A stretch of 52,437 bases of DNA from a virus (IMGVR_UViG_3300032242_002237:1-52437), one strand, 5' to 3'. Counted from the stretch's first letter, positions 1-52,437 are shown. The notes: generated from the letters alone by a model not told the origin. Made by a program: numbers and translations.

Positions 1-2
1 AA

Positions 3-92
3 GCACAGCATCCTGACGATATCGCCAGGGCTGACATGGACAAGAAAAAGATCGTTGGCGGCTTGGCCACTGTCAAGGACATGTTCCGATGA
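3..92 (+). CDS. 3' end of a hypothetical protein (truncated by window start)
   Basis: Open frame ...QHPDDIARADMDKKKIVGGLATVKDMFR*; its TGA overlaps the next ATG (ATGA at 89-92). Confidence 0.6.
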   Translation, partial: AQHPDDIARADMDKKKIVGGLATVKDMFR

Positions 93-1243
93 AGATACAC
101 GAAATCATTGTAGAAAGCCGCCGTGTCATACGTGAAGGCATTGCGCATCCAGAAGATGCCATATTCTCACAGCCTGGTGTGCAAGGTGCCATGACCGAAG
201 TAGACAAGCTGGCAGCCATGGCAGTGAACCCAGAATCAACCACCATCAAGTGGGACGGCTTTCCTGCCTTGATATTTGGTCGTGACGTTGACGGACAGTT
301 GATTGTTTCGGACAAGCACATGTTTGACAAAAAGGATGGCTCGGGCCGAGTCAAGAGTCCTGAACAGTTCTTGCAGTATGATCAGAACCGTGGCGCCAAT
401 CGTGGCGACCCCAACAGCTTTGGTGGCAACTTGTACGACAAGATCAACACACTGTGGCCAGCACTGGAACAGGTGATACCACGCAACTTCCGCGGATTCT
501 ATTTTGGCGACTTGCTGTATGCAGGCAAACCTCCTGTGCAAGGCGGTTTCTTTGTGTTCAAGCCCAATGTGATCACCTACAAGGTCAAGCAAAACTCACC
601 AGCAGGCGCACACATTGCGGCCAGCCTGGGTGGCATAGCAGTACACACATTCATTCCTGGCATTGGCGAGCCTGATCGTCCACTCAATGGTCTAGGCGGC
701 CTACCTCCTGATGGACCCATATGGTTTGTCACAGGTGAAATGCCTGTGCCACAGGTCAAGATTGACACCAGCATGATCGCCAAGACCAAGAGCTTGATCA
801 GTAGCAACGAACAAGCAGTAGACAATCTCAAGACCAGCCTGGTAGGCATGAAAGCCAAGGGTGTGATAGATGCCATCAGTCCCTACATCACCAGCAAGAT
901 CACTGCTGGCAGTTTTGACAACATGCTGGCAGGCTTCTACAAGTTCCTTGAAACCAAGCTGAGTGAAAAGGCCAAGACCACGCTGTTGGCCAATGGACAG
1001 GGCTATCTCTACAAAGAAGGTGCCGCTGGCCTGAAAGCTGTGTTTGAGATCTGGGTGGCCATCTACAACCTCAAGCTCAACATCAAGAAACAGATCGACG
1101 GTCAACAGGCCACAGGCGACATACAAGCATTCACAGGCAACGATCCCGGCCACGAAGGTTACGTAGTGGGCGGCGGTGCTGACAAGATGAAACTGATAGA
1201 CAGGCTGGGCTTCAGCCGCGCAAACTTTACCAAGAACGGATAG
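89..1243 (+). CDS. Phage protein with ligase-like nucleotidyltransferase motifs (DUF6267-like); possible head-packaged protein
   Basis: 384 aa; TIKWDG (KxDG motif I-like), FYFGDLLY, HEGYVV (motif IV-like), KMKLIDR (motif V-like); N-terminus MKIHEIIVE|S. Confidence 0.55.
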   Translation: MKIHEIIVESRRVIREGIAHPEDAIFSQPGVQGAMTEVDKLAAMAVNPESTTIKWDGFPALIFGRDVDGQLIVSDKHMFDKKDGSGRVKSPEQFLQYDQNRGANRGDPNSFGGNLYDKINTLWPALEQVIPRNFRGFYFGDLLYAGKPPVQGGFFVFKPNVITYKVKQNSPAGAHIAASLGGIAVHTFIPGIGEPDRPLNGLGGLPPDGPIWFVTGEMPVPQVKIDTSMIAKTKSLISSNEQAVDNLKTSLVGMKAKGVIDAISPYITSKITAGSFDNMLAGFYKFLETKLSEKAKTTLLANGQGYLYKEGAAGLKAVFEIWVAIYNLKLNIKKQIDGQQATGDIQAFTGNDPGHEGYVVGGGADKMKLIDRLGFSRANFTKNG

Positions 1244-1244
1244 C

Positions 1245-1799
1245 ATGCTGAAATTCATACAAGGTGAACTGGTAGAAGCGGCAATGATGCGCAGTCCCAT
1301 CAGCATAGGGCCGCGCAATCCTCGTGAGCTGGCCAAGATACTGTACCTGGCCCTGCTGTGTGTGGAGATCCTGCGCACAGAAGATCCTGACCTGGCTCGG
1401 CACTATGCCAAGCTGACCATCAACTTTGGTGACTTTGATCACATGCGAGCCAGCACCACAGACACAGCCAACCTCATTGCCATACTCAGCAACCAGGACA
1501 AGTACGAAGAGTACATGAAGCCTGACTATGACATATCAGCTCCCATACTGCTGATCAAGGCCTATCTGCGCGGTGTGTGGCAGGACACCTACAGCCACAG
1601 CCTCACACAAGCATTCTTCCTGCGCTTGGAAAATGTCTTGATGATCGACGATTCCACCCTGCGCTCTGCACGTAGATCCATCATGCAGTGGCCCTTGGAA
1701 AGCCCCATGGAACAGCATCTCACAATGAGTAATATGCGCAGAGAACTAGCCAGCCGTGCCATACGCCTGGATATTGGCGTGGATCTTCTCAATAGTTGA
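1245..1799 (+). CDS. Hypothetical phage protein
   Basis: 184 aa ORF starting 1 nt after the upstream stop. Confidence 0.7.
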   Translation: MLKFIQGELVEAAMMRSPISIGPRNPRELAKILYLALLCVEILRTEDPDLARHYAKLTINFGDFDHMRASTTDTANLIAILSNQDKYEEYMKPDYDISAPILLIKAYLRGVWQDTYSHSLTQAFFLRLENVLMIDDSTLRSARRSIMQWPLESPMEQHLTMSNMRRELASRAIRLDIGVDLLNS

Positions 1800-1818
1800 A
1801 GTTTTTTGCTGCCAATCA

Positions 1819-1824
1819 TAAATA
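1819..1824 (+). promoter_or_regulatory. Putative late promoter (TAAATA)
   Basis: ATAAATA resembling T4 late consensus TATAAATA, upstream of SD AGGAG and ATG 1864. Confidence 0.6.
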
Positions 1825-1863
1825 TTTACATGCGCAAATGCGCTACATATTAGGAGAAATAAA

Positions 1864-2250
1864 ATGGCAGTCTTTACACGAGTAAATGGTTCCGCAGGTA
1901 CACGTTCTTTGAACGGTGGCTTGCCAGCAAACAGTTCACAATCAGGCGTTAGCGTCAAGCTATACTTGATCACTGTTAAAAACGTTTCTGCTTCTGCACA
2001 GTCTTTGGCTGGCGAAACAGGTTCAGGTGGCGCACTAGAAGCCATCATGAGAGCACTACCAAGTGGTCCACTAGTCTATAGCCCAGCTAATGACACATCA
2101 GGTGTTATCAGTGTTGTTATGGATGGCCACTCAGCACCAGCCGCTTCTGTGATCCAAACAGCACTTCGTGCATTGGGCACAAGCGTTGGTACAGGTATTG
2201 ACGTTTCAGGTACCACAGTTGCTGACGGTACTGTAATCACAGTATCTTAA
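1864..2250 (+). CDS. Small Ser/Gly/Val/Thr-rich protein, probably an abundant virion structural protein
   Basis: 128 aa; strong SD (TAGGAG); own late promoter and terminator; visibly T/A-ending codon preference (GTT, GGT, TCA, ACT). Confidence 0.6.
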   Translation: MAVFTRVNGSAGTRSLNGGLPANSSQSGVSVKLYLITVKNVSASAQSLAGETGSGGALEAIMRALPSGPLVYSPANDTSGVISVVMDGHSAPAASVIQTALRALGTSVGTGIDVSGTTVADGTVITVS

Positions 2251-2292
2251 TAGCTTCGTCGTTTACAATTATTTTTTAGTTGTAGAAACAGG

Positions 2293-2318
2293 AAAGGCAC
2301 TTTTACAGTGCCTTTTTT
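2293..2318 (+). terminator. Intrinsic terminator
   Basis: AAAGGCAC-ttttaca-GTGCCTTT followed by a T-tract. Confidence 0.85.
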
Positions 2319-2336
2319 GTTGGCGGTAAATACTGC

Positions 2337-2801
2337 ATGGCCAGGATCATAAACCTCTCAGACAAGCATATCACAGGGTTTACCTTGGTTGATATCACTC
2401 CCACTGGCATGACTCGTGATCCTGGCGTCAACAGCCTGTCACGCAATCAACAGCGCAACTGGGAAACAGTGATACAGTGCATAGGACTGCGAGCACAGCC
2501 CATGAACCTACAGTGTTTCAGCCCTGACAACAGGATGGAACTAGAGGATCTCAAGGACTGGGAATTTGGTGAAATGTACACCGGTCGGCACAAGATATGG
2601 GCGTTTTCATTCATGGTCGAGCACAGCAATGTGTTTGCACAGGGCAACGATCCACTGAAGCTGTTGGACGACAGCTTTGATGAAGTGCCTGTGACCACGT
2701 ACCTGACCGAAACAGCCAAGTTCATACTGCCGGTGTTTTACACTTCGGGTGCAATCAAAAACATATATTTTAAGATTGGCAGTTTGAAGTTAAATAGCTA
2801 A
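2337..2801 (+). CDS. Hypothetical phage protein
   Basis: 154 aa; TAAATA at 2327-2332 only 4 nt before the ATG. Confidence 0.7.
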   Translation: MARIINLSDKHITGFTLVDITPTGMTRDPGVNSLSRNQQRNWETVIQCIGLRAQPMNLQCFSPDNRMELEDLKDWEFGEMYTGRHKIWAFSFMVEHSNVFAQGNDPLKLLDDSFDEVPVTTYLTETAKFILPVFYTSGAIKNIYFKIGSLKLNS

Positions 2802-2904
2802 TAGAACAAAGAAGATGCAGGTCATCCATTTGGCACATATTAAGGCTCATTATTAAGGCACATCAAACAACGCATCTCGCATAATAACGAGATTGGATTA
2901 AAAA

Positions 2905-3162
2905 GTGGCAACGGATATCGAAAAAAAGAGCCTTGAAGCGCACGTCGAACTGTGTGCAGAAAGGTACACGAAGTTGGAAACGAAACTTAACAACGTAGAA
3001 GCCAAAGTTGAAAAACTTGAGGAGCACGTTGTCGCCATCCGTGAAGCATTGGCCGGATCCAGCGACAAACAAAGCAAGCAGTTGATAGCCATCGGCACTG
3101 CTATTGTATCCGTGCTGATCACAGGTTTGATCACTGTGATAGTACACCTAGTCAGCAAGTAA
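2905..3162 (+). CDS. Small coiled-coil protein with C-terminal transmembrane helix (holin/XhlA-like topology)
   Basis: 85 aa, GTG start; heptads LETKLNNVEAKVEKLE, then hydrophobic LIAIGTAIVSVLITGLITVIV. Confidence 0.55.
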   Translation: MATDIEKKSLEAHVELCAERYTKLETKLNNVEAKVEKLEEHVVAIREALAGSSDKQSKQLIAIGTAIVSVLITGLITVIVHLVSK

Positions 3163-3164
3163 GT

Positions 3165-3377
3165 ATGAAAATAATCGAGGTCACCCAAGGGCTACTGATG
3201 CCCATCACAAACGAAGAGGCTGATCTCGTATCAAAGTTCCGTGAAGGAAATAGCATATCCAAGTCGGATCTGGATCCACGTGAAACACTGGTGGCCAACA
3301 ATCTCGTAAACAGAGATGTGCTGTTGAGGAAAAATCAAGATGGTCGCATCACTTACTACAAAAAAACACAAACCTAA
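3165..3377 (+). CDS. Hypothetical phage protein
   Basis: 70 aa, tightly packed; starts MKIIEV. Confidence 0.65.
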   Translation: MKIIEVTQGLLMPITNEEADLVSKFREGNSISKSDLDPRETLVANNLVNRDVLLRKNQDGRITYYKKTQT

Positions 3378-3945
3378 AACCAAGAAAAAGTTCAACCGGC
3401 AGGTCTTTGAACGTGCTAAACAGCAAGCCACGGCTGAAGCACTGACAGAAGTCATGGCCCGATTCTTCACGCACTGGAGCCGGCAACAGCTGGACCAGCT
3501 GGCAACTGCACAGGAGTTCGTGTGCATAGATCTAGCACGAGATTTCTACCAGGTGGGCAAATACAGCCTGGAGAAACGTGCCGAGAACAGCTGGATCGTG
3601 CGTGATAAGTACAACGAGGTCCTGCATGACTTTTATCACAGGCAAGCGGCAGTTCTATGGTGCTTGCACGAAACACGTGGTATGTTCCAGAAAGCAAGAG
3701 AGTTCTTGAACAACGACAAGCGATATGGATTCATGCAAGATCAGGTGATTGAGTTTTCCGCTAAACTCAAGCAGGCAATGGAAAAACATGACGGATTCCG
3801 CCAAGATCTGTACCTGGCTCGACTGAGCTGGACATATCCTATGTTGGAAGAGGTCCGTAATAATCTACAAAAAACTATTACAGCGGCTAAATACTCTAAA
3901 GCCTTCGGGGAAAAGAAAAATGAAACTGCAAGAACTCGCAACTAG
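3340..3945 (+). CDS. Hypothetical phage protein
   Basis: 201 aa ORF overlapping both neighbours. Confidence 0.65.
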   Translation: MVASLTTKKHKPKTKKKFNRQVFERAKQQATAEALTEVMARFFTHWSRQQLDQLATAQEFVCIDLARDFYQVGKYSLEKRAENSWIVRDKYNEVLHDFYHRQAAVLWCLHETRGMFQKAREFLNNDKRYGFMQDQVIEFSAKLKQAMEKHDGFRQDLYLARLSWTYPMLEEVRNNLQKTITAAKYSKAFGEKKNETARTRN

Positions 3946-4636
3946 ACCATCAAGTCTTAGAATCAACAAAGTTAACGAAAGTCGCTTTGGATTCGCCATT
4001 GATTACAGGAAGTTGACACTGCCAAAAGCACGATCACTCAGCGTCACGCTAGGTGAAAACCTACAAAAGCTGAAACAGAGCTTTGGTATCCACAGTGCAG
4101 AAAAGAATCCACGCTACATGGAATTGCTCATGGTGCGTGAAGGTCTCAACCGCTGGATCGAAGAAAATCGCACAGAATTGACTGAAAGTGAAATAGCAAA
4201 ATCTGGTGCCATCCTAGCGGCAAAAGACATCGTGGACAGCATGCAAGACATGTTGGAAGACATCAGCAAGATGCAGAACGAACAGATGCCTGCTTTGCTT
4301 GACACCATTCGCGATCAGATCGGTCAACCACAAGCTGATGCTTTCAAGCAAGCAGTCAGTCCAATCCTACAACAGCTGACACAGCAGTTGCAACAGGCTC
4401 GTGAAACAGCCGACGGCGCCGCTCGTAGCCTGGCTGGTGAACAAACAGCACAGCCAATGGACATGGGCGCACCTGCTCCAGACGCCATGGGCGGTATGGG
4501 CGCACCTGGTGCTGACATGGGCGGAGCACCTGCTCCAGACATGGGCAGTGACCTTGACGCAGATGCTGGTATCGAAACTGGCGCTGTTGATGCAGCCGCA
4601 GGTGGAAACAAAAGTCTCGGTCGAGACAAAAGGTAA
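3920..4636 (+). CDS. Possible prohead core/scaffold-type protein
   Basis: 238 aa; helical, Gln-rich, low-complexity DMGAPAP tail; MKLQEL start, internal ELTE|S; TAAATA at 3888-3893. Confidence 0.45.
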   Translation: MKLQELATRPSSLRINKVNESRFGFAIDYRKLTLPKARSLSVTLGENLQKLKQSFGIHSAEKNPRYMELLMVREGLNRWIEENRTELTESEIAKSGAILAAKDIVDSMQDMLEDISKMQNEQMPALLDTIRDQIGQPQADAFKQAVSPILQQLTQQLQQARETADGAARSLAGEQTAQPMDMGAPAPDAMGGMGAPGADMGGAPAPDMGSDLDADAGIETGAVDAAAGGNKSLGRDKR

Positions 4637-4640
4637 CACC

Positions 4641-5036
4641 ATGCGCATCAGAGAGTTCGCACAGGACTCAAATGATAGCGAACTAAAGTCAGCTATCATT
4701 GGTGTATTGGAATTCGTGCGCAACCGTGCGCACGACAAAAGACTCATGCCCAGCATAGGAACCATTGGTTTGATCAACATGGTCAACAACCAATTGCCTG
4801 GTTCCGGTCTCAACTACGCAACCTTGAAACAGATCTGTGACAGTGATCAAACACTGCAAGGACTGGTCACGGAAGTCAACAGAGACACTGTTGAGCTGGC
4901 ACCATTCGGCGACGAGCCAGATGCTCCCAAAGAACCCGAAGACAGCACAGCCGGTGGCGGCAGTGCCAAAGATCCCACAGCCATAGTGGACAAGATGGCC
5001 AAAAAAGCCTCAGCCAAAAGAGATAGCCTAGCTTGA
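4641..5036 (+). CDS. Hypothetical phage protein (start re-assigned to MRIREF)
   Basis: ATG 4 nt after the upstream stop; the longer 4401 start would overlap the previous gene. Confidence 0.65.
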   Translation: MRIREFAQDSNDSELKSAIIGVLEFVRNRAHDKRLMPSIGTIGLINMVNNQLPGSGLNYATLKQICDSDQTLQGLVTEVNRDTVELAPFGDEPDAPKEPEDSTAGGGSAKDPTAIVDKMAKKASAKRDSLA

Positions 5037-5061
5037 CACTTTGACGTAAATACTCTATAAT
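5033..5061 (+). promoter_or_regulatory. sigma70-type promoter with nested late TAAATA
   Basis: TTGACA(5033)-17 bp-TATAAT(5056); TAAATA at 5047. Confidence 0.85.
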
Positions 5062-5071
5062 AAGGAGTATC

Positions 5072-5458
5072 ATGGCGTATTCAAACAAAGTAATAGATCA
5101 TTATGAGAACCCACGCAATGTGGGTTCCTTTGCCAAAGAAGAATCTGGCATTGGAACCGGCATGGTGGGCGCCCCTGCTTGTGGCGACGTCATGAAACTA
5201 CAGATAAAGGTTGTAAATGGGATCATCCAAGACGCAAAATTCAAAACATACGGATGTGGAAGTGCAATCGCAAGCTCAAGCCTTGTCACTGAGTGGGTCA
5301 AAGGAAAAACGCTTGACCAGGCACGAGAGATTTCTAATTCATCAATTGCTGAAGAACTTGCCCTTCCACCGGTTAAAATACATTGTTCAATACTTGCAGA
5401 AGATGCTATCAAAGCCGCAATAGAGGATTATAGAAAAAACAATGATCACAGTGAGTGA
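5072..5458 (+). CDS. iscU: Fe-S cluster scaffold IscU
   Basis: [48 protein letters not shown] (HscA-binding LPPVK). Confidence 0.97.
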
Positions 5459-5762
5459 AAAAGCTGCCGAACGCATACAGCGCATGCTGACCAAACGAGG
5501 CCATGGCATAGGCATTCGCCTGGGAGTCAACACAAGAGGTTGCTCTGGCATGAGTTATGTGTTAGAATACGTAGATGAACCACAGCCCGGCGATGACAAG
5601 ATCAGTGACAAAGGTGTCACTATCTTTGTGGACCCCAAGTCCACTTTATACCTACTCGGCACACAGGTGGATTGGCAACGTGAAGGACTCAATGAAGGCT
5701 TCAAGTTTGTCAATCCCAACGAGAAGGGCACCTGCGGTTGTGGAGAGAGCTTTCACATATAA
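5442..5762 (+). CDS. iscA: A-type Fe-S carrier IscA
   Basis: GCSGMSY and C-terminal [14 protein letters not shown]. Confidence 0.95.
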
Positions 5763-6472
5763 TGATAAATCCCAAGTACGACTATAAGCCCCTGGAACGA
5801 ACCACTCTGGAGGGCAAGAGACACTACTGCTTGCCTGACGGTAGCAAAGTGCCTTCAGTCACAACCATCCTGGATCGCACCAAACCAGCCGAAGCCAAAC
5901 AGGCACTGGAAAACTGGCGCAAAGCTGTGGGGCATGAACGTGCCCAAGCCATCACTACAGAAGCAGCCAATCGTGGCACCAGAATGCACAGCTACTTGGA
6001 ATCCTACATACTCAGTGATGACATGAAGCCATTGCCTACCAATCCCTATGCTCACCCGTCTTGGTTCATGGCCGCAGAAGTGATCCTCAAAGGACTCAGC
6101 AATGTAGACGAGTTTTGGGGATCAGAAGTGCCTGTGTATTATAGTGGGTTATATGCTGGCACCACTGACTGTGTGGGTGTGTGGAAGGGCCGTCCTGCTA
6201 TCATGGACTTCAAGCAGAGCAACAAGCCCAAGAAGGTGGAATGGATCAGTGACTATTTCATCCAGCTGGCAGCCTATGCAGAAGCACACAACAACACACA
6301 TGGCACTGACATAGACCAAGGTGTGATTTTGATGTGTGTACAGCCAAAATTGCAGGAAGACGGCACCTATACCACTCCACAATACCAGGAATTCGTCATC
6401 CAAGGAGACGAATTTGCCTACTGGAAACAAGAGTGGCTCAAGCGTGTTGAGTTGTACTACCTAATGAGCTAA
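5762..6472 (+). CDS. PD-(D/E)xK exonuclease (Cas4/MGME1-like phage nuclease)
   Basis: PSVTTIL, RGTRMH, E...AGTTD...IMDFK, YFIQLAAY; start at the TAATG overlap. Confidence 0.85.
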   Translation: MINPKYDYKPLERTTLEGKRHYCLPDGSKVPSVTTILDRTKPAEAKQALENWRKAVGHERAQAITTEAANRGTRMHSYLESYILSDDMKPLPTNPYAHPSWFMAAEVILKGLSNVDEFWGSEVPVYYSGLYAGTTDCVGVWKGRPAIMDFKQSNKPKKVEWISDYFIQLAAYAEAHNNTHGTDIDQGVILMCVQPKLQEDGTYTTPQYQEFVIQGDEFAYWKQEWLKRVELYYLMS

Positions 6473-6485
6473 ACCCTACAATGGG

Positions 6486-6515
6486 CTAAATACTCCATAC
6501 ACCAGGGGTATTTAG
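6486..6515 (+). promoter_or_regulatory. Late promoter inside an SD-occluding hairpin
   Basis: CTAAATACTCC-atacacca-GGGGTATTTAG; ATG at 6519. Confidence 0.65.
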
Positions 6516-6518
6516 AAA

Positions 6519-8147
6519 ATGGCCGTCGTACAAATATCAAGGATCCAGCAACGCCGTGGATTACAACAAGACTTACCACAGCTAGCCAGTGCTGAGCTGG
6601 GGTGGAGCATTGACACCCAGCAATTATACATCGGAAATGGTACCATCGCTGAAGGTGCGCCCAACATTGGCGTGACTGAAATTCTCACACAGAATTCAGA
6701 CCTGTTCAACATTGCTGGTGCTTACTCTTTCAGAGGTTCAGAGTCTGGCTATACCAGTCGTACTGGTCCCACAGCTGATGCACCCATCAGCCGTACATTG
6801 CAGTCCAAGTCTGACGAACTGGTCAGTGTGCGAGACTTTGGGGCCAAAGGTGATGGCGCCACTGACGACACAGCCGCTATCCAACGTGCCATTGATCAGA
6901 TCTTGTTTGGCAGCTTTTCACTGAGCCAGACACGCCTGCGTCGTGGTATAAAATTGCCAGCAGGCACTTATCTGCTGACGTCTTCTCTCAAGCTACCCAG
7001 CTGGGCTTTTCTCTATGGTGAAGGCAAGGACCGCACCACCATTGTGCAGACCAACGCACTGTTTCCTGTGATACAGTTGAAAGACAGTTTCTCTGCTGTG
7101 GACAGTTCCTACTACACACAGACTGGATCCAGTCCTGCTACCAACATCACTATCGAAGCCATGACCCTGCAGAACAACAATGCCACCACTGACATTGTGC
7201 ATCTTGACAGTTGCAAAAACATTGAATTCCTGCGTGTGCTGTTCCGTGGATCAGTGTCCAACAGCACATCAGCATCAGGTGCGCAGAGTGGCGTGAGCGC
7301 CATGCCAACCAATGCACCTGCTACCATACTGCCCACCATTGACAACATGGCATTCTTTGAGTGTGAATTCTACAACCTGAATCAGGCTGTGCAGGCCAAT
7401 GGTACCAACTATCGCGCCATTGGTTGCACATTTAGAAACATGAGTCGTGGCATTGTGTTTGACAATTCCACATCAGGTGTGGCCAGCCGCAACTTCAAGA
7501 TAATCAACAGCACCTTCCATGACATTGGCAGATCAGCTATCTATGTGAACACACCCGCAGTGACCACTGCCAGCTCGGTAATGAGTAGCATGAACCACTT
7601 TGGTGAAGTAGGCACTGCCTATGCAGGTGCCGGCAATGCTGTGTATCCTGTGATCAACTTTGTGAGCGGGTCAGGCAACTACAGCATCGCTGACAACTTC
7701 TGGCGCAACGATGCTGACCATAACCTAGTGCCAAGAGTATACACAGCATCTCGTTCGTTGAACATTGCCTTTGATGCCAATACTGGCATCAGCATGGGTA
7801 TGATGCTGACCACTACTGCTAGAACAGTGACACTGTCAGGCAACGTGGCTTCAGCCACACCAGTGGCACAGCTACCAGCTGGCACACCTGCAGGCACCAT
7901 CAACTATTGGTTGCGCAGAGACAACAGCTCATATCGTCGTGGGCAGATCGACTATGTCATAAATGGCACCACAGTGCAGTACACCGACGAGTATGCTGAA
8001 TATCCCAATGCCACCACTTTCCGATATCCTGGGCCTACTGGCATCACGTTCAGCGTGGCAACCACATCCGGCAACACATTCCTGTACTACACCAGTGACG
8101 TCAACGGTTATGGTAACGTAACTCTTTCCACCACCTCCTTCAGCTGA
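6519..8147 (+). CDS. Tail fibre/tailspike with pectate-lyase-like beta-helix
   Basis: N-terminal RIQQRRG..LPQLASAELGW.IDT.QLYIGNG fibre module; VSVRDFGAKGDGATDDTAAIQRAID beta-helix cap. Confidence 0.8.
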   Translation: MAVVQISRIQQRRGLQQDLPQLASAELGWSIDTQQLYIGNGTIAEGAPNIGVTEILTQNSDLFNIAGAYSFRGSESGYTSRTGPTADAPISRTLQSKSDELVSVRDFGAKGDGATDDTAAIQRAIDQILFGSFSLSQTRLRRGIKLPAGTYLLTSSLKLPSWAFLYGEGKDRTTIVQTNALFPVIQLKDSFSAVDSSYYTQTGSSPATNITIEAMTLQNNNATTDIVHLDSCKNIEFLRVLFRGSVSNSTSASGAQSGVSAMPTNAPATILPTIDNMAFFECEFYNLNQAVQANGTNYRAIGCTFRNMSRGIVFDNSTSGVASRNFKIINSTFHDIGRSAIYVNTPAVTTASSVMSSMNHFGEVGTAYAGAGNAVYPVINFVSGSGNYSIADNFWRNDADHNLVPRVYTASRSLNIAFDANTGISMGMMLTTTARTVTLSGNVASATPVAQLPAGTPAGTINYWLRRDNSSYRRGQIDYVINGTTVQYTDEYAEYPNATTFRYPGPTGITFSVATTSGNTFLYYTSDVNGYGNVTLSTTSFS

Positions 8148-8157
8148 TAAGTAGTTG

Positions 8158-8607
8158 ATGTGGAAATCAACTGTGTCCGACCGACTGGACAAATGGAAGT
8201 CGTTTCGTCATTCTCTCAACAACCTGCCAGTAGAACAAGCACTGGATGCCGTGGCCCAGTTCTGGATCCAGGCACCATTCACTCCCTATTACCTTGACCA
8301 TGAACGGCCAGATCTTTGGCCAGATCCATGGACCTTGATCGAAGAAAATTACTACTGTGATCTTGCAAAAGCCCTGGGCATCGTGTATACTCTATATCTA
8401 AGCGAACACAAAGGTTTGGAATTAAAACTGCGTATAATGAAAAGTTCCAGCAAAGAGCGTATCCAGTACAATTTAGTATTTGTTGACCAAGAGAAATATG
8501 TTCTTAATTTAGAACATGGAGAGGTAGTAAATAAAAAATCGATACCGCAAGATCTTGAACTTATCATCGAGTATGATAGAGACAGTTTGAAACTGGACCG
8601 ATTCTAA
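8158..8607 (+). CDS. Hypothetical phage protein
   Basis: ~149 aa Trp-rich ORF; TAAGTA at 8148, 4 nt before the ATG. Confidence 0.7.
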   Translation: MWKSTVSDRLDKWKSFRHSLNNLPVEQALDAVAQFWIQAPFTPYYLDHERPDLWPDPWTLIEENYYCDLAKALGIVYTLYLSEHKGLELKLRIMKSSSKERIQYNLVFVDQEKYVLNLEHGEVVNKKSIPQDLELIIEYDRDSLKLDRF

Positions 8608-8620
8608 AAACGAGGATTCA

Positions 8621-10921
8621 ATGAGCAATATACAAGTAACAAAAAGAAACGGCAACAGAGAACAACTGGATCTAGAGAAACTGCACAAAGTGGTTTTCTG
8701 GGCCACAGAAGGTATCACTGGTGTCAGCGCAAGCGAAGTAGAAATCCGCAGTCACATACAGTTCTACAACGGCATCAAGACCGCTGAGATCCAGGAAACT
8801 CTGATCAAGGCTGCCGCAGATCTCATCACAGAAGAAACACCCAATTACCAATACGTTGCTGGCAGGCTCATATGCTACCACCTGCGCAAACAAGTCTACA
8901 ATGACTATGAGCCGTGGCCCCTGCTGGATTTGGTAAAGAAAAACGTGGCGTCAGGATTCTATGACGATGGCCTGTTGGCTGCCTACAGTGCCGATGAGTG
9001 GGCACAACTGAACAATCACATTGATCACAAGCGTGATGAAAACTTTACCTATGCGGCCATGGAACAGTGGCGCGGCAAGTATCTAGTACAGAATCGCGTG
9101 ACCAAGGAAATCTTTGAAACACCACAGATGGCCTATATGTTGATCGCGGCCACCTTGTTCCAGACCTATCCACGAGAAACTCGCATCAAGTGGGTGAAAG
9201 AATACTATGATGCTGTGAGCAATCACGACGTCAGCTTGCCCACTCCAGTGATGGCAGGTGTGCGCACACCCATGAAGCAGTTCAGCTCTTGTGTGCTGAT
9301 TGAATCAGACGACAGCTTGGATTCAATCAATGCCACTGCCAGTGCAGTGGTCAAGTATGTGAGCCAGAAGGCCGGTATTGGTATCGGTGCTGGCAGGATC
9401 CGTGCGCTGGGTTCACCTATCAGGAATGGAGACGCATACCATACTGGTGTTGTCCCATTCTTCAAACTTTTTCAAGCCGCCACACGCAGTTGTAGCCAAG
9501 GTGGTGTGCGCAACGGTGCGGCCACCCTGTACTATCCCATCTGGCATCTTGAGATCGAAGACATGATCGTGCTCAAGAACAACAAAGGCACAGAAGACAA
9601 TCGTGTGCGCCACATGGACTATGGTGTGCAGTTCAACCGCATCATGTACGAGCGCCTGCTGAGTGGTGGAGACATCACCTTGTTCTCGCCCAAGGATGTG
9701 CCTGAGATGTACGACGCATTCTTCACAGACGCGGACCTGTTCAAGGAACTGTACGAAACAGCCGAACGCAACACCAAGCTACGCAAGAAGAAAATCAAAG
9801 CGAGTGAACTGTTCAGTCGCTTCATGCAAGAACGCAAAGATACCGGACGCATCTATCTGCAGAATGTGGACCATGCCAACAGCCACTCCCCATTCAAGCC
9901 AGAGAAGGCTCCGATCAAGATGAGCAATCTTTGCTGTGAAATCGATTTGCCAACTGTACCATTGAACGATGTCAATGACGAGGATGGTAGGATCGCACTT
10001 TGCACCTTGAGCGCGATCAATTGGGGCAATGTAAAAAGCCCACATGACTTCGAGAGGATGTGTCGTTTGGCAGTTCGTGGCCTCGATGCACTGTTGACTT
10101 ATCAAAAGTACCCTGTAAGAGCAGCCGAGCTAGCAACACTGGAGTTCCGTCCACTAGGCGTTGGTATCATCAATTTCGCCTACTGGTTGGCCAAGAATGA
10201 TGTGAGTTATTCGGACCCCCGTGCCCTGCCTTTGGTAGACGAGTATGCAGAAGCTTGGTCCTATTATTTGATCAAAGCTTCTGCAGACTTGGCCCAAGAA
10301 CAAGGTGCCTGCTTGCGATTTGATGACCTCAAGTACGCCGACGGCGTGTTGCCCATCGACAGCCGCAAGAAAGACATTGACGAACTGGTACCTTACCAAG
10401 AGCGCATGGACTGGCGCAGCCTGCGTGAGCAGATACTGAGCACAGGCATCCGCAATGCCACGCTCATGGCCATCATGCCTGCAGAAACATCTGCACAGAT
10501 CTCCAATGCTACCAATGGTATTGAGCCACCACGTAGCTATGTCAGCATCAAGCAGAGCAAGGATGGTGTGCTCAAGCAAGTGGTACCTGAGTATCGTAGA
10601 TTGAAAAACAAGTATGAACTGCTGTGGAATCAACGTAGCCCCGAAGGCTACATGAACATCTGCGCTGTGTTGCAGAAGTACATTGACCAAGGTATCTCAG
10701 TCAACACCAGCTACAATCCGCAGTTCTATGATGATGAAAAGATCCCCATGAGCGACATGCTCAAGCATCTCATACAGTTCTACAAGTATGGGGGCAAGCA
10801 GTTGTATTATTTCAATACCTATGACGGACAAGGCGAAATCGACATCGACAAGCTGGGTGCCAAGGACTCTCTACCACTAGAACCCTTAACTCAAGAAGAC
10901 TGCGAATCCTGCGTAATTTAA
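8621..10921 (+). CDS. nrdA: Ribonucleotide reductase class Ia alpha subunit
   Basis: ATP cone (VTKRNG), PTPVMAG, FSSCVL, SNLCCEI, MPAETS, KQLYY, C-terminal CESC. Confidence 0.98.
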   Translation: MSNIQVTKRNGNREQLDLEKLHKVVFWATEGITGVSASEVEIRSHIQFYNGIKTAEIQETLIKAAADLITEETPNYQYVAGRLICYHLRKQVYNDYEPWPLLDLVKKNVASGFYDDGLLAAYSADEWAQLNNHIDHKRDENFTYAAMEQWRGKYLVQNRVTKEIFETPQMAYMLIAATLFQTYPRETRIKWVKEYYDAVSNHDVSLPTPVMAGVRTPMKQFSSCVLIESDDSLDSINATASAVVKYVSQKAGIGIGAGRIRALGSPIRNGDAYHTGVVPFFKLFQAATRSCSQGGVRNGAATLYYPIWHLEIEDMIVLKNNKGTEDNRVRHMDYGVQFNRIMYERLLSGGDITLFSPKDVPEMYDAFFTDADLFKELYETAERNTKLRKKKIKASELFSRFMQERKDTGRIYLQNVDHANSHSPFKPEKAPIKMSNLCCEIDLPTVPLNDVNDEDGRIALCTLSAINWGNVKSPHDFERMCRLAVRGLDALLTYQKYPVRAAELATLEFRPLGVGIINFAYWLAKNDVSYSDPRALPLVDEYAEAWSYYLIKASADLAQEQGACLRFDDLKYADGVLPIDSRKKDIDELVPYQERMDWRSLREQILSTGIRNATLMAIMPAETSAQISNATNGIEPPRSYVSIKQSKDGVLKQVVPEYRRLKNKYELLWNQRSPEGYMNICAVLQKYIDQGISVNTSYNPQFYDDEKIPMSDMLKHLIQFYKYGGKQLYYFNTYDGQGEIDIDKLGAKDSLPLEPLTQEDCESCVI

Positions 10922-10949
10922 CAAAACAATTAAAAGAGAGAACGTCACT

Positions 10950-12074
10950 ATGTCTGTTTTTGGACTGAATAAAAAATCCCATATCAATAGCCTTGCTTTC
11001 CTAGACTCCAACGGCGGAGTGACCATACAAAGATACGACACACTCAAGTATCGACAGTTTGACAAGCTCACTGACAAACAGCTGGGCTTTTTCTGGCGAC
11101 CTGAAGAAGTAGATGTAGGACATGATCAAAAGGACTTCAAAGAGCTCACGCCCTTTGAACAGCATATCTTTACCAGCAATCTCAAGCGACAGATCCTGCT
11201 TGACTCCGTGCAAGGTCGTGCGCCTGCCGCCGCCTTCTCTCCAATTGTGAGCCTACCAGAACTGGAGACGTGGATTGCAACTTGGACCTTTAATGAAACC
11301 ATCCATAGCCGTAGTTATACTCATATCATTCGCAATGTATACTCAGACCCTAGTAGAATTTTTGACGAACTCACCGACATCGAAGAGATTGTCAACTGTG
11401 CAAAAGACATCTCAGGCTACTACGATGCACTCATTGAAACTTCCAGCTGGTACAACCTACTGGGCTACGGCACACACACTGTGAATGGTCGCGAGGTTAT
11501 GGTTGAAGAATATGACCTCAAGAAGAAACTGTGGATGTGCCTCAACAGTGTGAATGCCTTGGAAGGCATCCGCTTCTATGTGAGCTTTGCCTGTTCCTGG
11601 GCATTTGCTGAACTGAAAAAGATGGAAGGCAATGCCAAGATCATCAAGCTGATCTGCCGTGATGAAAACGTACACCTGGGTAGCACACAGACCCTGCTGA
11701 AACTGTTGCCACAGGATGATCCCATCTTTGCTCGCATCAAGGAAGACACAGTCAAGGAATGTGAAGCCATGTTCCTGCAGGCCGCTCAACAGGAAAAAGA
11801 CTGGGCCGAATACCTGTTCAAGGACGGTAGCATGATTGGTCTCAACAAGCAGTTGCTATGTGACTACATTGACTGGTTGACCTGCAAGCGCATGACAGCC
11901 GTGGGATTGAAGTGTGGTATCAAGACCGGATCCAATCCATTGCCTTGGACCACCAAGTGGATTGCCGGAGCAGAAGTTCAAGTGGCCCCACAGGAAACTG
12001 AGATAAGTAGCTATGTGATTGGCGGTACCAAGCAGGACGTCGATTCAAATACTTTCACAGGATTCAGTCTATAA
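10950..12074 (+). CDS. nrdB: Ribonucleotide reductase class Ia beta subunit
   Basis: FFWRPEEVD, ETIHSRSY, LEGIRFYVSFA, RDENVH, VAPQETE. Confidence 0.98.
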   Translation: MSVFGLNKKSHINSLAFLDSNGGVTIQRYDTLKYRQFDKLTDKQLGFFWRPEEVDVGHDQKDFKELTPFEQHIFTSNLKRQILLDSVQGRAPAAAFSPIVSLPELETWIATWTFNETIHSRSYTHIIRNVYSDPSRIFDELTDIEEIVNCAKDISGYYDALIETSSWYNLLGYGTHTVNGREVMVEEYDLKKKLWMCLNSVNALEGIRFYVSFACSWAFAELKKMEGNAKIIKLICRDENVHLGSTQTLLKLLPQDDPIFARIKEDTVKECEAMFLQAAQQEKDWAEYLFKDGSMIGLNKQLLCDYIDWLTCKRMTAVGLKCGIKTGSNPLPWTTKWIAGAEVQVAPQETEISSYVIGGTKQDVDSNTFTGFSL

Positions 12075-12320
12075 ATGATTACAGTATACTCAAAGAACAA
12101 CTGCCCCTTCTGCGTTCAGGCCAAGAACCTGCTTACAAACAAAGGAATTGGCTTCACAGAAGTCAAAATCGACGAAGATTCAGACGCCAAGGACTTTATT
12201 TTGTCCAAGGGCCATCGCACAGTGCCACAGCTATACAAAGACGGCACACTGCTGGTAGAAGGCGGTTATCAAGGCCTGGCCAAACAGCCAGCTGAATTTT
12301 TCGAAACTCTCAAAGGATAA
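12075..12320 (+). CDS. Glutaredoxin
   Basis: CPFC active site and TVPQ; follows nrdB. Confidence 0.92.
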   Translation: MITVYSKNNCPFCVQAKNLLTNKGIGFTEVKIDEDSDAKDFILSKGHRTVPQLYKDGTLLVEGGYQGLAKQPAEFFETLKG

Positions 12321-12322
12321 CA

Positions 12323-12643
12323 ATGTTAATTCAAAAATCAAGCCACGACGTGGGTGACGTCGTAACATTCAAGCTCACCAATGGTGACGAAATAGTTGCC
12401 AAGATCGTAGAGATCACTGGTGAGGCATGGAAAATTGAACGCCCTTGCACTGTGGTGCCCAGTCAAAAAGGCATCATGCTGGTGGCCAGCCTGTTCACGG
12501 CAGAGCCTGATTTCCGTGCAGAGCTGAAAATGAGCCATGTGCTGTTGCACTCGGCCACAGCACAGCAGGTGCGTGATCACTATATTGAACAGACCACAGG
12601 TATCAAACCAGTTTCTGCCAGCTCGCTGATCACTGGTATTTAA
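12323..12643 (+). CDS. Hypothetical phage protein, possible Sm-like fold
   Basis: VTFKLTNGDEIVAK beta-strand pattern; 106 aa. Confidence 0.55.
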   Translation: MLIQKSSHDVGDVVTFKLTNGDEIVAKIVEITGEAWKIERPCTVVPSQKGIMLVASLFTAEPDFRAELKMSHVLLHSATAQQVRDHYIEQTTGIKPVSASSLITGI

Positions 12644-12691
12644 TATACCCAGTTTTTCTAACGATAAGTATAGTTAGAACAGGGGAATTCA

Positions 12692-15115
12692 ATGGTAGCA
12701 ACAGTCGCAGGAGTATCCATAGGAGTACAGCCAGAGGCTCCGGCTCCTTACCCTCCCAAAGTCACACCATTACAGGTAACGCCGGGCATGGCGCAGACTG
12801 TGTCTGCTCTGCTGACCGATCCGCTGGCGCTGTTGCCCAACGGCACCATGACAGACTTGGCCAACGGACTTCAGGCCTATGGTACTGTGACCCAACGACT
12901 GACCAACTTGGTCAACACTGCCAGCACAGTGTTGGTCATACGCAATGCCATCAAGAATCACACACCTGGGTTGGCCTTGATGATTGCAGCCACTGCCACA
13001 TCAGCGGCCATGACAGCCGCAGGCTACAATCCCAACAACATCGTGGCATCGGCCATACAACGTGCCAATGAGATAGTCAGCAGTCCTTTGCAGTTCTTGG
13101 AAAAGATATTCCGCGGACACTCCCACACTCAGGCCAACTTTACCGGTGCTGTGGTATCAGCAGTGCTGAGAGACATTGCTGCCACCCAGCGACTGCTGTC
13201 TTCTGTACAGACTTTCTTGGACCTGCTCACTGGTGGAGTCACTTCCTATATTGGACCCAACGTTCCCACCACCACTGCCGCTCAACGACTACGTGCCGCA
13301 GGCATCAGTGTTGATGGCAACCACATACGTGCAGGACTCAGTGCCATGGCGCAGGCCATGCGCAATCTTGGTACGCTGTGGAGCCCCAGTGATGGCCTGC
13401 TGATTGGCACTCCCAATGGTCTGGTCCTGAGCCTCAAGCGCCAGGGCATTGCAGAAACTGCTGGACTGCGCCAGGCACTGCTGGACGTGGGTGTGTTCAT
13501 TGACGATGACCTTGATATAGCAGACATCAGTCCTTTCATCATACTCAATGCCCTACGCGAAATCAAAGGCCAACAACTGCAATACATTGTTGAACAGACC
13601 CACGTGAAAGTGGCCAATCCTGCAGGTTTGCTCAGTGCGGCTGACCTGTGCAACCCAGCTGTGCTGATGACACAAGAAGCCATCGACAACATTCCCTATG
13701 GTGACCTAGAACACTTTGGTCAGGCCATCTTCAGCATGGGCATCACTGACGTGAACATGTGGAGAGAAATAGCTGATGTGTTGGATCAGCTGGAACTGCC
13801 AGACGTGGGCAAGATCACCAATGCCAGTTTTGCGTCTGACATGAGCAACCTCAAGAACTACATAGGTCCAGGATCAGGCTTGTATGGTGAACCACAACTG
13901 ACAGACTTGATTGGCACTGCCGCGGGCGCAGTACACAACGAAGCATTTGCTATCATACAGCGCAGTGCTGGCACCATACTGCAAACACCAACCGGCGCCA
14001 ATCTCAAGACACAGCTGGACTACTATGATCAACACAACCAGTCCAGCGATCCGGGTTGGAACTCAGACCTAGGTTACAATCCTGTGGCAGTGAACAACTT
14101 GGTCACTGCTATCGAAGCACTGGACAACGGCAGTGATCCTGTGGTCACAGAAGCAGTGCAAGCTGCCAATCAGTCAGCTATTGACTCTGCCAACCAGTTA
14201 CTGGGCGAGATTGCCACAGCCATTGCTACAGGCTACAGCATCTGGGCCACAGTGTCTAGCCTGTACCAAATGGCAGTAAGTCTTGGAACTGCCATTGCGG
14301 CAACCGCCAAGAGCCTGGGCTCCGATGGAGGCAAGGTAGCTGGTGCCGCGGCCAACAATGCAGTCAAAGAATCCAGCAAGTTACCCGAAGGTTTTTGGCA
14401 GTATGCCATGACCGGCTTCAGGGCCGCATGGAAGATGGTGGAACAGATTTCTCAAGCAGTGGGCAGTAGTCCACAGGTGTTGGGCATGTTACAGAGTTGC
14501 ATAAACAGGAACTCAGTAGGCGGACAGGCCATCCTGGCCTTGATAGCAGAAACCAAGAACAAGAACCTGTTGGCCGGTATTGGTGTGGGACTGCCCACTG
14601 TTGATGTCAACAACGAGTATGCTCTCAAGCTGGCCGAAGGTGGTTATGGGCTGACCACAGACCAGCTGAACATCATAACACTGTATGCCGCCAACAACAA
14701 CTACTCACCTGCGCAAGTCACGGCCTTGATCAAGATGAACAGTTACTTTGGTTACCAGCGGCACTGGTTTGAAACCTTTGCTGGACTGTATGAACCTGGT
14801 TACCTCATACCTGTGGCCACCACAGTGAGTGGTACACAAACAGTGTACACCCAGCTGACCAGCTACAGCACACAAGCCATGCTGGTGGCCAATTTGGTCA
14901 CTTGGATAACTACCACTGACAACAGCGTGAGCAAGATCACAGCAGGCACACAGATTCGCATATTCCCACAAGGCTATGTGGACAGATCCATGTCTGGCAT
15001 CGTTTACAGTTACATTGGAACTGCCTTGGTGGCCAATATTTACCAGGCACTGGACCCAAGTGTCACTGCCACAGTGACACCAAATTATTCTTCCTGGTAC
15101 ATCACTGGTCAGTGA
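12692..15115 (+). CDS. Large hypothetical protein, probably virion structural
   Basis: 807 aa Ala/Thr/Leu-rich; preceded by TAAGTA (12665) within the inverted repeat TTCTAAC/GTTAGAA and SD AGGGG. Confidence 0.6.
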   Translation: MVATVAGVSIGVQPEAPAPYPPKVTPLQVTPGMAQTVSALLTDPLALLPNGTMTDLANGLQAYGTVTQRLTNLVNTASTVLVIRNAIKNHTPGLALMIAATATSAAMTAAGYNPNNIVASAIQRANEIVSSPLQFLEKIFRGHSHTQANFTGAVVSAVLRDIAATQRLLSSVQTFLDLLTGGVTSYIGPNVPTTTAAQRLRAAGISVDGNHIRAGLSAMAQAMRNLGTLWSPSDGLLIGTPNGLVLSLKRQGIAETAGLRQALLDVGVFIDDDLDIADISPFIILNALREIKGQQLQYIVEQTHVKVANPAGLLSAADLCNPAVLMTQEAIDNIPYGDLEHFGQAIFSMGITDVNMWREIADVLDQLELPDVGKITNASFASDMSNLKNYIGPGSGLYGEPQLTDLIGTAAGAVHNEAFAIIQRSAGTILQTPTGANLKTQLDYYDQHNQSSDPGWNSDLGYNPVAVNNLVTAIEALDNGSDPVVTEAVQAANQSAIDSANQLLGEIATAIATGYSIWATVSSLYQMAVSLGTAIAATAKSLGSDGGKVAGAAANNAVKESSKLPEGFWQYAMTGFRAAWKMVEQISQAVGSSPQVLGMLQSCINRNSVGGQAILALIAETKNKNLLAGIGVGLPTVDVNNEYALKLAEGGYGLTTDQLNIITLYAANNNYSPAQVTALIKMNSYFGYQRHWFETFAGLYEPGYLIPVATTVSGTQTVYTQLTSYSTQAMLVANLVTWITTTDNSVSKITAGTQIRIFPQGYVDRSMSGIVYSYIGTALVANIYQALDPSVTATVTPNYSSWYITGQ

Positions 15116-15197
15116 TAAACTGCTAGTATTACGGCTATTCTAACCCACTATATCCCCCATTATACTAGCTGTTATTGGGGTCTGAGCTTAGTTAGCC

Positions 15198-15226
15198 TTG
15201 ACATCTACCCAGCAATAGTGTATTAT
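15198..15226 (+). promoter_or_regulatory. sigma70-type promoter
   Basis: TTGACA-17 bp-TATTAT. Confidence 0.75.
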
Positions 15227-15293
15227 AACAAGTTGTTCCAAGCCGTAAATAGAACTACGGCTTGTTACAAAGTCGTTACTAAAGGAGAAAACA

Positions 15294-15896
15294 ATGAAAA
15301 CTCTCGCCCAGGGAACGCCCCAAGCGTTTACAGGAACAGTGGCTAAGGTACTGGTAGTGGCATTCGGTGCTGTCTTGGCACTGTTAATTGCTACCAAGGT
15401 CACGGAAGCGAAAATGCAACATTTGAAACGAGAACAGGCATCACTTGAACCCTCAAAGGTCACCGCTGCCATTCGTGAACGTGAGCTCAAATGTCTAGCC
15501 CAGAACATCTACTACGAAGCAGGTTATGAGCCCTTCGAAGGCAAGGTGGCAGTGGCACAGGTAACCATGAACCGATCAGAGTCTGGAAAATTTCCCAAGG
15601 ACATCTGTGGCGTGGTCTACCAAAAGACTGCACTGTATGGATCCACCATTTGTCAGTTCAGCTGGTATTGCGAAACACCAAAGAACACAGGCAACCCGCC
15701 CGTGAACAGTGACGCATACAAAGAAAGCATGGAAGTGGCCAAGAAGGTCCTGCTGGAAGGTTTCCGTCTTGACGGACTCAAGGAAGCCTTGTATTTCCAC
15801 GCAGACTATGTGAAAGGCAACTGGGGCAAGCAAAAGCTGGCTCAGATTGGCAGACACATATTCTATGCAGAACCCAAGAACGTGGCACTCAACTAA
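15294..15896 (+). CDS. Cell wall hydrolase, SleB/Hydrolase_2 family, with N-terminal membrane anchor
   Basis: CLAQNIYYEA..E...GKVAVAQVTMNR, ICGVVYQ, CQFSW, ALYFHA, IGRHIFY. Confidence 0.92.
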   Translation: MKTLAQGTPQAFTGTVAKVLVVAFGAVLALLIATKVTEAKMQHLKREQASLEPSKVTAAIRERELKCLAQNIYYEAGYEPFEGKVAVAQVTMNRSESGKFPKDICGVVYQKTALYGSTICQFSWYCETPKNTGNPPVNSDAYKESMEVAKKVLLEGFRLDGLKEALYFHADYVKGNWGKQKLAQIGRHIFYAEPKNVALN

Positions 15897-15918
15897 AACT
15901 TTTTATCAAGGATAAATC

Positions 15919-16254
15919 ATGGAAATCAAAAAATTCAATGGCACCATCAACTTTGATGGATTCAAGTCTTGGATCACGGAATGGTTCGTGGTTCACTTTG
16001 CCAAGCTCAGTGCCGACACCATGGGCTGGATGGCTGCCATACTCATACACCTGGCAACCATTCCAACCTTGATTGCCACAGCCGCTGGCTTGAGCGATCG
16101 CATGCCTCCAGTGGACATGGTGCTGTTCATGTGGGCCGCACTGTTGCTGTTGTTCTGCCGAGCCACCATACTCAAGGACAGCCTCAACATCATCACCATC
16201 GGATTGGGCTTTGCTGTACAAGCAGTGCTCATGGCATTGATGATTTTCAAGTAA
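15919..16254 (+). CDS. Small membrane protein (about 3 TM helices)
   Basis: 111 aa hydrophobic ORF, SD AAGGA; adjacent to the cell wall hydrolase. Confidence 0.7.
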   Translation: MEIKKFNGTINFDGFKSWITEWFVVHFAKLSADTMGWMAAILIHLATIPTLIATAAGLSDRMPPVDMVLFMWAALLLLFCRATILKDSLNIITIGLGFAVQAVLMALMIFK

Positions 16255-16255
16255 C

Positions 16256-16942
16256 ATGAAGTTCCTGGCTTTGATGCATGCTCTGTCGGCACAGCGTCAA
16301 AGCCAGCCTCTTGCTCCCAGCCAACTCACCGCACGTTGGCGCCGCGTGGTAGACCCACGTGTGATACGATTGAAAACCACCCGCAGTTATGCAGTAGATC
16401 CCGACACAGTTGTGGTAGGTGGTACCTATGATCAAGAAGATGAAAAGCTGGGCCTGCCCTGCATAGAAATCAGCCTGGTGTATCATCCTGAACAAGAAAC
16501 CATACAGCTGGATGACACACACTGGACCAGAGCCTGCTTGGACCTGGCCGAGTGCATAGGGCATGAGCAAATACACCAAGAGCAAGCACATCGCCGCGGT
16601 TGGCGATCACGTGCCTATCGTAGCCAGGCTCAAGACCAACGCCTGCGAGAAGAGCAACAGTACCTGGGTGCTGGCTGTGAGATCGACGCCTATGGTTTCA
16701 GCATCGCGGCCGAGCTGTGCCACTTGCATGGTGTGTTTGAACCAACCGACAGCACACTTGAGCAGGTGTTCATGTATCGTGTGTATCGAGACACTTTTGC
16801 CGAAGATCAATCTGTGTTACTAGAATTAAGAAAATGCATCAGTAAATACTTGTGTCGGCTGGAGGTCGACTATCATGACAAAACAGACCCAAGAGTTATC
16901 AGACCAAGAACAAGACGATCTAAGCGAAGACCTGGCAAGTGA
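16256..16942 (+). CDS. Putative zincin-like metallopeptidase
   Basis: HEQIH (HExxH) followed by EIDAY. Confidence 0.55.
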   Translation: MKFLALMHALSAQRQSQPLAPSQLTARWRRVVDPRVIRLKTTRSYAVDPDTVVVGGTYDQEDEKLGLPCIEISLVYHPEQETIQLDDTHWTRACLDLAECIGHEQIHQEQAHRRGWRSRAYRSQAQDQRLREEQQYLGAGCEIDAYGFSIAAELCHLHGVFEPTDSTLEQVFMYRVYRDTFAEDQSVLLELRKCISKYLCRLEVDYHDKTDPRVIRPRTRRSKRRPGK

Positions 16943-17105
16943 TGATTATGGATTCATAATAGGCTCAGATGGCACACTCAAACATATTTTCACACCCGAC
17001 GATTTTTATCTAGATCCTCCAGCCAACGTAAAGCGGATTTTGAAAATTTTAGGCATCAAGGATATAAATAGTTTGTCAATAGAAGGCGACGATACATTAC
17101 ATTGA
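16875..17105 (+). CDS. Small acidic hypothetical protein
   Basis: 76 aa; SD GGAGG; TAAATA at 16843. Confidence 0.7.
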   Translation: MTKQTQELSDQEQDDLSEDLASDDYGFIIGSDGTLKHIFTPDDFYLDPPANVKRILKILGIKDINSLSIEGDDTLH

Positions 17106-17126
17106 TCATGAACGCATGGTCAAGGG

Positions 17127-17155
17127 AAAGCCCGGGAGAACCGGGCTTTTTCTTT
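17127..17155. terminator. Intrinsic terminator between convergent genes
   Basis: AAAGCCCGG-gagaa-CCGGGCTTTTT. Confidence 0.85.
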
Positions 17156-17163
17156 GGCAGGAA

Positions 17164-17382
17164 TCAGAGAAACTGTTTCAGCAGTTCTTGTGCTTCTGTG
17201 GTGTCAGACACTTCGTCAGCAAATGCCATCTGCATCAACTGAATGATGGTACGGCAATCACGTTGATCTGCAGGAGGCAGGGTGGCAATGAATGCCTCCA
17301 CACCTTCTCGGCTACTGATGGCCCACATGATGTCAGCCAGGGCTGATTGCTTGCGATTGAGTCCGTCAATTTGAATGTCCAT
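17164..17382 (-). CDS. Hypothetical early protein
   Basis: 72 aa; SD GGAGG; last gene of the minus-strand cluster. Confidence 0.7.
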   Translation of the reverse strand: MDIQIDGLNRKQSALADIMWAISSREGVEAFIATLPPADQRDCRTIIQLMQMAFADEVSDTTEAQELLKQFL

Positions 17383-17746
17383 CTGCCACCTCCTCTATGT
17401 GTCGGCATGCGCCGCGAAACTTGAAACCAGCGCAGGTACAAGTGTACACTGAGCCATCTTTTTCCACAAGGTATTTGGAACCTTTGCTACCTGCAATGGT
17501 CCACGTGGGATTGGCAGTGACTGCCTGCTCTTCAACTTCGGACCAGCCATAGATGTCGTTGCGCACGATTTCAAACTTGCGCCCACGTGTGTCGATCTGC
17601 ATGGGCGTGGCAAAGGTACGCACCTGCGCAGGGTTGCCCCAGGGCGCATAGGCATAGGCCCGATTCTTGGCATCGTCCATCCAGTACACATGGTTGCAGT
17701 TGTACTGGGTGTCGGTCCATTCTGTGACTTCAAGGAATGCTTTCAT
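17366..17746 (-). CDS. SWIM zinc-finger protein
   Basis: C-terminal GSKGSKY.V...YTCTCAGFKFRGACRH (CxC...CxH). Confidence 0.75.
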   Translation of the reverse strand: MKAFLEVTEWTDTQYNCNHVYWMDDAKNRAYAYAPWGNPAQVRTFATPMQIDTRGRKFEIVRNDIYGWSEVEEQAVTANPTWTIAGSKGSKYLVEKDGSVYTCTCAGFKFRGACRHIEEVADGHSN

Positions 17747-17747
17747 G

Positions 17748-17960
17748 TCAGGCCTTCAGCAGGTCAATGGTCATGTTGTGCAGTTGATCCACTTCGTCAC
17801 GCTCCACATAGAAGTCAGTCCGGGGATCCCAGTAGGCACCTTCTTTGGGATCATAGTACAGTATGCGACCATTGGCATACACAAACGGACCTTCCAATCC
17901 CGGACGCTGGCCGTAGCCACGAAGCAGGTCTTCTGTCTTGCCTAGCACACGATATCCCAT
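17748..17960 (-). CDS. Hypothetical early protein
   Basis: 70 aa; SD AAGGAG; LEGPF..LYYDPKEGAYWDP. Confidence 0.7.
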   Translation of the reverse strand: MGYRVLGKTEDLLRGYGQRPGLEGPFVYANGRILYYDPKEGAYWDPRTDFYVERDEVDQLHNMTIDLLKA

Positions 17961-17969
17961 GCTGTCTCC

Positions 17970-18296
17970 TTAGTGTGAGTTGAGTGCTGGATTGCACTCA
18001 CGGATCAGTTCACGTTCACGTGCATGGGCAGGCTTGCGTCCACGCACAATTTCGATCAAGCCATATGTGTGAGCTTCTGCTCCATGCTGGCGAATTGACT
18101 TGCACAGGTTCCAGTCCTTGCCTTCTGTGAGCGCACGGCGGATGTGCTTTTGGATGCGAACTTTGAGTGCTTTCTTGACGTCTGGGCCGCACACTGTGAT
18201 ACCAATGTACTGCTCACCTGTTGTGGTGTTGGTGATGCAGTACACCGCATGCTTGGTGTCCTGGCGTCTTTTGCGTTTGGGTTTTTCTAACATCAT
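17970..18296 (-). CDS. Free-standing GIY-YIG nuclease-domain protein
   Basis: AVYCITNTTTGEQYIGIT, R..KH, E-R-E..I, LN motif; 108 aa. Confidence 0.8.
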   Translation of the reverse strand: MMLEKPKRKRRQDTKHAVYCITNTTTGEQYIGITVCGPDVKKALKVRIQKHIRRALTEGKDWNLCKSIRQHGAEAHTYGLIEIVRGRKPAHARERELIRECNPALNSH

Positions 18297-18302
18297 GCAT
18301 AT

Positions 18303-18331
18303 AGTATAGCCGAAAACGGGTTTTGGGTCAA
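18303..18331 (-). promoter_or_regulatory. Early promoter (leftward)
   Basis: Reverse strand TTGACC-17 bp-TATACT; ATG 6 nt downstream. Confidence 0.8.
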
Positions 18332-18489
18332 CCGTTTTTTGGCAAAAAAGTCACTTTTTTTGGGCTATTTTCCCCTGCAAAATCAACAGGTTAGCAGGGC
18401 TGGAACAGTAACAAAAAGTGTTACATCTAGCCCAAATGTTGCATTTATGCAACACCAGCAAAATAACGGGCTAAAACTGCTTTTTCCAG

Positions 18490-18517
18490 TTGACCATTTG
18501 GCTAGATCTGCTACTGT
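18490..18517 (+). promoter_or_regulatory. Early promoter (rightward, divergent)
   Basis: TTGACC-16 bp-TACTGT with an extended -10 TG. Confidence 0.55.
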
Positions 18518-18541
18518 ATAAACAACAGGAAGGAGAGCAAA

Positions 18542-18697
18542 ATGTTCGAATATATCATCATCGTACGCAAAGGTGGCAAGGTGGTCAAGCGCATCACGCT
18601 ATCAGGCTTCTCCGGACATGCGGCAATGGATGAACTGAAGTGGCTTCGTGCCACCAAGTACAAGCCACAGAACGGATACGAGCTGGAACTGGTATAG
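18542..18697 (+). CDS. Small hypothetical protein (not in ORF track)
   Basis: SD AAGGAG; MFEYIIIVRKGGKVVKRITLSGFSGHAAMDELKWLRATKYKPQNGYELELV*. Confidence 0.7.
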   Translation: MFEYIIIVRKGGKVVKRITLSGFSGHAAMDELKWLRATKYKPQNGYELELV

Positions 18698-18708
18698 GAG
18701 CAGAGCAC

Positions 18709-18864
18709 ATGGTTTATATCGTAACAATCACACTGGCAGACGGCCGTAGCATCATCCAAGGCGTGTACGGTAACAAGATCCGAGCCGAGAAGGAAGCGGC
18801 CCGCATCCAGGAGTCACAGGCAGATATCCTGGTCTTTGTGACAGAGACGCAGATCATCGATTGA
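18709..18864 (+). CDS. Small hypothetical protein
   Basis: SD AGGAG; MVYIVTITLADGRSIIQGVYG... Confidence 0.65.
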   Translation: MVYIVTITLADGRSIIQGVYGNKIRAEKEAARIQESQADILVFVTETQIID

Positions 18865-18875
18865 GGGGCAAACAC

Positions 18876-19043
18876 ATGAGGTACATACTGCTAGGCGGAT
18901 TTTTCGGCTGTGATGAGTATGACGAGTTGGGCACATATAACAGCCTGGCAGATCTCATGGCAGCAGTGGATGGCTCAGAGCCTCTGCCGCACGAGGACTA
19001 CTTTGAATATGACTTCTACACACATCAGGAGATCGAGCAATGA
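18876..19043 (+). CDS. Small acidic hypothetical protein
   Basis: SD GAGGGG; MRYILLGGFFGCDEY... Confidence 0.6.
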   Translation: MRYILLGGFFGCDEYDELGTYNSLADLMAAVDGSEPLPHEDYFEYDFYTHQEIEQ

Positions 19044-19258
19044 GCAATGTGGTACACGTGGACTTTCGTTCGCCTCGGCAGGTACAACAGGACTACATGA
19101 TATCTCAGTTTCGAGACATGCTGGCCCGCAAGGGTTTTTGTGAAGACGACATCTTAGACATCCTGGACGGCATACGTGACTATGAATCCTACCAGGCCCT
19201 GGACTCGGTGTGCCGGCATGTGGTAGATGTATGGCACCACGAAACTGCCAAACTCTAG
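19040..19258 (+). CDS. Small hypothetical protein
   Basis: ATGA overlap; MSNVVHVDF start. Confidence 0.7.
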   Translation: MSNVVHVDFRSPRQVQQDYMISQFRDMLARKGFCEDDILDILDGIRDYESYQALDSVCRHVVDVWHHETAKL

Positions 19259-19262
19259 CCTG

Positions 19263-19292
19263 TTGACAACCCACTCACAAATGCAGTACATT
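19263..19292 (+). promoter_or_regulatory. sigma70-type promoter, probably giving a leaderless mRNA
   Basis: TTGACA-18 bp-TACATT; ATG 5 nt downstream, no SD. Confidence 0.6.
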
Positions 19293-19297
19293 ACAGC

Positions 19298-19867
19298 ATG
19301 GACATCAAAAACTTATCCACGCTCCTGGAAAATGCGAGCATCACAGCACCCAGTTCTGGCAACCAGCGTGTGTATGCTGACCTGATCGAGGAAATGGCCT
19401 GCGGCATTGCACAGGATCAATTTGCAGAACACTACCGTCCTGCCCGCTCGGTCAAGAGCACAGAAGATTTTGCTTTGGTCCAAAATGGACATACCATCTA
19501 CATTGATGTCAAAACACGCCAGCTGGGCACAGACTTAAACATGCCCAACATGATATCCGTGGACAAGCTGAACAAACTGCTGGATGATGCTTCGGTTGAA
19601 CTGTACTACTGGATGATTGACTACGAAGTGGCCGCTGATGGCTCAGCTGTGGTCAAGCACACAGAAATGCGAGCAGTATGGGACTTGCCCTGGGAGGCCT
19701 TGGCCATACAGAACCTGGGTCTGGGACAGTTGCAGATCTCCAATTGGACAGCTATAGACAAGCCTGGTCTGCCTCGCGCAGTATGGCATGCCCGGCTCAA
19801 GAGTGAAATGTACGCATTTTATACCCGTCAGGCTGTCAAATTCCAGGAACTGGCATCTCTTGTGTGA
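19298..19867 (+). CDS. Putative PD-(D/E)xK restriction-endonuclease-like protein
   Basis: DLIEE...STEDF-x9-YIDVKT pattern; 189 aa. Confidence 0.55.
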   Translation: MDIKNLSTLLENASITAPSSGNQRVYADLIEEMACGIAQDQFAEHYRPARSVKSTEDFALVQNGHTIYIDVKTRQLGTDLNMPNMISVDKLNKLLDDASVELYYWMIDYEVAADGSAVVKHTEMRAVWDLPWEALAIQNLGLGQLQISNWTAIDKPGLPRAVWHARLKSEMYAFYTRQAVKFQELASLV

Positions 19868-19908
19868 GACCTTGCTGTGCTAAATACTCCTATACGAGGA
19901 TTAGGAAT

Positions 19909-20226
19909 ATGAACATCGCAGAAATTCTAAGAGGGCTAGCCGATATTGTTGACGGAGCAGAAACGCCTGCACCAGCGGCACAGCAACCTGTGGTAATCAA
20001 CATCAACAATGGCGAAGCAGAAGCTCCTGCCCAGGACCCTGATGTTCCAACCGAAGCTGACGGCATGATGATTCCTCCCCTGCAACAAAAAATCGAACGA
20101 ATAAAAAAGATGGCTGGCGAAGAAAGTGCGTATGATCCAGTGGACGACGAAATCTCAGTCATGAAGCAAAACGCAGGACTCAAATTTGTAGGTGCCGCCA
20201 ACGACGACGAACCTTTTGAAGGCTAA
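19909..20226 (+). CDS. Acidic hypothetical late protein
   Basis: TAAATA at 19881, SD GAGGA/AGGA; MNIAEILRGLADIVD. Confidence 0.7.
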   Translation: MNIAEILRGLADIVDGAETPAPAAQQPVVININNGEAEAPAQDPDVPTEADGMMIPPLQQKIERIKKMAGEESAYDPVDDEISVMKQNAGLKFVGAANDDEPFEG

Positions 20227-20231
20227 GTCCA

Positions 20232-20663
20232 ATGGCTGACAAAACCCAAAAGCTATTCACCAGCAGGGTAAACAACCTAGACGCCGATAACTACATTGGC
20301 GAAGTGGGCCGTTTGTTTTACAATGAACCACCCACACCCAACACACCTCCCATACTGAGATACAGTGACGGTGTGACTCCGGGCGGTGTTCCGGTGACTG
20401 CACCCAATTTCAATGGCAACATTGCGATACCGGTCATAGTGGACGCTGGCTACTTGTACGACAACGGTGGCGGTGACAGAACTTGGGAAACTTCCATTGA
20501 CCCACAGGGCTTTCCGCGCCTGCCGGGCTATGAATCCGACACCACTGCCAATGCGGCCATTGTTGCTGGTGATGCCACTCCACAGCGTGGACAGATGTAC
20601 TACGACACCACCCTGGATCAGGCCAAGGTTTTTACTGCCACTGGCTGGCAGCCAATGAATTAA
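20232..20663 (+). CDS. Small tail-fibre-like structural protein
   Basis: YIGEVGRLFY..LRYSDGVTPGG and GQMYYDTT...W fibre-type modules. Confidence 0.55.
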   Translation: MADKTQKLFTSRVNNLDADNYIGEVGRLFYNEPPTPNTPPILRYSDGVTPGGVPVTAPNFNGNIAIPVIVDAGYLYDNGGGDRTWETSIDPQGFPRLPGYESDTTANAAIVAGDATPQRGQMYYDTTLDQAKVFTATGWQPMN

Positions 20664-20672
20664 CCAAAGCAC

Positions 20673-20728
20673 TTGCATCTGCCCAAATCATCAAGTATAC
20701 TTAGAGTCTAAAAAACCCAAGGTAAATA
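20673..20728 (+). promoter_or_regulatory. Tandem early and late promoters
   Basis: TTGCAT-17 bp-TATACT (20673-20701) and TAAATA (20723), 4 nt before ATG 20733. Confidence 0.6.
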
Positions 20729-20732
20729 CACT

Positions 20733-22766
20733 ATGATATTTGGATACTTGATGTTACTCATCGCGGTGGGAATTTCAGCCATCGCCGCTTACTACTCGGT
20801 CGCAGGGCTCACAGCTATCTTTGCGGCCGCGGTACTGCCTGTGATAATCATGGGTGGCGCACTGGAGGCAGGCAAGATCGCCGCCACGGTTTGGTTGCAC
20901 AACAACTGGAAACGTGCCGGTATTGCATTCAAGCTGTATTTGATTCCGGCCATCATGTTCCTCATGCTGTTGACCAGCATGGGCATTTTTGGTTTCCTTT
21001 CCAAAGCACATCTGGATCAAAACATTCCCACAGGTGATGCACAGGCCAAGGTGCAGATCATCGACGACAAGATTACCACGGCACGTGGCAACATAGACTC
21101 AGCCAAAACCACACTGAGGCAAATGGATGCACAGGTTAATGAAATGCTGAGCCGGTCCACTGACAACAAAGGCACTGAACGTGCAGTGGCTATCCGCAAG
21201 CAACAGGAAAAAGAACGTGCCAACCTAAACAAGATCATCACTGACAACCAAACTGCCGTCACGGCCCTGAACAACGAACGTGCGCCTTTGGCTGCCGAGT
21301 ACAGAAAGATCGAAGCTGAAGTGGGGCCAATCAAGTATGTGGCTGCTCTCATATATCATGACAACCCCGATGCCAACGCACTGGAAGCCGCTGTGCGCTG
21401 GGTGATCATCTTGATTGTTGTGGTGTTTGATCCGCTGGCCTTGTGTTTGATCCTGGCCGCTAACAAACAGTTGGAATGGGCTCGACAAGGCAAGGGTGCC
21501 TGGGTCCATGAAGAAGAGGACGAAAACAAAGCAAAGGATACAGCGACCAATGTTGCGGTGTCGGCGCTGGCAGTTCCTGTAGTGGAACCACCTCTTGCTC
21601 CTGCAGAGGAAGAAAAGCAAGGCCTGGAAAGCCCGCACAGCAACCAGTCTACTGGAGAGCTACCACTGCCGGAGCACCCTATCACTGAAGAACAGCGTGA
21701 GCAACAGGAGCAGGAGGAACTGGAACGTTTCTTCTGGCGCGGTCGGATGATTGCCCGGGCCTTGGATGCAGATGAAGCCGAACGCTTGGCCAAGGAAGCC
21801 AACGAAGAACTGGCCGCAGTAGATGCCTTTACTGAACAAGCATACGAAGACCTAGTGGCACAGATCGAAGCAGACGAAGCCAGGTATGAAGCAGAGCTGG
21901 AAAAGAAAACAGCTGAAGAACAAGCATTGAAGGCCAAGCTACAGGAACAAGAGCAAGCACTGATTGACCTGGCCACAGAATACGAATCCATGGAAGGCCG
22001 ACTACATGCAGAGATTGCTCGCAAGCTGGAACTGGCCGAAACCTTGGCCAATACCGAACAGCTCAAGACAGACTTGAAGTCTGCGCTGGACGGCACAGCA
22101 GAAGCCAACGAGACCTTGACCGGTGACAATCAGCGCATGGGACAAGAACTGCTACGTGCCACACAAACAGCCACCATGCTGAAATCACAGCTGGCACAAA
22201 GCGAACAAAAGACAGCAGAGCTACAGGGCTGGGTCGACCAACTGCAAGCAGATCTCAGAGCTGCCATGGAACTGGCACAAGAGCGCAATGAAGCAGTCAA
22301 GGCCATGCAAGCGCAGATTCCACAGCCAGAAGTGACAGTGACTGAAGTGTTTCCTGAACCAGAACCAGTCACAGACGAACCACTGCCAGCTGACCCAGTC
22401 ACAGACGAAACACATGACACCACAGCAGGTGCAGAACTGGGATTCACTGAAAGATATTTCAGCCACAAGGTAACACCTGATGGCACTGAGTCACAGGCTG
22501 GCTTTGGCAACGAGTTTCCTGCCGCACCTGCCAAGGGAGATCTTTTCCTGCGTGTGGACTTCCTGCCCAGCAGGCTGTACAAATGGAATGGACTCAAGTG
22601 GATCGAGGTTGACAAAGGCCTCAGCGATCATTTAGTATACAACCAAGCCTACATAGAACATCTAGTAGAACGCATACGTTCTGGAGAATACGACATCGAC
22701 GATCTCAGCGACAGTGAAAAACAAGAACTGCAACAGTACCTGACGAGCCAGAATGCAACACTATAG
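20733..22766 (+). CDS. Membrane-anchored long coiled-coil protein
   Basis: Three N-terminal TM segments, coiled coil, TM (WVIILIVVVFDPLALCLIL), long acidic coiled coil, C-terminal FPAAPAKGDLFLRVD module. Confidence 0.75.
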   Translation: MIFGYLMLLIAVGISAIAAYYSVAGLTAIFAAAVLPVIIMGGALEAGKIAATVWLHNNWKRAGIAFKLYLIPAIMFLMLLTSMGIFGFLSKAHLDQNIPTGDAQAKVQIIDDKITTARGNIDSAKTTLRQMDAQVNEMLSRSTDNKGTERAVAIRKQQEKERANLNKIITDNQTAVTALNNERAPLAAEYRKIEAEVGPIKYVAALIYHDNPDANALEAAVRWVIILIVVVFDPLALCLILAANKQLEWARQGKGAWVHEEEDENKAKDTATNVAVSALAVPVVEPPLAPAEEEKQGLESPHSNQSTGELPLPEHPITEEQREQQEQEELERFFWRGRMIARALDADEAERLAKEANEELAAVDAFTEQAYEDLVAQIEADEARYEAELEKKTAEEQALKAKLQEQEQALIDLATEYESMEGRLHAEIARKLELAETLANTEQLKTDLKSALDGTAEANETLTGDNQRMGQELLRATQTATMLKSQLAQSEQKTAELQGWVDQLQADLRAAMELAQERNEAVKAMQAQIPQPEVTVTEVFPEPEPVTDEPLPADPVTDETHDTTAGAELGFTERYFSHKVTPDGTESQAGFGNEFPAAPAKGDLFLRVDFLPSRLYKWNGLKWIEVDKGLSDHLVYNQAYIEHLVERIRSGEYDIDDLSDSEKQELQQYLTSQNATL

Positions 22767-23118
22767 CAATTTTGTCACGCCACCGGATTTTGTCAAGGAC
22801 GAATTCCACACAGTACTGTTGATTGACCTTGACTGGGTGCATGTGGATGAGCTGGCCATATGGTGCAAGACTGCACCTGTGAACCTGAACATCTATATCT
22901 ATCAAGACATCATGCTCAATGAAGCCTGGCTGGCTGACGCCATCAACCGAAGCAACACGATAATCATGAACACAGACAGCAGTGCTGTGGATCACATAAA
23001 GAATCAATTGATCAAAGCATCAAATGTATGGTACTATGGTGACAAGAAGTTTCTTGGCAACCAACAAAAAATCGACAACCCACTGGATTGGTTCGTGAGG
23101 ACATATGGCCACGGATGA
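22753..23118 (+). CDS. Hypothetical phage protein
   Basis: 121 aa, overlapping both neighbours. Confidence 0.7.
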   Translation: MQHYSNFVTPPDFVKDEFHTVLLIDLDWVHVDELAIWCKTAPVNLNIYIYQDIMLNEAWLADAINRSNTIIMNTDSSAVDHIKNQLIKASNVWYYGDKKFLGNQQKIDNPLDWFVRTYGHG

Positions 23119-24310
23119 ACAAGCACAAGTAAGACACATGAGTTGCGACTTCTGTGGCAAGGCACGAGCAGAAGTTACCAAGTTGATTGTGGCCAATGAC
23201 GCCGCTATCTGCAACGAGTGTATAGACCTTTGTCATGATATATTGGAAAAAGAACGCATAGACTTGATCAAGACTGATCGCAAGATTGGTCGGCTGTTGA
23301 ATCCAGTCAAGGTCAAGCAGTTCATGGACCAGTACGTGATTGGACAGGAAGACGCCAAGCGAGCCTTGGCAGTGGCAGTGGTCAACCACTACAAACGAGT
23401 GCATTTCAAAAGCAAGATAGAGATGGAGAAAAGCAATCTCTTGATGTTTGGGCCCACTGGATCCGGCAAGACCCTGTTGGCCAAGACAGTGGCCAGATAT
23501 CTCAATGTGCCGTTTGTGATCGCTGATGCCACCACACTCACACAGGCTGGCTATGTTGGCGAGGATGCTGACAGCTTGATCAGCCGACTGCTGAGTGAAG
23601 CCGACAACGACGTGGAAAAATGCCAGACTGGCATTGTGTTCATTGACGAAATAGACAAGATAGGTCGCAAGAGCGAAAGTGCCAGCCTCACACGTGACGT
23701 TTCCGGTGAAGGTGTACAACAGGCCCTGCTCAAGCTGGTAGAAGGCACCACGGTGAGAGTCAGCGCAGTGGGATCCAAGAAAGAATACGTGGAAGTAGAC
23801 ACCACCAACATATTGTTCATTGCTGGTGGCGCATTTGACGGCCTGGACAAGATCATAGAAGGTCGCAAGCAAGGCAACTCCATTGGCTTTACCAGCAGGC
23901 CCAGCGAAGTCAACACAGTGGATCATGCCATACCCAAAGACTTCATGAAGTATGGAATGATTCCAGAATTTGTTGGACGTTTTCCTATCTCTGTGAGACT
24001 GGATCCACCATCCATCGAAACCATGGTCAGGATCTTGGTCGAGCCCAAGAACAGCATGCTGGCCCAGCAACAGTTTTATTTCATGGCAGATGGTATTGCC
24101 TTGGAATTTGAAGATGCTGCCGTGCTGTGCATAGCACAGCAGGCCCTGGATCTGGGCATTGGAGCACGTGGGCTCAAGACAGTGATAGACGACATAATGA
24201 TGCCCATCATGTATGGCATTCCGGATCTCAAGAAAGAAGACGTCAAAGAATTGGTCATAACAGAAGGAATGATAACTAACAATAAAGCAAAGGAGACACA
24301 TGCGATTTAA
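23105..24310 (+). CDS. clpX: ATP-dependent Clp protease ATPase ClpX
   Basis: C4 zinc finger CDFC...[42 protein letters not shown] loop, GARGL. Confidence 0.95.
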
Positions 24311-24539
24311 GAAACCAATGGTAGCACAGGGATTGAAGGTAGAAGTAGTTGATGGCCAAGTTGAAAAGGCCATGCGCAAGTTCAAGAAAAAAGTGATCGA
24401 AAGCGGATTGCTACAAGAACTGCGTGAGCGTGAGTTTTATGAAAAGCCCACAACTGCTCGCAAGAAAGCCAAGAATTCAGCCAAGCGACGCTGGCAGAAA
24501 AAAGTAGCGGCTGACCAGTTGCCTAAAAAAATGTATTGA
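24300..24539 (+). CDS. rpsU: Ribosomal protein bS21
   Basis: VEKAMRKFKKKV..SGLLQELREREFYEKPT. Confidence 0.92.
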   Translation: MRFKKPMVAQGLKVEVVDGQVEKAMRKFKKKVIESGLLQELREREFYEKPTTARKKAKNSAKRRWQKKVAADQLPKKMY

Positions 24540-24542
24540 TGC

Positions 24543-24830
24543 ATGTATATAGAATTCAGCCTGACACCTGAATTGGAAACAATAGGTCATCCGGCACTGA
24601 GGGAAACTTATACCACAGTGCTGTACCGTGACATCAAAGACTGGGCCACACGGCATGATGTGCGCTACAAGACCAAGCTGTGGAAAATGACCTATAGATT
24701 GATACTGGAAAACGAGCAAGCCTACACTCATTTCCAGCTGAGCTGGGATCCTGTGTTCAAAGGGCACCAGTACAGGCTTGTGGAGCCTGGGCAGATTCCA
24801 CCAGATAAATTGACTTCTTCTCCTGATTAG
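24543..24830 (+). CDS. Hypothetical phage protein
   Basis: 95 aa in operon context. Confidence 0.65.
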   Translation: MYIEFSLTPELETIGHPALRETYTTVLYRDIKDWATRHDVRYKTKLWKMTYRLILENEQAYTHFQLSWDPVFKGHQYRLVEPGQIPPDKLTSSPD

Positions 24831-24840
24831 TGTATAAATA
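24810..24840 (+). promoter_or_regulatory. Overlapping sigma70 and late promoter for hsp20
   Basis: TTGACT-17 bp-TATAAA; perfect TATAAATA at 24833-24840. Confidence 0.75.
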
Positions 24841-24900
24841 TATTTGTAAGATGCCTACGGGGTCTTGCAACGTCATATTTGCTTATAAAGGAGAAATAAA

Positions 24901-25365
24901 ATGACACCATCACAAATCCAAACCATTCAGTTTGACCTACCTGCACTGCATCGCCACTTTGTGGGATTCGACAACATCTTTGAAGAGATCAATCGAACCT
25001 TCCACCAGGCCAAGCAGGACAACTACCCTCCACACAACATCATCCGCACTGCCGAAAATCGTTTCACGATTGAACTGGCCGTAGCTGGCTTTGATCAAAG
25101 TGAGCTGGACGTGGAAGTTGCGTCAAACGAATACAACCAACAGGTCCTTACCATTTCAGGCAAGCGCAACCGAGACGAAGATCAGACCAGAGAATATCTG
25201 CACCGTGGTCTTGCCGCTCGTAATTTTGAGCGCAGTTTCACGCTACAGAATCATGTGGAGATCACAAACGTGGCCGTGGAAAACGGAATCATGAGCGTGA
25301 ATCTCGAGCAGAGGATTCCTGAGAGTTTGAAACCTAAAAAGGTTGCAATTACTTTCAAGAAGTAA
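24901..25365 (+). CDS. Small heat shock protein (Hsp20/IbpA-like)
   Basis: FVGFD, NYPPHNI, IELAVAGF, YLHRGLAARNFERSFTL, NGIM. Confidence 0.95.
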   Translation: MTPSQIQTIQFDLPALHRHFVGFDNIFEEINRTFHQAKQDNYPPHNIIRTAENRFTIELAVAGFDQSELDVEVASNEYNQQVLTISGKRNRDEDQTREYLHRGLAARNFERSFTLQNHVEITNVAVENGIMSVNLEQRIPESLKPKKVAITFKK

Positions 25366-25370
25366 TACAA

Positions 25371-25400
25371 TGTAGGCTACAGTCAAGGCTGTAGCCTACA
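25371..25400. repeat. Perfect 12-bp inverted repeat between hsp20 and clpS
   Basis: TGTAGGCTACAG-tcaagg-CTGTAGCCTACA, directly after TTGCAA-17 bp-TACAAT (25343-25371). Confidence 0.8.
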
Positions 25401-25422
25401 ACAATTACCGAGAGAGTATATC

Positions 25423-25749
25423 ATGTCCGACGATACAATCATCAAGCCAAAAGTGGAACACAGTCTGAAACTAGATCCCAAGCTCAACATTCCTGAACCC
25501 AAGATGTTCAAGGTGATCTTTGTCAACGATGAAGTGACCACCATGGAGTTCATTGTGGAATGTCTCAAAGCCATCTTTCGCTATGAGGAAGAAGAAGCAC
25601 ATGCCAAGACCATGCAAATCCACGAAGAAGGAACTGGGGTGGTAGCTGTGTTGCCATTTGAAATTGCTGAACAGAAAGGCATCGAAGCCACTGTGCTGGC
25701 ACGTAACAATGGCTTTCCTTTGCAAATCAAACTTGAACTGGACAACTGA
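25423..25749 (+). CDS. clpS: N-degron adaptor ClpS
   Basis: PKMFKVIFVNDEVTTMEFIV, QIHEEG, EIAEQK, GFPL. Confidence 0.93.
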   Translation: MSDDTIIKPKVEHSLKLDPKLNIPEPKMFKVIFVNDEVTTMEFIVECLKAIFRYEEEEAHAKTMQIHEEGTGVVAVLPFEIAEQKGIEATVLARNNGFPLQIKLELDN

Positions 25750-25751
25750 TC

Positions 25752-26303
25752 ATGGACGTGATGCTGGACTTGGAAACACTGAGCACACGCCCTGAAAGCG
25801 TGATCCTTACCATTGGCGCTGTGAAGTTCAGTCCCTGGGAAGATGATGTAGAAACCGAAACAGGCCTGTATCAGCGTGTGAACGTAGACGAACAACTGGC
25901 GCTGGATCGACATGTGCTGGACTCTACCATTGAGTGGTGGGGCAAGCAACCCGAAGATGTGCGTGAAGAAGCACTGGGCGACAGCGGACGTGTGAGCCTG
26001 GATGACATGACACGCGAACTCAATCGATTCTTGGTTGGTGTTGAAAACATCTGGTGCCAGGGTCCTGCGTTTGACATCGTGATCCTAGAAAATCTATATC
26101 GCCAGCTGAGCAAGCCAACACCTTGGCAGTTCTGGCAGATCCGTGACAGCCGTACACTGTTTGGCACATTTGGTGATCCTAGAGAAAAAGGCCGCAAGGC
26201 CGCACACAATGCACTCATGGACTGCTATTATCAGGCACTGGGTGTGCAACAGGTATACCGCCAGGCTCGCATTCCCAATCCCAAAGAAAGAGTATCTGCA
26301 TGA
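25752..26303 (+). CDS. DEDDh 3'-5' exonuclease (Rv2179c/DexA-like)
   Basis: MLDLETL, FD..IL, RDSRT, HNALMD. Confidence 0.88.
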   Translation: MDVMLDLETLSTRPESVILTIGAVKFSPWEDDVETETGLYQRVNVDEQLALDRHVLDSTIEWWGKQPEDVREEALGDSGRVSLDDMTRELNRFLVGVENIWCQGPAFDIVILENLYRQLSKPTPWQFWQIRDSRTLFGTFGDPREKGRKAAHNALMDCYYQALGVQQVYRQARIPNPKERVSA

Positions 26304-26545
26304 CACCTATCACTGAAAACCAATTGATATTGGAAAAACTAGACGCACTCACACACATGGTAGACAATCTCAGCGGTCGTGTCAGTGCGCTGGATACCAA
26401 GCTCATGTTCCTACAGCAGGATGTTGATACCATCAAGGAAGACACCGTGGTGATCGAAGAAACCTTGGTAGATGGCATCAAAGGCATCATCAAGATCATT
26501 CCACAGCCTGAGCAGAAAAACACCTGGGTCAAGGAACAACTATGA
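26300..26545 (+). CDS. Small coiled-coil hypothetical protein
   Basis: 81 aa with ATGA overlaps at both ends. Confidence 0.6.
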   Translation: MTPITENQLILEKLDALTHMVDNLSGRVSALDTKLMFLQQDVDTIKEDTVVIEETLVDGIKGIIKIIPQPEQKNTWVKEQL

Positions 26546-26874
26546 ACATAGTATTTGGTGACGATGTAGCAGAAGAACTGCGCAAGAAATACACCTTGCT
26601 TGAAGTTGACACAGTACAGCATCCTGAGCATGGCCTGGTCAGTGCTTGGGTGGTTTTGCCCATGGAATCCATTGCCATGGAAATGGCCAGCCTGGATCAA
26701 AATGTCATGCAACATGCCATGTTGATTGAATCACTCAAGAAAGACGATACCAGCACAGTACGGCTGATGTGCCAGGCACTGACTGGCAAGTTTGGTGGAG
26801 AGATGGACACTTTCTATGAAGAAATCACCAAACGCATTGATAACACTGGTTCTACACTGTTATCTAATTCTTAG
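26542..26874 (+). CDS. Stand-alone homolog of the C-terminus of the class III cyclase at 32822
   Basis: MCQALTGKFGGEMDTFYEEITKRID aligns with cyclase MCAKLKGNFGGQMDKYYKIWIERCD. Confidence 0.7.
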   Translation: MNIVFGDDVAEELRKKYTLLEVDTVQHPEHGLVSAWVVLPMESIAMEMASLDQNVMQHAMLIESLKKDDTSTVRLMCQALTGKFGGEMDTFYEEITKRIDNTGSTLLSNS

Positions 26875-26887
26875 CAGTTAAAAAATT

Positions 26888-26923
26888 CCCATTTCTCCTT
26901 AAGTATAGTTAAGGAGTAGTGGG
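26888..26923 (+). promoter_or_regulatory. Late promoter (TAAGTA) in an SD-occluding hairpin heading the curli operon
   Basis: CTCCTTAA-gtatag-TTAAGGAG, outer CCCA/TGGG; SD AAGGAG in the 3' arm. Confidence 0.65.
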
Positions 26924-27373
26924 ATGATAAAAAAAATAACAACCCTGATAGTTTTCGCTGCCGCGGTGGTACCTGCATCTGCGGCTCCTCTTGGCGATTA
27001 CCAGTTCAAAAGCCCCAGTTTCAATGGTGCAGGCTATTCCAGCCATGTGTTGTCCATCGAAAGCACAGAAATGGCACGTGCCAAGGCCATACAAGATGCT
27101 TTCACTGCCGCACAGCAGGCTGAGGCCAACAAGGCCGCCAACTTGCCTATAAACCAATTCTTGGTAAACCTTGAGTCACGAATATATGCGCAGATTTCTC
27201 AGAATCTGGCCACTGCCATGTTTGCTGGTGGCAACAACACATCCGGCACCATTGACTTCCAAGGCAATACCATCAACTGGATCAACCAAGGCAACAACAT
27301 AAAGTTGACCATATTTGATCCCAACAACAGCCAAACCATTATCAACGTACCCATACTAGGGGTGCCACACTAA
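26924..27373 (+). CDS. csgF: Curli assembly protein CsgF-like
   Basis: Signal peptide then YQFKSPSFNG, FLVNLESRIYAQIS; directly upstream of csgG. Confidence 0.8.
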   Translation: MIKKITTLIVFAAAVVPASAAPLGDYQFKSPSFNGAGYSSHVLSIESTEMARAKAIQDAFTAAQQAEANKAANLPINQFLVNLESRIYAQISQNLATAMFAGGNNTSGTIDFQGNTINWINQGNNIKLTIFDPNNSQTIINVPILGVPH

Positions 27374-27374
27374 C

Positions 27375-28538
27375 ATGAACAAGCTCTTACTCACTGTCAT
27401 GCTGACTGCCTTGCTGGGAGGTTGTGCATCCATGCAAAACTTCTCCGAACCCACACGTCCGGAAGTCAGCAAGAATACCATGCAAAATGATTTTGATGCC
27501 TTGCCTTCACCTGCGACCGGAAGACCAATTGTAGTAGCAGTTTATAGCTTTGTTGACAAGACCGGACAGCGCAAGCCCATTGCCAATGTGGCCAGCTTGA
27601 GCACAGCCACCACACAGGGTGCTGAAGCATTCTTGATCAAGGCCCTGCAGGATGTGGGCAATGGTCGTTGGTTCCGTGTGGTAGAGCGTGTGGGCATTGA
27701 CAACTTGACCAAGGAACGCTTGATCATCCGCCAGATGCGTGAGGCCTATGAAGGACCCAACGCACAGCCACTGCCGCCCATGACATTTGCCGGCATCATA
27801 TTGGAAGGCGGCATCGTGGGCTACGACAGCTCGACCAAGTCAGGCGGAGCGGCAGCTCGTTGGCTGGGCATTGGCGAACAAACACAATACAGTGAAGACA
27901 CTGTGACCATCAGCCTACGTGCAGTGAGCGTGGCCAATGGTGAAGTGATTGCCGCTGTGACTGTGCAGAAGACCGTGGTCAGTTCTGCGGATTCTGTCAC
28001 AGCATTGAAATTCTTCAGCGACGGAACCAAAGCATTTGAAGCTGAAGCAGGATTGACCTTGAACGAGCCAGTTACCTTGGCTACCAAAGCAGCCGTGGAG
28101 TTTGCTGTGGTAGAACTGATCAAGGAAGGCAAGCGCAAAGGCGTGTGGGATTACGCCCGTCCGGTGTCAAGTATGACACAACCTCCAGTGGCTCCTCCAG
28201 CAGACAAAGCACCAGCCAAGCCTGTAGAAAAAATGGCCGAGCCAGTGAAACCCGTAGAGGACAAAAAAGTTGAAGCAACAAGCACACCTGTTAAAGAAGA
28301 TGAATCCATAAAAGAGGGGCAGGCTGTAGTCAAAGCCGCCAGTGCTTGGGTTAGAAAGGGTCGTAGTTTAGTTGACCCTCCAGTGCGAAGCGTCCGTGAA
28401 GGATTGCAGGTTACCGTGCTTCAAAATCAAGATGGCTGGAGCGAAGTGGAGTTTGACGACAGCTTCGGACATCACAAAGGCTGGATTAAATCAAATTTAT
28501 TAAAACAACAAGAGGCTACAAAGCCCGAAGGAAAATAA
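27375..28538 (+). CDS. csgG: Curli secretion channel CsgG with C-terminal SH3b-like domain
   Basis: Lipobox LGGC; VAVYSFVDKTGQRKP, STATTQGA, WFRVVERVG.DNLTKER.IIR, ILEGGIVGYD; Pro/Lys linker then VRKG..GWSEV..KGWI. Confidence 0.92.
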   Translation: MNKLLLTVMLTALLGGCASMQNFSEPTRPEVSKNTMQNDFDALPSPATGRPIVVAVYSFVDKTGQRKPIANVASLSTATTQGAEAFLIKALQDVGNGRWFRVVERVGIDNLTKERLIIRQMREAYEGPNAQPLPPMTFAGIILEGGIVGYDSSTKSGGAAARWLGIGEQTQYSEDTVTISLRAVSVANGEVIAAVTVQKTVVSSADSVTALKFFSDGTKAFEAEAGLTLNEPVTLATKAAVEFAVVELIKEGKRKGVWDYARPVSSMTQPPVAPPADKAPAKPVEKMAEPVKPVEDKKVEATSTPVKEDESIKEGQAVVKAASAWVRKGRSLVDPPVRSVREGLQVTVLQNQDGWSEVEFDDSFGHHKGWIKSNLLKQQEATKPEGK

Positions 28539-28541
28539 ATC

Positions 28542-29324
28542 ATGAAATATAAGTTCTTAGCGACACTGATTTTGGCGCTGGGGATTACTAATGCAGTTCA
28601 AGCAGGTGATAACGCGATATCTATCGACCAAGTTGGTAATCAGAGCACAATAAACGTAACACAGACAGGAACTAGCAATACTGTCCAAGGCCTGGGCGCC
28701 TCTTTGGGCATACCCGCGGCAAAGATCTACGGCGACAATACCACGGTCAACCTGACCCAGACTGGATCGGGCAACACCTTGTTTCTTGGAGCAGACGCAG
28801 GCGGAACTGGATCTACCAACAGCATCACCTATAACATGACAGGTAGCAACAACCAAGCCAGCGTCAGCTGTAATGACAATGGCACTGGCAAGTGTAACAA
28901 CAACACTGTGAACATCCAACAAACTGGTGATACCAACAATACACTGTTGAACATCAATGGACAGAACAATGGTATTGCTTACACACAGCAAGGCGGTAAC
29001 ACCAACAACTACACTGGTACGTTTACTGGGGACAACATAACCTCCGTCACAAACATACAGGGTGGTAACAATGCAGTGAGCATCAGCAGTTCACCACTGG
29101 CTGGCATTGCCGCACAGACCAAGGTAGACATAGTGGGTGCAGGCAACACAGTTGGTATCACACAGACCGGTGGATCAATTGCAGGCAACTATGCCAGCCT
29201 TTCCTTGAATGGTGTGGGCAATGGCGTGAGTGTTTCGCAGACTGGTACCGCGGCTGATAACGTGCTAAGGGTGACCAGCCAAGGCAACAACAATGTGATG
29301 CGTTTCAACCAAACGAGTAGGTAA
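28542..29324 (+). CDS. Curlin-repeat protein (CsgA/CsgB-like amyloid subunit)
   Basis: Signal peptide; repeated N-x-I/V-x-I/L-x-Q-x-G-x-x-N units (IDQVGNQS, VTQTGTSN, LTQTGSGN, IQQTGDTN, TSQGNNN). Confidence 0.8.
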   Translation: MKYKFLATLILALGITNAVQAGDNAISIDQVGNQSTINVTQTGTSNTVQGLGASLGIPAAKIYGDNTTVNLTQTGSGNTLFLGADAGGTGSTNSITYNMTGSNNQASVSCNDNGTGKCNNNTVNIQQTGDTNNTLLNINGQNNGIAYTQQGGNTNNYTGTFTGDNITSVTNIQGGNNAVSISSSPLAGIAAQTKVDIVGAGNTVGITQTGGSIAGNYASLSLNGVGNGVSVSQTGTAADNVLRVTSQGNNNVMRFNQTSR

Positions 29325-30448
29325 TGAAAAGTTGGGCATTCATACTGTTTGCCGCGTTGATGTACCCATACTGCGCACAGGCCGCAGTGGGTACTATCAC
29401 GGAACAGGTGAATGCTCCTCCAAGCATACAGCGTGACAAACAGACTCTGACAGGAGCCAAGGGCTCGGGTGTAGAAATGAATGATGCTGTGCGCACCACT
29501 GGTGGCAAAGTGGGCATCACGTTCGAAGACAATACCCGAGTACAAGTTACCGAAAACTCCAAAGTGGTCATTGATGAGTTTGTGTATGATCCCAAGAAAG
29601 GATCAGGCAAACTGTCCATCAACATGGCCATGGGCACTGTGCGCTATGCATCAGGTGCCATTGCACACAACAACCCCAGCAATGTTGCCATCAACACACC
29701 CACTGCTACCATTTCAGTGCGAGGCACTGATTTTACCGGTACAGTGGATGAGTTGGGATCCAGCACCTTCATCCTGTTGCCCAGCTGTCCCAATGACAAC
29801 AAGATACGCATGCCTGGCGATGACGTGACCAACTGCAAGGTGGGAGAAATCGTAGTGTCCACTGACCAAGGTGTTGTGATATTGAACCAGGCCTGGCAGG
29901 CCACTGTGGTCACTTCTCGCAACCAACCCCCCAGTCCACCCAAGCTGGTACACCTGGGACTGGATCACATCAACAACTGGTTGATAGTGAGTCCGCCACC
30001 TGAGCTGAGACAGGAAGGCATGAATGACAGATCAGTGCGCCGTCCATATGATTTTCTCAATCAACATTTCCTAGGACCTGTTGCAGAAATAGGCAATGTG
30101 CTGGAACAGCAACAGGCACAGTTTTTCAGAAACAGCCTGCAGAAGAATTCGCTGGAGCAGAGTTTCTTGGCCAATCAATTTGAAGTCATGGGCAATGCAC
30201 TGAGTGAAAACCTGCTGGACAACAAGCACAGCATACTGCCAGACTATCGCAAGTCGTCGGGTGTGGAAGTGGTAATGGATTCCACTGCTGTGCAACTGTG
30301 CTTGAAAGACGCTGCCGGCAACAACCAGTGTGTGCAAACACCCAAGGATCAAAATTCTCAGCTGATACAGTCGCAGGGAAACGTTACCATCAAGAATCGC
30401 GTGAACCAAGGCGGCAATACCAACATCACACTGAAGCAAAGCAACTGA
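29324..30448 (+). CDS. FecR-domain secreted protein
   Basis: Signal peptide; D.VRT..G...ITFEDNT.V.VTENS...IDEFVYDP, G.VRY.SG, I.TPTATISVRGTDF. Confidence 0.85.
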   Translation: MKSWAFILFAALMYPYCAQAAVGTITEQVNAPPSIQRDKQTLTGAKGSGVEMNDAVRTTGGKVGITFEDNTRVQVTENSKVVIDEFVYDPKKGSGKLSINMAMGTVRYASGAIAHNNPSNVAINTPTATISVRGTDFTGTVDELGSSTFILLPSCPNDNKIRMPGDDVTNCKVGEIVVSTDQGVVILNQAWQATVVTSRNQPPSPPKLVHLGLDHINNWLIVSPPPELRQEGMNDRSVRRPYDFLNQHFLGPVAEIGNVLEQQQAQFFRNSLQKNSLEQSFLANQFEVMGNALSENLLDNKHSILPDYRKSSGVEVVMDSTAVQLCLKDAAGNNQCVQTPKDQNSQLIQSQGNVTIKNRVNQGGNTNITLKQSN

Positions 30449-30449
30449 T

Positions 30450-32693
30450 ATGAAAAGATTACTAGCCGCGGCTTTATTACTGATAGGAACAGTGACCACT
30501 GCCTGGAGCCAGGCTGCTCCTGCACCCTACGACATGATCGCCACTGCCTATGTTACCACGACCATAAGCCAGATCGTGGTACTGGATTCAGCTCAGCAGG
30601 CCGCTGGCAATCTCACATTTTCAATACAGGCACACAACGGCGGTGGCCGTCCAGGCCAAGCAGACACTGCAAAAGTACAACTGCAATTCTACAACTCCAG
30701 CAACAGTTTGTTGTACACTGCCAACAGCCAAACCTATTCACTGCCTTTGCCCAATGGCGTGGGCCAACCGGGCATTGATCCCACAGTGCCTTGGACCACC
30801 ATGACCGTGAGTTCAGCCAACTGCGGAGGATCCTGTGCCAACGTGGCCTATGTCAAGGTCATTGCCAGTGGCACTGACGGCAGTTATTGGGCAGGTGACT
30901 ATGGCCCTTGGTACATGGCTCCTTCACTGACGGTGAACGGTGGCGCCAACATACTTTACAATCCTGAATTTGGTCCTTACAACAACGTGAGTGCGCATGG
31001 TTGGTCAATCAGTCCTGCGCTGGGTGCTTGCCAAGGTGCCTGGGGCGGATCAAATCCTTGTATTGCCAACAGTTCAGGTCAGGCAGGACAAAACACCACA
31101 GGCCTGATAGCCAATGCCAATGGTGGCGGTCCTGTGGCCACGGGTGGTACCACTGCCGCACCTGCAGGTGGTACTGCGCAATCAGCACCCAAACCTCCAG
31201 CACCCAATTTCACACAGCTGAAGTTCAGTGCCGCACAGGTAGCAGACAGCCAATGGGATGTGTATGCCTGTACACAGACCAACACTTGCCAAATCTACAG
31301 TACCAACCCAGGAACTGCTTATCAGATTCCTTGGACTTCGGGACAATGGAACTGGCAGTCTGGGCAGTATATCCAATTCTCAGCCACAGGTGATGCCAAC
31401 AATCCATACGAAGCAAAAGTCTACAACAGTGATGGCACACTGGCAGGCACACTGGGCACTGGACACATAGTGAGCATGGGCACAGATAGCAGTGGTCATG
31501 CACTGTTTTTCTTTGTGGGCAACGACAACGACACAGGACAGTTGTTCAGTACCAACTATGGTTTTTCAGGCAATGGTGGCTATACCTGGACCGGCACATT
31601 GAATCCCACAACTGCGCAGGTTGACACATTCGCTGGCTCAGGATCCACCACACCATTGGCCGCAGGTCAGACAGGTGGTACTGCCACAGCGCCCACCGTG
31701 ACCAGTACCACAATAACCAACACCACCAGCATAACCAACAGCTATCCAGCCAGCTGGACTGATTCAGTTCCGACCATAAACATTGGCCCAGGCCCTGGAC
31801 AAAGCATCATAACCAGCACTGATACCACGCTGATAACATCACAACCAGTTATCACTACCACGACCACCACACCAACCATCACCACAAACTACAGTGATGG
31901 CACCAGCAAGACCAGCACTGGCACACCAACTTCTACCACATCCACTTCTACCACATACTCTTCCTCTCTGCAGGTCAATCCGCGCCCCTACATCACAAAC
32001 TATGGCTTGGCCAATCAGGTGTACATGGACCAGATAGGCAGCAACAACACAGTGGATGTGACACAGACTGGCAGGGACAACAACATAGCCGGAGTCAATC
32101 AGCCCAATGCACAGGTGCGTGGCAACAGCAATTCAGTCACTGTGACACAAGGTGGCAGTGGTGGCTTGCCCAACTCTGTGGATCTGTTTGTGCAAGGCAC
32201 TGGCAACACAGTGAGACTGGTGCAGGGAATCAACGCCAATGACACCAGCACCAGTGGACAATACAACAGCACCAGCATCACTGGCAACAACAATCAAGTG
32301 ATCAGCAAGCAGAGCAATGATGGCGGGCTGGGCATGCACTATTCAGCTACCACAGTCACCGGCGACAGCAACACAGTCAACACAGGACAGTACAACAATG
32401 GCGGCAAGTCCATGACCACCACCATCAACGGCAACAACAACACACTCAATGCCAGCCAGACTGGCACTGGACAGCACTCGCTCAGCACCACCATGACCGG
32501 ATATGGCAACAGTGCCACAGTGTCACAGTCCGGCAGCTACGCAGCCTCAGCGTCGATCACGTTGAACAATGCTGGCGGATCCAGTTCAGCCACAGTGATA
32601 CAAAATGCCAACTCAGCACCCACTGCCTACAGCATATATCAATCCTGCTCCAATCCAGCAGGCTGCGGTGTCAGCATCACACAAAATAAATGA
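30450..32693 (+). CDS. Large secreted protein: N-terminal beta-rich passenger domains, Thr-rich linker, C-terminal curlin repeats
   Basis: Signal peptide; Cys pairs; TTTTTTPT linker; NQVYMDQIGSNNTVDVTQTGRDNN and further Q-x-G-x-x-N repeats. Confidence 0.75.
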   Translation: MKRLLAAALLLIGTVTTAWSQAAPAPYDMIATAYVTTTISQIVVLDSAQQAAGNLTFSIQAHNGGGRPGQADTAKVQLQFYNSSNSLLYTANSQTYSLPLPNGVGQPGIDPTVPWTTMTVSSANCGGSCANVAYVKVIASGTDGSYWAGDYGPWYMAPSLTVNGGANILYNPEFGPYNNVSAHGWSISPALGACQGAWGGSNPCIANSSGQAGQNTTGLIANANGGGPVATGGTTAAPAGGTAQSAPKPPAPNFTQLKFSAAQVADSQWDVYACTQTNTCQIYSTNPGTAYQIPWTSGQWNWQSGQYIQFSATGDANNPYEAKVYNSDGTLAGTLGTGHIVSMGTDSSGHALFFFVGNDNDTGQLFSTNYGFSGNGGYTWTGTLNPTTAQVDTFAGSGSTTPLAAGQTGGTATAPTVTSTTITNTTSITNSYPASWTDSVPTINIGPGPGQSIITSTDTTLITSQPVITTTTTTPTITTNYSDGTSKTSTGTPTSTTSTSTTYSSSLQVNPRPYITNYGLANQVYMDQIGSNNTVDVTQTGRDNNIAGVNQPNAQVRGNSNSVTVTQGGSGGLPNSVDLFVQGTGNTVRLVQGINANDTSTSGQYNSTSITGNNNQVISKQSNDGGLGMHYSATTVTGDSNTVNTGQYNNGGKSMTTTINGNNNTLNASQTGTGQHSLSTTMTGYGNSATVSQSGSYAASASITLNNAGGSSSATVIQNANSAPTAYSIYQSCSNPAGCGVSITQNK

Positions 32694-32694
32694 C

Positions 32695-32814
32695 ATGAAC
32701 CATTGGCAGACCCTGATACTTGATGAGTGGTACTATGTGCCCATCACCCTGTTGGCAGGACTCTGGGCATTTGGCATTGGCCTTTTGATTGGTTGGCTGA
32801 TCACAGTATTATAA
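32695..32814 (+). CDS. Small membrane peptide
   Basis: MNHWQTLILDEWYYVPITLLAGLWAFGIGLLIGWLITVL*; fills the gap exactly. Confidence 0.55.
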   Translation: MNHWQTLILDEWYYVPITLLAGLWAFGIGLLIGWLITVL

Positions 32815-32821
32815 ATACTGG

Positions 32822-34861
32822 ATGAAAAAGATACTCACCAGCCCATGGACGGCACTCATCACTCTTGCACTGATTGTAGGCGTAAGGATCGCAGATCCTT
32901 CATTTGTGGAAAGCGTACGACTGCGCTATTTTGACACATTGATCTCCAGTCGAGCACCAACTGAAAACAACATAGTCACTGTAAACATCGACGAAGCCGG
33001 ACTGGACAAGTACGGACAATGGCCGTTGCCAAGGAGTGAGTATGCCAAAATTATTAAAGACCTGTATGATCGTCATGCTGGCCTTGTCGTGCTTAATGTT
33101 ATCATGGCTGACAGCGATCGCACTGGTGGTGATGGCGCTCTCGCAAATGCACTGAAACAGTACCCCACTGTGCTGGTCAATGTGCCCACAGACAAAAACA
33201 AAAACACTCCTCGCAATCCTGGTGCAGTGATCCTGGGGCCAGAGTGGATGGATCGAATAGTGAACTATCCAGGCGTGATGGCCAACGTGCCGGTGTTGGA
33301 GAATGCTGCCGCTGGCGTGGGCACCGTACACACCATGCCTGAGATAGACGGTGTGAATCGTCGCATGCCCTTGATCGTTGCCAGTGGCGAGCACCTGTAC
33401 CCCAGCCTTAGCATGGAAGTGCTACGATTGGCCGCAGGTGACGAAGCTTTCCAAGTCAAGTTGAACGAATGGGGCGTGGAAAAGATGCGCATTCCAAAGT
33501 TTGGTCCTATCTCAACTGATGAGCTGGGCCGTGTTTGGATCGACTGGTCACAAAAGTCACACGCTTATAGTATCACCAACTTGCCTGCTGACTTCGGCGG
33601 AGCAGTAGTCCTTGTGGGTCCTACTGCGGCAGGTATCAGTAATCCACTGCCTACCTCGATTGGTGCAGTGTATCCCAATGAAGCACAGGCCGCTGTGATG
33701 GGTACCATGTTCAACAATGTGAACATACAGCGTCCAGACTGGGCCGACGGTGCTGAGATCATTGGACTGCTGGTAGCAGGATTATTGTTACTATTTTTAA
33801 CAAGGTGGACTTATGCGGGACTTGCGTCGGTCATTGTATTGGTTGTTGGCGGCATTGTTGGTAGTCAGTATGCTTTCACTAACTTTTTATTCTTATTTGA
33901 TGCTACTGCCTTTGCAGTTGGCACAGTCTTGGTCGCTTTGCATGCCTACGGTGTCAAGTTTGTTTCAGAGTTCCTCCAAAAGCAAGCCATAAAGAAACAG
34001 TTTGCTGGCTACTGCTCTAAGGAAGTTGTAGAGCTATTACAAAAAGATCCAGATTTGATCAAGCGTGGTGTGCGCAAAGACGTATCAGTCATGTTCTCAG
34101 ATCTGCGTGGATTTACTCCTATTGGCGAACACTTTGGAGACGACGTTGCTGGACTGGGCCGGTACATGAATGGTTACATGGATGCCATCAGCCAGCCCAT
34201 GTTGGACAACCGTGGCATGGTCATCAAGTATGTGGGTGATGCGAGTATGCACATACACGGTGCTCCTATCGAAGACCCAAACCATGCTAGAACAATCGTT
34301 GCAGTTGGTTTAGAAATGCTGGATGCAGTGGATGAGTATACCAAGATCATGGAAGCACAAGGCTTACCACCAGCCGCAATGGGTTGGGGTTGCAACTCAG
34401 GCATTGGCTTTATTGGCGAAATGGGTTCAACAGAACGACACAGCTATGATATCTTAGGTGACATGGTTTCAACTGCGGCACGACTAGAAGCACGTTGCAA
34501 GGCCTATGGTGTGTTGTGTATCATTGGTGCAGAGACCTACAACAGAACCAAAGACGACTTCTTCTATCTAATGCTAGATAACCTACAACCCAAAGGTAAA
34601 ACTGTAGCCGACTTGATCTACACAGCACTACGCACACGCGGTGTTGATTACTCAAAAGATAAGGCACAGCACGAAGCGATGCACGATTTATACAGAGCTA
34701 AAAAGTTTGACGAAGCTGCCGCTATGTGTGCCAAGCTCAAGGGCAATTTTGGTGGGCAAATGGACAAGTACTACAAGATCTGGATTGAGCGTTGCGACTT
34801 CATGAAGCAACAGGATCTGGGCGACAACTGGAACGGTGAGTTCGTAGCTCACGAAAAATGA
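32822..34861 (+). CDS. CHASE2-domain class III nucleotidyl (probably adenylate) cyclase
   Basis: TM, CHASE2 (IVTVNIDEAGL..YGQWPLPR, DGVNRR.PL), 3 TM, FSDLRGFT, IKYVGDA, GEMGS...YDILGDMVSTAARLE; perfect TATAAATA at 32810. Confidence 0.93.
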   Translation: MKKILTSPWTALITLALIVGVRIADPSFVESVRLRYFDTLISSRAPTENNIVTVNIDEAGLDKYGQWPLPRSEYAKIIKDLYDRHAGLVVLNVIMADSDRTGGDGALANALKQYPTVLVNVPTDKNKNTPRNPGAVILGPEWMDRIVNYPGVMANVPVLENAAAGVGTVHTMPEIDGVNRRMPLIVASGEHLYPSLSMEVLRLAAGDEAFQVKLNEWGVEKMRIPKFGPISTDELGRVWIDWSQKSHAYSITNLPADFGGAVVLVGPTAAGISNPLPTSIGAVYPNEAQAAVMGTMFNNVNIQRPDWADGAEIIGLLVAGLLLLFLTRWTYAGLASVIVLVVGGIVGSQYAFTNFLFLFDATAFAVGTVLVALHAYGVKFVSEFLQKQAIKKQFAGYCSKEVVELLQKDPDLIKRGVRKDVSVMFSDLRGFTPIGEHFGDDVAGLGRYMNGYMDAISQPMLDNRGMVIKYVGDASMHIHGAPIEDPNHARTIVAVGLEMLDAVDEYTKIMEAQGLPPAAMGWGCNSGIGFIGEMGSTERHSYDILGDMVSTAARLEARCKAYGVLCIIGAETYNRTKDDFFYLMLDNLQPKGKTVADLIYTALRTRGVDYSKDKAQHEAMHDLYRAKKFDEAAAMCAKLKGNFGGQMDKYYKIWIERCDFMKQQDLGDNWNGEFVAHEK

Positions 34862-34874
34862 TAGTGGTCGTTTT

Positions 34875-34950
34875 GTAGTTCACGGTAGCGAATCGCTCCC
34901 TACGCCCAGCACCCGGGCACCCTCGCAACTAGTGCGGTCCTAAGGGTGTT
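34875..34950. ncRNA. Putative structured RNA element between convergent genes
   Basis: Three abutting stem-loops: GTAG/CTAC enclosing AGCG/CGCT; GCCC/GGGC; CACCCT/AGGGTG enclosing CGCA/TGCG with a 6-nt bulge; not a simple terminator. Confidence 0.5.
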
Positions 34951-34952
34951 CT

Positions 34953-35339
34953 TTAAGAGCTGCCGCCGGCAGCTTCTTTCTTGTCACTTGGATCAACAGG
35001 CGCAGTGACTTTGCCACTGACCTTGTCTGCTTCGTCTATAGCATCATGGAACTTCTTGTTGGCCTGTGCTTCAACCAAGGCAGTTTCCATAACACGGTCT
35101 GATTCAATCATCTTGCCACGTATGGTCAACACTGTGTTGACCTTTTGGTTCAGACGGATCAAGTCATTGTCCAGCATACGGATGCGATCGATCAATGCAA
35201 TCAACACAGTGTTGGCATCTGAGATCACAGGCTTGACTTCCTTGGTACACCATTCCCACACATACTTGATGATGTAGCCCATGCCCACTGCCATCACAAT
35301 GGGAAAGCCGTATTTGTTAACTAGTTCGACCATGTCCAT
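34953..35339 (-). CDS. Single-TM + coiled-coil protein (YvrJ/holin-like GFP motif); paralog of 36876-37160
   Basis: LVNKYGFPIVMAVGMGY...IALIDRIRMLDNDLIRLN. Confidence 0.7.
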   Translation of the reverse strand: MDMVELVNKYGFPIVMAVGMGYIIKYVWEWCTKEVKPVISDANTVLIALIDRIRMLDNDLIRLNQKVNTVLTIRGKMIESDRVMETALVEAQANKKFHDAIDEADKVSGKVTAPVDPSDKKEAAGGSS

Positions 35340-35346
35340 ATTGTAT

Positions 35347-36120
35347 TTACCTTCCTACGTATACCTTGGGTTCAGCTTCAGCTCTGCGCCGCTCTTCACT
35401 TTTGGGCAACAGGTCTTTGCCATATTGCGGATACTTCTGCTGGCGATCATATGCCACCCACATGAACACACCACCCATGGTGAATATGATCACGATCACT
35501 GCAATGCCTATTATAAATTCATCTCTCAGGCGTCTCATCCTGGCGGCGCGGCGGCGATCTGCCACTGCTTGTCTTTGCATCTGTAGGGTGATAAGAACTT
35601 TTTGTTCTGCCCCTATTTTTTTCATCATGATATTTACATCAGTCCATAGAGCACCCAGCTCTGGGGGACTTTGGTAAATCATTATTTCTTGTAATTCTGT
35701 GCCCATGGCTTCCAACTGCTTGCGCATGAGCACACGCTGTAAGGCACGTTTGCCTAGGCTGTCATCACCAGTATAAACTTGTGTTTTGCTACGTTTTTCT
35801 TCTTCTTCAAATACTGCCAGGCATTTGTAAAAGTTATCAAAATACACACCAAGTTGGTTGCCTATTTCTGTGTAGATATCAGTAGTTTCTGTACTACGCT
35901 TGTTTAATTCTTTGACCCGAGCTTTTTCTTCAGCAAGTTGTTTACGTGCTTCAGGAGGAACAGGCTTGCCCTCATACAACTTGTGGAACTGCTGGTCAAG
36001 GTCTTTGACTATGTCTTTGACCTCACCAGCGGCACCTTTAATGTCCTTATAGAGTTTGCAGCCGGCCTTGACTGCACTCACGGCTCCGTTGGCTAATGCA
36101 AATAGCGTTAACGGATCCAT
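35347..36120 (-). CDS. Helical protein with amphipathic MDPLT N-terminus and C-terminal TM helix
   Basis: 257 aa; MDPLTLFALANGAVSAVK; FIIGIAVIVIIFTMGGVFMWV. Confidence 0.7.
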   Translation of the reverse strand: MDPLTLFALANGAVSAVKAGCKLYKDIKGAAGEVKDIVKDLDQQFHKLYEGKPVPPEARKQLAEEKARVKELNKRSTETTDIYTEIGNQLGVYFDNFYKCLAVFEEEEKRSKTQVYTGDDSLGKRALQRVLMRKQLEAMGTELQEIMIYQSPPELGALWTDVNIMMKKIGAEQKVLITLQMQRQAVADRRRAARMRRLRDEFIIGIAVIVIIFTMGGVFMWVAYDRQQKYPQYGKDLLPKSEERRRAEAEPKVYVGR

Positions 36121-36132
36121 GCCACTCTCCTA

Positions 36133-36717
36133 TTAGAACCACAGGAACAAACCGTTTAGACTCAATAACAATCCAAACCCTGCTACTGCAAAGCTAGCCC
36201 AGAACAAATACATGCTCACAGCCAGGATAGAAGCTGATAGCACAACAATGGCCATTTGGTATGCAGTTGACGCATAACCAATCCATGGGCTACGTTGTTT
36301 AGCATCATCACGTTCTGCTTCCAGTGCCTTGGCTTTCTTCATTAGGTCTTGCTTGCCTTCGCCTGGCTCATTTTCATAACGATCAATCTTGGCTGCCATT
36401 TCTTCTGCACGAGCCCGGTCGCCATTGTGTTGTGCTTCGTACAAGTTTTGTTCTGCTAGACTTTGCTTGATACTCTTGGCTTGGTAGAAACTGTAGGTGT
36501 CATTGGCTTTGATGGTGTTGTTCAACACGGTCGAACCTAACTTACCACCATACCAGGCATTGACTGCTAGACACAGGGCAAACACATTGATGACCATGCC
36601 TGCTTTGTCTTTGATCTTTGCTTCACGTTCGCTACGTGAGCCAACTGGCGGCTTGGGTGTGCTTTCGTCTTTTGGTTGTTTGTTAACCAAGTTTAATACT
36701 GAATCGATTAGTGCCAT
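36133..36717 (-). CDS. DUF4337-like membrane protein
   Basis: NDTYSFYQAKSIKQ motif, periplasmic coiled coil, YQMAIVVLSASIL, 3 TM. Confidence 0.7.
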   Translation of the reverse strand: MALIDSVLNLVNKQPKDESTPKPPVGSRSEREAKIKDKAGMVINVFALCLAVNAWYGGKLGSTVLNNTIKANDTYSFYQAKSIKQSLAEQNLYEAQHNGDRARAEEMAAKIDRYENEPGEGKQDLMKKAKALEAERDDAKQRSPWIGYASTAYQMAIVVLSASILAVSMYLFWASFAVAGFGLLLSLNGLFLWF

Positions 36718-36726
36718 GTATACTCC

Positions 36727-36876
36727 TCAAAATGTAATTGCACCTAGTACAAAACCAATCACCAATCCAATGGCCAAGGCTTTGTATAAATCACTGTCAT
36801 GCCAAAGCGGCTGTGCTCTGAGATATTCCTGTGTGTGTTTTGGTAGACTGTCCCACCATGCTTGATATTTGTTCAT
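36727..36876 (-). CDS. Small membrane protein (not in ORF track)
   Basis: MNKYQAWWDSLPKHTQEYLRAQPLWHDSDLYKALAIGLVIGFVLGAITF*; TGATG overlap with the upstream gene. Confidence 0.7.
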   Translation of the reverse strand: MNKYQAWWDSLPKHTQEYLRAQPLWHDSDLYKALAIGLVIGFVLGAITF

Positions 36877-37160
36877 CAATCTCTCCGGGCATCATTCTTG
36901 CCGTCTGCACGGCTGATACGATCAACGTCGGGTCGCAGGCCCAAGGCATTGCTCACGATGGTGTCAATGCGTATCACATCATGGTTCATGGTCTTCACAC
37001 GATTGTCCAAGGCCGTGATAATGCCAGCCATGCCTTTGATGCTGCCAAGCACACCGCCCAGTAAAAGTTTTATGGTAAGATACACAAAGTAACCACCGGC
37101 AAATGCCATAGCCACCGGAAACCCAAGGTCACCTATTAGTTTGAAGATGTCACCCATCAC
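36876..37160 (-). CDS. Single-TM + coiled-coil protein (YvrJ/holin-like GFP motif)
   Basis: LIGDLGFPVAMAFAGGY...ITALDNRVKTMNHDVIRID; SD AAGGAG. Confidence 0.72.
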   Translation of the reverse strand: MMGDIFKLIGDLGFPVAMAFAGGYFVYLTIKLLLGGVLGSIKGMAGIITALDNRVKTMNHDVIRIDTIVSNALGLRPDVDRISRADGKNDARRD

Positions 37161-37187
37161 AGCTCCTTGTTGATATTATTCTAGTTG

Positions 37188-37230
37188 TATTTATTTCGGA
37201 CAGGCGTTTTTGGATCAGTGCCAATAAATA
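37188..37230. promoter_or_regulatory. Divergent pair of late promoters
   Basis: TAAATA on the minus strand (37188-37193) and on the plus strand (37225-37230). Confidence 0.6.
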
Positions 37231-37262
37231 ACACAAGTACAAAACCATCAGGATACCCGCAG

Positions 37263-38027
37263 ATGCAATATATCGATTACTCAGCCATTACGTTTGATGC
37301 GTTCAAAGACAGCAACAAGCAAGAAGATACCATAAAGCGCAAAAAAGAGATCCTAGACTCTGTTTTTTCATACCATAGAGCCACCCCACGGAGCATGCTT
37401 TTTGTGGGATTCAATCCGGCCATGCTAGACTACGCAGACCTAGATATCACTGTCACGCAGGTCACACCTGGAATCATGGGCTGGATACGCAAGGCCATTC
37501 CTTCAGCACGATTCATGGAATGGGAACAGCTGAATGAAACAGACTCTTTTGATGCTGTGATTGCCATGGAAGAATTCCTGACCTTTGCTGAGTCAGAAGA
37601 ATTCCAGCATGCACAATTGAACAAAATTTGCAATCTAGCCAACCAAGTTGCCATAACTACATTGAGAGACTACAAGAACCAAGGGTTCAAAGATCGTGAG
37701 TTCAGCATACCCAGTTTGGTCAAAGGCCAACAGGATGACAAGATGTTTTTGGAATATCATGACTACGATCTGCAGGACCGCAATGCATGGACACGTTCGG
37801 TATTTGAAGTACAGGGCGAGAACATGCGGGCCTTCCGTGGTTTCCAATGCAGGCAAATGTTTTTCAAACAGTGTGCGAAGTTCAGCCTTGATGCAGGTGC
37901 AACAGATTTCTTGATACACAAGAACATCATGTACAAGAGCCTGATCAAGAAGAACTATGAACACGTAATTTCAATGGGATTTTCAAATAATGGACGTAGC
38001 CAACCAAGTAGACAGTATAGTCAATAA
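37263..38027 (+). CDS. Hypothetical protein, possible degenerate class I SAM-methyltransferase fold
   Basis: SMLFVGF, DSFDAVIAM strand pattern; the Gly-rich motif is poorly conserved. Confidence 0.4.
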   Translation: MQYIDYSAITFDAFKDSNKQEDTIKRKKEILDSVFSYHRATPRSMLFVGFNPAMLDYADLDITVTQVTPGIMGWIRKAIPSARFMEWEQLNETDSFDAVIAMEEFLTFAESEEFQHAQLNKICNLANQVAITTLRDYKNQGFKDREFSIPSLVKGQQDDKMFLEYHDYDLQDRNAWTRSVFEVQGENMRAFRGFQCRQMFFKQCAKFSLDAGATDFLIHKNIMYKSLIKKNYEHVISMGFSNNGRSQPSRQYSQ

Positions 38028-39252
38028 TCTCGTAAGAGATATCGAAACACGTTTGAATGCCAGGGTCGAGTCCCTGATAACACAAGCCCTGCAAAGCCGC
38101 TTGGATTCTATCGACTATGAAAGCAAACTGAACTTCCTGGCCAGCCGCAAGCTGGACAGCATGATTGCTGAGATGGAAGTGGATCAAGCCAGTGTACAGC
38201 AACGACTGGATGCTGTGGCCGACACAGTGATCAACAGTGTGCAGACTGATGCCAGACAGATGGCCATCACACATGTGAAGAACAGGCTGTACAACGATCT
38301 TGATGTGAACCAGATGGTACGAGAAATCGTGGGTGTGGAGATCGCACAAAAGCTGGGCACGTTTGCATTTCCTCCCAACAGCATACCCGGCGAAGCTGTC
38401 AACAGCAAGAAGTTGGTCATATCAGGTGACAACGTCAGCGGCGGCATCATCAAGAACTTTGCCAGCAACGGCATTGATGACAAGAGCTCACAGGTGCAGA
38501 TGACCTTGCTGGACGCAGGCGTGGTGGTTGAAAACAAGCTGATCACCCTGGGCCTGGAAGTCAAAGGTACCACAGTGATCGAAGGTGACCTGCACATCGT
38601 GGGTGACGTTCCTGTGGAAGGCAAGTTCTATCAGACCTTGATCGCCCACACTGTGGAAGCTACCAAGAAAAACCTAGACACAGAACTGTTCCAGGGCTAC
38701 AGCCAGATCCTGTTTGATCGCATACAGGATCAAGGCATTGAGCTGGACAAGATCAGCATTGGCGGACAGCCCTTGGTACAAGGTCCCAAACTCAACTATG
38801 GTATTTCGGACACCAACATCACACGCCTGGGTATCGTGCAAGGACTGGAAACTTCAGGCGACACCTACTTGAACCAAAGCCTCATGGTGGTAAACGGACG
38901 AGTGGGCGTCAACACACGAGACCCACAGCATGCTCTCAGCGTGTGGGATCAAGAAGTGGAAATTGGGTTCACCAAGCGCCAGCGTGATGTGGGCTGGATG
39001 GGCACACCACGTGAGCAGAGCCTCATACTCAGTGCCAACAAAAACGACAACGTGGTGCTCAACCACGACGGATCAACCACTATCCAACGCCTGTTCCTGG
39101 GCGGTGTGGAAATTGGAACCACGGACCAATCACCTGCTGGTGCCGCGCCACGTGGCAGTGTGATGTTCAACAACAATCCAACTCCGGGCTCGCCCGCAGG
39201 CTGGGTCAGTTTGGGCAACGGCGCTTGGAGCCGTTTTGGCACCCTAGGTTGA
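37990..39252 (+). CDS. Probable structural/fibre-like protein
   Basis: N-terminal coiled coil, beta-rich C-terminus (GRVGVNTRDP, RGSVMFNNNP...GWVSLGNGAW). Confidence 0.55.
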   Translation: MDVANQVDSIVNNLVRDIETRLNARVESLITQALQSRLDSIDYESKLNFLASRKLDSMIAEMEVDQASVQQRLDAVADTVINSVQTDARQMAITHVKNRLYNDLDVNQMVREIVGVEIAQKLGTFAFPPNSIPGEAVNSKKLVISGDNVSGGIIKNFASNGIDDKSSQVQMTLLDAGVVVENKLITLGLEVKGTTVIEGDLHIVGDVPVEGKFYQTLIAHTVEATKKNLDTELFQGYSQILFDRIQDQGIELDKISIGGQPLVQGPKLNYGISDTNITRLGIVQGLETSGDTYLNQSLMVVNGRVGVNTRDPQHALSVWDQEVEIGFTKRQRDVGWMGTPREQSLILSANKNDNVVLNHDGSTTIQRLFLGGVEIGTTDQSPAGAAPRGSVMFNNNPTPGSPAGWVSLGNGAWSRFGTLG

Positions 39253-39277
39253 CAAAGATATAACAATAGCGTACACT
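39249..39277 (+). promoter_or_regulatory. sigma70-type promoter
   Basis: TTGACA-17 bp-TACACT; ATG 6 nt downstream. Confidence 0.75.
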
Positions 39278-39283
39278 TGCTCT

Positions 39284-39418
39284 ATGACTAGCGTCTTCGA
39301 GTTTGTTTTAGTAAGTATCATTGGTCTGGGCATGCTCCTGGGCATGATACTTTTCTTCAGCAAGCTCTTGGATATTTTCTTTGAATCCGATGACCCTTGG
39401 AAAAACAATGACAGATAA
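39284..39418 (+). CDS. Small membrane peptide (not in ORF track)
   Basis: MTSVFEFVLVSIIGLGMLLGMILFFSKLLDIFFESDDPWKNNDR*. Confidence 0.55.
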   Translation: MTSVFEFVLVSIIGLGMLLGMILFFSKLLDIFFESDDPWKNNDR

Positions 39419-40445
39419 ACGAATCGGCTTTTGTTGCAAATGGCTCAATGACCCATCCGAATGTGGCGGCATGAAAGTAAATGCTGTGGATCGCGAGCTA
39501 AACGGACGCTCAACTACCATGCGCTGGTTGCGTGAACATGCAGACGAAGCTGAACAGCGCCAGTGGGACATCATGAATCACAATGCCATAGCCGCGGTCA
39601 AGATGATTGAGCGTGTGGCTACCTTGGAACCCGAACGACGCATGGTACGCCTGGGTAGCGAAATGCTACAGGGCTACACAGAACCGTCGTGGATTGACTG
39701 GTGGCAACGCCCAGAAATCCAAGCGCACTGTGAAAAGATCTTTGCACCCATTGGTGAAACTGCTCGACGCTTGGGTGTGCGACTATCGTTCCATCCTGGC
39801 CAGTTCTGTGTGCTGGCGTCAGAGTCAGACGAGATTGTGGAGCGCAGTATCTTAGAATTTGAATATCACGTTGATATGGCGCGGTGGATGGGCTACGGCG
39901 CCACATGGCATGACCATGGTTTCAAGATCAACGTGCATTTGTCTGGTAAAGGTGGATCAGACAAGTTCCTACGAACCCTGGGCAAGCTCACGCCCGAGGC
40001 CAGGAATCTAATAACCATCGAAAACGATGAGATGACAAATGGACTGGACTGTACTCTTGCTGTTGGTGAACATGTGGCTCTTGTTCTCGACATTCACCAT
40101 CATTGGATCAACTCGAATGGCGAATATATCTTGGCCACGGATGATCGCGTTCGTAGGGTTGTTGACAGTTGGCGTGGTACTCGTCCTGTTCTGCACTATT
40201 CTGTTAGTAGGGAAGATATTCTTGTGGGTCATTGCCCCGGAACTAGGCCCGATCTTGCGGGACTTGTTGCTGGAGGTCATAAGAAACAAAAGCTTCGAGC
40301 ACACAGTGATTTTTACTGGAACGAGCCTGTCACAGACTGGGCTTTGACTTTCCTAGACAACTTTGACATACAGTGCGAGAGCAAGGGCAAGAACTTGGCC
40401 AGTGGTCAAGTTTACAATCGAGCCAAGACCCTACAGCTGGTATAA
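39408..40445 (+). CDS. uvsE: UV damage endonuclease UvdE/UvsE
   Basis: RIGFCC, RLGS, RLSFHPGQFCVLAS, INVH, TIENDE, LVLDIHHH, HYS, RAHSD, ESKGKN. Confidence 0.92.
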   Translation: MTDKRIGFCCKWLNDPSECGGMKVNAVDRELNGRSTTMRWLREHADEAEQRQWDIMNHNAIAAVKMIERVATLEPERRMVRLGSEMLQGYTEPSWIDWWQRPEIQAHCEKIFAPIGETARRLGVRLSFHPGQFCVLASESDEIVERSILEFEYHVDMARWMGYGATWHDHGFKINVHLSGKGGSDKFLRTLGKLTPEARNLITIENDEMTNGLDCTLAVGEHVALVLDIHHHWINSNGEYILATDDRVRRVVDSWRGTRPVLHYSVSREDILVGHCPGTRPDLAGLVAGGHKKQKLRAHSDFYWNEPVTDWALTFLDNFDIQCESKGKNLASGQVYNRAKTLQLV

Positions 40446-40469
40446 AAAAGCCCCTTCCGGGGCTTTTTT
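40444..40469. terminator. Bidirectional intrinsic terminator
   Basis: AAAAAAGCCCC-ttcc-GGGGCTTTTTT between convergent genes. Confidence 0.9.
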
Positions 40470-40473
40470 GTTT

Positions 40474-40734
40474 TTAAGACGCTTTGGGTGTCTTAGGTTT
40501 CTTTGGTGCCTTGGCTTTGGTAGGTGCCTTGGCAGTAGCAGTCTTTTTAACAGGAGCAGGCCGTTTGGCCTTTGCTGTCGTCTTTTCAGCTACTGAAGTC
40601 ACCTCCTTTACAGGCTCAGCTACAACAGCAGGTGCTGGTGCAGACTCCTGAGCAGGCGATTCAACCTTGTATGGTACTTCCGCCGCTATTGCATCCGGTT
40701 TTCCAAAGATGAAATGTTTGATCTTTTGCAACAT
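40474..40734 (-). CDS. Small protein with Lys/Ala/Pro-rich (histone H1-like) tail
   Basis: SD AAGGAG; minus-strand TAAATA at 40764-40769; KAKRPAPVKKTATAKAPTKAKAPKKPK. Confidence 0.7.
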   Translation of the reverse strand: MLQKIKHFIFGKPDAIAAEVPYKVESPAQESAPAPAVVAEPVKEVTSVAEKTTAKAKRPAPVKKTATAKAPTKAKAPKKPKTPKAS

Positions 40735-40906
40735 CGTAATGTCTCCTTCGAAGATGTGTATTATATTTAGTGAGAACTCACTAGTATTTGATAGAAAAAT
40801 ATTCAATAAAATGTTGCACTGCCGCATAAATAAATGTACAATGTAGAAGTGATGCCAGTAGTTGGGTCACTTTGAAATTGGAACATTCGTCTATAAGGAG
40901 AAAAAC

Positions 40907-41188
40907 ATGTTCACAGCAGACACAGTAATCGACACAGTTACCACAGCCCAGAAACAGGCTATCAAGTTCATCAAGAACGAAGCAGTTGCAAAGAGCCTCA
41001 CAGAAATCGTTGACACACAAGCCCAGACCGCCAAAGCCGCAGTCAAGGTCGGAACCGACGCATTTGCCACAGTAGGCAAGGAATTTGTCAAGGCCACCAC
41101 AGAAGCCTCAAAGTATGACTACAGCAAGCAGTTCGCTGAAGCATATGAGTCTTGGACCAAGATGTTCACACCTGCCAAGGCCAAGTAA
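40907..41188 (+). CDS. Small amphipathic helical protein, possibly phasin-like
   Basis: 93 aa Ala/Thr/Lys-rich helical ORF; SD AAGGAG; TGC-rich box upstream. Confidence 0.45.
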   Translation: MFTADTVIDTVTTAQKQAIKFIKNEAVAKSLTEIVDTQAQTAKAAVKVGTDAFATVGKEFVKATTEASKYDYSKQFAEAYESWTKMFTPAKAK

Positions 41189-41210
41189 GTTAGCACTCAC
41201 TAACCTATTG

Positions 41211-41238
41211 AAAAACGGGCATTTTTGCCCGTTTTTTT
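41211..41238 (+). terminator. Intrinsic terminator
   Basis: AAAAACGGGC-attttt-GCCCGTTTTTTT. Confidence 0.88.
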
Positions 41239-41242
41239 ACGG

Positions 41243-41271
41243 TTGACACAAAATCCCAATCTTGCTATACT
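41243..41271 (+). promoter_or_regulatory. Early promoter
   Basis: TTGACA-17 bp-TATACT with an extended -10 TG. Confidence 0.85.
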
Positions 41272-41306
41272 TAGGACTGTAAATAACTGATCCTAAGGAA
41301 AAAATC

Positions 41307-41477
41307 ATGAAATTTGCTCTTGTCATCGCCGCTATTGTTATCCTGGTGTGCCTGGGCCCGCTGGCAACAATCTGGTCTCTCAACACCTTGTTCCCGGTGC
41401 TACACATTCCGTTCACTTTTGACACCTGGTGTGCCGCAGTGATCCTGGGTGGCTTGTTCAGCGCCAAGTTCAAGTAA
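41307..41477 (+). CDS. Small membrane protein (not in ORF track)
   Basis: SD AAGGA; MKFALVIAAIVILVCLGPLATIWSLNTLFPVLHIPFTFDTWCAAVILGGLFSAKFK*. Confidence 0.75.
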   Translation: MKFALVIAAIVILVCLGPLATIWSLNTLFPVLHIPFTFDTWCAAVILGGLFSAKFK

Positions 41478-41480
41478 CGG

Positions 41481-41509
41481 TTGACCAAAAATCCCAACTC
41501 GTGCATAAT
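41481..41509 (+). promoter_or_regulatory. Early promoter
   Basis: TTGACC-17 bp-CATAAT; ATG 6 nt downstream. Confidence 0.75.
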
Positions 41510-41515
41510 TACGGT

Positions 41516-41683
41516 ATGACGATGAAAACGAACCAGACCATAAAGTTTGAAATGCCTCGTGTGCGCACCCGTGCTCACATGGTGCTGTTCTGCGAAGGTA
41601 CTCCGTTCAAGCCCAAGCGGGTTGAGAACAAAAAGGCCTACGTTCGTCGTGCCAAGCATCCTAAACATCAACAAGAAACCTAA
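41516..41683 (+). CDS. Small basic protein resembling ribosome rescue factor ArfA
   Basis: PFKPKRVENKKAYVRRAKH vs ArfA-type LFRQRVEKNKKGKGSYxRKxKH. Confidence 0.5.
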   Translation: MTMKTNQTIKFEMPRVRTRAHMVLFCEGTPFKPKRVENKKAYVRRAKHPKHQQET

Positions 41684-41692
41684 GGAGGGTTT

Positions 41693-41851
41693 ATGACACG
41701 TCTGGAATCGGCTGCCAACACGGCAATCTTTGATCGTCAACTGCCGTTTGATCGTGCAGTGCGTTTCGTCACTCGCGAGGCCGATGTGGCTCGTGAAGTA
41801 GCAGAGCATGCTCTGCGTCAGGTACTGGTGTGGTACAAAAAGCCACGCTGA
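41693..41851 (+). CDS. Small hypothetical protein (not in ORF track)
   Basis: SD AAGGAGG; MTRLESAANTAIFDRQLPFDRAVRFVTREADVAREVAEHALRQVLVWYKKPR*. Confidence 0.7.
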   Translation: MTRLESAANTAIFDRQLPFDRAVRFVTREADVAREVAEHALRQVLVWYKKPR

Positions 41852-42078
41852 TACTGATGGTAGCGGCACTGGCCGGTTGTGCCAGTACGCCTGCCTTCCA
41901 GTACGACATCAGCCGCATGCAACCGGACTGTGCCAATGCCCGGTTGCAGATAAACTGGCTTGAGTACCAGATCAAAAACAGCGGACTTGACCCCACAAGA
42001 TCCGAGCCCGAACGCAAGTTCATTTCTCAAGCCAAGGAACTGGTATGGACTATACGAAGCACCTGCGTGGTACAGTAG
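41830..42078 (+). CDS. Putative lipoprotein
   Basis: Hydrophobic signal with LAGC lipobox. Confidence 0.65.
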   Translation: MVQKATLILMVAALAGCASTPAFQYDISRMQPDCANARLQINWLEYQIKNSGLDPTRSEPERKFISQAKELVWTIRSTCVVQ

Positions 42079-42353
42079 CCCTTGTGGCTGTATTGAGCGT
42101 CACAGCCTGCGCCATACCCACTGCCAACACCGTGCGTATATCTCAGCAGGAAGCTGAGTCGTTCAGGATTGACTGCAATCACAAACAGGAACAACTGGAG
42201 TTTCTCAGAGCCCAGCTGATACGTCCGTATCCCTACAACAACGTGGTCACCACCAATGGTGAGCCTGTGTTGAATCCAGTGATACACAAAGACATAACTG
42301 GTTCCATAATCCAAGCTCGCATACAGAGCCTGAACACATGGTGCCCACGATGA
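42045..42353 (+). CDS. Putative lipoprotein
   Basis: Signal with VTAC lipobox; DC...QL.FL..Q pattern shared with the previous ORF. Confidence 0.65.
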   Translation: MDYTKHLRGTVALVAVLSVTACAIPTANTVRISQQEAESFRIDCNHKQEQLEFLRAQLIRPYPYNNVVTTNGEPVLNPVIHKDITGSIIQARIQSLNTWCPR

Positions 42354-42931
42354 AACGAGCTCTACTGGCCACCTTGGTTCTGTTGCAAAGCACAGCCTGG
42401 GCCGAATGCTATGTGCAAAGCACCTATCTCAACCAGATCAAATCTCAGATCGAGCGCACAGCCGACGAGCAACGATTCGTGGGCATGATAGATGGACAAA
42501 AGCTCTGCAGGGTGGCCTTCAGGGTCATGGTCTCAGGCCAATGGCACACTGCACAAGGTGAAGCCCTGGGTGTGCCCGAAGTTGACGATGCCCAGCTGTG
42601 TGCCAGGGCCACCGACACCGGCCGTGCTCGATTGCTGGAAAGCATTGGCAGTGTGAGATCCAGTGTGACCCAGGACATGATCTGTACCGACAAGGACATT
42701 CCAAAATGGAAACCAGTGCGAGTGGGCGACCATATTCGTGAAAGCGAAGTGGCACCGCATCCAAATCCTGCCCGTCGCAAGAGCTTTGCCTACATGGGCC
42801 AAGAGTGCAGATGGTTCGTGGAGACCGTGCCGTTTGGTACCGGAGGCCTGGAACAGAATTCGGGCATCATGTGTCGCCTCAAGCAGGACGACTGGTACAT
42901 TGTTGACAAATGGGTCAACACCCGAGGTTGA
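42350..42931 (+). CDS. Secreted Cys-containing hypothetical protein
   Basis: Sec signal MKRALLATLVLLQSTAWA|E; six Cys. Confidence 0.7.
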   Translation: MKRALLATLVLLQSTAWAECYVQSTYLNQIKSQIERTADEQRFVGMIDGQKLCRVAFRVMVSGQWHTAQGEALGVPEVDDAQLCARATDTGRARLLESIGSVRSSVTQDMICTDKDIPKWKPVRVGDHIRESEVAPHPNPARRKSFAYMGQECRWFVETVPFGTGGLEQNSGIMCRLKQDDWYIVDKWVNTRG

Positions 42932-42957
42932 CACAAAATTGTTCATTATATTATACT
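42928..42957 (+). promoter_or_regulatory. Early promoter
   Basis: TTGACA-18 bp-TATACT. Confidence 0.7.
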
Positions 42958-42990
42958 TTAACTATCCTAACTCTACACGAAAGGTGTAAC

Positions 42991-43116
42991 ATGAAAAAAC
43001 TGTTTGTGTTGTTTGCTATTTCAACGGTGCTGTCAGCATGTGGCACCATTGGTGGAGCAGTAAGTGGTGCTGGCACGGACTTGTCCAAGGCCGGTGAATG
43101 GATCAAATCTAAATAA
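42991..43116 (+). CDS. Entericidin EcnA/B-like small lipoprotein
   Basis: MKKLFVLFAISTVLSAC-GTIGGAVSGAGTDLSKAGEWI. Confidence 0.7.
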   Translation: MKKLFVLFAISTVLSACGTIGGAVSGAGTDLSKAGEWIKSK

Positions 43117-43124
43117 GGAATTGT

Positions 43125-43733
43125 ATGAAACAACTTGTTGTTGCTAGTGCTGTGGTTGCCGTGCTAGCCGGCTGTAGCACCACTGGAAGTCCCACTGCCA
43201 GTGGAAGTGACAACTTCTACCAGGCCCAGTTGGCCAAGGCAGAAGAAAAGCGCGAAAAGCAGGTGGAAAAGGTCTTGGACAAAGCGCCAGACTGGATGAC
43301 CAAACTGCCCAAGGCCGCAGGTGTGGTCTATGCCAATGGCACTGCACGTAGCACTGATTTCAGCATGGCAGATGAAAAAGCCAAGATGATTGCATTTGGA
43401 CGCATTTGCATGACAGCCGGTGGCGAAGTGGACAAGCAGGGCAAGCTGTATAGATCCGACACAGGAGATATCAGCACCGAGACCAGCGAAATCGCCATCC
43501 GCGAGCTGTGCAGGCGTGTGGACGTGACTGGTGCAGATGTGGTTGAGCTCAAGCGCATCAGCGAAGGTTCCTTTTATCGTTCCTATGTTTTGCTGGCCTT
43601 GCCCATGGGCGACGCCAATCTGCTGAAAAAAGCCAAGCTGGATGAAGAAGTGGCCAAATCTGCAGGACGCCGTAGCCAAGAAGCATTCAAAGAATTGGAC
43701 GAAAAAATCGAGCAACGTTCGGAAAAGAACTGA
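43125..43733 (+). CDS. Lipoprotein (LPP20-like)
   Basis: LAGC lipobox; APDWM, YANGTA, A..KAK..A pattern. Confidence 0.65.
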   Translation: MKQLVVASAVVAVLAGCSTTGSPTASGSDNFYQAQLAKAEEKREKQVEKVLDKAPDWMTKLPKAAGVVYANGTARSTDFSMADEKAKMIAFGRICMTAGGEVDKQGKLYRSDTGDISTETSEIAIRELCRRVDVTGADVVELKRISEGSFYRSYVLLALPMGDANLLKKAKLDEEVAKSAGRRSQEAFKELDEKIEQRSEKN

Positions 43734-43746
43734 TAAAGTTATAGTT

Positions 43747-43790
43747 AAAGCCCACTGGCATGCACGTAAATACGCATGTCGGAGGGCTTT
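43747..43790 (+). promoter_or_regulatory. Long hairpin with late promoter in the loop and SD in the 3' arm (may also terminate upstream transcripts)
   Basis: AAAGCCC-a-CTGGCATGC-acgTAAATAc-GCATGTCGG-a-GGGCTTT. Confidence 0.7.
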
Positions 43791-43793
43791 TCT

Positions 43794-44291
43794 ATGGCAA
43801 GACCCAGTTTAATAACCCAATATATGACCGCACCTTTACCCACAGTGAGCGAGCAACGACGCTTGCCCTTTAGGCCCAGTGTGGAAGAAGCCAATAGACT
43901 CTACAATGTGATCAACAAGTATGTGTTCGAAAATCAGCTGACACGCCCAGAAATAATACTCAAGACCAATTGCCAGAAATTCTGGGGTGTTTGCAACTGG
44001 AAGGACGAACGCCAAAAAAGCGCCAGTTGGGGCAAGCCCGGCACTTGGTGCACCATCGAGCTCATGGACAAGTGGTTCTGCCCACAGTGGTTCTGCAACA
44101 CCCTGGCACATGAAATGGTGCATCAGTATCAGTGGGACATAGAAGAAGACTTTGCCATACATGACAACAGTGGCGGGCATGGTCCCAGTTTCCATGCCTG
44201 GAAAGATCGTTTTGCCCATTACGGACTGTATCTCAAGACCAGCCATGGCATGAAACGCTGGTTGCGACACCAAGACTTTCGTAAGTGTTGA
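43794..44291 (+). CDS. SprT-like zinc metalloprotease
   Basis: INKYVFENQL, TLAHEMVH, GHGPSF; SD GGAGG favours ATG 43794. Confidence 0.82.
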   Translation: MARPSLITQYMTAPLPTVSEQRRLPFRPSVEEANRLYNVINKYVFENQLTRPEIILKTNCQKFWGVCNWKDERQKSASWGKPGTWCTIELMDKWFCPQWFCNTLAHEMVHQYQWDIEEDFAIHDNSGGHGPSFHAWKDRFAHYGLYLKTSHGMKRWLRHQDFRKC

Positions 44292-44326
44292 CACCTGATC
44301 TATAATCAACTATAATTGCGTATAAT
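44288..44326 (+). promoter_or_regulatory. sigma70 promoter with three TATAAT boxes at 10-bp spacing
   Basis: TTGACA(44288)-17 bp-TATAAT(44311); extra TATAAT at 44301 and 44321. Confidence 0.85.
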
Positions 44327-44343
44327 TCAAACAGGAGCAGTGA

Positions 44344-44964
44344 ATGCCACAATTCGTACCTACCGTACTAGAAAAAACTTCCAATGGCGAACGTGCCTAT
44401 GACATCTACAGTCGCTTGCTCAAGGACCGTATCGTCATGCTGGACACAGAAGTAAACCAAAACTCAGCCAGCCTTACTGTGGCACAGATGCTGTTTTTGG
44501 AAAGCGAGAATCCTGAAGCGGATATCCTTTTCTACATCAACAGCCCAGGTGGTTCAGTCACAGCAGGCTTGGCCATTTACGATACCATGCAGTTTATCAA
44601 ATGCGACGTTTCAACCATTGTGTTGGGACAGGCCTGTTCCATGGGCAGTTTCCTAGCACAGGCAGGCACGCCGGGCAAGCGCATCGTGTTGCCAGAGTCA
44701 CGCACAATGATCCATCGTGTGAGTTCGGGCACCCCAGGCACCAGTGGTTCAGTCCATGTGCAGGAACTGGAATTTGAGGATGCAAAACGCACCTTTGAAG
44801 AAAGCATGCGCATCAACAAACGCCTGACAGAACTGTATGTCAAGCACAATACCGCAGGCAAGACCTATGATGAACTGTATCAGGCCATGAAGTTTGACAC
44901 ATTCCTGTCAGCCGAAGAAGCAGTGGCGTATGGGCTTGCAGATCGTGTGAGCGAAAAACGGTAA
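44344..44964 (+). CDS. clpP: Clp protease proteolytic subunit ClpP
   Basis: [40 protein letters not shown] (Ser), MIH (His), [16 protein letters not shown]. Confidence 0.96.
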
Positions 44965-45071
44965 GACTATCCGTGCAGGTGCAATAAAAATAGTATAGTT
45001 TATGTTGCAGTGCCAGGTAAATACTAGTATAATCACTAATAGTGAAAACACTGAGAAAGGCCTGGCACACA

Positions 45072-45269
45072 ATGCTACAACTACTGAAATCGCTTTACCA
45101 AAGCATCACACGACAAAGATCATACGGCTCTGAGCTGGAAAACTACATCGTGGCTCATAATCCTATGACCTGCGCTGATGTTGAACACTACGAGCGCATG
45201 TATGAATACGAGCGCAAGCGCACGGATCTACCGTTCAATCCTGGTATGGATCGGAGGTACTGCATATGA
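45072..45269 (+). CDS. Small hypothetical protein
   Basis: Follows TTGCAG-17 bp-TATAAT (45005-45033) and TAAATA (45018); start may be GTG 45042. Confidence 0.6.
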   Translation: MLQLLKSLYQSITRQRSYGSELENYIVAHNPMTCADVEHYERMYEYERKRTDLPFNPGMDRRYCI

Positions 45270-45358
45270 AACGATTTGTGCAAGCTGTATGGGAAACCAT
45301 TAAACAAATACAAGAAGTCAGAGCCAAGGCCATTGCTGCCGGGCATGGGTGGTATTGA
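45266..45358 (+). CDS. 30-aa peptide (not in ORF track)
   Basis: SD GGAGG, ATGA overlap; MKRFVQAVWETIKQIQEVRAKAIAAGHGWY*. Confidence 0.55.
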   Translation: MKRFVQAVWETIKQIQEVRAKAIAAGHGWY

Positions 45359-45360
45359 TC

Positions 45361-45477
45361 ATGTGGCCCTATACCGAAGACGAACTGGTGATCATCAACC
45401 AAGGTTGTTCCTGGTGGCCTGTTACTGACGACGAGTGGGAACGACTCAATTTCCCGGAGCGATTCCAAGGCAAGTGA
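45361..45477 (+). CDS. 38-aa peptide with internal repeat (not in ORF track)
   Basis: MWPYTEDELVIINQGCSWWPVTDDEWERLNFPERFQGK*. Confidence 0.5.
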   Translation: MWPYTEDELVIINQGCSWWPVTDDEWERLNFPERFQGK

Positions 45478-45529
45478 AACAACCGCATTGGGCGCCTGGT
45501 AATAAATACACTATTCAGGGTGCCAAATA

Positions 45530-46237
45530 ATGCGTTTGCAAGAATTCAATCTAGACCAAGCAGTACAGTTCCACGATGAACTCAATCCTCACTTGTGGGA
45601 CGGTGACCGCCTGCGAGACGATGTCAAGGCCAAGCTGGTACGCATTGCCGAGGATTTCAAGCAGTTTATTGGAATCAGCAACTATGACATAGTTGACATA
45701 ACCATATCGGGCTCCAACGCCGCGTTCTCTTATACTCCCAAATCAGACATAGATCTGCACCTTGTGGTCATGATTCCTGAAGAACATGACCCTGAACTGC
45801 GCCAATTGTTTGACGCCAAGAAATATCAGTACAACGACCAGTACGACTTCAAGATACATGGCTATGATGTTGAAGTGTATGTGCAAGATGCCACACAGCC
45901 GCATCACAGCATGGGCATCTACAGCATATTCCGAGACAAGTGGGTCAAGCATCCACAGCCCATACGTGCCACCGTGGACGACAGTGCAGTGGCACACAAG
46001 TACCACGGCTACAAAGAACGCATCAAACAGGCCATACACAGCAACAATGCAGAAATGTGCAGTCGTCTCTGGCACAGCATCAAGGACATGCGCACAGCAG
46101 GACTTGCACGTTGTGGTGAGTTTGGTGTGGAGAATCTCACGTTCAAGATGCTGAGAGCCGAAGGAGATCTTGGAGACCTCAAGGATCACATCACTGCACT
46201 GAAAACACAAGAATTCAGTCTACAGGAGCAGGCATGA
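45530..46237 (+). CDS. Pol-beta-superfamily nucleotidyltransferase
   Basis: ISGSNAAFSYTPKSDIDLHL (GS..DxD), third acidic residue in VEVYVQD; TAAATA at 45503; MRLQEF start. Confidence 0.75.
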   Translation: MRLQEFNLDQAVQFHDELNPHLWDGDRLRDDVKAKLVRIAEDFKQFIGISNYDIVDITISGSNAAFSYTPKSDIDLHLVVMIPEEHDPELRQLFDAKKYQYNDQYDFKIHGYDVEVYVQDATQPHHSMGIYSIFRDKWVKHPQPIRATVDDSAVAHKYHGYKERIKQAIHSNNAEMCSRLWHSIKDMRTAGLARCGEFGVENLTFKMLRAEGDLGDLKDHITALKTQEFSLQEQA

Positions 46238-47160
46238 TCAATCTGCATCCGCTGTACGTGCCCAACGATCAGCACATGGTACTGACTACCATAATCGACG
46301 ATGAGAACATGACTGTGAACATACTTGATGTCACGGATCAACCAGACGTGTTCCAAAACCATGTGTTGCCAGAAAATCGCTGTTATCGCATTGGTGGTCG
46401 CACTGACCTCAACAATCCACGCACTGTTCCCAAATATGGGGATCGTGTGCTCAGGAGCATATATCCTGGCGCCATCCTGGAACCCAAAAATCCTCGGGTG
46501 GAAAATGAACTGTTTGAGATAACGCCACTCAGCTATTATTGGCATGGCAATGCTTTTACAGAATCACGCACCAATGTGGCCTTGGACATCTATCAGTTCA
46601 GACAAGATCGTCCAGAGCTGGAACAGTTCTTTCAGGTCAAGCATCCCTACATGGACATGCTGAAATCACAGATACCCTTGCTGGGACTTCATTTGGACAC
46701 ACAAGACGTTCCAGCGGCAGCCGCTGCCGTGAATGCACAGTTCCATGAACGAATGATGTACAAGTTCAACAACAAATGCTTTGCACAGAAATTCTCACAG
46801 CATCGCACCTACATGGTAGGTGGCATCATTGATGAAGTTTATCATGACCAAAAATCCATACAGGACAGCAAGATAACCTATGTACTGGCGGACTTCATTC
46901 TCACACGCAACAGCGAAATGATCAACGCCATGACTGCAGGACTGACATTGGAGCTCTTGGAAATGAACGAGCGCAGGCAAAAATATCTGTTGGATCATTT
47001 GCGAGCCTGGTATGATGGTGGCATTGCCAGCCGCATAGTCAACAAGTTCTACAAGGAGCATGCCAAGAGCTACAACCATCAAGTGTTGTGGGGACTGTTT
47101 GAAGTGGTCACCAATGAACTGGACAACACAATCCGGACCGTGATAGGAGAGCACAAATGA
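46234..47160 (+). CDS. Hypothetical phage protein
   Basis: 308 aa with ATGA overlaps at both ends. Confidence 0.7.
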   Translation: MINLHPLYVPNDQHMVLTTIIDDENMTVNILDVTDQPDVFQNHVLPENRCYRIGGRTDLNNPRTVPKYGDRVLRSIYPGAILEPKNPRVENELFEITPLSYYWHGNAFTESRTNVALDIYQFRQDRPELEQFFQVKHPYMDMLKSQIPLLGLHLDTQDVPAAAAAVNAQFHERMMYKFNNKCFAQKFSQHRTYMVGGIIDEVYHDQKSIQDSKITYVLADFILTRNSEMINAMTAGLTLELLEMNERRQKYLLDHLRAWYDGGIASRIVNKFYKEHAKSYNHQVLWGLFEVVTNELDNTIRTVIGEHK

Positions 47161-48155
47161 AATCCAAAGACTTCATTGGCACCAGCGAAGTATTCCTAGA
47201 CATGGACGGTGTGCTGGCTGACTTCTTTACTGAGTATGCCAAACTGGCCGGCATCGAGTCCGGCAACTACAGAGACATTCCGCCTGCCAAGGTCGACCCT
47301 ACCTTGGACAAGATGATAGGCACTGACTTTTTCAATCGCTTGCCTGTGTGCAACAATGCCGAGCAAGTGGTCAGCACCAGCGTGAAGATATTTGGTCACT
47401 ACAACATCTGCTCCAGTCCCCTGCGTGGCGACTTCAAGAACAGCGAGCAATGGAAAAAGGTCTGGATCGAACGCAACCTGTCACCTGCACCTGCTCGTAT
47501 CTTGATCACACCCAACAAGGCCAAGTATGCCAAACAGCCCGACGGTACTCCCAACATCCTGGTAGACGATCGTGGCAGCAACATCACTGCCTGGGAAGCC
47601 GCAGGTGGCATTGGTATCAAGTACCAAGCAGACGAGAACAGCATCAGCGACCTGCTGAACGGATTCAAACGTGCCATGTCTATCCTGGCCAAAGAAAAAC
47701 CACATGAGCCACAAAAGCTACAGAGCCTGGATCGAGGCAAGATGATTGCTGTGCAAAGCAGTGGCGACCAGGATGAAGAGCCACATCAGCCCTTGAAAGA
47801 AGGCATTGAAGGCAACCAAGAACTGGTCAGCAATTTCATACGCTGGGTCTACAAGAAACTGCACATCAATCTGCCCATGCCCAAGATACAGTTTGCAGAC
47901 AAGAAAGAAAGCGACCATCAGGACCGCACCGGCTACTACAATCCTGCCACGCATGTGATGTGGATCTATACCGGCAACAGGAACCTGGTAGACATCCTGC
48001 GCACAGTGGCACATGAGCTCACACATCACAAGCAACGCGAAGAAAACACAGAAATAAACACAGCCAAACTGAGCAAGATCGAAAGCCAGGCCGACATGGC
48101 CGCTGGCATGTTGATGAAGCTGTGGATCAAGAAACACCCGGAGATCGTGCAATGA
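47157..48155 (+). CDS. Fusion: HAD 5'(3')-nucleotidase + zincin-like domain
   Basis: FLDMDGVLADF, ICSSP, KAKYA, ILVDDR; linker PLKE|G; LRTVAHELTHHKQ..E.QAD. Confidence 0.8.
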   Translation: MKSKDFIGTSEVFLDMDGVLADFFTEYAKLAGIESGNYRDIPPAKVDPTLDKMIGTDFFNRLPVCNNAEQVVSTSVKIFGHYNICSSPLRGDFKNSEQWKKVWIERNLSPAPARILITPNKAKYAKQPDGTPNILVDDRGSNITAWEAAGGIGIKYQADENSISDLLNGFKRAMSILAKEKPHEPQKLQSLDRGKMIAVQSSGDQDEEPHQPLKEGIEGNQELVSNFIRWVYKKLHINLPMPKIQFADKKESDHQDRTGYYNPATHVMWIYTGNRNLVDILRTVAHELTHHKQREENTEINTAKLSKIESQADMAAGMLMKLWIKKHPEIVQ

Positions 48156-49477
48156 GAGCCAAGGACTACGAGATCCGCAACCACCCCAAGCTGGATCAAC
48201 TGCTGTTCCAGCTGTGTGAAGAACTGATAGCTGCCAAGAAAAAAGACTTTGAATTCTATGGCATGGTGGCAGCTGGTGTGCTGGATCCAGACAATCGTTT
48301 TGTGATTGGCATCAATCGACCCACAGCAGATGGACACCGTAGCCATGCTGAACGTGTGGCCATCTATCGCTACAAAGAACTGTACGGCGACATCCCCGAA
48401 GGCAGCATACTGTTGACCACGCTGAGTCCCTGCAACGAGCAAGAGGGTTACATGGCCAAAGAAAGATTTGGCTACAGTTGCACACAGCTGATCAATGACA
48501 GCAACCTGCACAAGGTCTACTGTGGTTATGAAGACCCCACACAGCACGAGGATCTAGACAGAGATTTCACACTTGAAGAAACCAGCAACCAACATGTGCG
48601 AGATCTCTGCAAGCAGTTTGCTGACACGTTTCTCAATAACGACCAACAGCTGGGCGAAGGCATTGGCCGACACTTGGCTGCAGGCGCATTGGCCGCTGGC
48701 ATGGCATTTGGTGGCGCAGGTGCCAAGGCCGCAGATACCAACAAGTACCAGGATGATCCTATCATGGCCGTGGTACAACAAAAAGAACAAAGCAAGCTGG
48801 ACCAGGATCGACTGGAACAGATCATACAGCGCATAGAACACGAACGCAAGTTATCTCAAGCAGAAACACCTGCTCCTCAAGCCGCACAGTCAGTGCCGGT
48901 TCCTCCACAGCGAGACATCAAGCCCAGCGGACTAGGACCAATCAGCCGGGTGTTGCCCAAGGCCACAGTGAAGAAAGCCGAGGCCAAACCTCGTGTGTAT
49001 CATCCTGTGACCAGTTCGCCATTGGAGATTGGCCTCCACAACGCCGCAGTCAAGGCCGGTATCAAGGGTGCAGAACTGTTTGCCTTGATGGGGCAGTGCT
49101 TTCACGAAAGCGCCAAGTTTTCTACCACACAGGAATTTGCTTCAGGCGAAGCCTATGAAGGTCGCAAGGATCTGGGCAACGTCCAACCCGGAGATGGCAC
49201 ACGTTACAAAGGGCGTGGCCTGATCATGCTGACTGGTCGTTCCAACTATGCACAGGCCGGCAAAGATCTGCACATAGATCTAGTCAAGCATCCAGAGCTG
49301 GCTGCCAGGCCCGATGTGGCCATCAAGATCAGCCTGTGGTACTGGAAGCACAAGGTACAGCCACGTGTGAGCAACTTTGGTGATGCACGTGCCGTGACCA
49401 AAACAATCAATCCTGCGCTCAAGCACTTGGATCGTCGCAAGGAAGCCACGCAGAGTTTCAAGGTAGCCAGTAAATGA
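48152..49477 (+). CDS. Fusion: RibD-like zinc deaminase + GH19 chitinase/endolysin-like domain
   Basis: HAE..TLSPC..C..VYCGYEDP; linker QLGE|G + LAAGALAAGMAFG; HESAKF..E..YEGRKDLGN.QPGDG.RYKGRGLIMLTGRSNY. Confidence 0.82.
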   Translation: MRAKDYEIRNHPKLDQLLFQLCEELIAAKKKDFEFYGMVAAGVLDPDNRFVIGINRPTADGHRSHAERVAIYRYKELYGDIPEGSILLTTLSPCNEQEGYMAKERFGYSCTQLINDSNLHKVYCGYEDPTQHEDLDRDFTLEETSNQHVRDLCKQFADTFLNNDQQLGEGIGRHLAAGALAAGMAFGGAGAKAADTNKYQDDPIMAVVQQKEQSKLDQDRLEQIIQRIEHERKLSQAETPAPQAAQSVPVPPQRDIKPSGLGPISRVLPKATVKKAEAKPRVYHPVTSSPLEIGLHNAAVKAGIKGAELFALMGQCFHESAKFSTTQEFASGEAYEGRKDLGNVQPGDGTRYKGRGLIMLTGRSNYAQAGKDLHIDLVKHPELAARPDVAIKISLWYWKHKVQPRVSNFGDARAVTKTINPALKHLDRRKEATQSFKVASK

Positions 49478-50436
49478 AAATAAAAGAAATCATTTCTGAA
49501 GCCTTTGATCAGCCCTACAAGGGCAAGTGGGAAAAGAGTGATTACGGTGACGTTGATCTAAACGTAAAATTACCCGACGGCACACCACTCAGCATCATGT
49601 TCAACGTTGAACACTTCAATCCGGAATATGACGGAGAAAGCAAGGAAGTGGTACAAGTTGAGTTTTATAGAAACAACAGCCAAGACGTCACCGGCGAGGG
49701 CGATGCACAGCGTATCTTTGCCACGGTGCTAGATGCCATACAAAAATACATTAAAAAATACAAACCCGAACAACTGAGTTTCTCAGCCAGCAAATCACTG
49801 GACATGGACGCGGACGATGTTGAACGGTTCAATCCAGAAAGCCGTGCCAAATTGTACACTAGACTGGTACAACGATATGCTGGTGTCTTGGGCTATCAGG
49901 CCCAGGTTGATGATAATGGCGATGTGGTCATATATCAACTCACACGATTAAAGCAAGGTGTAGCGGAAGGTACCGGCGGTATAGATTTTGACATGCATTT
50001 TGATGACGAAACTGGATCGTTTGCTAAATTGACTGCACGAGCGCACGGTCGTGTGTTAGGGTTTGTTAAATTCTTTGTAGACGGCGACACATTGATTGCA
50101 GACAAATTAGAAGTAGATGAACGCTATCGTGGCCAAGGTATTGCCGCGGCAATGTACGACTATGCCAAATCGCAAGGTTACACCGTGGAAAAAAGCGATG
50201 ACCTAACTCCCGACGGCGAACATTTTTGGAGTAAAAATCGCGGTGATAGATCTGTGTGGGAAAACTTTGCTGATGGTCGGCATCCTGAAGACAAAGGCGA
50301 TTCAAAACGCCATCATGTGCCTACCAAGGCCAGCGTGAGCAGTCTACGCAAATTTGCAAAAAATCATTCAGGCCGTGCCGCACAACTGGCACACTGGATG
50401 GCCAACATGAAATCAGGCAGGGCCAAGAAAAAATGA
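49474..50436 (+). CDS. Multi-domain protein: unknown domain + GNAT acetyltransferase + basic C-terminal domain
   Basis: MKIKEIISE|A; junction GVAE|G; LEVDERYRGQGIAAAMY acetyl-CoA motif; junction VWE|NFADG. Confidence 0.7.
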   Translation: MKIKEIISEAFDQPYKGKWEKSDYGDVDLNVKLPDGTPLSIMFNVEHFNPEYDGESKEVVQVEFYRNNSQDVTGEGDAQRIFATVLDAIQKYIKKYKPEQLSFSASKSLDMDADDVERFNPESRAKLYTRLVQRYAGVLGYQAQVDDNGDVVIYQLTRLKQGVAEGTGGIDFDMHFDDETGSFAKLTARAHGRVLGFVKFFVDGDTLIADKLEVDERYRGQGIAAAMYDYAKSQGYTVEKSDDLTPDGEHFWSKNRGDRSVWENFADGRHPEDKGDSKRHHVPTKASVSSLRKFAKNHSGRAAQLAHWMANMKSGRAKKK

Positions 50437-51095
50437 AAATCTTGGAGATCATAGCAGAATCAGTACATGACAACTTGGTATACCATGCTACCACTTTGCA
50501 AGGACTGCAAGGCATGATCAAGTCAGGACAGATATTGCCCAGCGGCGAAAAGACCGCGCATGGCTGGGGCGGTGGCGGCATTGGTGACCACGGGTCTATC
50601 AGTCTCACTAGAGACCGCAACTATTTTCCATTTGACTTCACTGACGTACAGATTACATTGGATCGTGATGCTTTGGCCAACAACATCAAGATCCGTCCGC
50701 ACAATTTTGGTGGGCGATACGAAGCCGAGGAGCGTGTGGACCGTGCTGTGCCTTTCACCAGTCGGTATGTCAAGCAAGTGAGTTTCCGCAATGATCCTCC
50801 CAGTCGTTCCATGCAAGCAGAATTGAAAAAATTAGGAATCTCTGTACAACAATATCGTGAACTGCCACCAGTGAATCGACAGTACGACTATAGCATCAAT
50901 CCCAAAGACCATGGCGACCAAAAATTAGACTGGCGCATTGAAGACAACAACGGCACCAGCTGGAAACGGTTGACTGACATGACAGCTAGCGAAGCACAGT
51001 CAGTGTTGGACGATTACGAGATGCGCATGAAGCCTGCGGCACAGCGAGACAACCCTGACTATCCCAAGCGTTATCGATTGGTGCAAGACAAATAA
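50433..51095 (+). CDS. Putative ADP-ribosyltransferase-fold protein
   Basis: VYHATT...MIKSGQI, SISLTRD, YEAEE; MKILEIIAE|S start. Confidence 0.5.
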   Translation: MKILEIIAESVHDNLVYHATTLQGLQGMIKSGQILPSGEKTAHGWGGGGIGDHGSISLTRDRNYFPFDFTDVQITLDRDALANNIKIRPHNFGGRYEAEERVDRAVPFTSRYVKQVSFRNDPPSRSMQAELKKLGISVQQYRELPPVNRQYDYSINPKDHGDQKLDWRIEDNNGTSWKRLTDMTASEAQSVLDDYEMRMKPAAQRDNPDYPKRYRLVQDK

Positions 51096-51115
51096 CAAAA
51101 GAAAGAACAATCATC

Positions 51116-51556
51116 ATGAGTGAAAAGTTTGAAAGCGATACATTATTCAGCCACGTCAAACACAACGAAGGCGAGTTCAAGGGCGGAGGTCTGCGTGACT
51201 TCTTCTTGTACAAGGACCTGGGTGTGGCGGAAGCAACCAAAGGACGCATACTGGCACATGTCACAAAGGCCAATCTACCTCCAGAAGGTTCAGGCGGCAC
51301 AGGCTGGCACTATCATGTGGCTGAGTTCCAGATTGTGTACATGCTCAAGGGCTGGGCCCGGTTCATGTATGAAGACAAGATACACTTGGTAGAAGCCGGT
51401 GACTGTGTGCAACAGCGTCCAGGCATTGTACACTATCTCTATGACTATTCACCAGACATGGAGTATCTAGAGATCATCACACCAGTGGACTATGGTACCA
51501 TACCCGCCGAAGGTCCTTGCGACATACCCGATCCAACTCCGTGGTCTGAAAAATGA
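51116..51556 (+). CDS. Cupin-domain protein
   Basis: GWHYH..FQIVYMLKGW, AGDCVQQRPGIVH. Confidence 0.88.
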   Translation: MSEKFESDTLFSHVKHNEGEFKGGGLRDFFLYKDLGVAEATKGRILAHVTKANLPPEGSGGTGWHYHVAEFQIVYMLKGWARFMYEDKIHLVEAGDCVQQRPGIVHYLYDYSPDMEYLEIITPVDYGTIPAEGPCDIPDPTPWSEK

Positions 51557-52140
51557 TATTGGTATATATACACGGCGCCAGCGCCACCAGCGAAAGCTTC
51601 AACTACATACGTGGCAAGCTCAAAGGCCGTGATGTGGTTGTGAACTATGACAGCCGCAACGGCTTTGAAAACAACCTGGCTGACATGAAGAAACAGTTGG
51701 CTGACCTAGACCACATGTTCTTTGTGGCACACAGCCTGGGCGGTGTGTATGCCCTGCACATAGCCAATGCCATGCCTGACCAAGTGTTGGGTGCTGTGAC
51801 CTTGAGCACACCCTATGGTGGTGCTGAAGTGGCTGAAGTGGTCAAATACTTCCTGCCATTCAGTCGGTTGATGCGTGACATTGGTCCCACATCATGGGCC
51901 ATGAAGCAGGCAGACAGCATCAAGATACAGCATCCTTGGACCAACGTGGTCACGGTGAAAGGACAAAGTCCGTTCATGGTCGAACCCAATGATGGTGTGG
52001 TTACCATTGCCAGCCAGCGTCATCACAAAGACATGGAACTGATAGACGTTGATTACAACCACTACGAAGTGGTGCTCAATGATCAAGTTGTTGGTATCAT
52101 CAAGAACCGAATAAATACTCTAATTACAGGAAACAACTGA
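51553..52140 (+). CDS. Alpha/beta hydrolase
   Basis: YIHG, VAHSLGG nucleophile elbow, LSTPYGG, NDGVV, NH. Confidence 0.9.
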   Translation: MILVYIHGASATSESFNYIRGKLKGRDVVVNYDSRNGFENNLADMKKQLADLDHMFFVAHSLGGVYALHIANAMPDQVLGAVTLSTPYGGAEVAEVVKYFLPFSRLMRDIGPTSWAMKQADSIKIQHPWTNVVTVKGQSPFMVEPNDGVVTIASQRHHKDMELIDVDYNHYEVVLNDQVVGIIKNRINTLITGNN

Positions 52141-52141
52141 C

Positions 52142-52437
52142 ATGCGCTATCACGAACTTATTAACGAGTCACGCACACTGGGCGGTTTTGCCGTCAAACC
52201 AGTGAACGTGGAACAAAACGAACCAGAAGTAGATGAAGCCATTGGCCTCAATGCTCCACAACGCAGAGTCAGCCGCGACGAGTTGCAAAGCTACGCTGAT
52301 CGCATCAAGACCGGTACCAAGACCAAACGAGACAAGTTTGAACCTATCATCCATGGATCCAACATCAAGGCCATCACCCGAGACGACGGGACCGAATGGG
52401 ACCTTGACGATCTAGCCAAACAGATTACCACACGCCC
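52142..52437 (+). CDS. 5' part of a late hypothetical protein (truncated by window end)
   Basis: TAAATA at 52112, SD AGGA; MRYHELINE|SRTLGG... open to the end of the window. Confidence 0.7.
   Translation, partial: MRYHELINESRTLGGFAVKPVNVEQNEPEVDEAIGLNAPQRRVSRDELQSYADRIKTGTKTKRDKFEPIIHGSNIKAITRDDGTEWDLDDLAKQITTR

Follow-up and report, generated by a model that had tools for sequence, protein, structure and literature searches.

A curli-type secretion module with FecR-like and CHASE2 cyclase genes in a large T4-like phage

Described curli modules and the phage locus

A type VIII secretion system (T8SS, curli) carried by phages together with FecR and adenylate cyclase genes was described by Wittmers et al. 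in 2022 (PMC9599517), where this co-occurrence is reported to span T4-like and podovirus pelagiphages. In the pelagiphage modules, as given in PMC9599517, PMC7029224 and PMC9004378 and in NC_020484 (gp011-019) and MZ577097 (gp97-104), the genes for CsgF, CsgG, curlin, FecR, a second curlin and the cyclase follow the same order as in the locus analysed here. The full curli set is also annotated in the GenBank records MZ577097 and NC_020484, and the order is kept in gp99-104 of the Methylophilales phage Melnitz and in gp014-019 of the Pelagibacter phage HTVC008M. The module is therefore not new, being already published with its FecR and cyclase genes (PMC9599517). An earlier note on this DNA, made from the sequence alone, was right that curli genes are known from some aquatic phages, but it understated what is in print and overstated the novelty of its overall reading; the part of that reading which concerns a phage-borne T8SS tightly linked to FecR and a CHASE2 cyclase stands. 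CHASE2 is not mentioned in the main texts of PMC9599517 and PMC7029224, nor is "cyclase" in that of PMC9004378.

The window, i.e., the whole 52,437-nt viral stretch with positions counted from its first letter, almost certainly carries a phage T8SS gene set with a FecR-like protein and an adenylate cyclase, as in pelagiphages (Table 1). Pfam and profile searches placed the CsgF, CsgG, curlin, FecR, curlin-tailed and CHASE2/class III cyclase genes where the earlier note had put them. Comparing the window with the pelagiphages, the identities are 41-43% for CsgG, 43-45% for FecR and 36-45% for the cyclase, and both phrog_18771 small proteins are shared by the modules of these likewise T4-like phages. 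Besides those similarities, the phrog_18771 pair is downstream and convergent in the window but upstream in pelagiphages, and the window holds one more, free-standing copy of the C-terminal segment of the cyclase. Its lineage also differs by an SH3 tail on about half of the CsgG copies and by a second curlin that reaches 852 aa and bears lectin-like heads of mosaic make-up. The host of the module is a large T4-like phage, of a lineage that differs from Melnitz and HTVC008M and exceeds them in size, having a GC content of about 49-50% and related contigs of 212-266 kb with an estimated completeness of 55-72%; a relative about 95% identical occurs in four lake-water runs of one study.

Regarding the bacterial curli system (csgBAC/csgDEFG of E. 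coli), the CsgG lipoprotein homologue, CsgF and curlin-repeat subunits are common to both, whereas the window lacks CsgE, CsgC/H and CsgD, has altered constriction residues in CsgG, fuses CsgG to an SH3 domain and one curlin to non-curlin heads, and adds the FecR-like, CHASE2 cyclase and phrog_18771 genes. The absence of csgE, csgC and csgD noticed earlier was upheld by family searches of 64 window ORFs (17 + 47), which returned none of the three.

Table 1. Features of the module and its surroundings in the window
Positions	Strand	Feature	Basis and remarks
26542..26874	+	110-aa cytoplasmic protein; C-terminal half paralogous to the cyclase C-terminal helical segment	BLASTP, profile
26924..27373	+	CsgF homologue, signal peptide	Pfam CsgF E 3.1e-13, residues 5-143; phrog_35372 E 6e-40
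27375..28538	+	CsgG outer-membrane lipoprotein channel	Pfam CsgG E 9.4e-50
28542..29324	+	260-aa curlin-repeat fibre subunit, signal peptide	profile against 8c50 and CsgA 8enq
29324..30448	+	FecR-like secreted protein, 374 aa	Pfam FecR E 4.6e-11; phrog_37870 E 8e-104
30450..32693	+	747-aa curlin-tailed protein	Pfam Curlin_rpt E 5.3e-5
32695..32814	+	39-aa hydrophobic ORF, doubtful gene	one hydrophobic stretch; outside conserved module
32810..32817	+	TATAAATA, T4-late-promoter-like motif	exact; ends 4 nt upstream of cyclase ATG
32822..34861	+	inner-membrane CHASE2 sensor, class III cyclase and C-terminal helical segment	Pfam CHASE2 E 7.9e-40, Guanylate_cyc E 3.4e-13
34953..35339	-	128-aa small membrane protein, phrog_18771	phrog_18771 E 3.7e-29; conserved companion
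35347..36120	-	257-aa protein, C-terminal TM helix 197-225	hydropathy; local insertion, not conserved
36133..36717	-	DUF4337 membrane protein	Pfam E 5.6e-32; local insertion, not conserved
36727..36879	-	50-aa ORF, TTG start, C-terminal hydrophobic stretch, status uncertain	hydropathy only
36876..37160	-	94-aa small membrane protein, phrog_18771	phrog_18771 E 4e-30

Secretion genes and curlins across related loci

A search of a viral collection reported 151 relatives, of which 80 loci were kept, with a per-gene tblastn cut-off of E <= 1e-5; linkage was counted in the 40 related loci that extend 9.5 kb or more downstream of csgG. CsgF was found in all 80 loci, FecR in all 60 that extend 2.5 kb or more downstream of csgG, and CsgF, curlin, FecR and cyclase together in 40/40, so that the cyclase and FecR do co-occur with csgFG and curlins in related phages. 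In 41 of 44 loci, the gene after FecR is a curlin-tailed ORF, the two mostly overlapping by 4 nt. In many loci, unrelated cargo genes lie between the second curlin and the cyclase.

CsgG bears the lipobox LLGGC and matches E. coli CsgG (3x2r, E 4.2e-48) over residues 4-262. After this come a linker rich in Pro, Ala and Lys and, at the C-terminus, a bacterial SH3 domain, whose Pfam match in the window copy (SH3_3, E 8.6e-4) is under the curated cut-off; among 16 long homologues, 10 have SH3_3 or SH3_4. In the constriction loop, KPIANVASL stands in place of the KPYPASNF of E. coli, with Y changed to I, N to S and F to L, plus one residue.

The 260-aa protein is assigned as a curlin from its family profile, despite having no single-sequence Pfam match at E <= 0.01. 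The profile built from it and 15 homologues matches 8c50 (E 2.8e-18), a curlin-repeat protein of solved structure, as well as CsgA of E. coli (8enq, E 2.9e-4), Curlin_rpt is present at E <= 1 in 16/16 family members (best 2e-12, window copy 0.038), and the Q-x-G-x-x-N columns are invariant and regularly spaced. In the second, 747-aa protein, a signal peptide precedes two mosaic head modules, a Thr/Ser-rich linker and a C-terminal curlin-repeat solenoid; its AF2 model gives pLDDT 70-83 for the head (34-163) and 70-92 for the tail (515-747). The best Foldseek matches of the modelled head are the sugar-binding domain of Fbs1 (E 2.9e-4), then CBMs and lectins, suggesting a resemblance to sugar-binding domains; F5_F8_type_C was found in 2 of 12 homologues. 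The head modules are confined to this gene position, and the lake-water relative diverges precisely over 30352-32306. Taken with the model, these heads appear mosaic, strain-variable and lectin-like.

Late-type promoters had been proposed at 26900 and 32810. The latter is an exact TATAAATA, a sequence that occurs without mismatch three times in the window, compared with 0.35 expected, whereas near 26900 the late-promoter motif is absent and only TATAGTTA occurs, so that "late" expression of the module would rest on a single promoter-like motif. The TAAATA core is present 22 times on the plus strand of the window and 8 times on the minus strand, with 14 of the 22 lying within 60 nt upstream of a plus-strand ORF start.

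FecR-like protein, cyclase and small membrane proteins

The FecR-like protein is formed by a signal peptide, a FecR/PupR-type beta domain (about 20-215), a low-confidence linker and a small conserved C-terminal beta domain, whose motif is unrelated to curlin repeats (hhalign probability 6.7%). Its AF2 model (pLDDT 64) aligns with the cell-surface signalling domain of PupR (6ovm_R; Z 14.7, rmsd 2.7, 134 aligned residues by VIA) and with 6ovk_R (Foldseek E 1.7e-4), the periplasmic beta domain thus being predicted to share the PupR C-terminal fold, which in the solved PupR entry is complexed with the domain of an outer-membrane transducer. Unlike FecR/PupR regulators, it carries a signal peptide in place of the N-terminal cytoplasmic anti-sigma domain and TM, as well as another C-terminal domain, and neither an ECF sigma nor a TonB-dependent transducer was found among the window ORFs scanned. 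By analogy, it would resemble a periplasmic protein-protein adaptor and not an anti-sigma factor.

The cyclase (phrog_35576, E 4e-184) is hydrophobic in one N-terminal stretch and in a broad block at 307-381. It has the invariant residues D427, D473, K469 and R554, and all 46 cyclase sequences keep the two metal-binding Asp motifs and the Lys that specifies adenine; at the canonical transition-state Asn position, 38 of the 46, including the window, have Ser and 8 have Asn. From its specificity residues, the enzyme is a putative adenylate-type cyclase. No cNMP_binding protein was found among the window ORFs scanned or in any of five large related virus records; a cAMP receptor would thus need to come from the host. 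One locus (L072) is 68% identical to the window in CsgG and 92% in the 94-aa protein but only 38% in the cyclase, and cyclase alleles look to have been exchanged among otherwise close modules, because of which tight FecR-CHASE2 co-evolution fits poorly. The 110-aa protein ahead of csgF, earlier taken for a copy of the cyclase C-terminus, is indeed related, but only as a remote paralogue (14/44 identities to residues 616-659, BLASTP E 8e-7); it has no Pfam or PHROG match, and the cyclase C-terminus profile finds it at E 3.7e-5 and picks up 11 small ORFs of this kind from related loci, mostly immediately upstream of csgF (best 5.4e-11).

Among five facing genes described as encoding membrane proteins, four pass the hydropathy threshold, and the fifth, the 128-aa protein, is a paralogue of the 94-aa one; only these two are conserved with the module, both having an N-terminal TM. 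The 128-aa protein is found in 52/80 loci, and as an ORF in 34 of the 40 loci used for linkage; Melnitz and HTVC008M have a homologue immediately ahead of csgF. The 94-aa protein (45/80 loci) is the most conserved of the neighbourhood, reaching 92% identity in loci with a CsgG of 50-71% identity. In a set of 50,697 phage records it occurs only in six Melnitz/HTVC008M records, all also with CsgG, and its nearest 30 ESM Atlas clusters are all viral. As judged from these searches, the phrog_18771 pair appears to occur only with the module. The DUF4337 gene is present in 4/80 loci and that of the 257-aa protein, which has no Pfam or PHROG match, in 2/80. The "TM peptide" ahead of the cyclase, most plausibly starting at 32695 (39 aa), does not belong to the module as had been thought: a small hydrophobic ORF exists at this position in 9 of 44 related loci, none resembling it.

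In 301 alphaproteobacterial genomes, leaving out one that holds a phage-like contig (G001), csgF-csgG-curlin occurs in the window's order in all five having a close CsgG (L139-L143; 43-49% identical), some with large curlin-profile ORFs, and neither FecR, cyclase nor phrog_18771 genes lie within about 9 kb of CsgG there. Meanwhile, 103 of the 301 genomes match the FecR profile over its N-terminal half, and a CHASE2 protein adjoins the FecR gene in 5 of the best 20 regions (L125, L127, L131, L133, L138), namely four cyclases and one SpoIIE phosphatase, with CsgG, CsgF or curlin in none of the 20. As in the window, these pairs place a secreted FecR-domain protein beside an inner-membrane CHASE2 sensor, and the four cyclases match the phage cyclase profile at E 5e-102 to 6.9e-144, into the C-terminal segment in L133 and L138. 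In the bacteria, the FecR domain usually forms the N-terminal part of a 518-2119-aa protein, some of these having adhesin-type domains such as cadherin, Ig, lectin or RTX (He_PIG, Big_9, cadherin and Laminin_G_3 in L131; RTX repeats in L135), whereas the phage protein of 374 aa is followed by a separate curlin-tailed, head-bearing one. The S. meliloti gene smc02177 presumably adjoins the CHASE2 cyclase gene cyaD1. The former gene, a Clr target, is described as having a FecR domain (PMC5498481), and in the Burkholderia "BiofilmReg" a LysM-FecR protein adjoins a CHASE2 histidine kinase (PMC5192318). FecR-CHASE2 pairs and csgF-csgG-curlin being at separate alphaproteobacterial loci among those examined, the phage module is suggested to combine both.

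Proposed function and competing explanations

The explanation we favour, at a probability of roughly 0.55, is that the module exports curlin fibres and provides a FecR-CHASE2 signalling arm in the infected cell. This cell would gain a CsgG channel with a periplasmic SH3 tail and its CsgF partner, a Sec-exported curlin and a second Sec-exported curlin-solenoid protein with variable beta-sandwich heads, a periplasmic FecR/PupR-fold protein, an inner-membrane cyclase whose CHASE2 sensor is periplasmic, and two module-specific small membrane proteins. The curlins exported by CsgG/CsgF would polymerise as surface fibres bearing glycan-binding heads, for which count the sugar-binding head matches, the strain-level head replacement and the cargo ahead of the cyclase in other loci, including GT4 glycosyltransferases and a sugar-nucleotide epimerase. 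On the other side are the missing CsgE, CsgC and CsgD, the altered CsgG constriction, the cyclase Ser, the 747-aa substrate, which would have to be unfolded to traverse the narrow CsgG channel, and the report by Buchholz et al. that Melnitz-infected cultures did not clump in cytograms or TEM (PMC9004378). Taken by its parts, fibre export is on balance probable, while it is rather doubtful that the state of the fibre or of secretion is functionally coupled to cAMP, the FecR-CHASE2-cAMP "sensor" wiring being something we infer.

It is also conceivable, though unlikely, that two independent units travel together, the fibres or pore of the T8SS and a separate FecR-CHASE2 device that raises cAMP for host takeover upon a non-curli periplasmic cue. 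The separate bacterial loci, the apparently swapped cyclase alleles and the cargo ahead of the cyclase would agree with this; what speaks against it is the position of FecR between two curlin genes, its overlap with the second in most loci, the complete co-occurrence in the window lineage and that across pelagiphages (PMC9599517), and the phrog_18771 pair accompanying the whole set. Buchholz et al. (2022) proposed for Melnitz, from structural modelling and synteny, that CsgG with or without CsgF is a gated outer-membrane pore that helps to trigger lysis on opening; the other genes would regulate it (PMC9004378). The differing constriction residues, the lack of a CsgE gate, and the N-terminal TM of the phrog_18771 proteins with a faint holin match of the 128-aa one (phrog_4898, E 0.0015) are in its favour. 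A pore of about 1 nm in the outer membrane does not depolarise the inner one, and the endolysin candidates (15294-15896 and 48122-49477) are more than 10 kb away. Moreover, csgA/B were assumed missing in PMC9004378, whereas Sec-exported curlins are encoded in every locus, making this role quite improbable.

An ungated CsgG admitting nutrients or cofactors, with FecR/CHASE2 sensing the import as FecR does in ferric citrate signalling, is an option raised by Wittmers et al. (PMC9599517) and Zaragoza-Solas et al. in 2020 (PMC7029224), with which the lack of CsgE and the FecR family name would agree. It is very improbable, as it leaves two conserved curlin genes and CsgF unexplained, the FecR-like protein is secreted without an anti-sigma domain, transducer and ECF sigma are missing from the window ORFs scanned, and the bacterial FecR relatives are parts of large, partly adhesin-like proteins and not iron regulators. 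Finally, the mosaic, strain-variable heads behave like receptor-binding proteins and have some weak Foldseek matches to phage baseplate or needle proteins (E 0.03-0.06), as would be expected if the curlin-repeat proteins were virion fibres or decoration proteins and CsgG/F incidental. The cleavable Sec-type signal peptides of both curlins argue that they are not ordinary virion fibres, as do those of CsgF and the FecR-like protein, the CsgG lipobox and the non-structural neighbours (Hsp20, ClpS and an exonuclease upstream, UvdE downstream), and this reading is extremely unlikely.

The CHASE2 sensor, the bacterial precedents, the phrog_18771 pair, the mosaic heads, the SH3 tail and the cyclase Ser are what the present analysis adds. 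If curlin export with a signalling arm is correct, the fibres would alter the infected cell's surface, leading to adhesion or aggregation of neighbouring hosts and/or forming a barrier to other phages, and the FecR-like protein and CHASE2 cyclase, inherited from bacterial gene pairs of this kind, may signal the state of the envelope or surface through cytoplasmic cAMP, which a receptor of the host would read.

Composition and gene order of the module

The module genes are tightly packed on the plus strand, at 26.5-34.9 kb of the window, and their domain identities, predicted localisations and linkage could be demonstrated. An earlier note had placed csgF, csgG, a curlin, a FecR gene, a curlin-tailed gene and a CHASE2-cyclase gene in this row, and each was confirmed in its place by Pfam or, for the 260-aa curlin, by profile comparison. 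The csgF, csgG and curlin-repeat genes are adjacent and co-oriented, as in a phage T8SS module, with the FecR-domain gene directly 3' of the first curlin, then the second curlin and the adenylate cyclase, an order found in the isolate phages Melnitz (Methylophilales phage, gp101-104) and HTVC008M (Pelagibacter phage, gp016-019). As in bacterial curli systems, a CsgG lipoprotein channel with its CsgF partner and Sec-exported curlin-repeat subunits are encoded, as seen by Pfam, profiles and signal peptides.

Module genes and other features of the window
Feature	Position	Strand	Evidence
110-aa ORF, remote paralogue of the cyclase C-terminal segment	26542-26874	+	BLASTP, profile
CsgF	26924-27373	+	Pfam E 3.1e-13; Sec-type signal peptide
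CsgG	27375-28538	+	Pfam E 9.4e-50; C-terminal SH3_3 8.6e-4; lipobox LLGGC; PDB 3x2r E 4e-48
260-aa curlin	28542-29324	+	profile match to curlin structures; Sec-type signal peptide
FecR-domain protein	29324-30448	+	Pfam FecR E 4.6e-11; Sec-type signal peptide
747-aa second curlin	30450-32693	+	Curlin_rpt E 5.3e-5; Sec-type signal peptide
CHASE2 + class III cyclase protein	32822-34861	+	Pfam E 7.9e-40 (CHASE2), 3.4e-13 (cyclase)
phrog_18771 protein	34953-35339	-	E 3.7e-29
phrog_18771 protein, 94 aa	36876-37160	-	E 4e-30
ClpX	23105-24310		
ClpS	25423-25749		
ClpP	44344-44964		
Ribosomal protein S21	24300-24539		
Hsp20	24901-25365		
IscU/IscA	5072-5762		
Deaminase-GH19 fusion ORF	48122-49477		

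The 260-aa ORF had no Pfam match at E <= 0.01; taken as a profile with 15 homologues, it matched 8c50, a curlin-repeat protein of known structure (E 2.8e-18), as well as E. coli CsgA (8enq, E 2.9e-4), and Curlin_rpt was matched by all 16 members of the family at E <= 1. CsgF found no sequence match in the PDB. Regarding CsgG, 40 of 76 ORFs are 350 aa or longer, and Pfam reported SH3_3 or SH3_4 in 10 of 16 long copies; an SH3 tail is carried by about half of the copies, and that of the window matched no other CsgG ORF by phmmer or blastp. The absence of csgE, csgC and csgD remarked on earlier was borne out, as no Pfam family of CsgE (gate/adaptor), CsgC or CsgH (chaperone) or CsgD (regulator) was found among the 64 window ORFs scanned, and these are likewise missing from pelagiphages according to the part of PMC9599517 consulted.

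The annotations of the two cultured phages, Melnitz (host Methylophilales H5P1) and HTVC008M (host HTCC1062), list, in order, CsgF, CsgG, a curlin-associated protein, a FecR-domain or hypothetical protein, a second curlin or hypothetical protein and an adenylate/guanylate cyclase, all homologous to the window genes. As described by Wittmers et al. (2022), in the sections consulted, the full set comprises CsgF, CsgG, CsgA/B, FecR, a second CsgA/B, an adenylate cyclase and one or two 'histidine kinases' upstream of csgF, and was found in podo- and myovirus pelagiphages, with phage curli systems at all 65 GOV2.0 stations and abundant in the ocean (PMC9599517). Given this shared order and the published full set, the system is already published, and the window copy is a further case with lineage-specific variations.

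The two phrog_18771 genes are paralogues, placed as a pair directly 5' of csgF in Melnitz and HTVC008M and downstream, on the other strand, in the window. Among 50,697 phage records, their proteins occur only in the six Melnitz and HTVC008M records; all of the 30 closest ESM Atlas clusters are of viral origin, and identity rises to 92% where that of CsgG is 50-71%. Both belong to the module, and judging from their position they are probably the 'HK' genes of PMC9599517, as that source names them in the part consulted. Pfam found no kinase domain in them, and the ESM Atlas gave for the 94-aa protein a sub-threshold YvrJ lead only (0.89). Five facing membrane-protein genes had been pointed out; all exist and four exceed the hydropathy threshold, but only the phrog_18771 pair is conserved with the module, the 94-aa gene being present in 45 and its paralogue in 52 of 80 viral loci (tblastn, E <= 1e-5), compared to four for the DUF4337 gene and two for a 257-aa gene.

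The 110-aa ORF, previously described as a copy of the cyclase C-terminus before csgF, is related to that segment as a remote paralogue (BLASTP 14/44 identities, E 8e-7; profile E 3.7e-5), and 11 small ORFs resembling it were found in related loci, the majority directly 5' of csgF. The suggested TM peptide corresponds to a 39-aa ORF starting at 32695 but is not conserved.

The T4-type late promoter consensus is TATAAATA. Late promoters had been proposed at two sites: the exact consensus is found at 32810, though ending 4 nt before the cyclase ATG, but nothing comparable is present at 26900, and no copy of it stands before csgF in the window. The TAAATA core occurs 22 times on the plus and 8 times on the minus strand, with 14 of the 22 plus-strand copies within 60 nt upstream of a plus-strand ORF start; it also precedes both phrog_18771 genes on the minus strand, at 35349 and 37193. 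In the window no TAAATA-type motif belongs to the csgF-to-curlin genes themselves; going upstream from them, the first copy is at 24835. A T4-like late-type motif is plausible for the module family, since csgF is preceded in many related loci, at a distance of about 30 nt, by a TAAATAC(-like) motif. A GTAAATAC-like motif is also recurrent upstream of window ORFs on both strands (e.g. 2327, 20723, 32812, 43767; minus strand 35349, 37193), in two spacing classes, ~9-15 nt and ~25-51 nt before the start codon. The short spacing is seen before the cyclase in several related loci as well, and this class would give nearly leaderless transcripts.

Second curlin, FecR-like protein and cyclase

The second curlin is a mosaic with two alternative head modules, both present in the window's copy (residues ~25-165 and ~255-420), and with further inserts in some relatives, F5/8 type C being found in 2 of 12. 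The heads are followed by a Thr/Ser linker and a conserved curlin solenoid (pLDDT 70-92). When its model was searched with Foldseek, the best matches were sugar-binding β-sandwiches, led by Fbs1 (E 2.9e-4, TM 0.48) and followed by CBMs and lectins; the second curlin is a modular, strain-variable, lectin-like component of the predicted fibres. A PA14 domain in some homologues was also considered and found unsupported, as Pfam reported none at E <= 0.01. In 41 of 44 loci, the gene after FecR is a curlin-tailed ORF of 191-852 aa, which in most cases overlaps FecR by 4 nt.

A relative of ~95% identity, recovered from four lake-water runs of one study, is collinear with the window from Hsp20 to FecR, diverges over 30352-32306 and is collinear again in the curlin tail and cyclase. 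These runs are labelled metatranscriptomic, were flagged as probably DNA and yielded multi-gene contigs; no RNA data set was listed as containing the region. At 32691-32725, where 33 bases separate the 747-aa gene from the small hydrophobic ORF, the relative has 369 letters in their place. In other loci, cargo lies between the second curlin and the cyclase, including GT4 glycosyltransferases, an epimerase, a carbamoyltransferase, an ATP-grasp enzyme and metallophosphoesterases; the junction before the cyclase is an insertion hot spot, the cargo genes showing the same, and with this cargo the module is part of a surface-remodelling island. A calcineurin-like metallophosphoesterase is encoded there in 3 of 13 sampled loci (L016:14028-14813, L053:14535-15305, L057:15284-16057). 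As this family includes cAMP phosphodiesterases, these enzymes may be a degradation partner for the cyclase.

The FecR-like protein has a cleavable signal peptide and, by model and sequence, a β domain starting immediately after it. Compared via its model (pLDDT 64), it resembles the PupR cell-surface signalling domain (6ovm_R; Z 14.7, rmsd 2.7, 134 residues aligned) and the anti-sigma protein 4m0h_A (Z 13.4). The periplasmic FecR-type signalling domain is therefore shared with the FecR/PupR anti-sigma regulators; however, these possess a cytoplasmic N-terminal anti-sigma domain and a single TM, which the phage protein lacks, having a signal peptide instead. These regulators also work with a cognate ECF sigma factor and a TonB-dependent transducer, but no sigma factor or TonB-receptor family was found among the window ORFs scanned with Pfam. 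Residues 19-114 of the model also match an entry titled 'Cell surface anchoring domain' (5ix9) over 73 of 76 residues at 26% identity (Z 6.7), which we take to be the N-terminal anchor of a giant ice-binding adhesin. The C-terminus carries an invariant N-R-V-N-x-G-G-x-T-I-I-x-L-x-Q motif, and the C-terminal domain of the model (residues ~310-374) matches generic Ig-like sandwiches only (Z ~3.3). The idea that this motif is a curlin-type repeat was rejected, as hhalign of the FecR-like alignment against that of the 260-aa curlin pairs signal peptides only (probability 6.7%).

The cyclase has an N-terminal hydrophobic stretch (3-29), CHASE2 (14-322), a hydrophobic block (307-381) and then the catalytic domain, which by Pfam and hydropathy is the layout of a CHASE2 sensor, periplasmic between an N-terminal TM and a TM cluster, with a cytoplasmic output domain. 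Class III adenylate cyclases, as known from mammalian and mycobacterial enzymes, use two metal-binding Asp, a substrate-specifying Lys with Asp/Thr and a transition-state Arg, and carry their transition-state Asn in a V-N-x-A-S-R motif. D427, D473, K469 and R554 are invariant in 12/12 aligned cyclases, and both metal Asp motifs and the Lys are kept in all 46 phage cyclases, so that in these Asp, Lys and Arg residues the protein conforms to a class III adenylate cyclase. The transition-state Asn is absent from the window cyclase, which reads V-S-T-A-A-R; at the substrate and transition-state positions, 38 of the 46 have Asp and Ser and eight have Thr and Asn, locus L009 being an example of the Asn type. 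Neither the window ORFs scanned nor five large relatives yielded a cNMP-binding protein. A complex prediction pairing the periplasmic CHASE2 domain (22-312) with the FecR domain (21-215) scored 0.00 in two runs without controls, evidence neither way.

Distribution among viruses and bacteria

The window, a virus record estimated as 15% complete, also encodes RNR, endolysin-like enzymes and a tail-spike-like protein, as seen by PHROGs. Five related records of 212-266 kb, estimated as 55-72% complete and with a T4 gp23-type capsid gene in two (E 1e-82), indicate that the lineage is T4-like with a very large genome. The window carries a sizeable proteostasis and cofactor toolkit (ClpX, ClpS, ClpP, S21, Hsp20 and IscU/IscA-type Fe-S assembly), as well as an unusual fusion joining, in one ORF, a dCMP/cytidine deaminase (29-135) and a GH19 chitinase/lysozyme-like domain (320-418).

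A CsgG query of the viral collection gave 151 relatives, of which 80 loci with 50-71% identity were kept. CsgF, curlin, FecR and cyclase are all present in 40/40 loci whose sequence extends 9.5 kb or more beyond the 3' end of csgG, and FecR in 60/60 with 2.5 kb or more; the cyclase and FecR genes thus do co-occur with csgFG and curlins in related phages, contrary to what the earlier note had named as refuting its idea. Against 50,697 phage records, tblastn of CsgG found Melnitz (four records), HTVC008M (two records) and one 1.5-kb fragment record, and megablast of the whole region found no match. Cyclase alleles were apparently exchanged between close modules (locus L072), which argues against a tight co-evolution.

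When genome contigs were searched with the cyclase alignment as a profile, 15 loci were found (L084-L098), all in MAGs of scattered phyla. By tblastn, the nine longer than ~5.8 kb have FecR or CsgG/CsgF beside the cyclase, with phrog_18771 in six of the nine; the other six are stretches of 0.7-5.4 kb with little beside the cyclase. As the nine longer ones show further phage-module genes, these loci are probably phage contigs mis-binned into MAGs, and so the cyclase scan gives no bacterial context. The MAGs are labelled Chitinophagaceae, Luteolibacter, Rhodobacteraceae, Bacteroidetes, Pirellulales, Nisaea, Flavobacteriaceae and Pelagibacter. One of the contigs bears a compact module (L094:99-7451) of DUF7936, CsgF, CsgG, a 209-aa ORF, FecR and a CHASE2 cyclase that lacks the C-terminal segment, at 52% GC; given its phage integrase and AAA_24 neighbours, it is a temperate-phage or prophage form.

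Among 301 alphaproteobacterial genomes, a close CsgG was found in six, one being a MAG with a phage-like contig in it. In the remaining five, csgF-csgG-curlin(s) stand in the phage order, with FecR, cyclase and phrog_18771 near none of them. The FecR profile was matched in 103 of the 301, always over its N-terminal half only. In the best 20 FecR regions, four of which could not be scored because giant ORFs run past the fetched ends, a CHASE2 protein stands beside the FecR gene in five. One of these is a SpoIIE phosphatase and four are cyclases, which match the phage cyclase profile at E 5e-102 to 6.9e-144; T8SS genes were found in none of the 20 regions. Thus, the T8SS half and the FecR-CHASE2 half lie at separate loci in the sampled bacterial genomes.

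The bacterial FecR domains at these loci are the N-termini of large proteins, such as one of 2119 aa in L131 (He_PIG, Big_9, cadherin and Laminin_G_3 domains) and one of 871 aa with RTX repeats in L135, where a nearby stand-alone ORF matches the cyclase C-terminal segment only (E 3.5e-16). In L131, L135 and L133, such FecR-type N-termini of giant adhesin-like proteins (cadherin, Ig, ConA-like lectin, RTX) are encoded beside CHASE2 cyclases; no description of this arrangement was found in literature searches, nor any paper joining CsgG, CHASE2 and FecR. In S. meliloti, smc02177 presumably adjoins the CHASE2 cyclase gene cyaD1. A FecR domain has been identified in this Clr target (PMC5498481, in part), a FecR-domain protein adjoins a CHASE2 kinase in Burkholderia (PMC5192318, in part), and PMC9599517 states that bacterial T8SS operons do not contain FecR and the cyclase.

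Proposed mode of action and its meaning

Several roles have been put forward, as far as the consulted parts of the papers go: 'sibling capture', proposed by Zaragoza-Solas et al. (2020) for the CsgF/CsgG of pelagimyophages (PMC7029224); a lysis-timing pore, proposed by Buchholz et al. (2022), who did not see clumping (PMC9004378); and superinfection defence, sibling capture and import, discussed together in PMC9599517. The earlier reading is partly supported, in that T8SS genes are linked to the FecR and CHASE2-cyclase genes in 40/40 loci; the wiring of a surface amyloid sensor through FecR and CHASE2 to cAMP is a hypothesis, and the novelty does not stand. The curlins would leave the cell by way of CsgG/CsgF, so that infected cells would bear fibres whose heads bind glycans and which, as in bacterial curli systems, may be amyloid. 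A signalling arm from periplasm to cytoplasm would be made up of the FecR-like protein and the CHASE2 cyclase, with a host receptor reading its cAMP output.

A more specific and rather speculative proposal, to which as a whole a probability of about 0.15 is given, is that, with the FecR-like protein and cyclase, the phage has its own version of a bacterial device that is widespread but uncharacterised. In this device the periplasmic FecR-type N-terminus of a surface adhesin would inform a CHASE2 sensor of the adhesin's export, load or attachment. On the phage side, the adhesin would have been divided in two, a FecR protein and a curlin-tailed protein with lectin heads, and its export moved to CsgG/CsgF. 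The infected cell would then sense contact through phage-made fibres and turn it into cAMP, and late gene expression or the timing of lysis would be adjusted by this signal when neighbouring hosts or rival phages are present.

The comparisons add two virus-only small membrane proteins to the known set and place the same eight genes also in T4-like phages that are much larger and do not belong to the pelagiphages, with a close relative in lake-water data. They also make the function of the module more testable, sharpening as targets the CHASE2 sensor on the cyclase and the bacterial FecR/CHASE2 pairs, which in the genomes examined lie at loci without T8SS genes. If the signalling arm reads the state of the fibres or of secretion, it would be a virus-encoded trans-envelope second-messenger sensor and would provide a first function for the bacterial CHASE2-FecR pairs.
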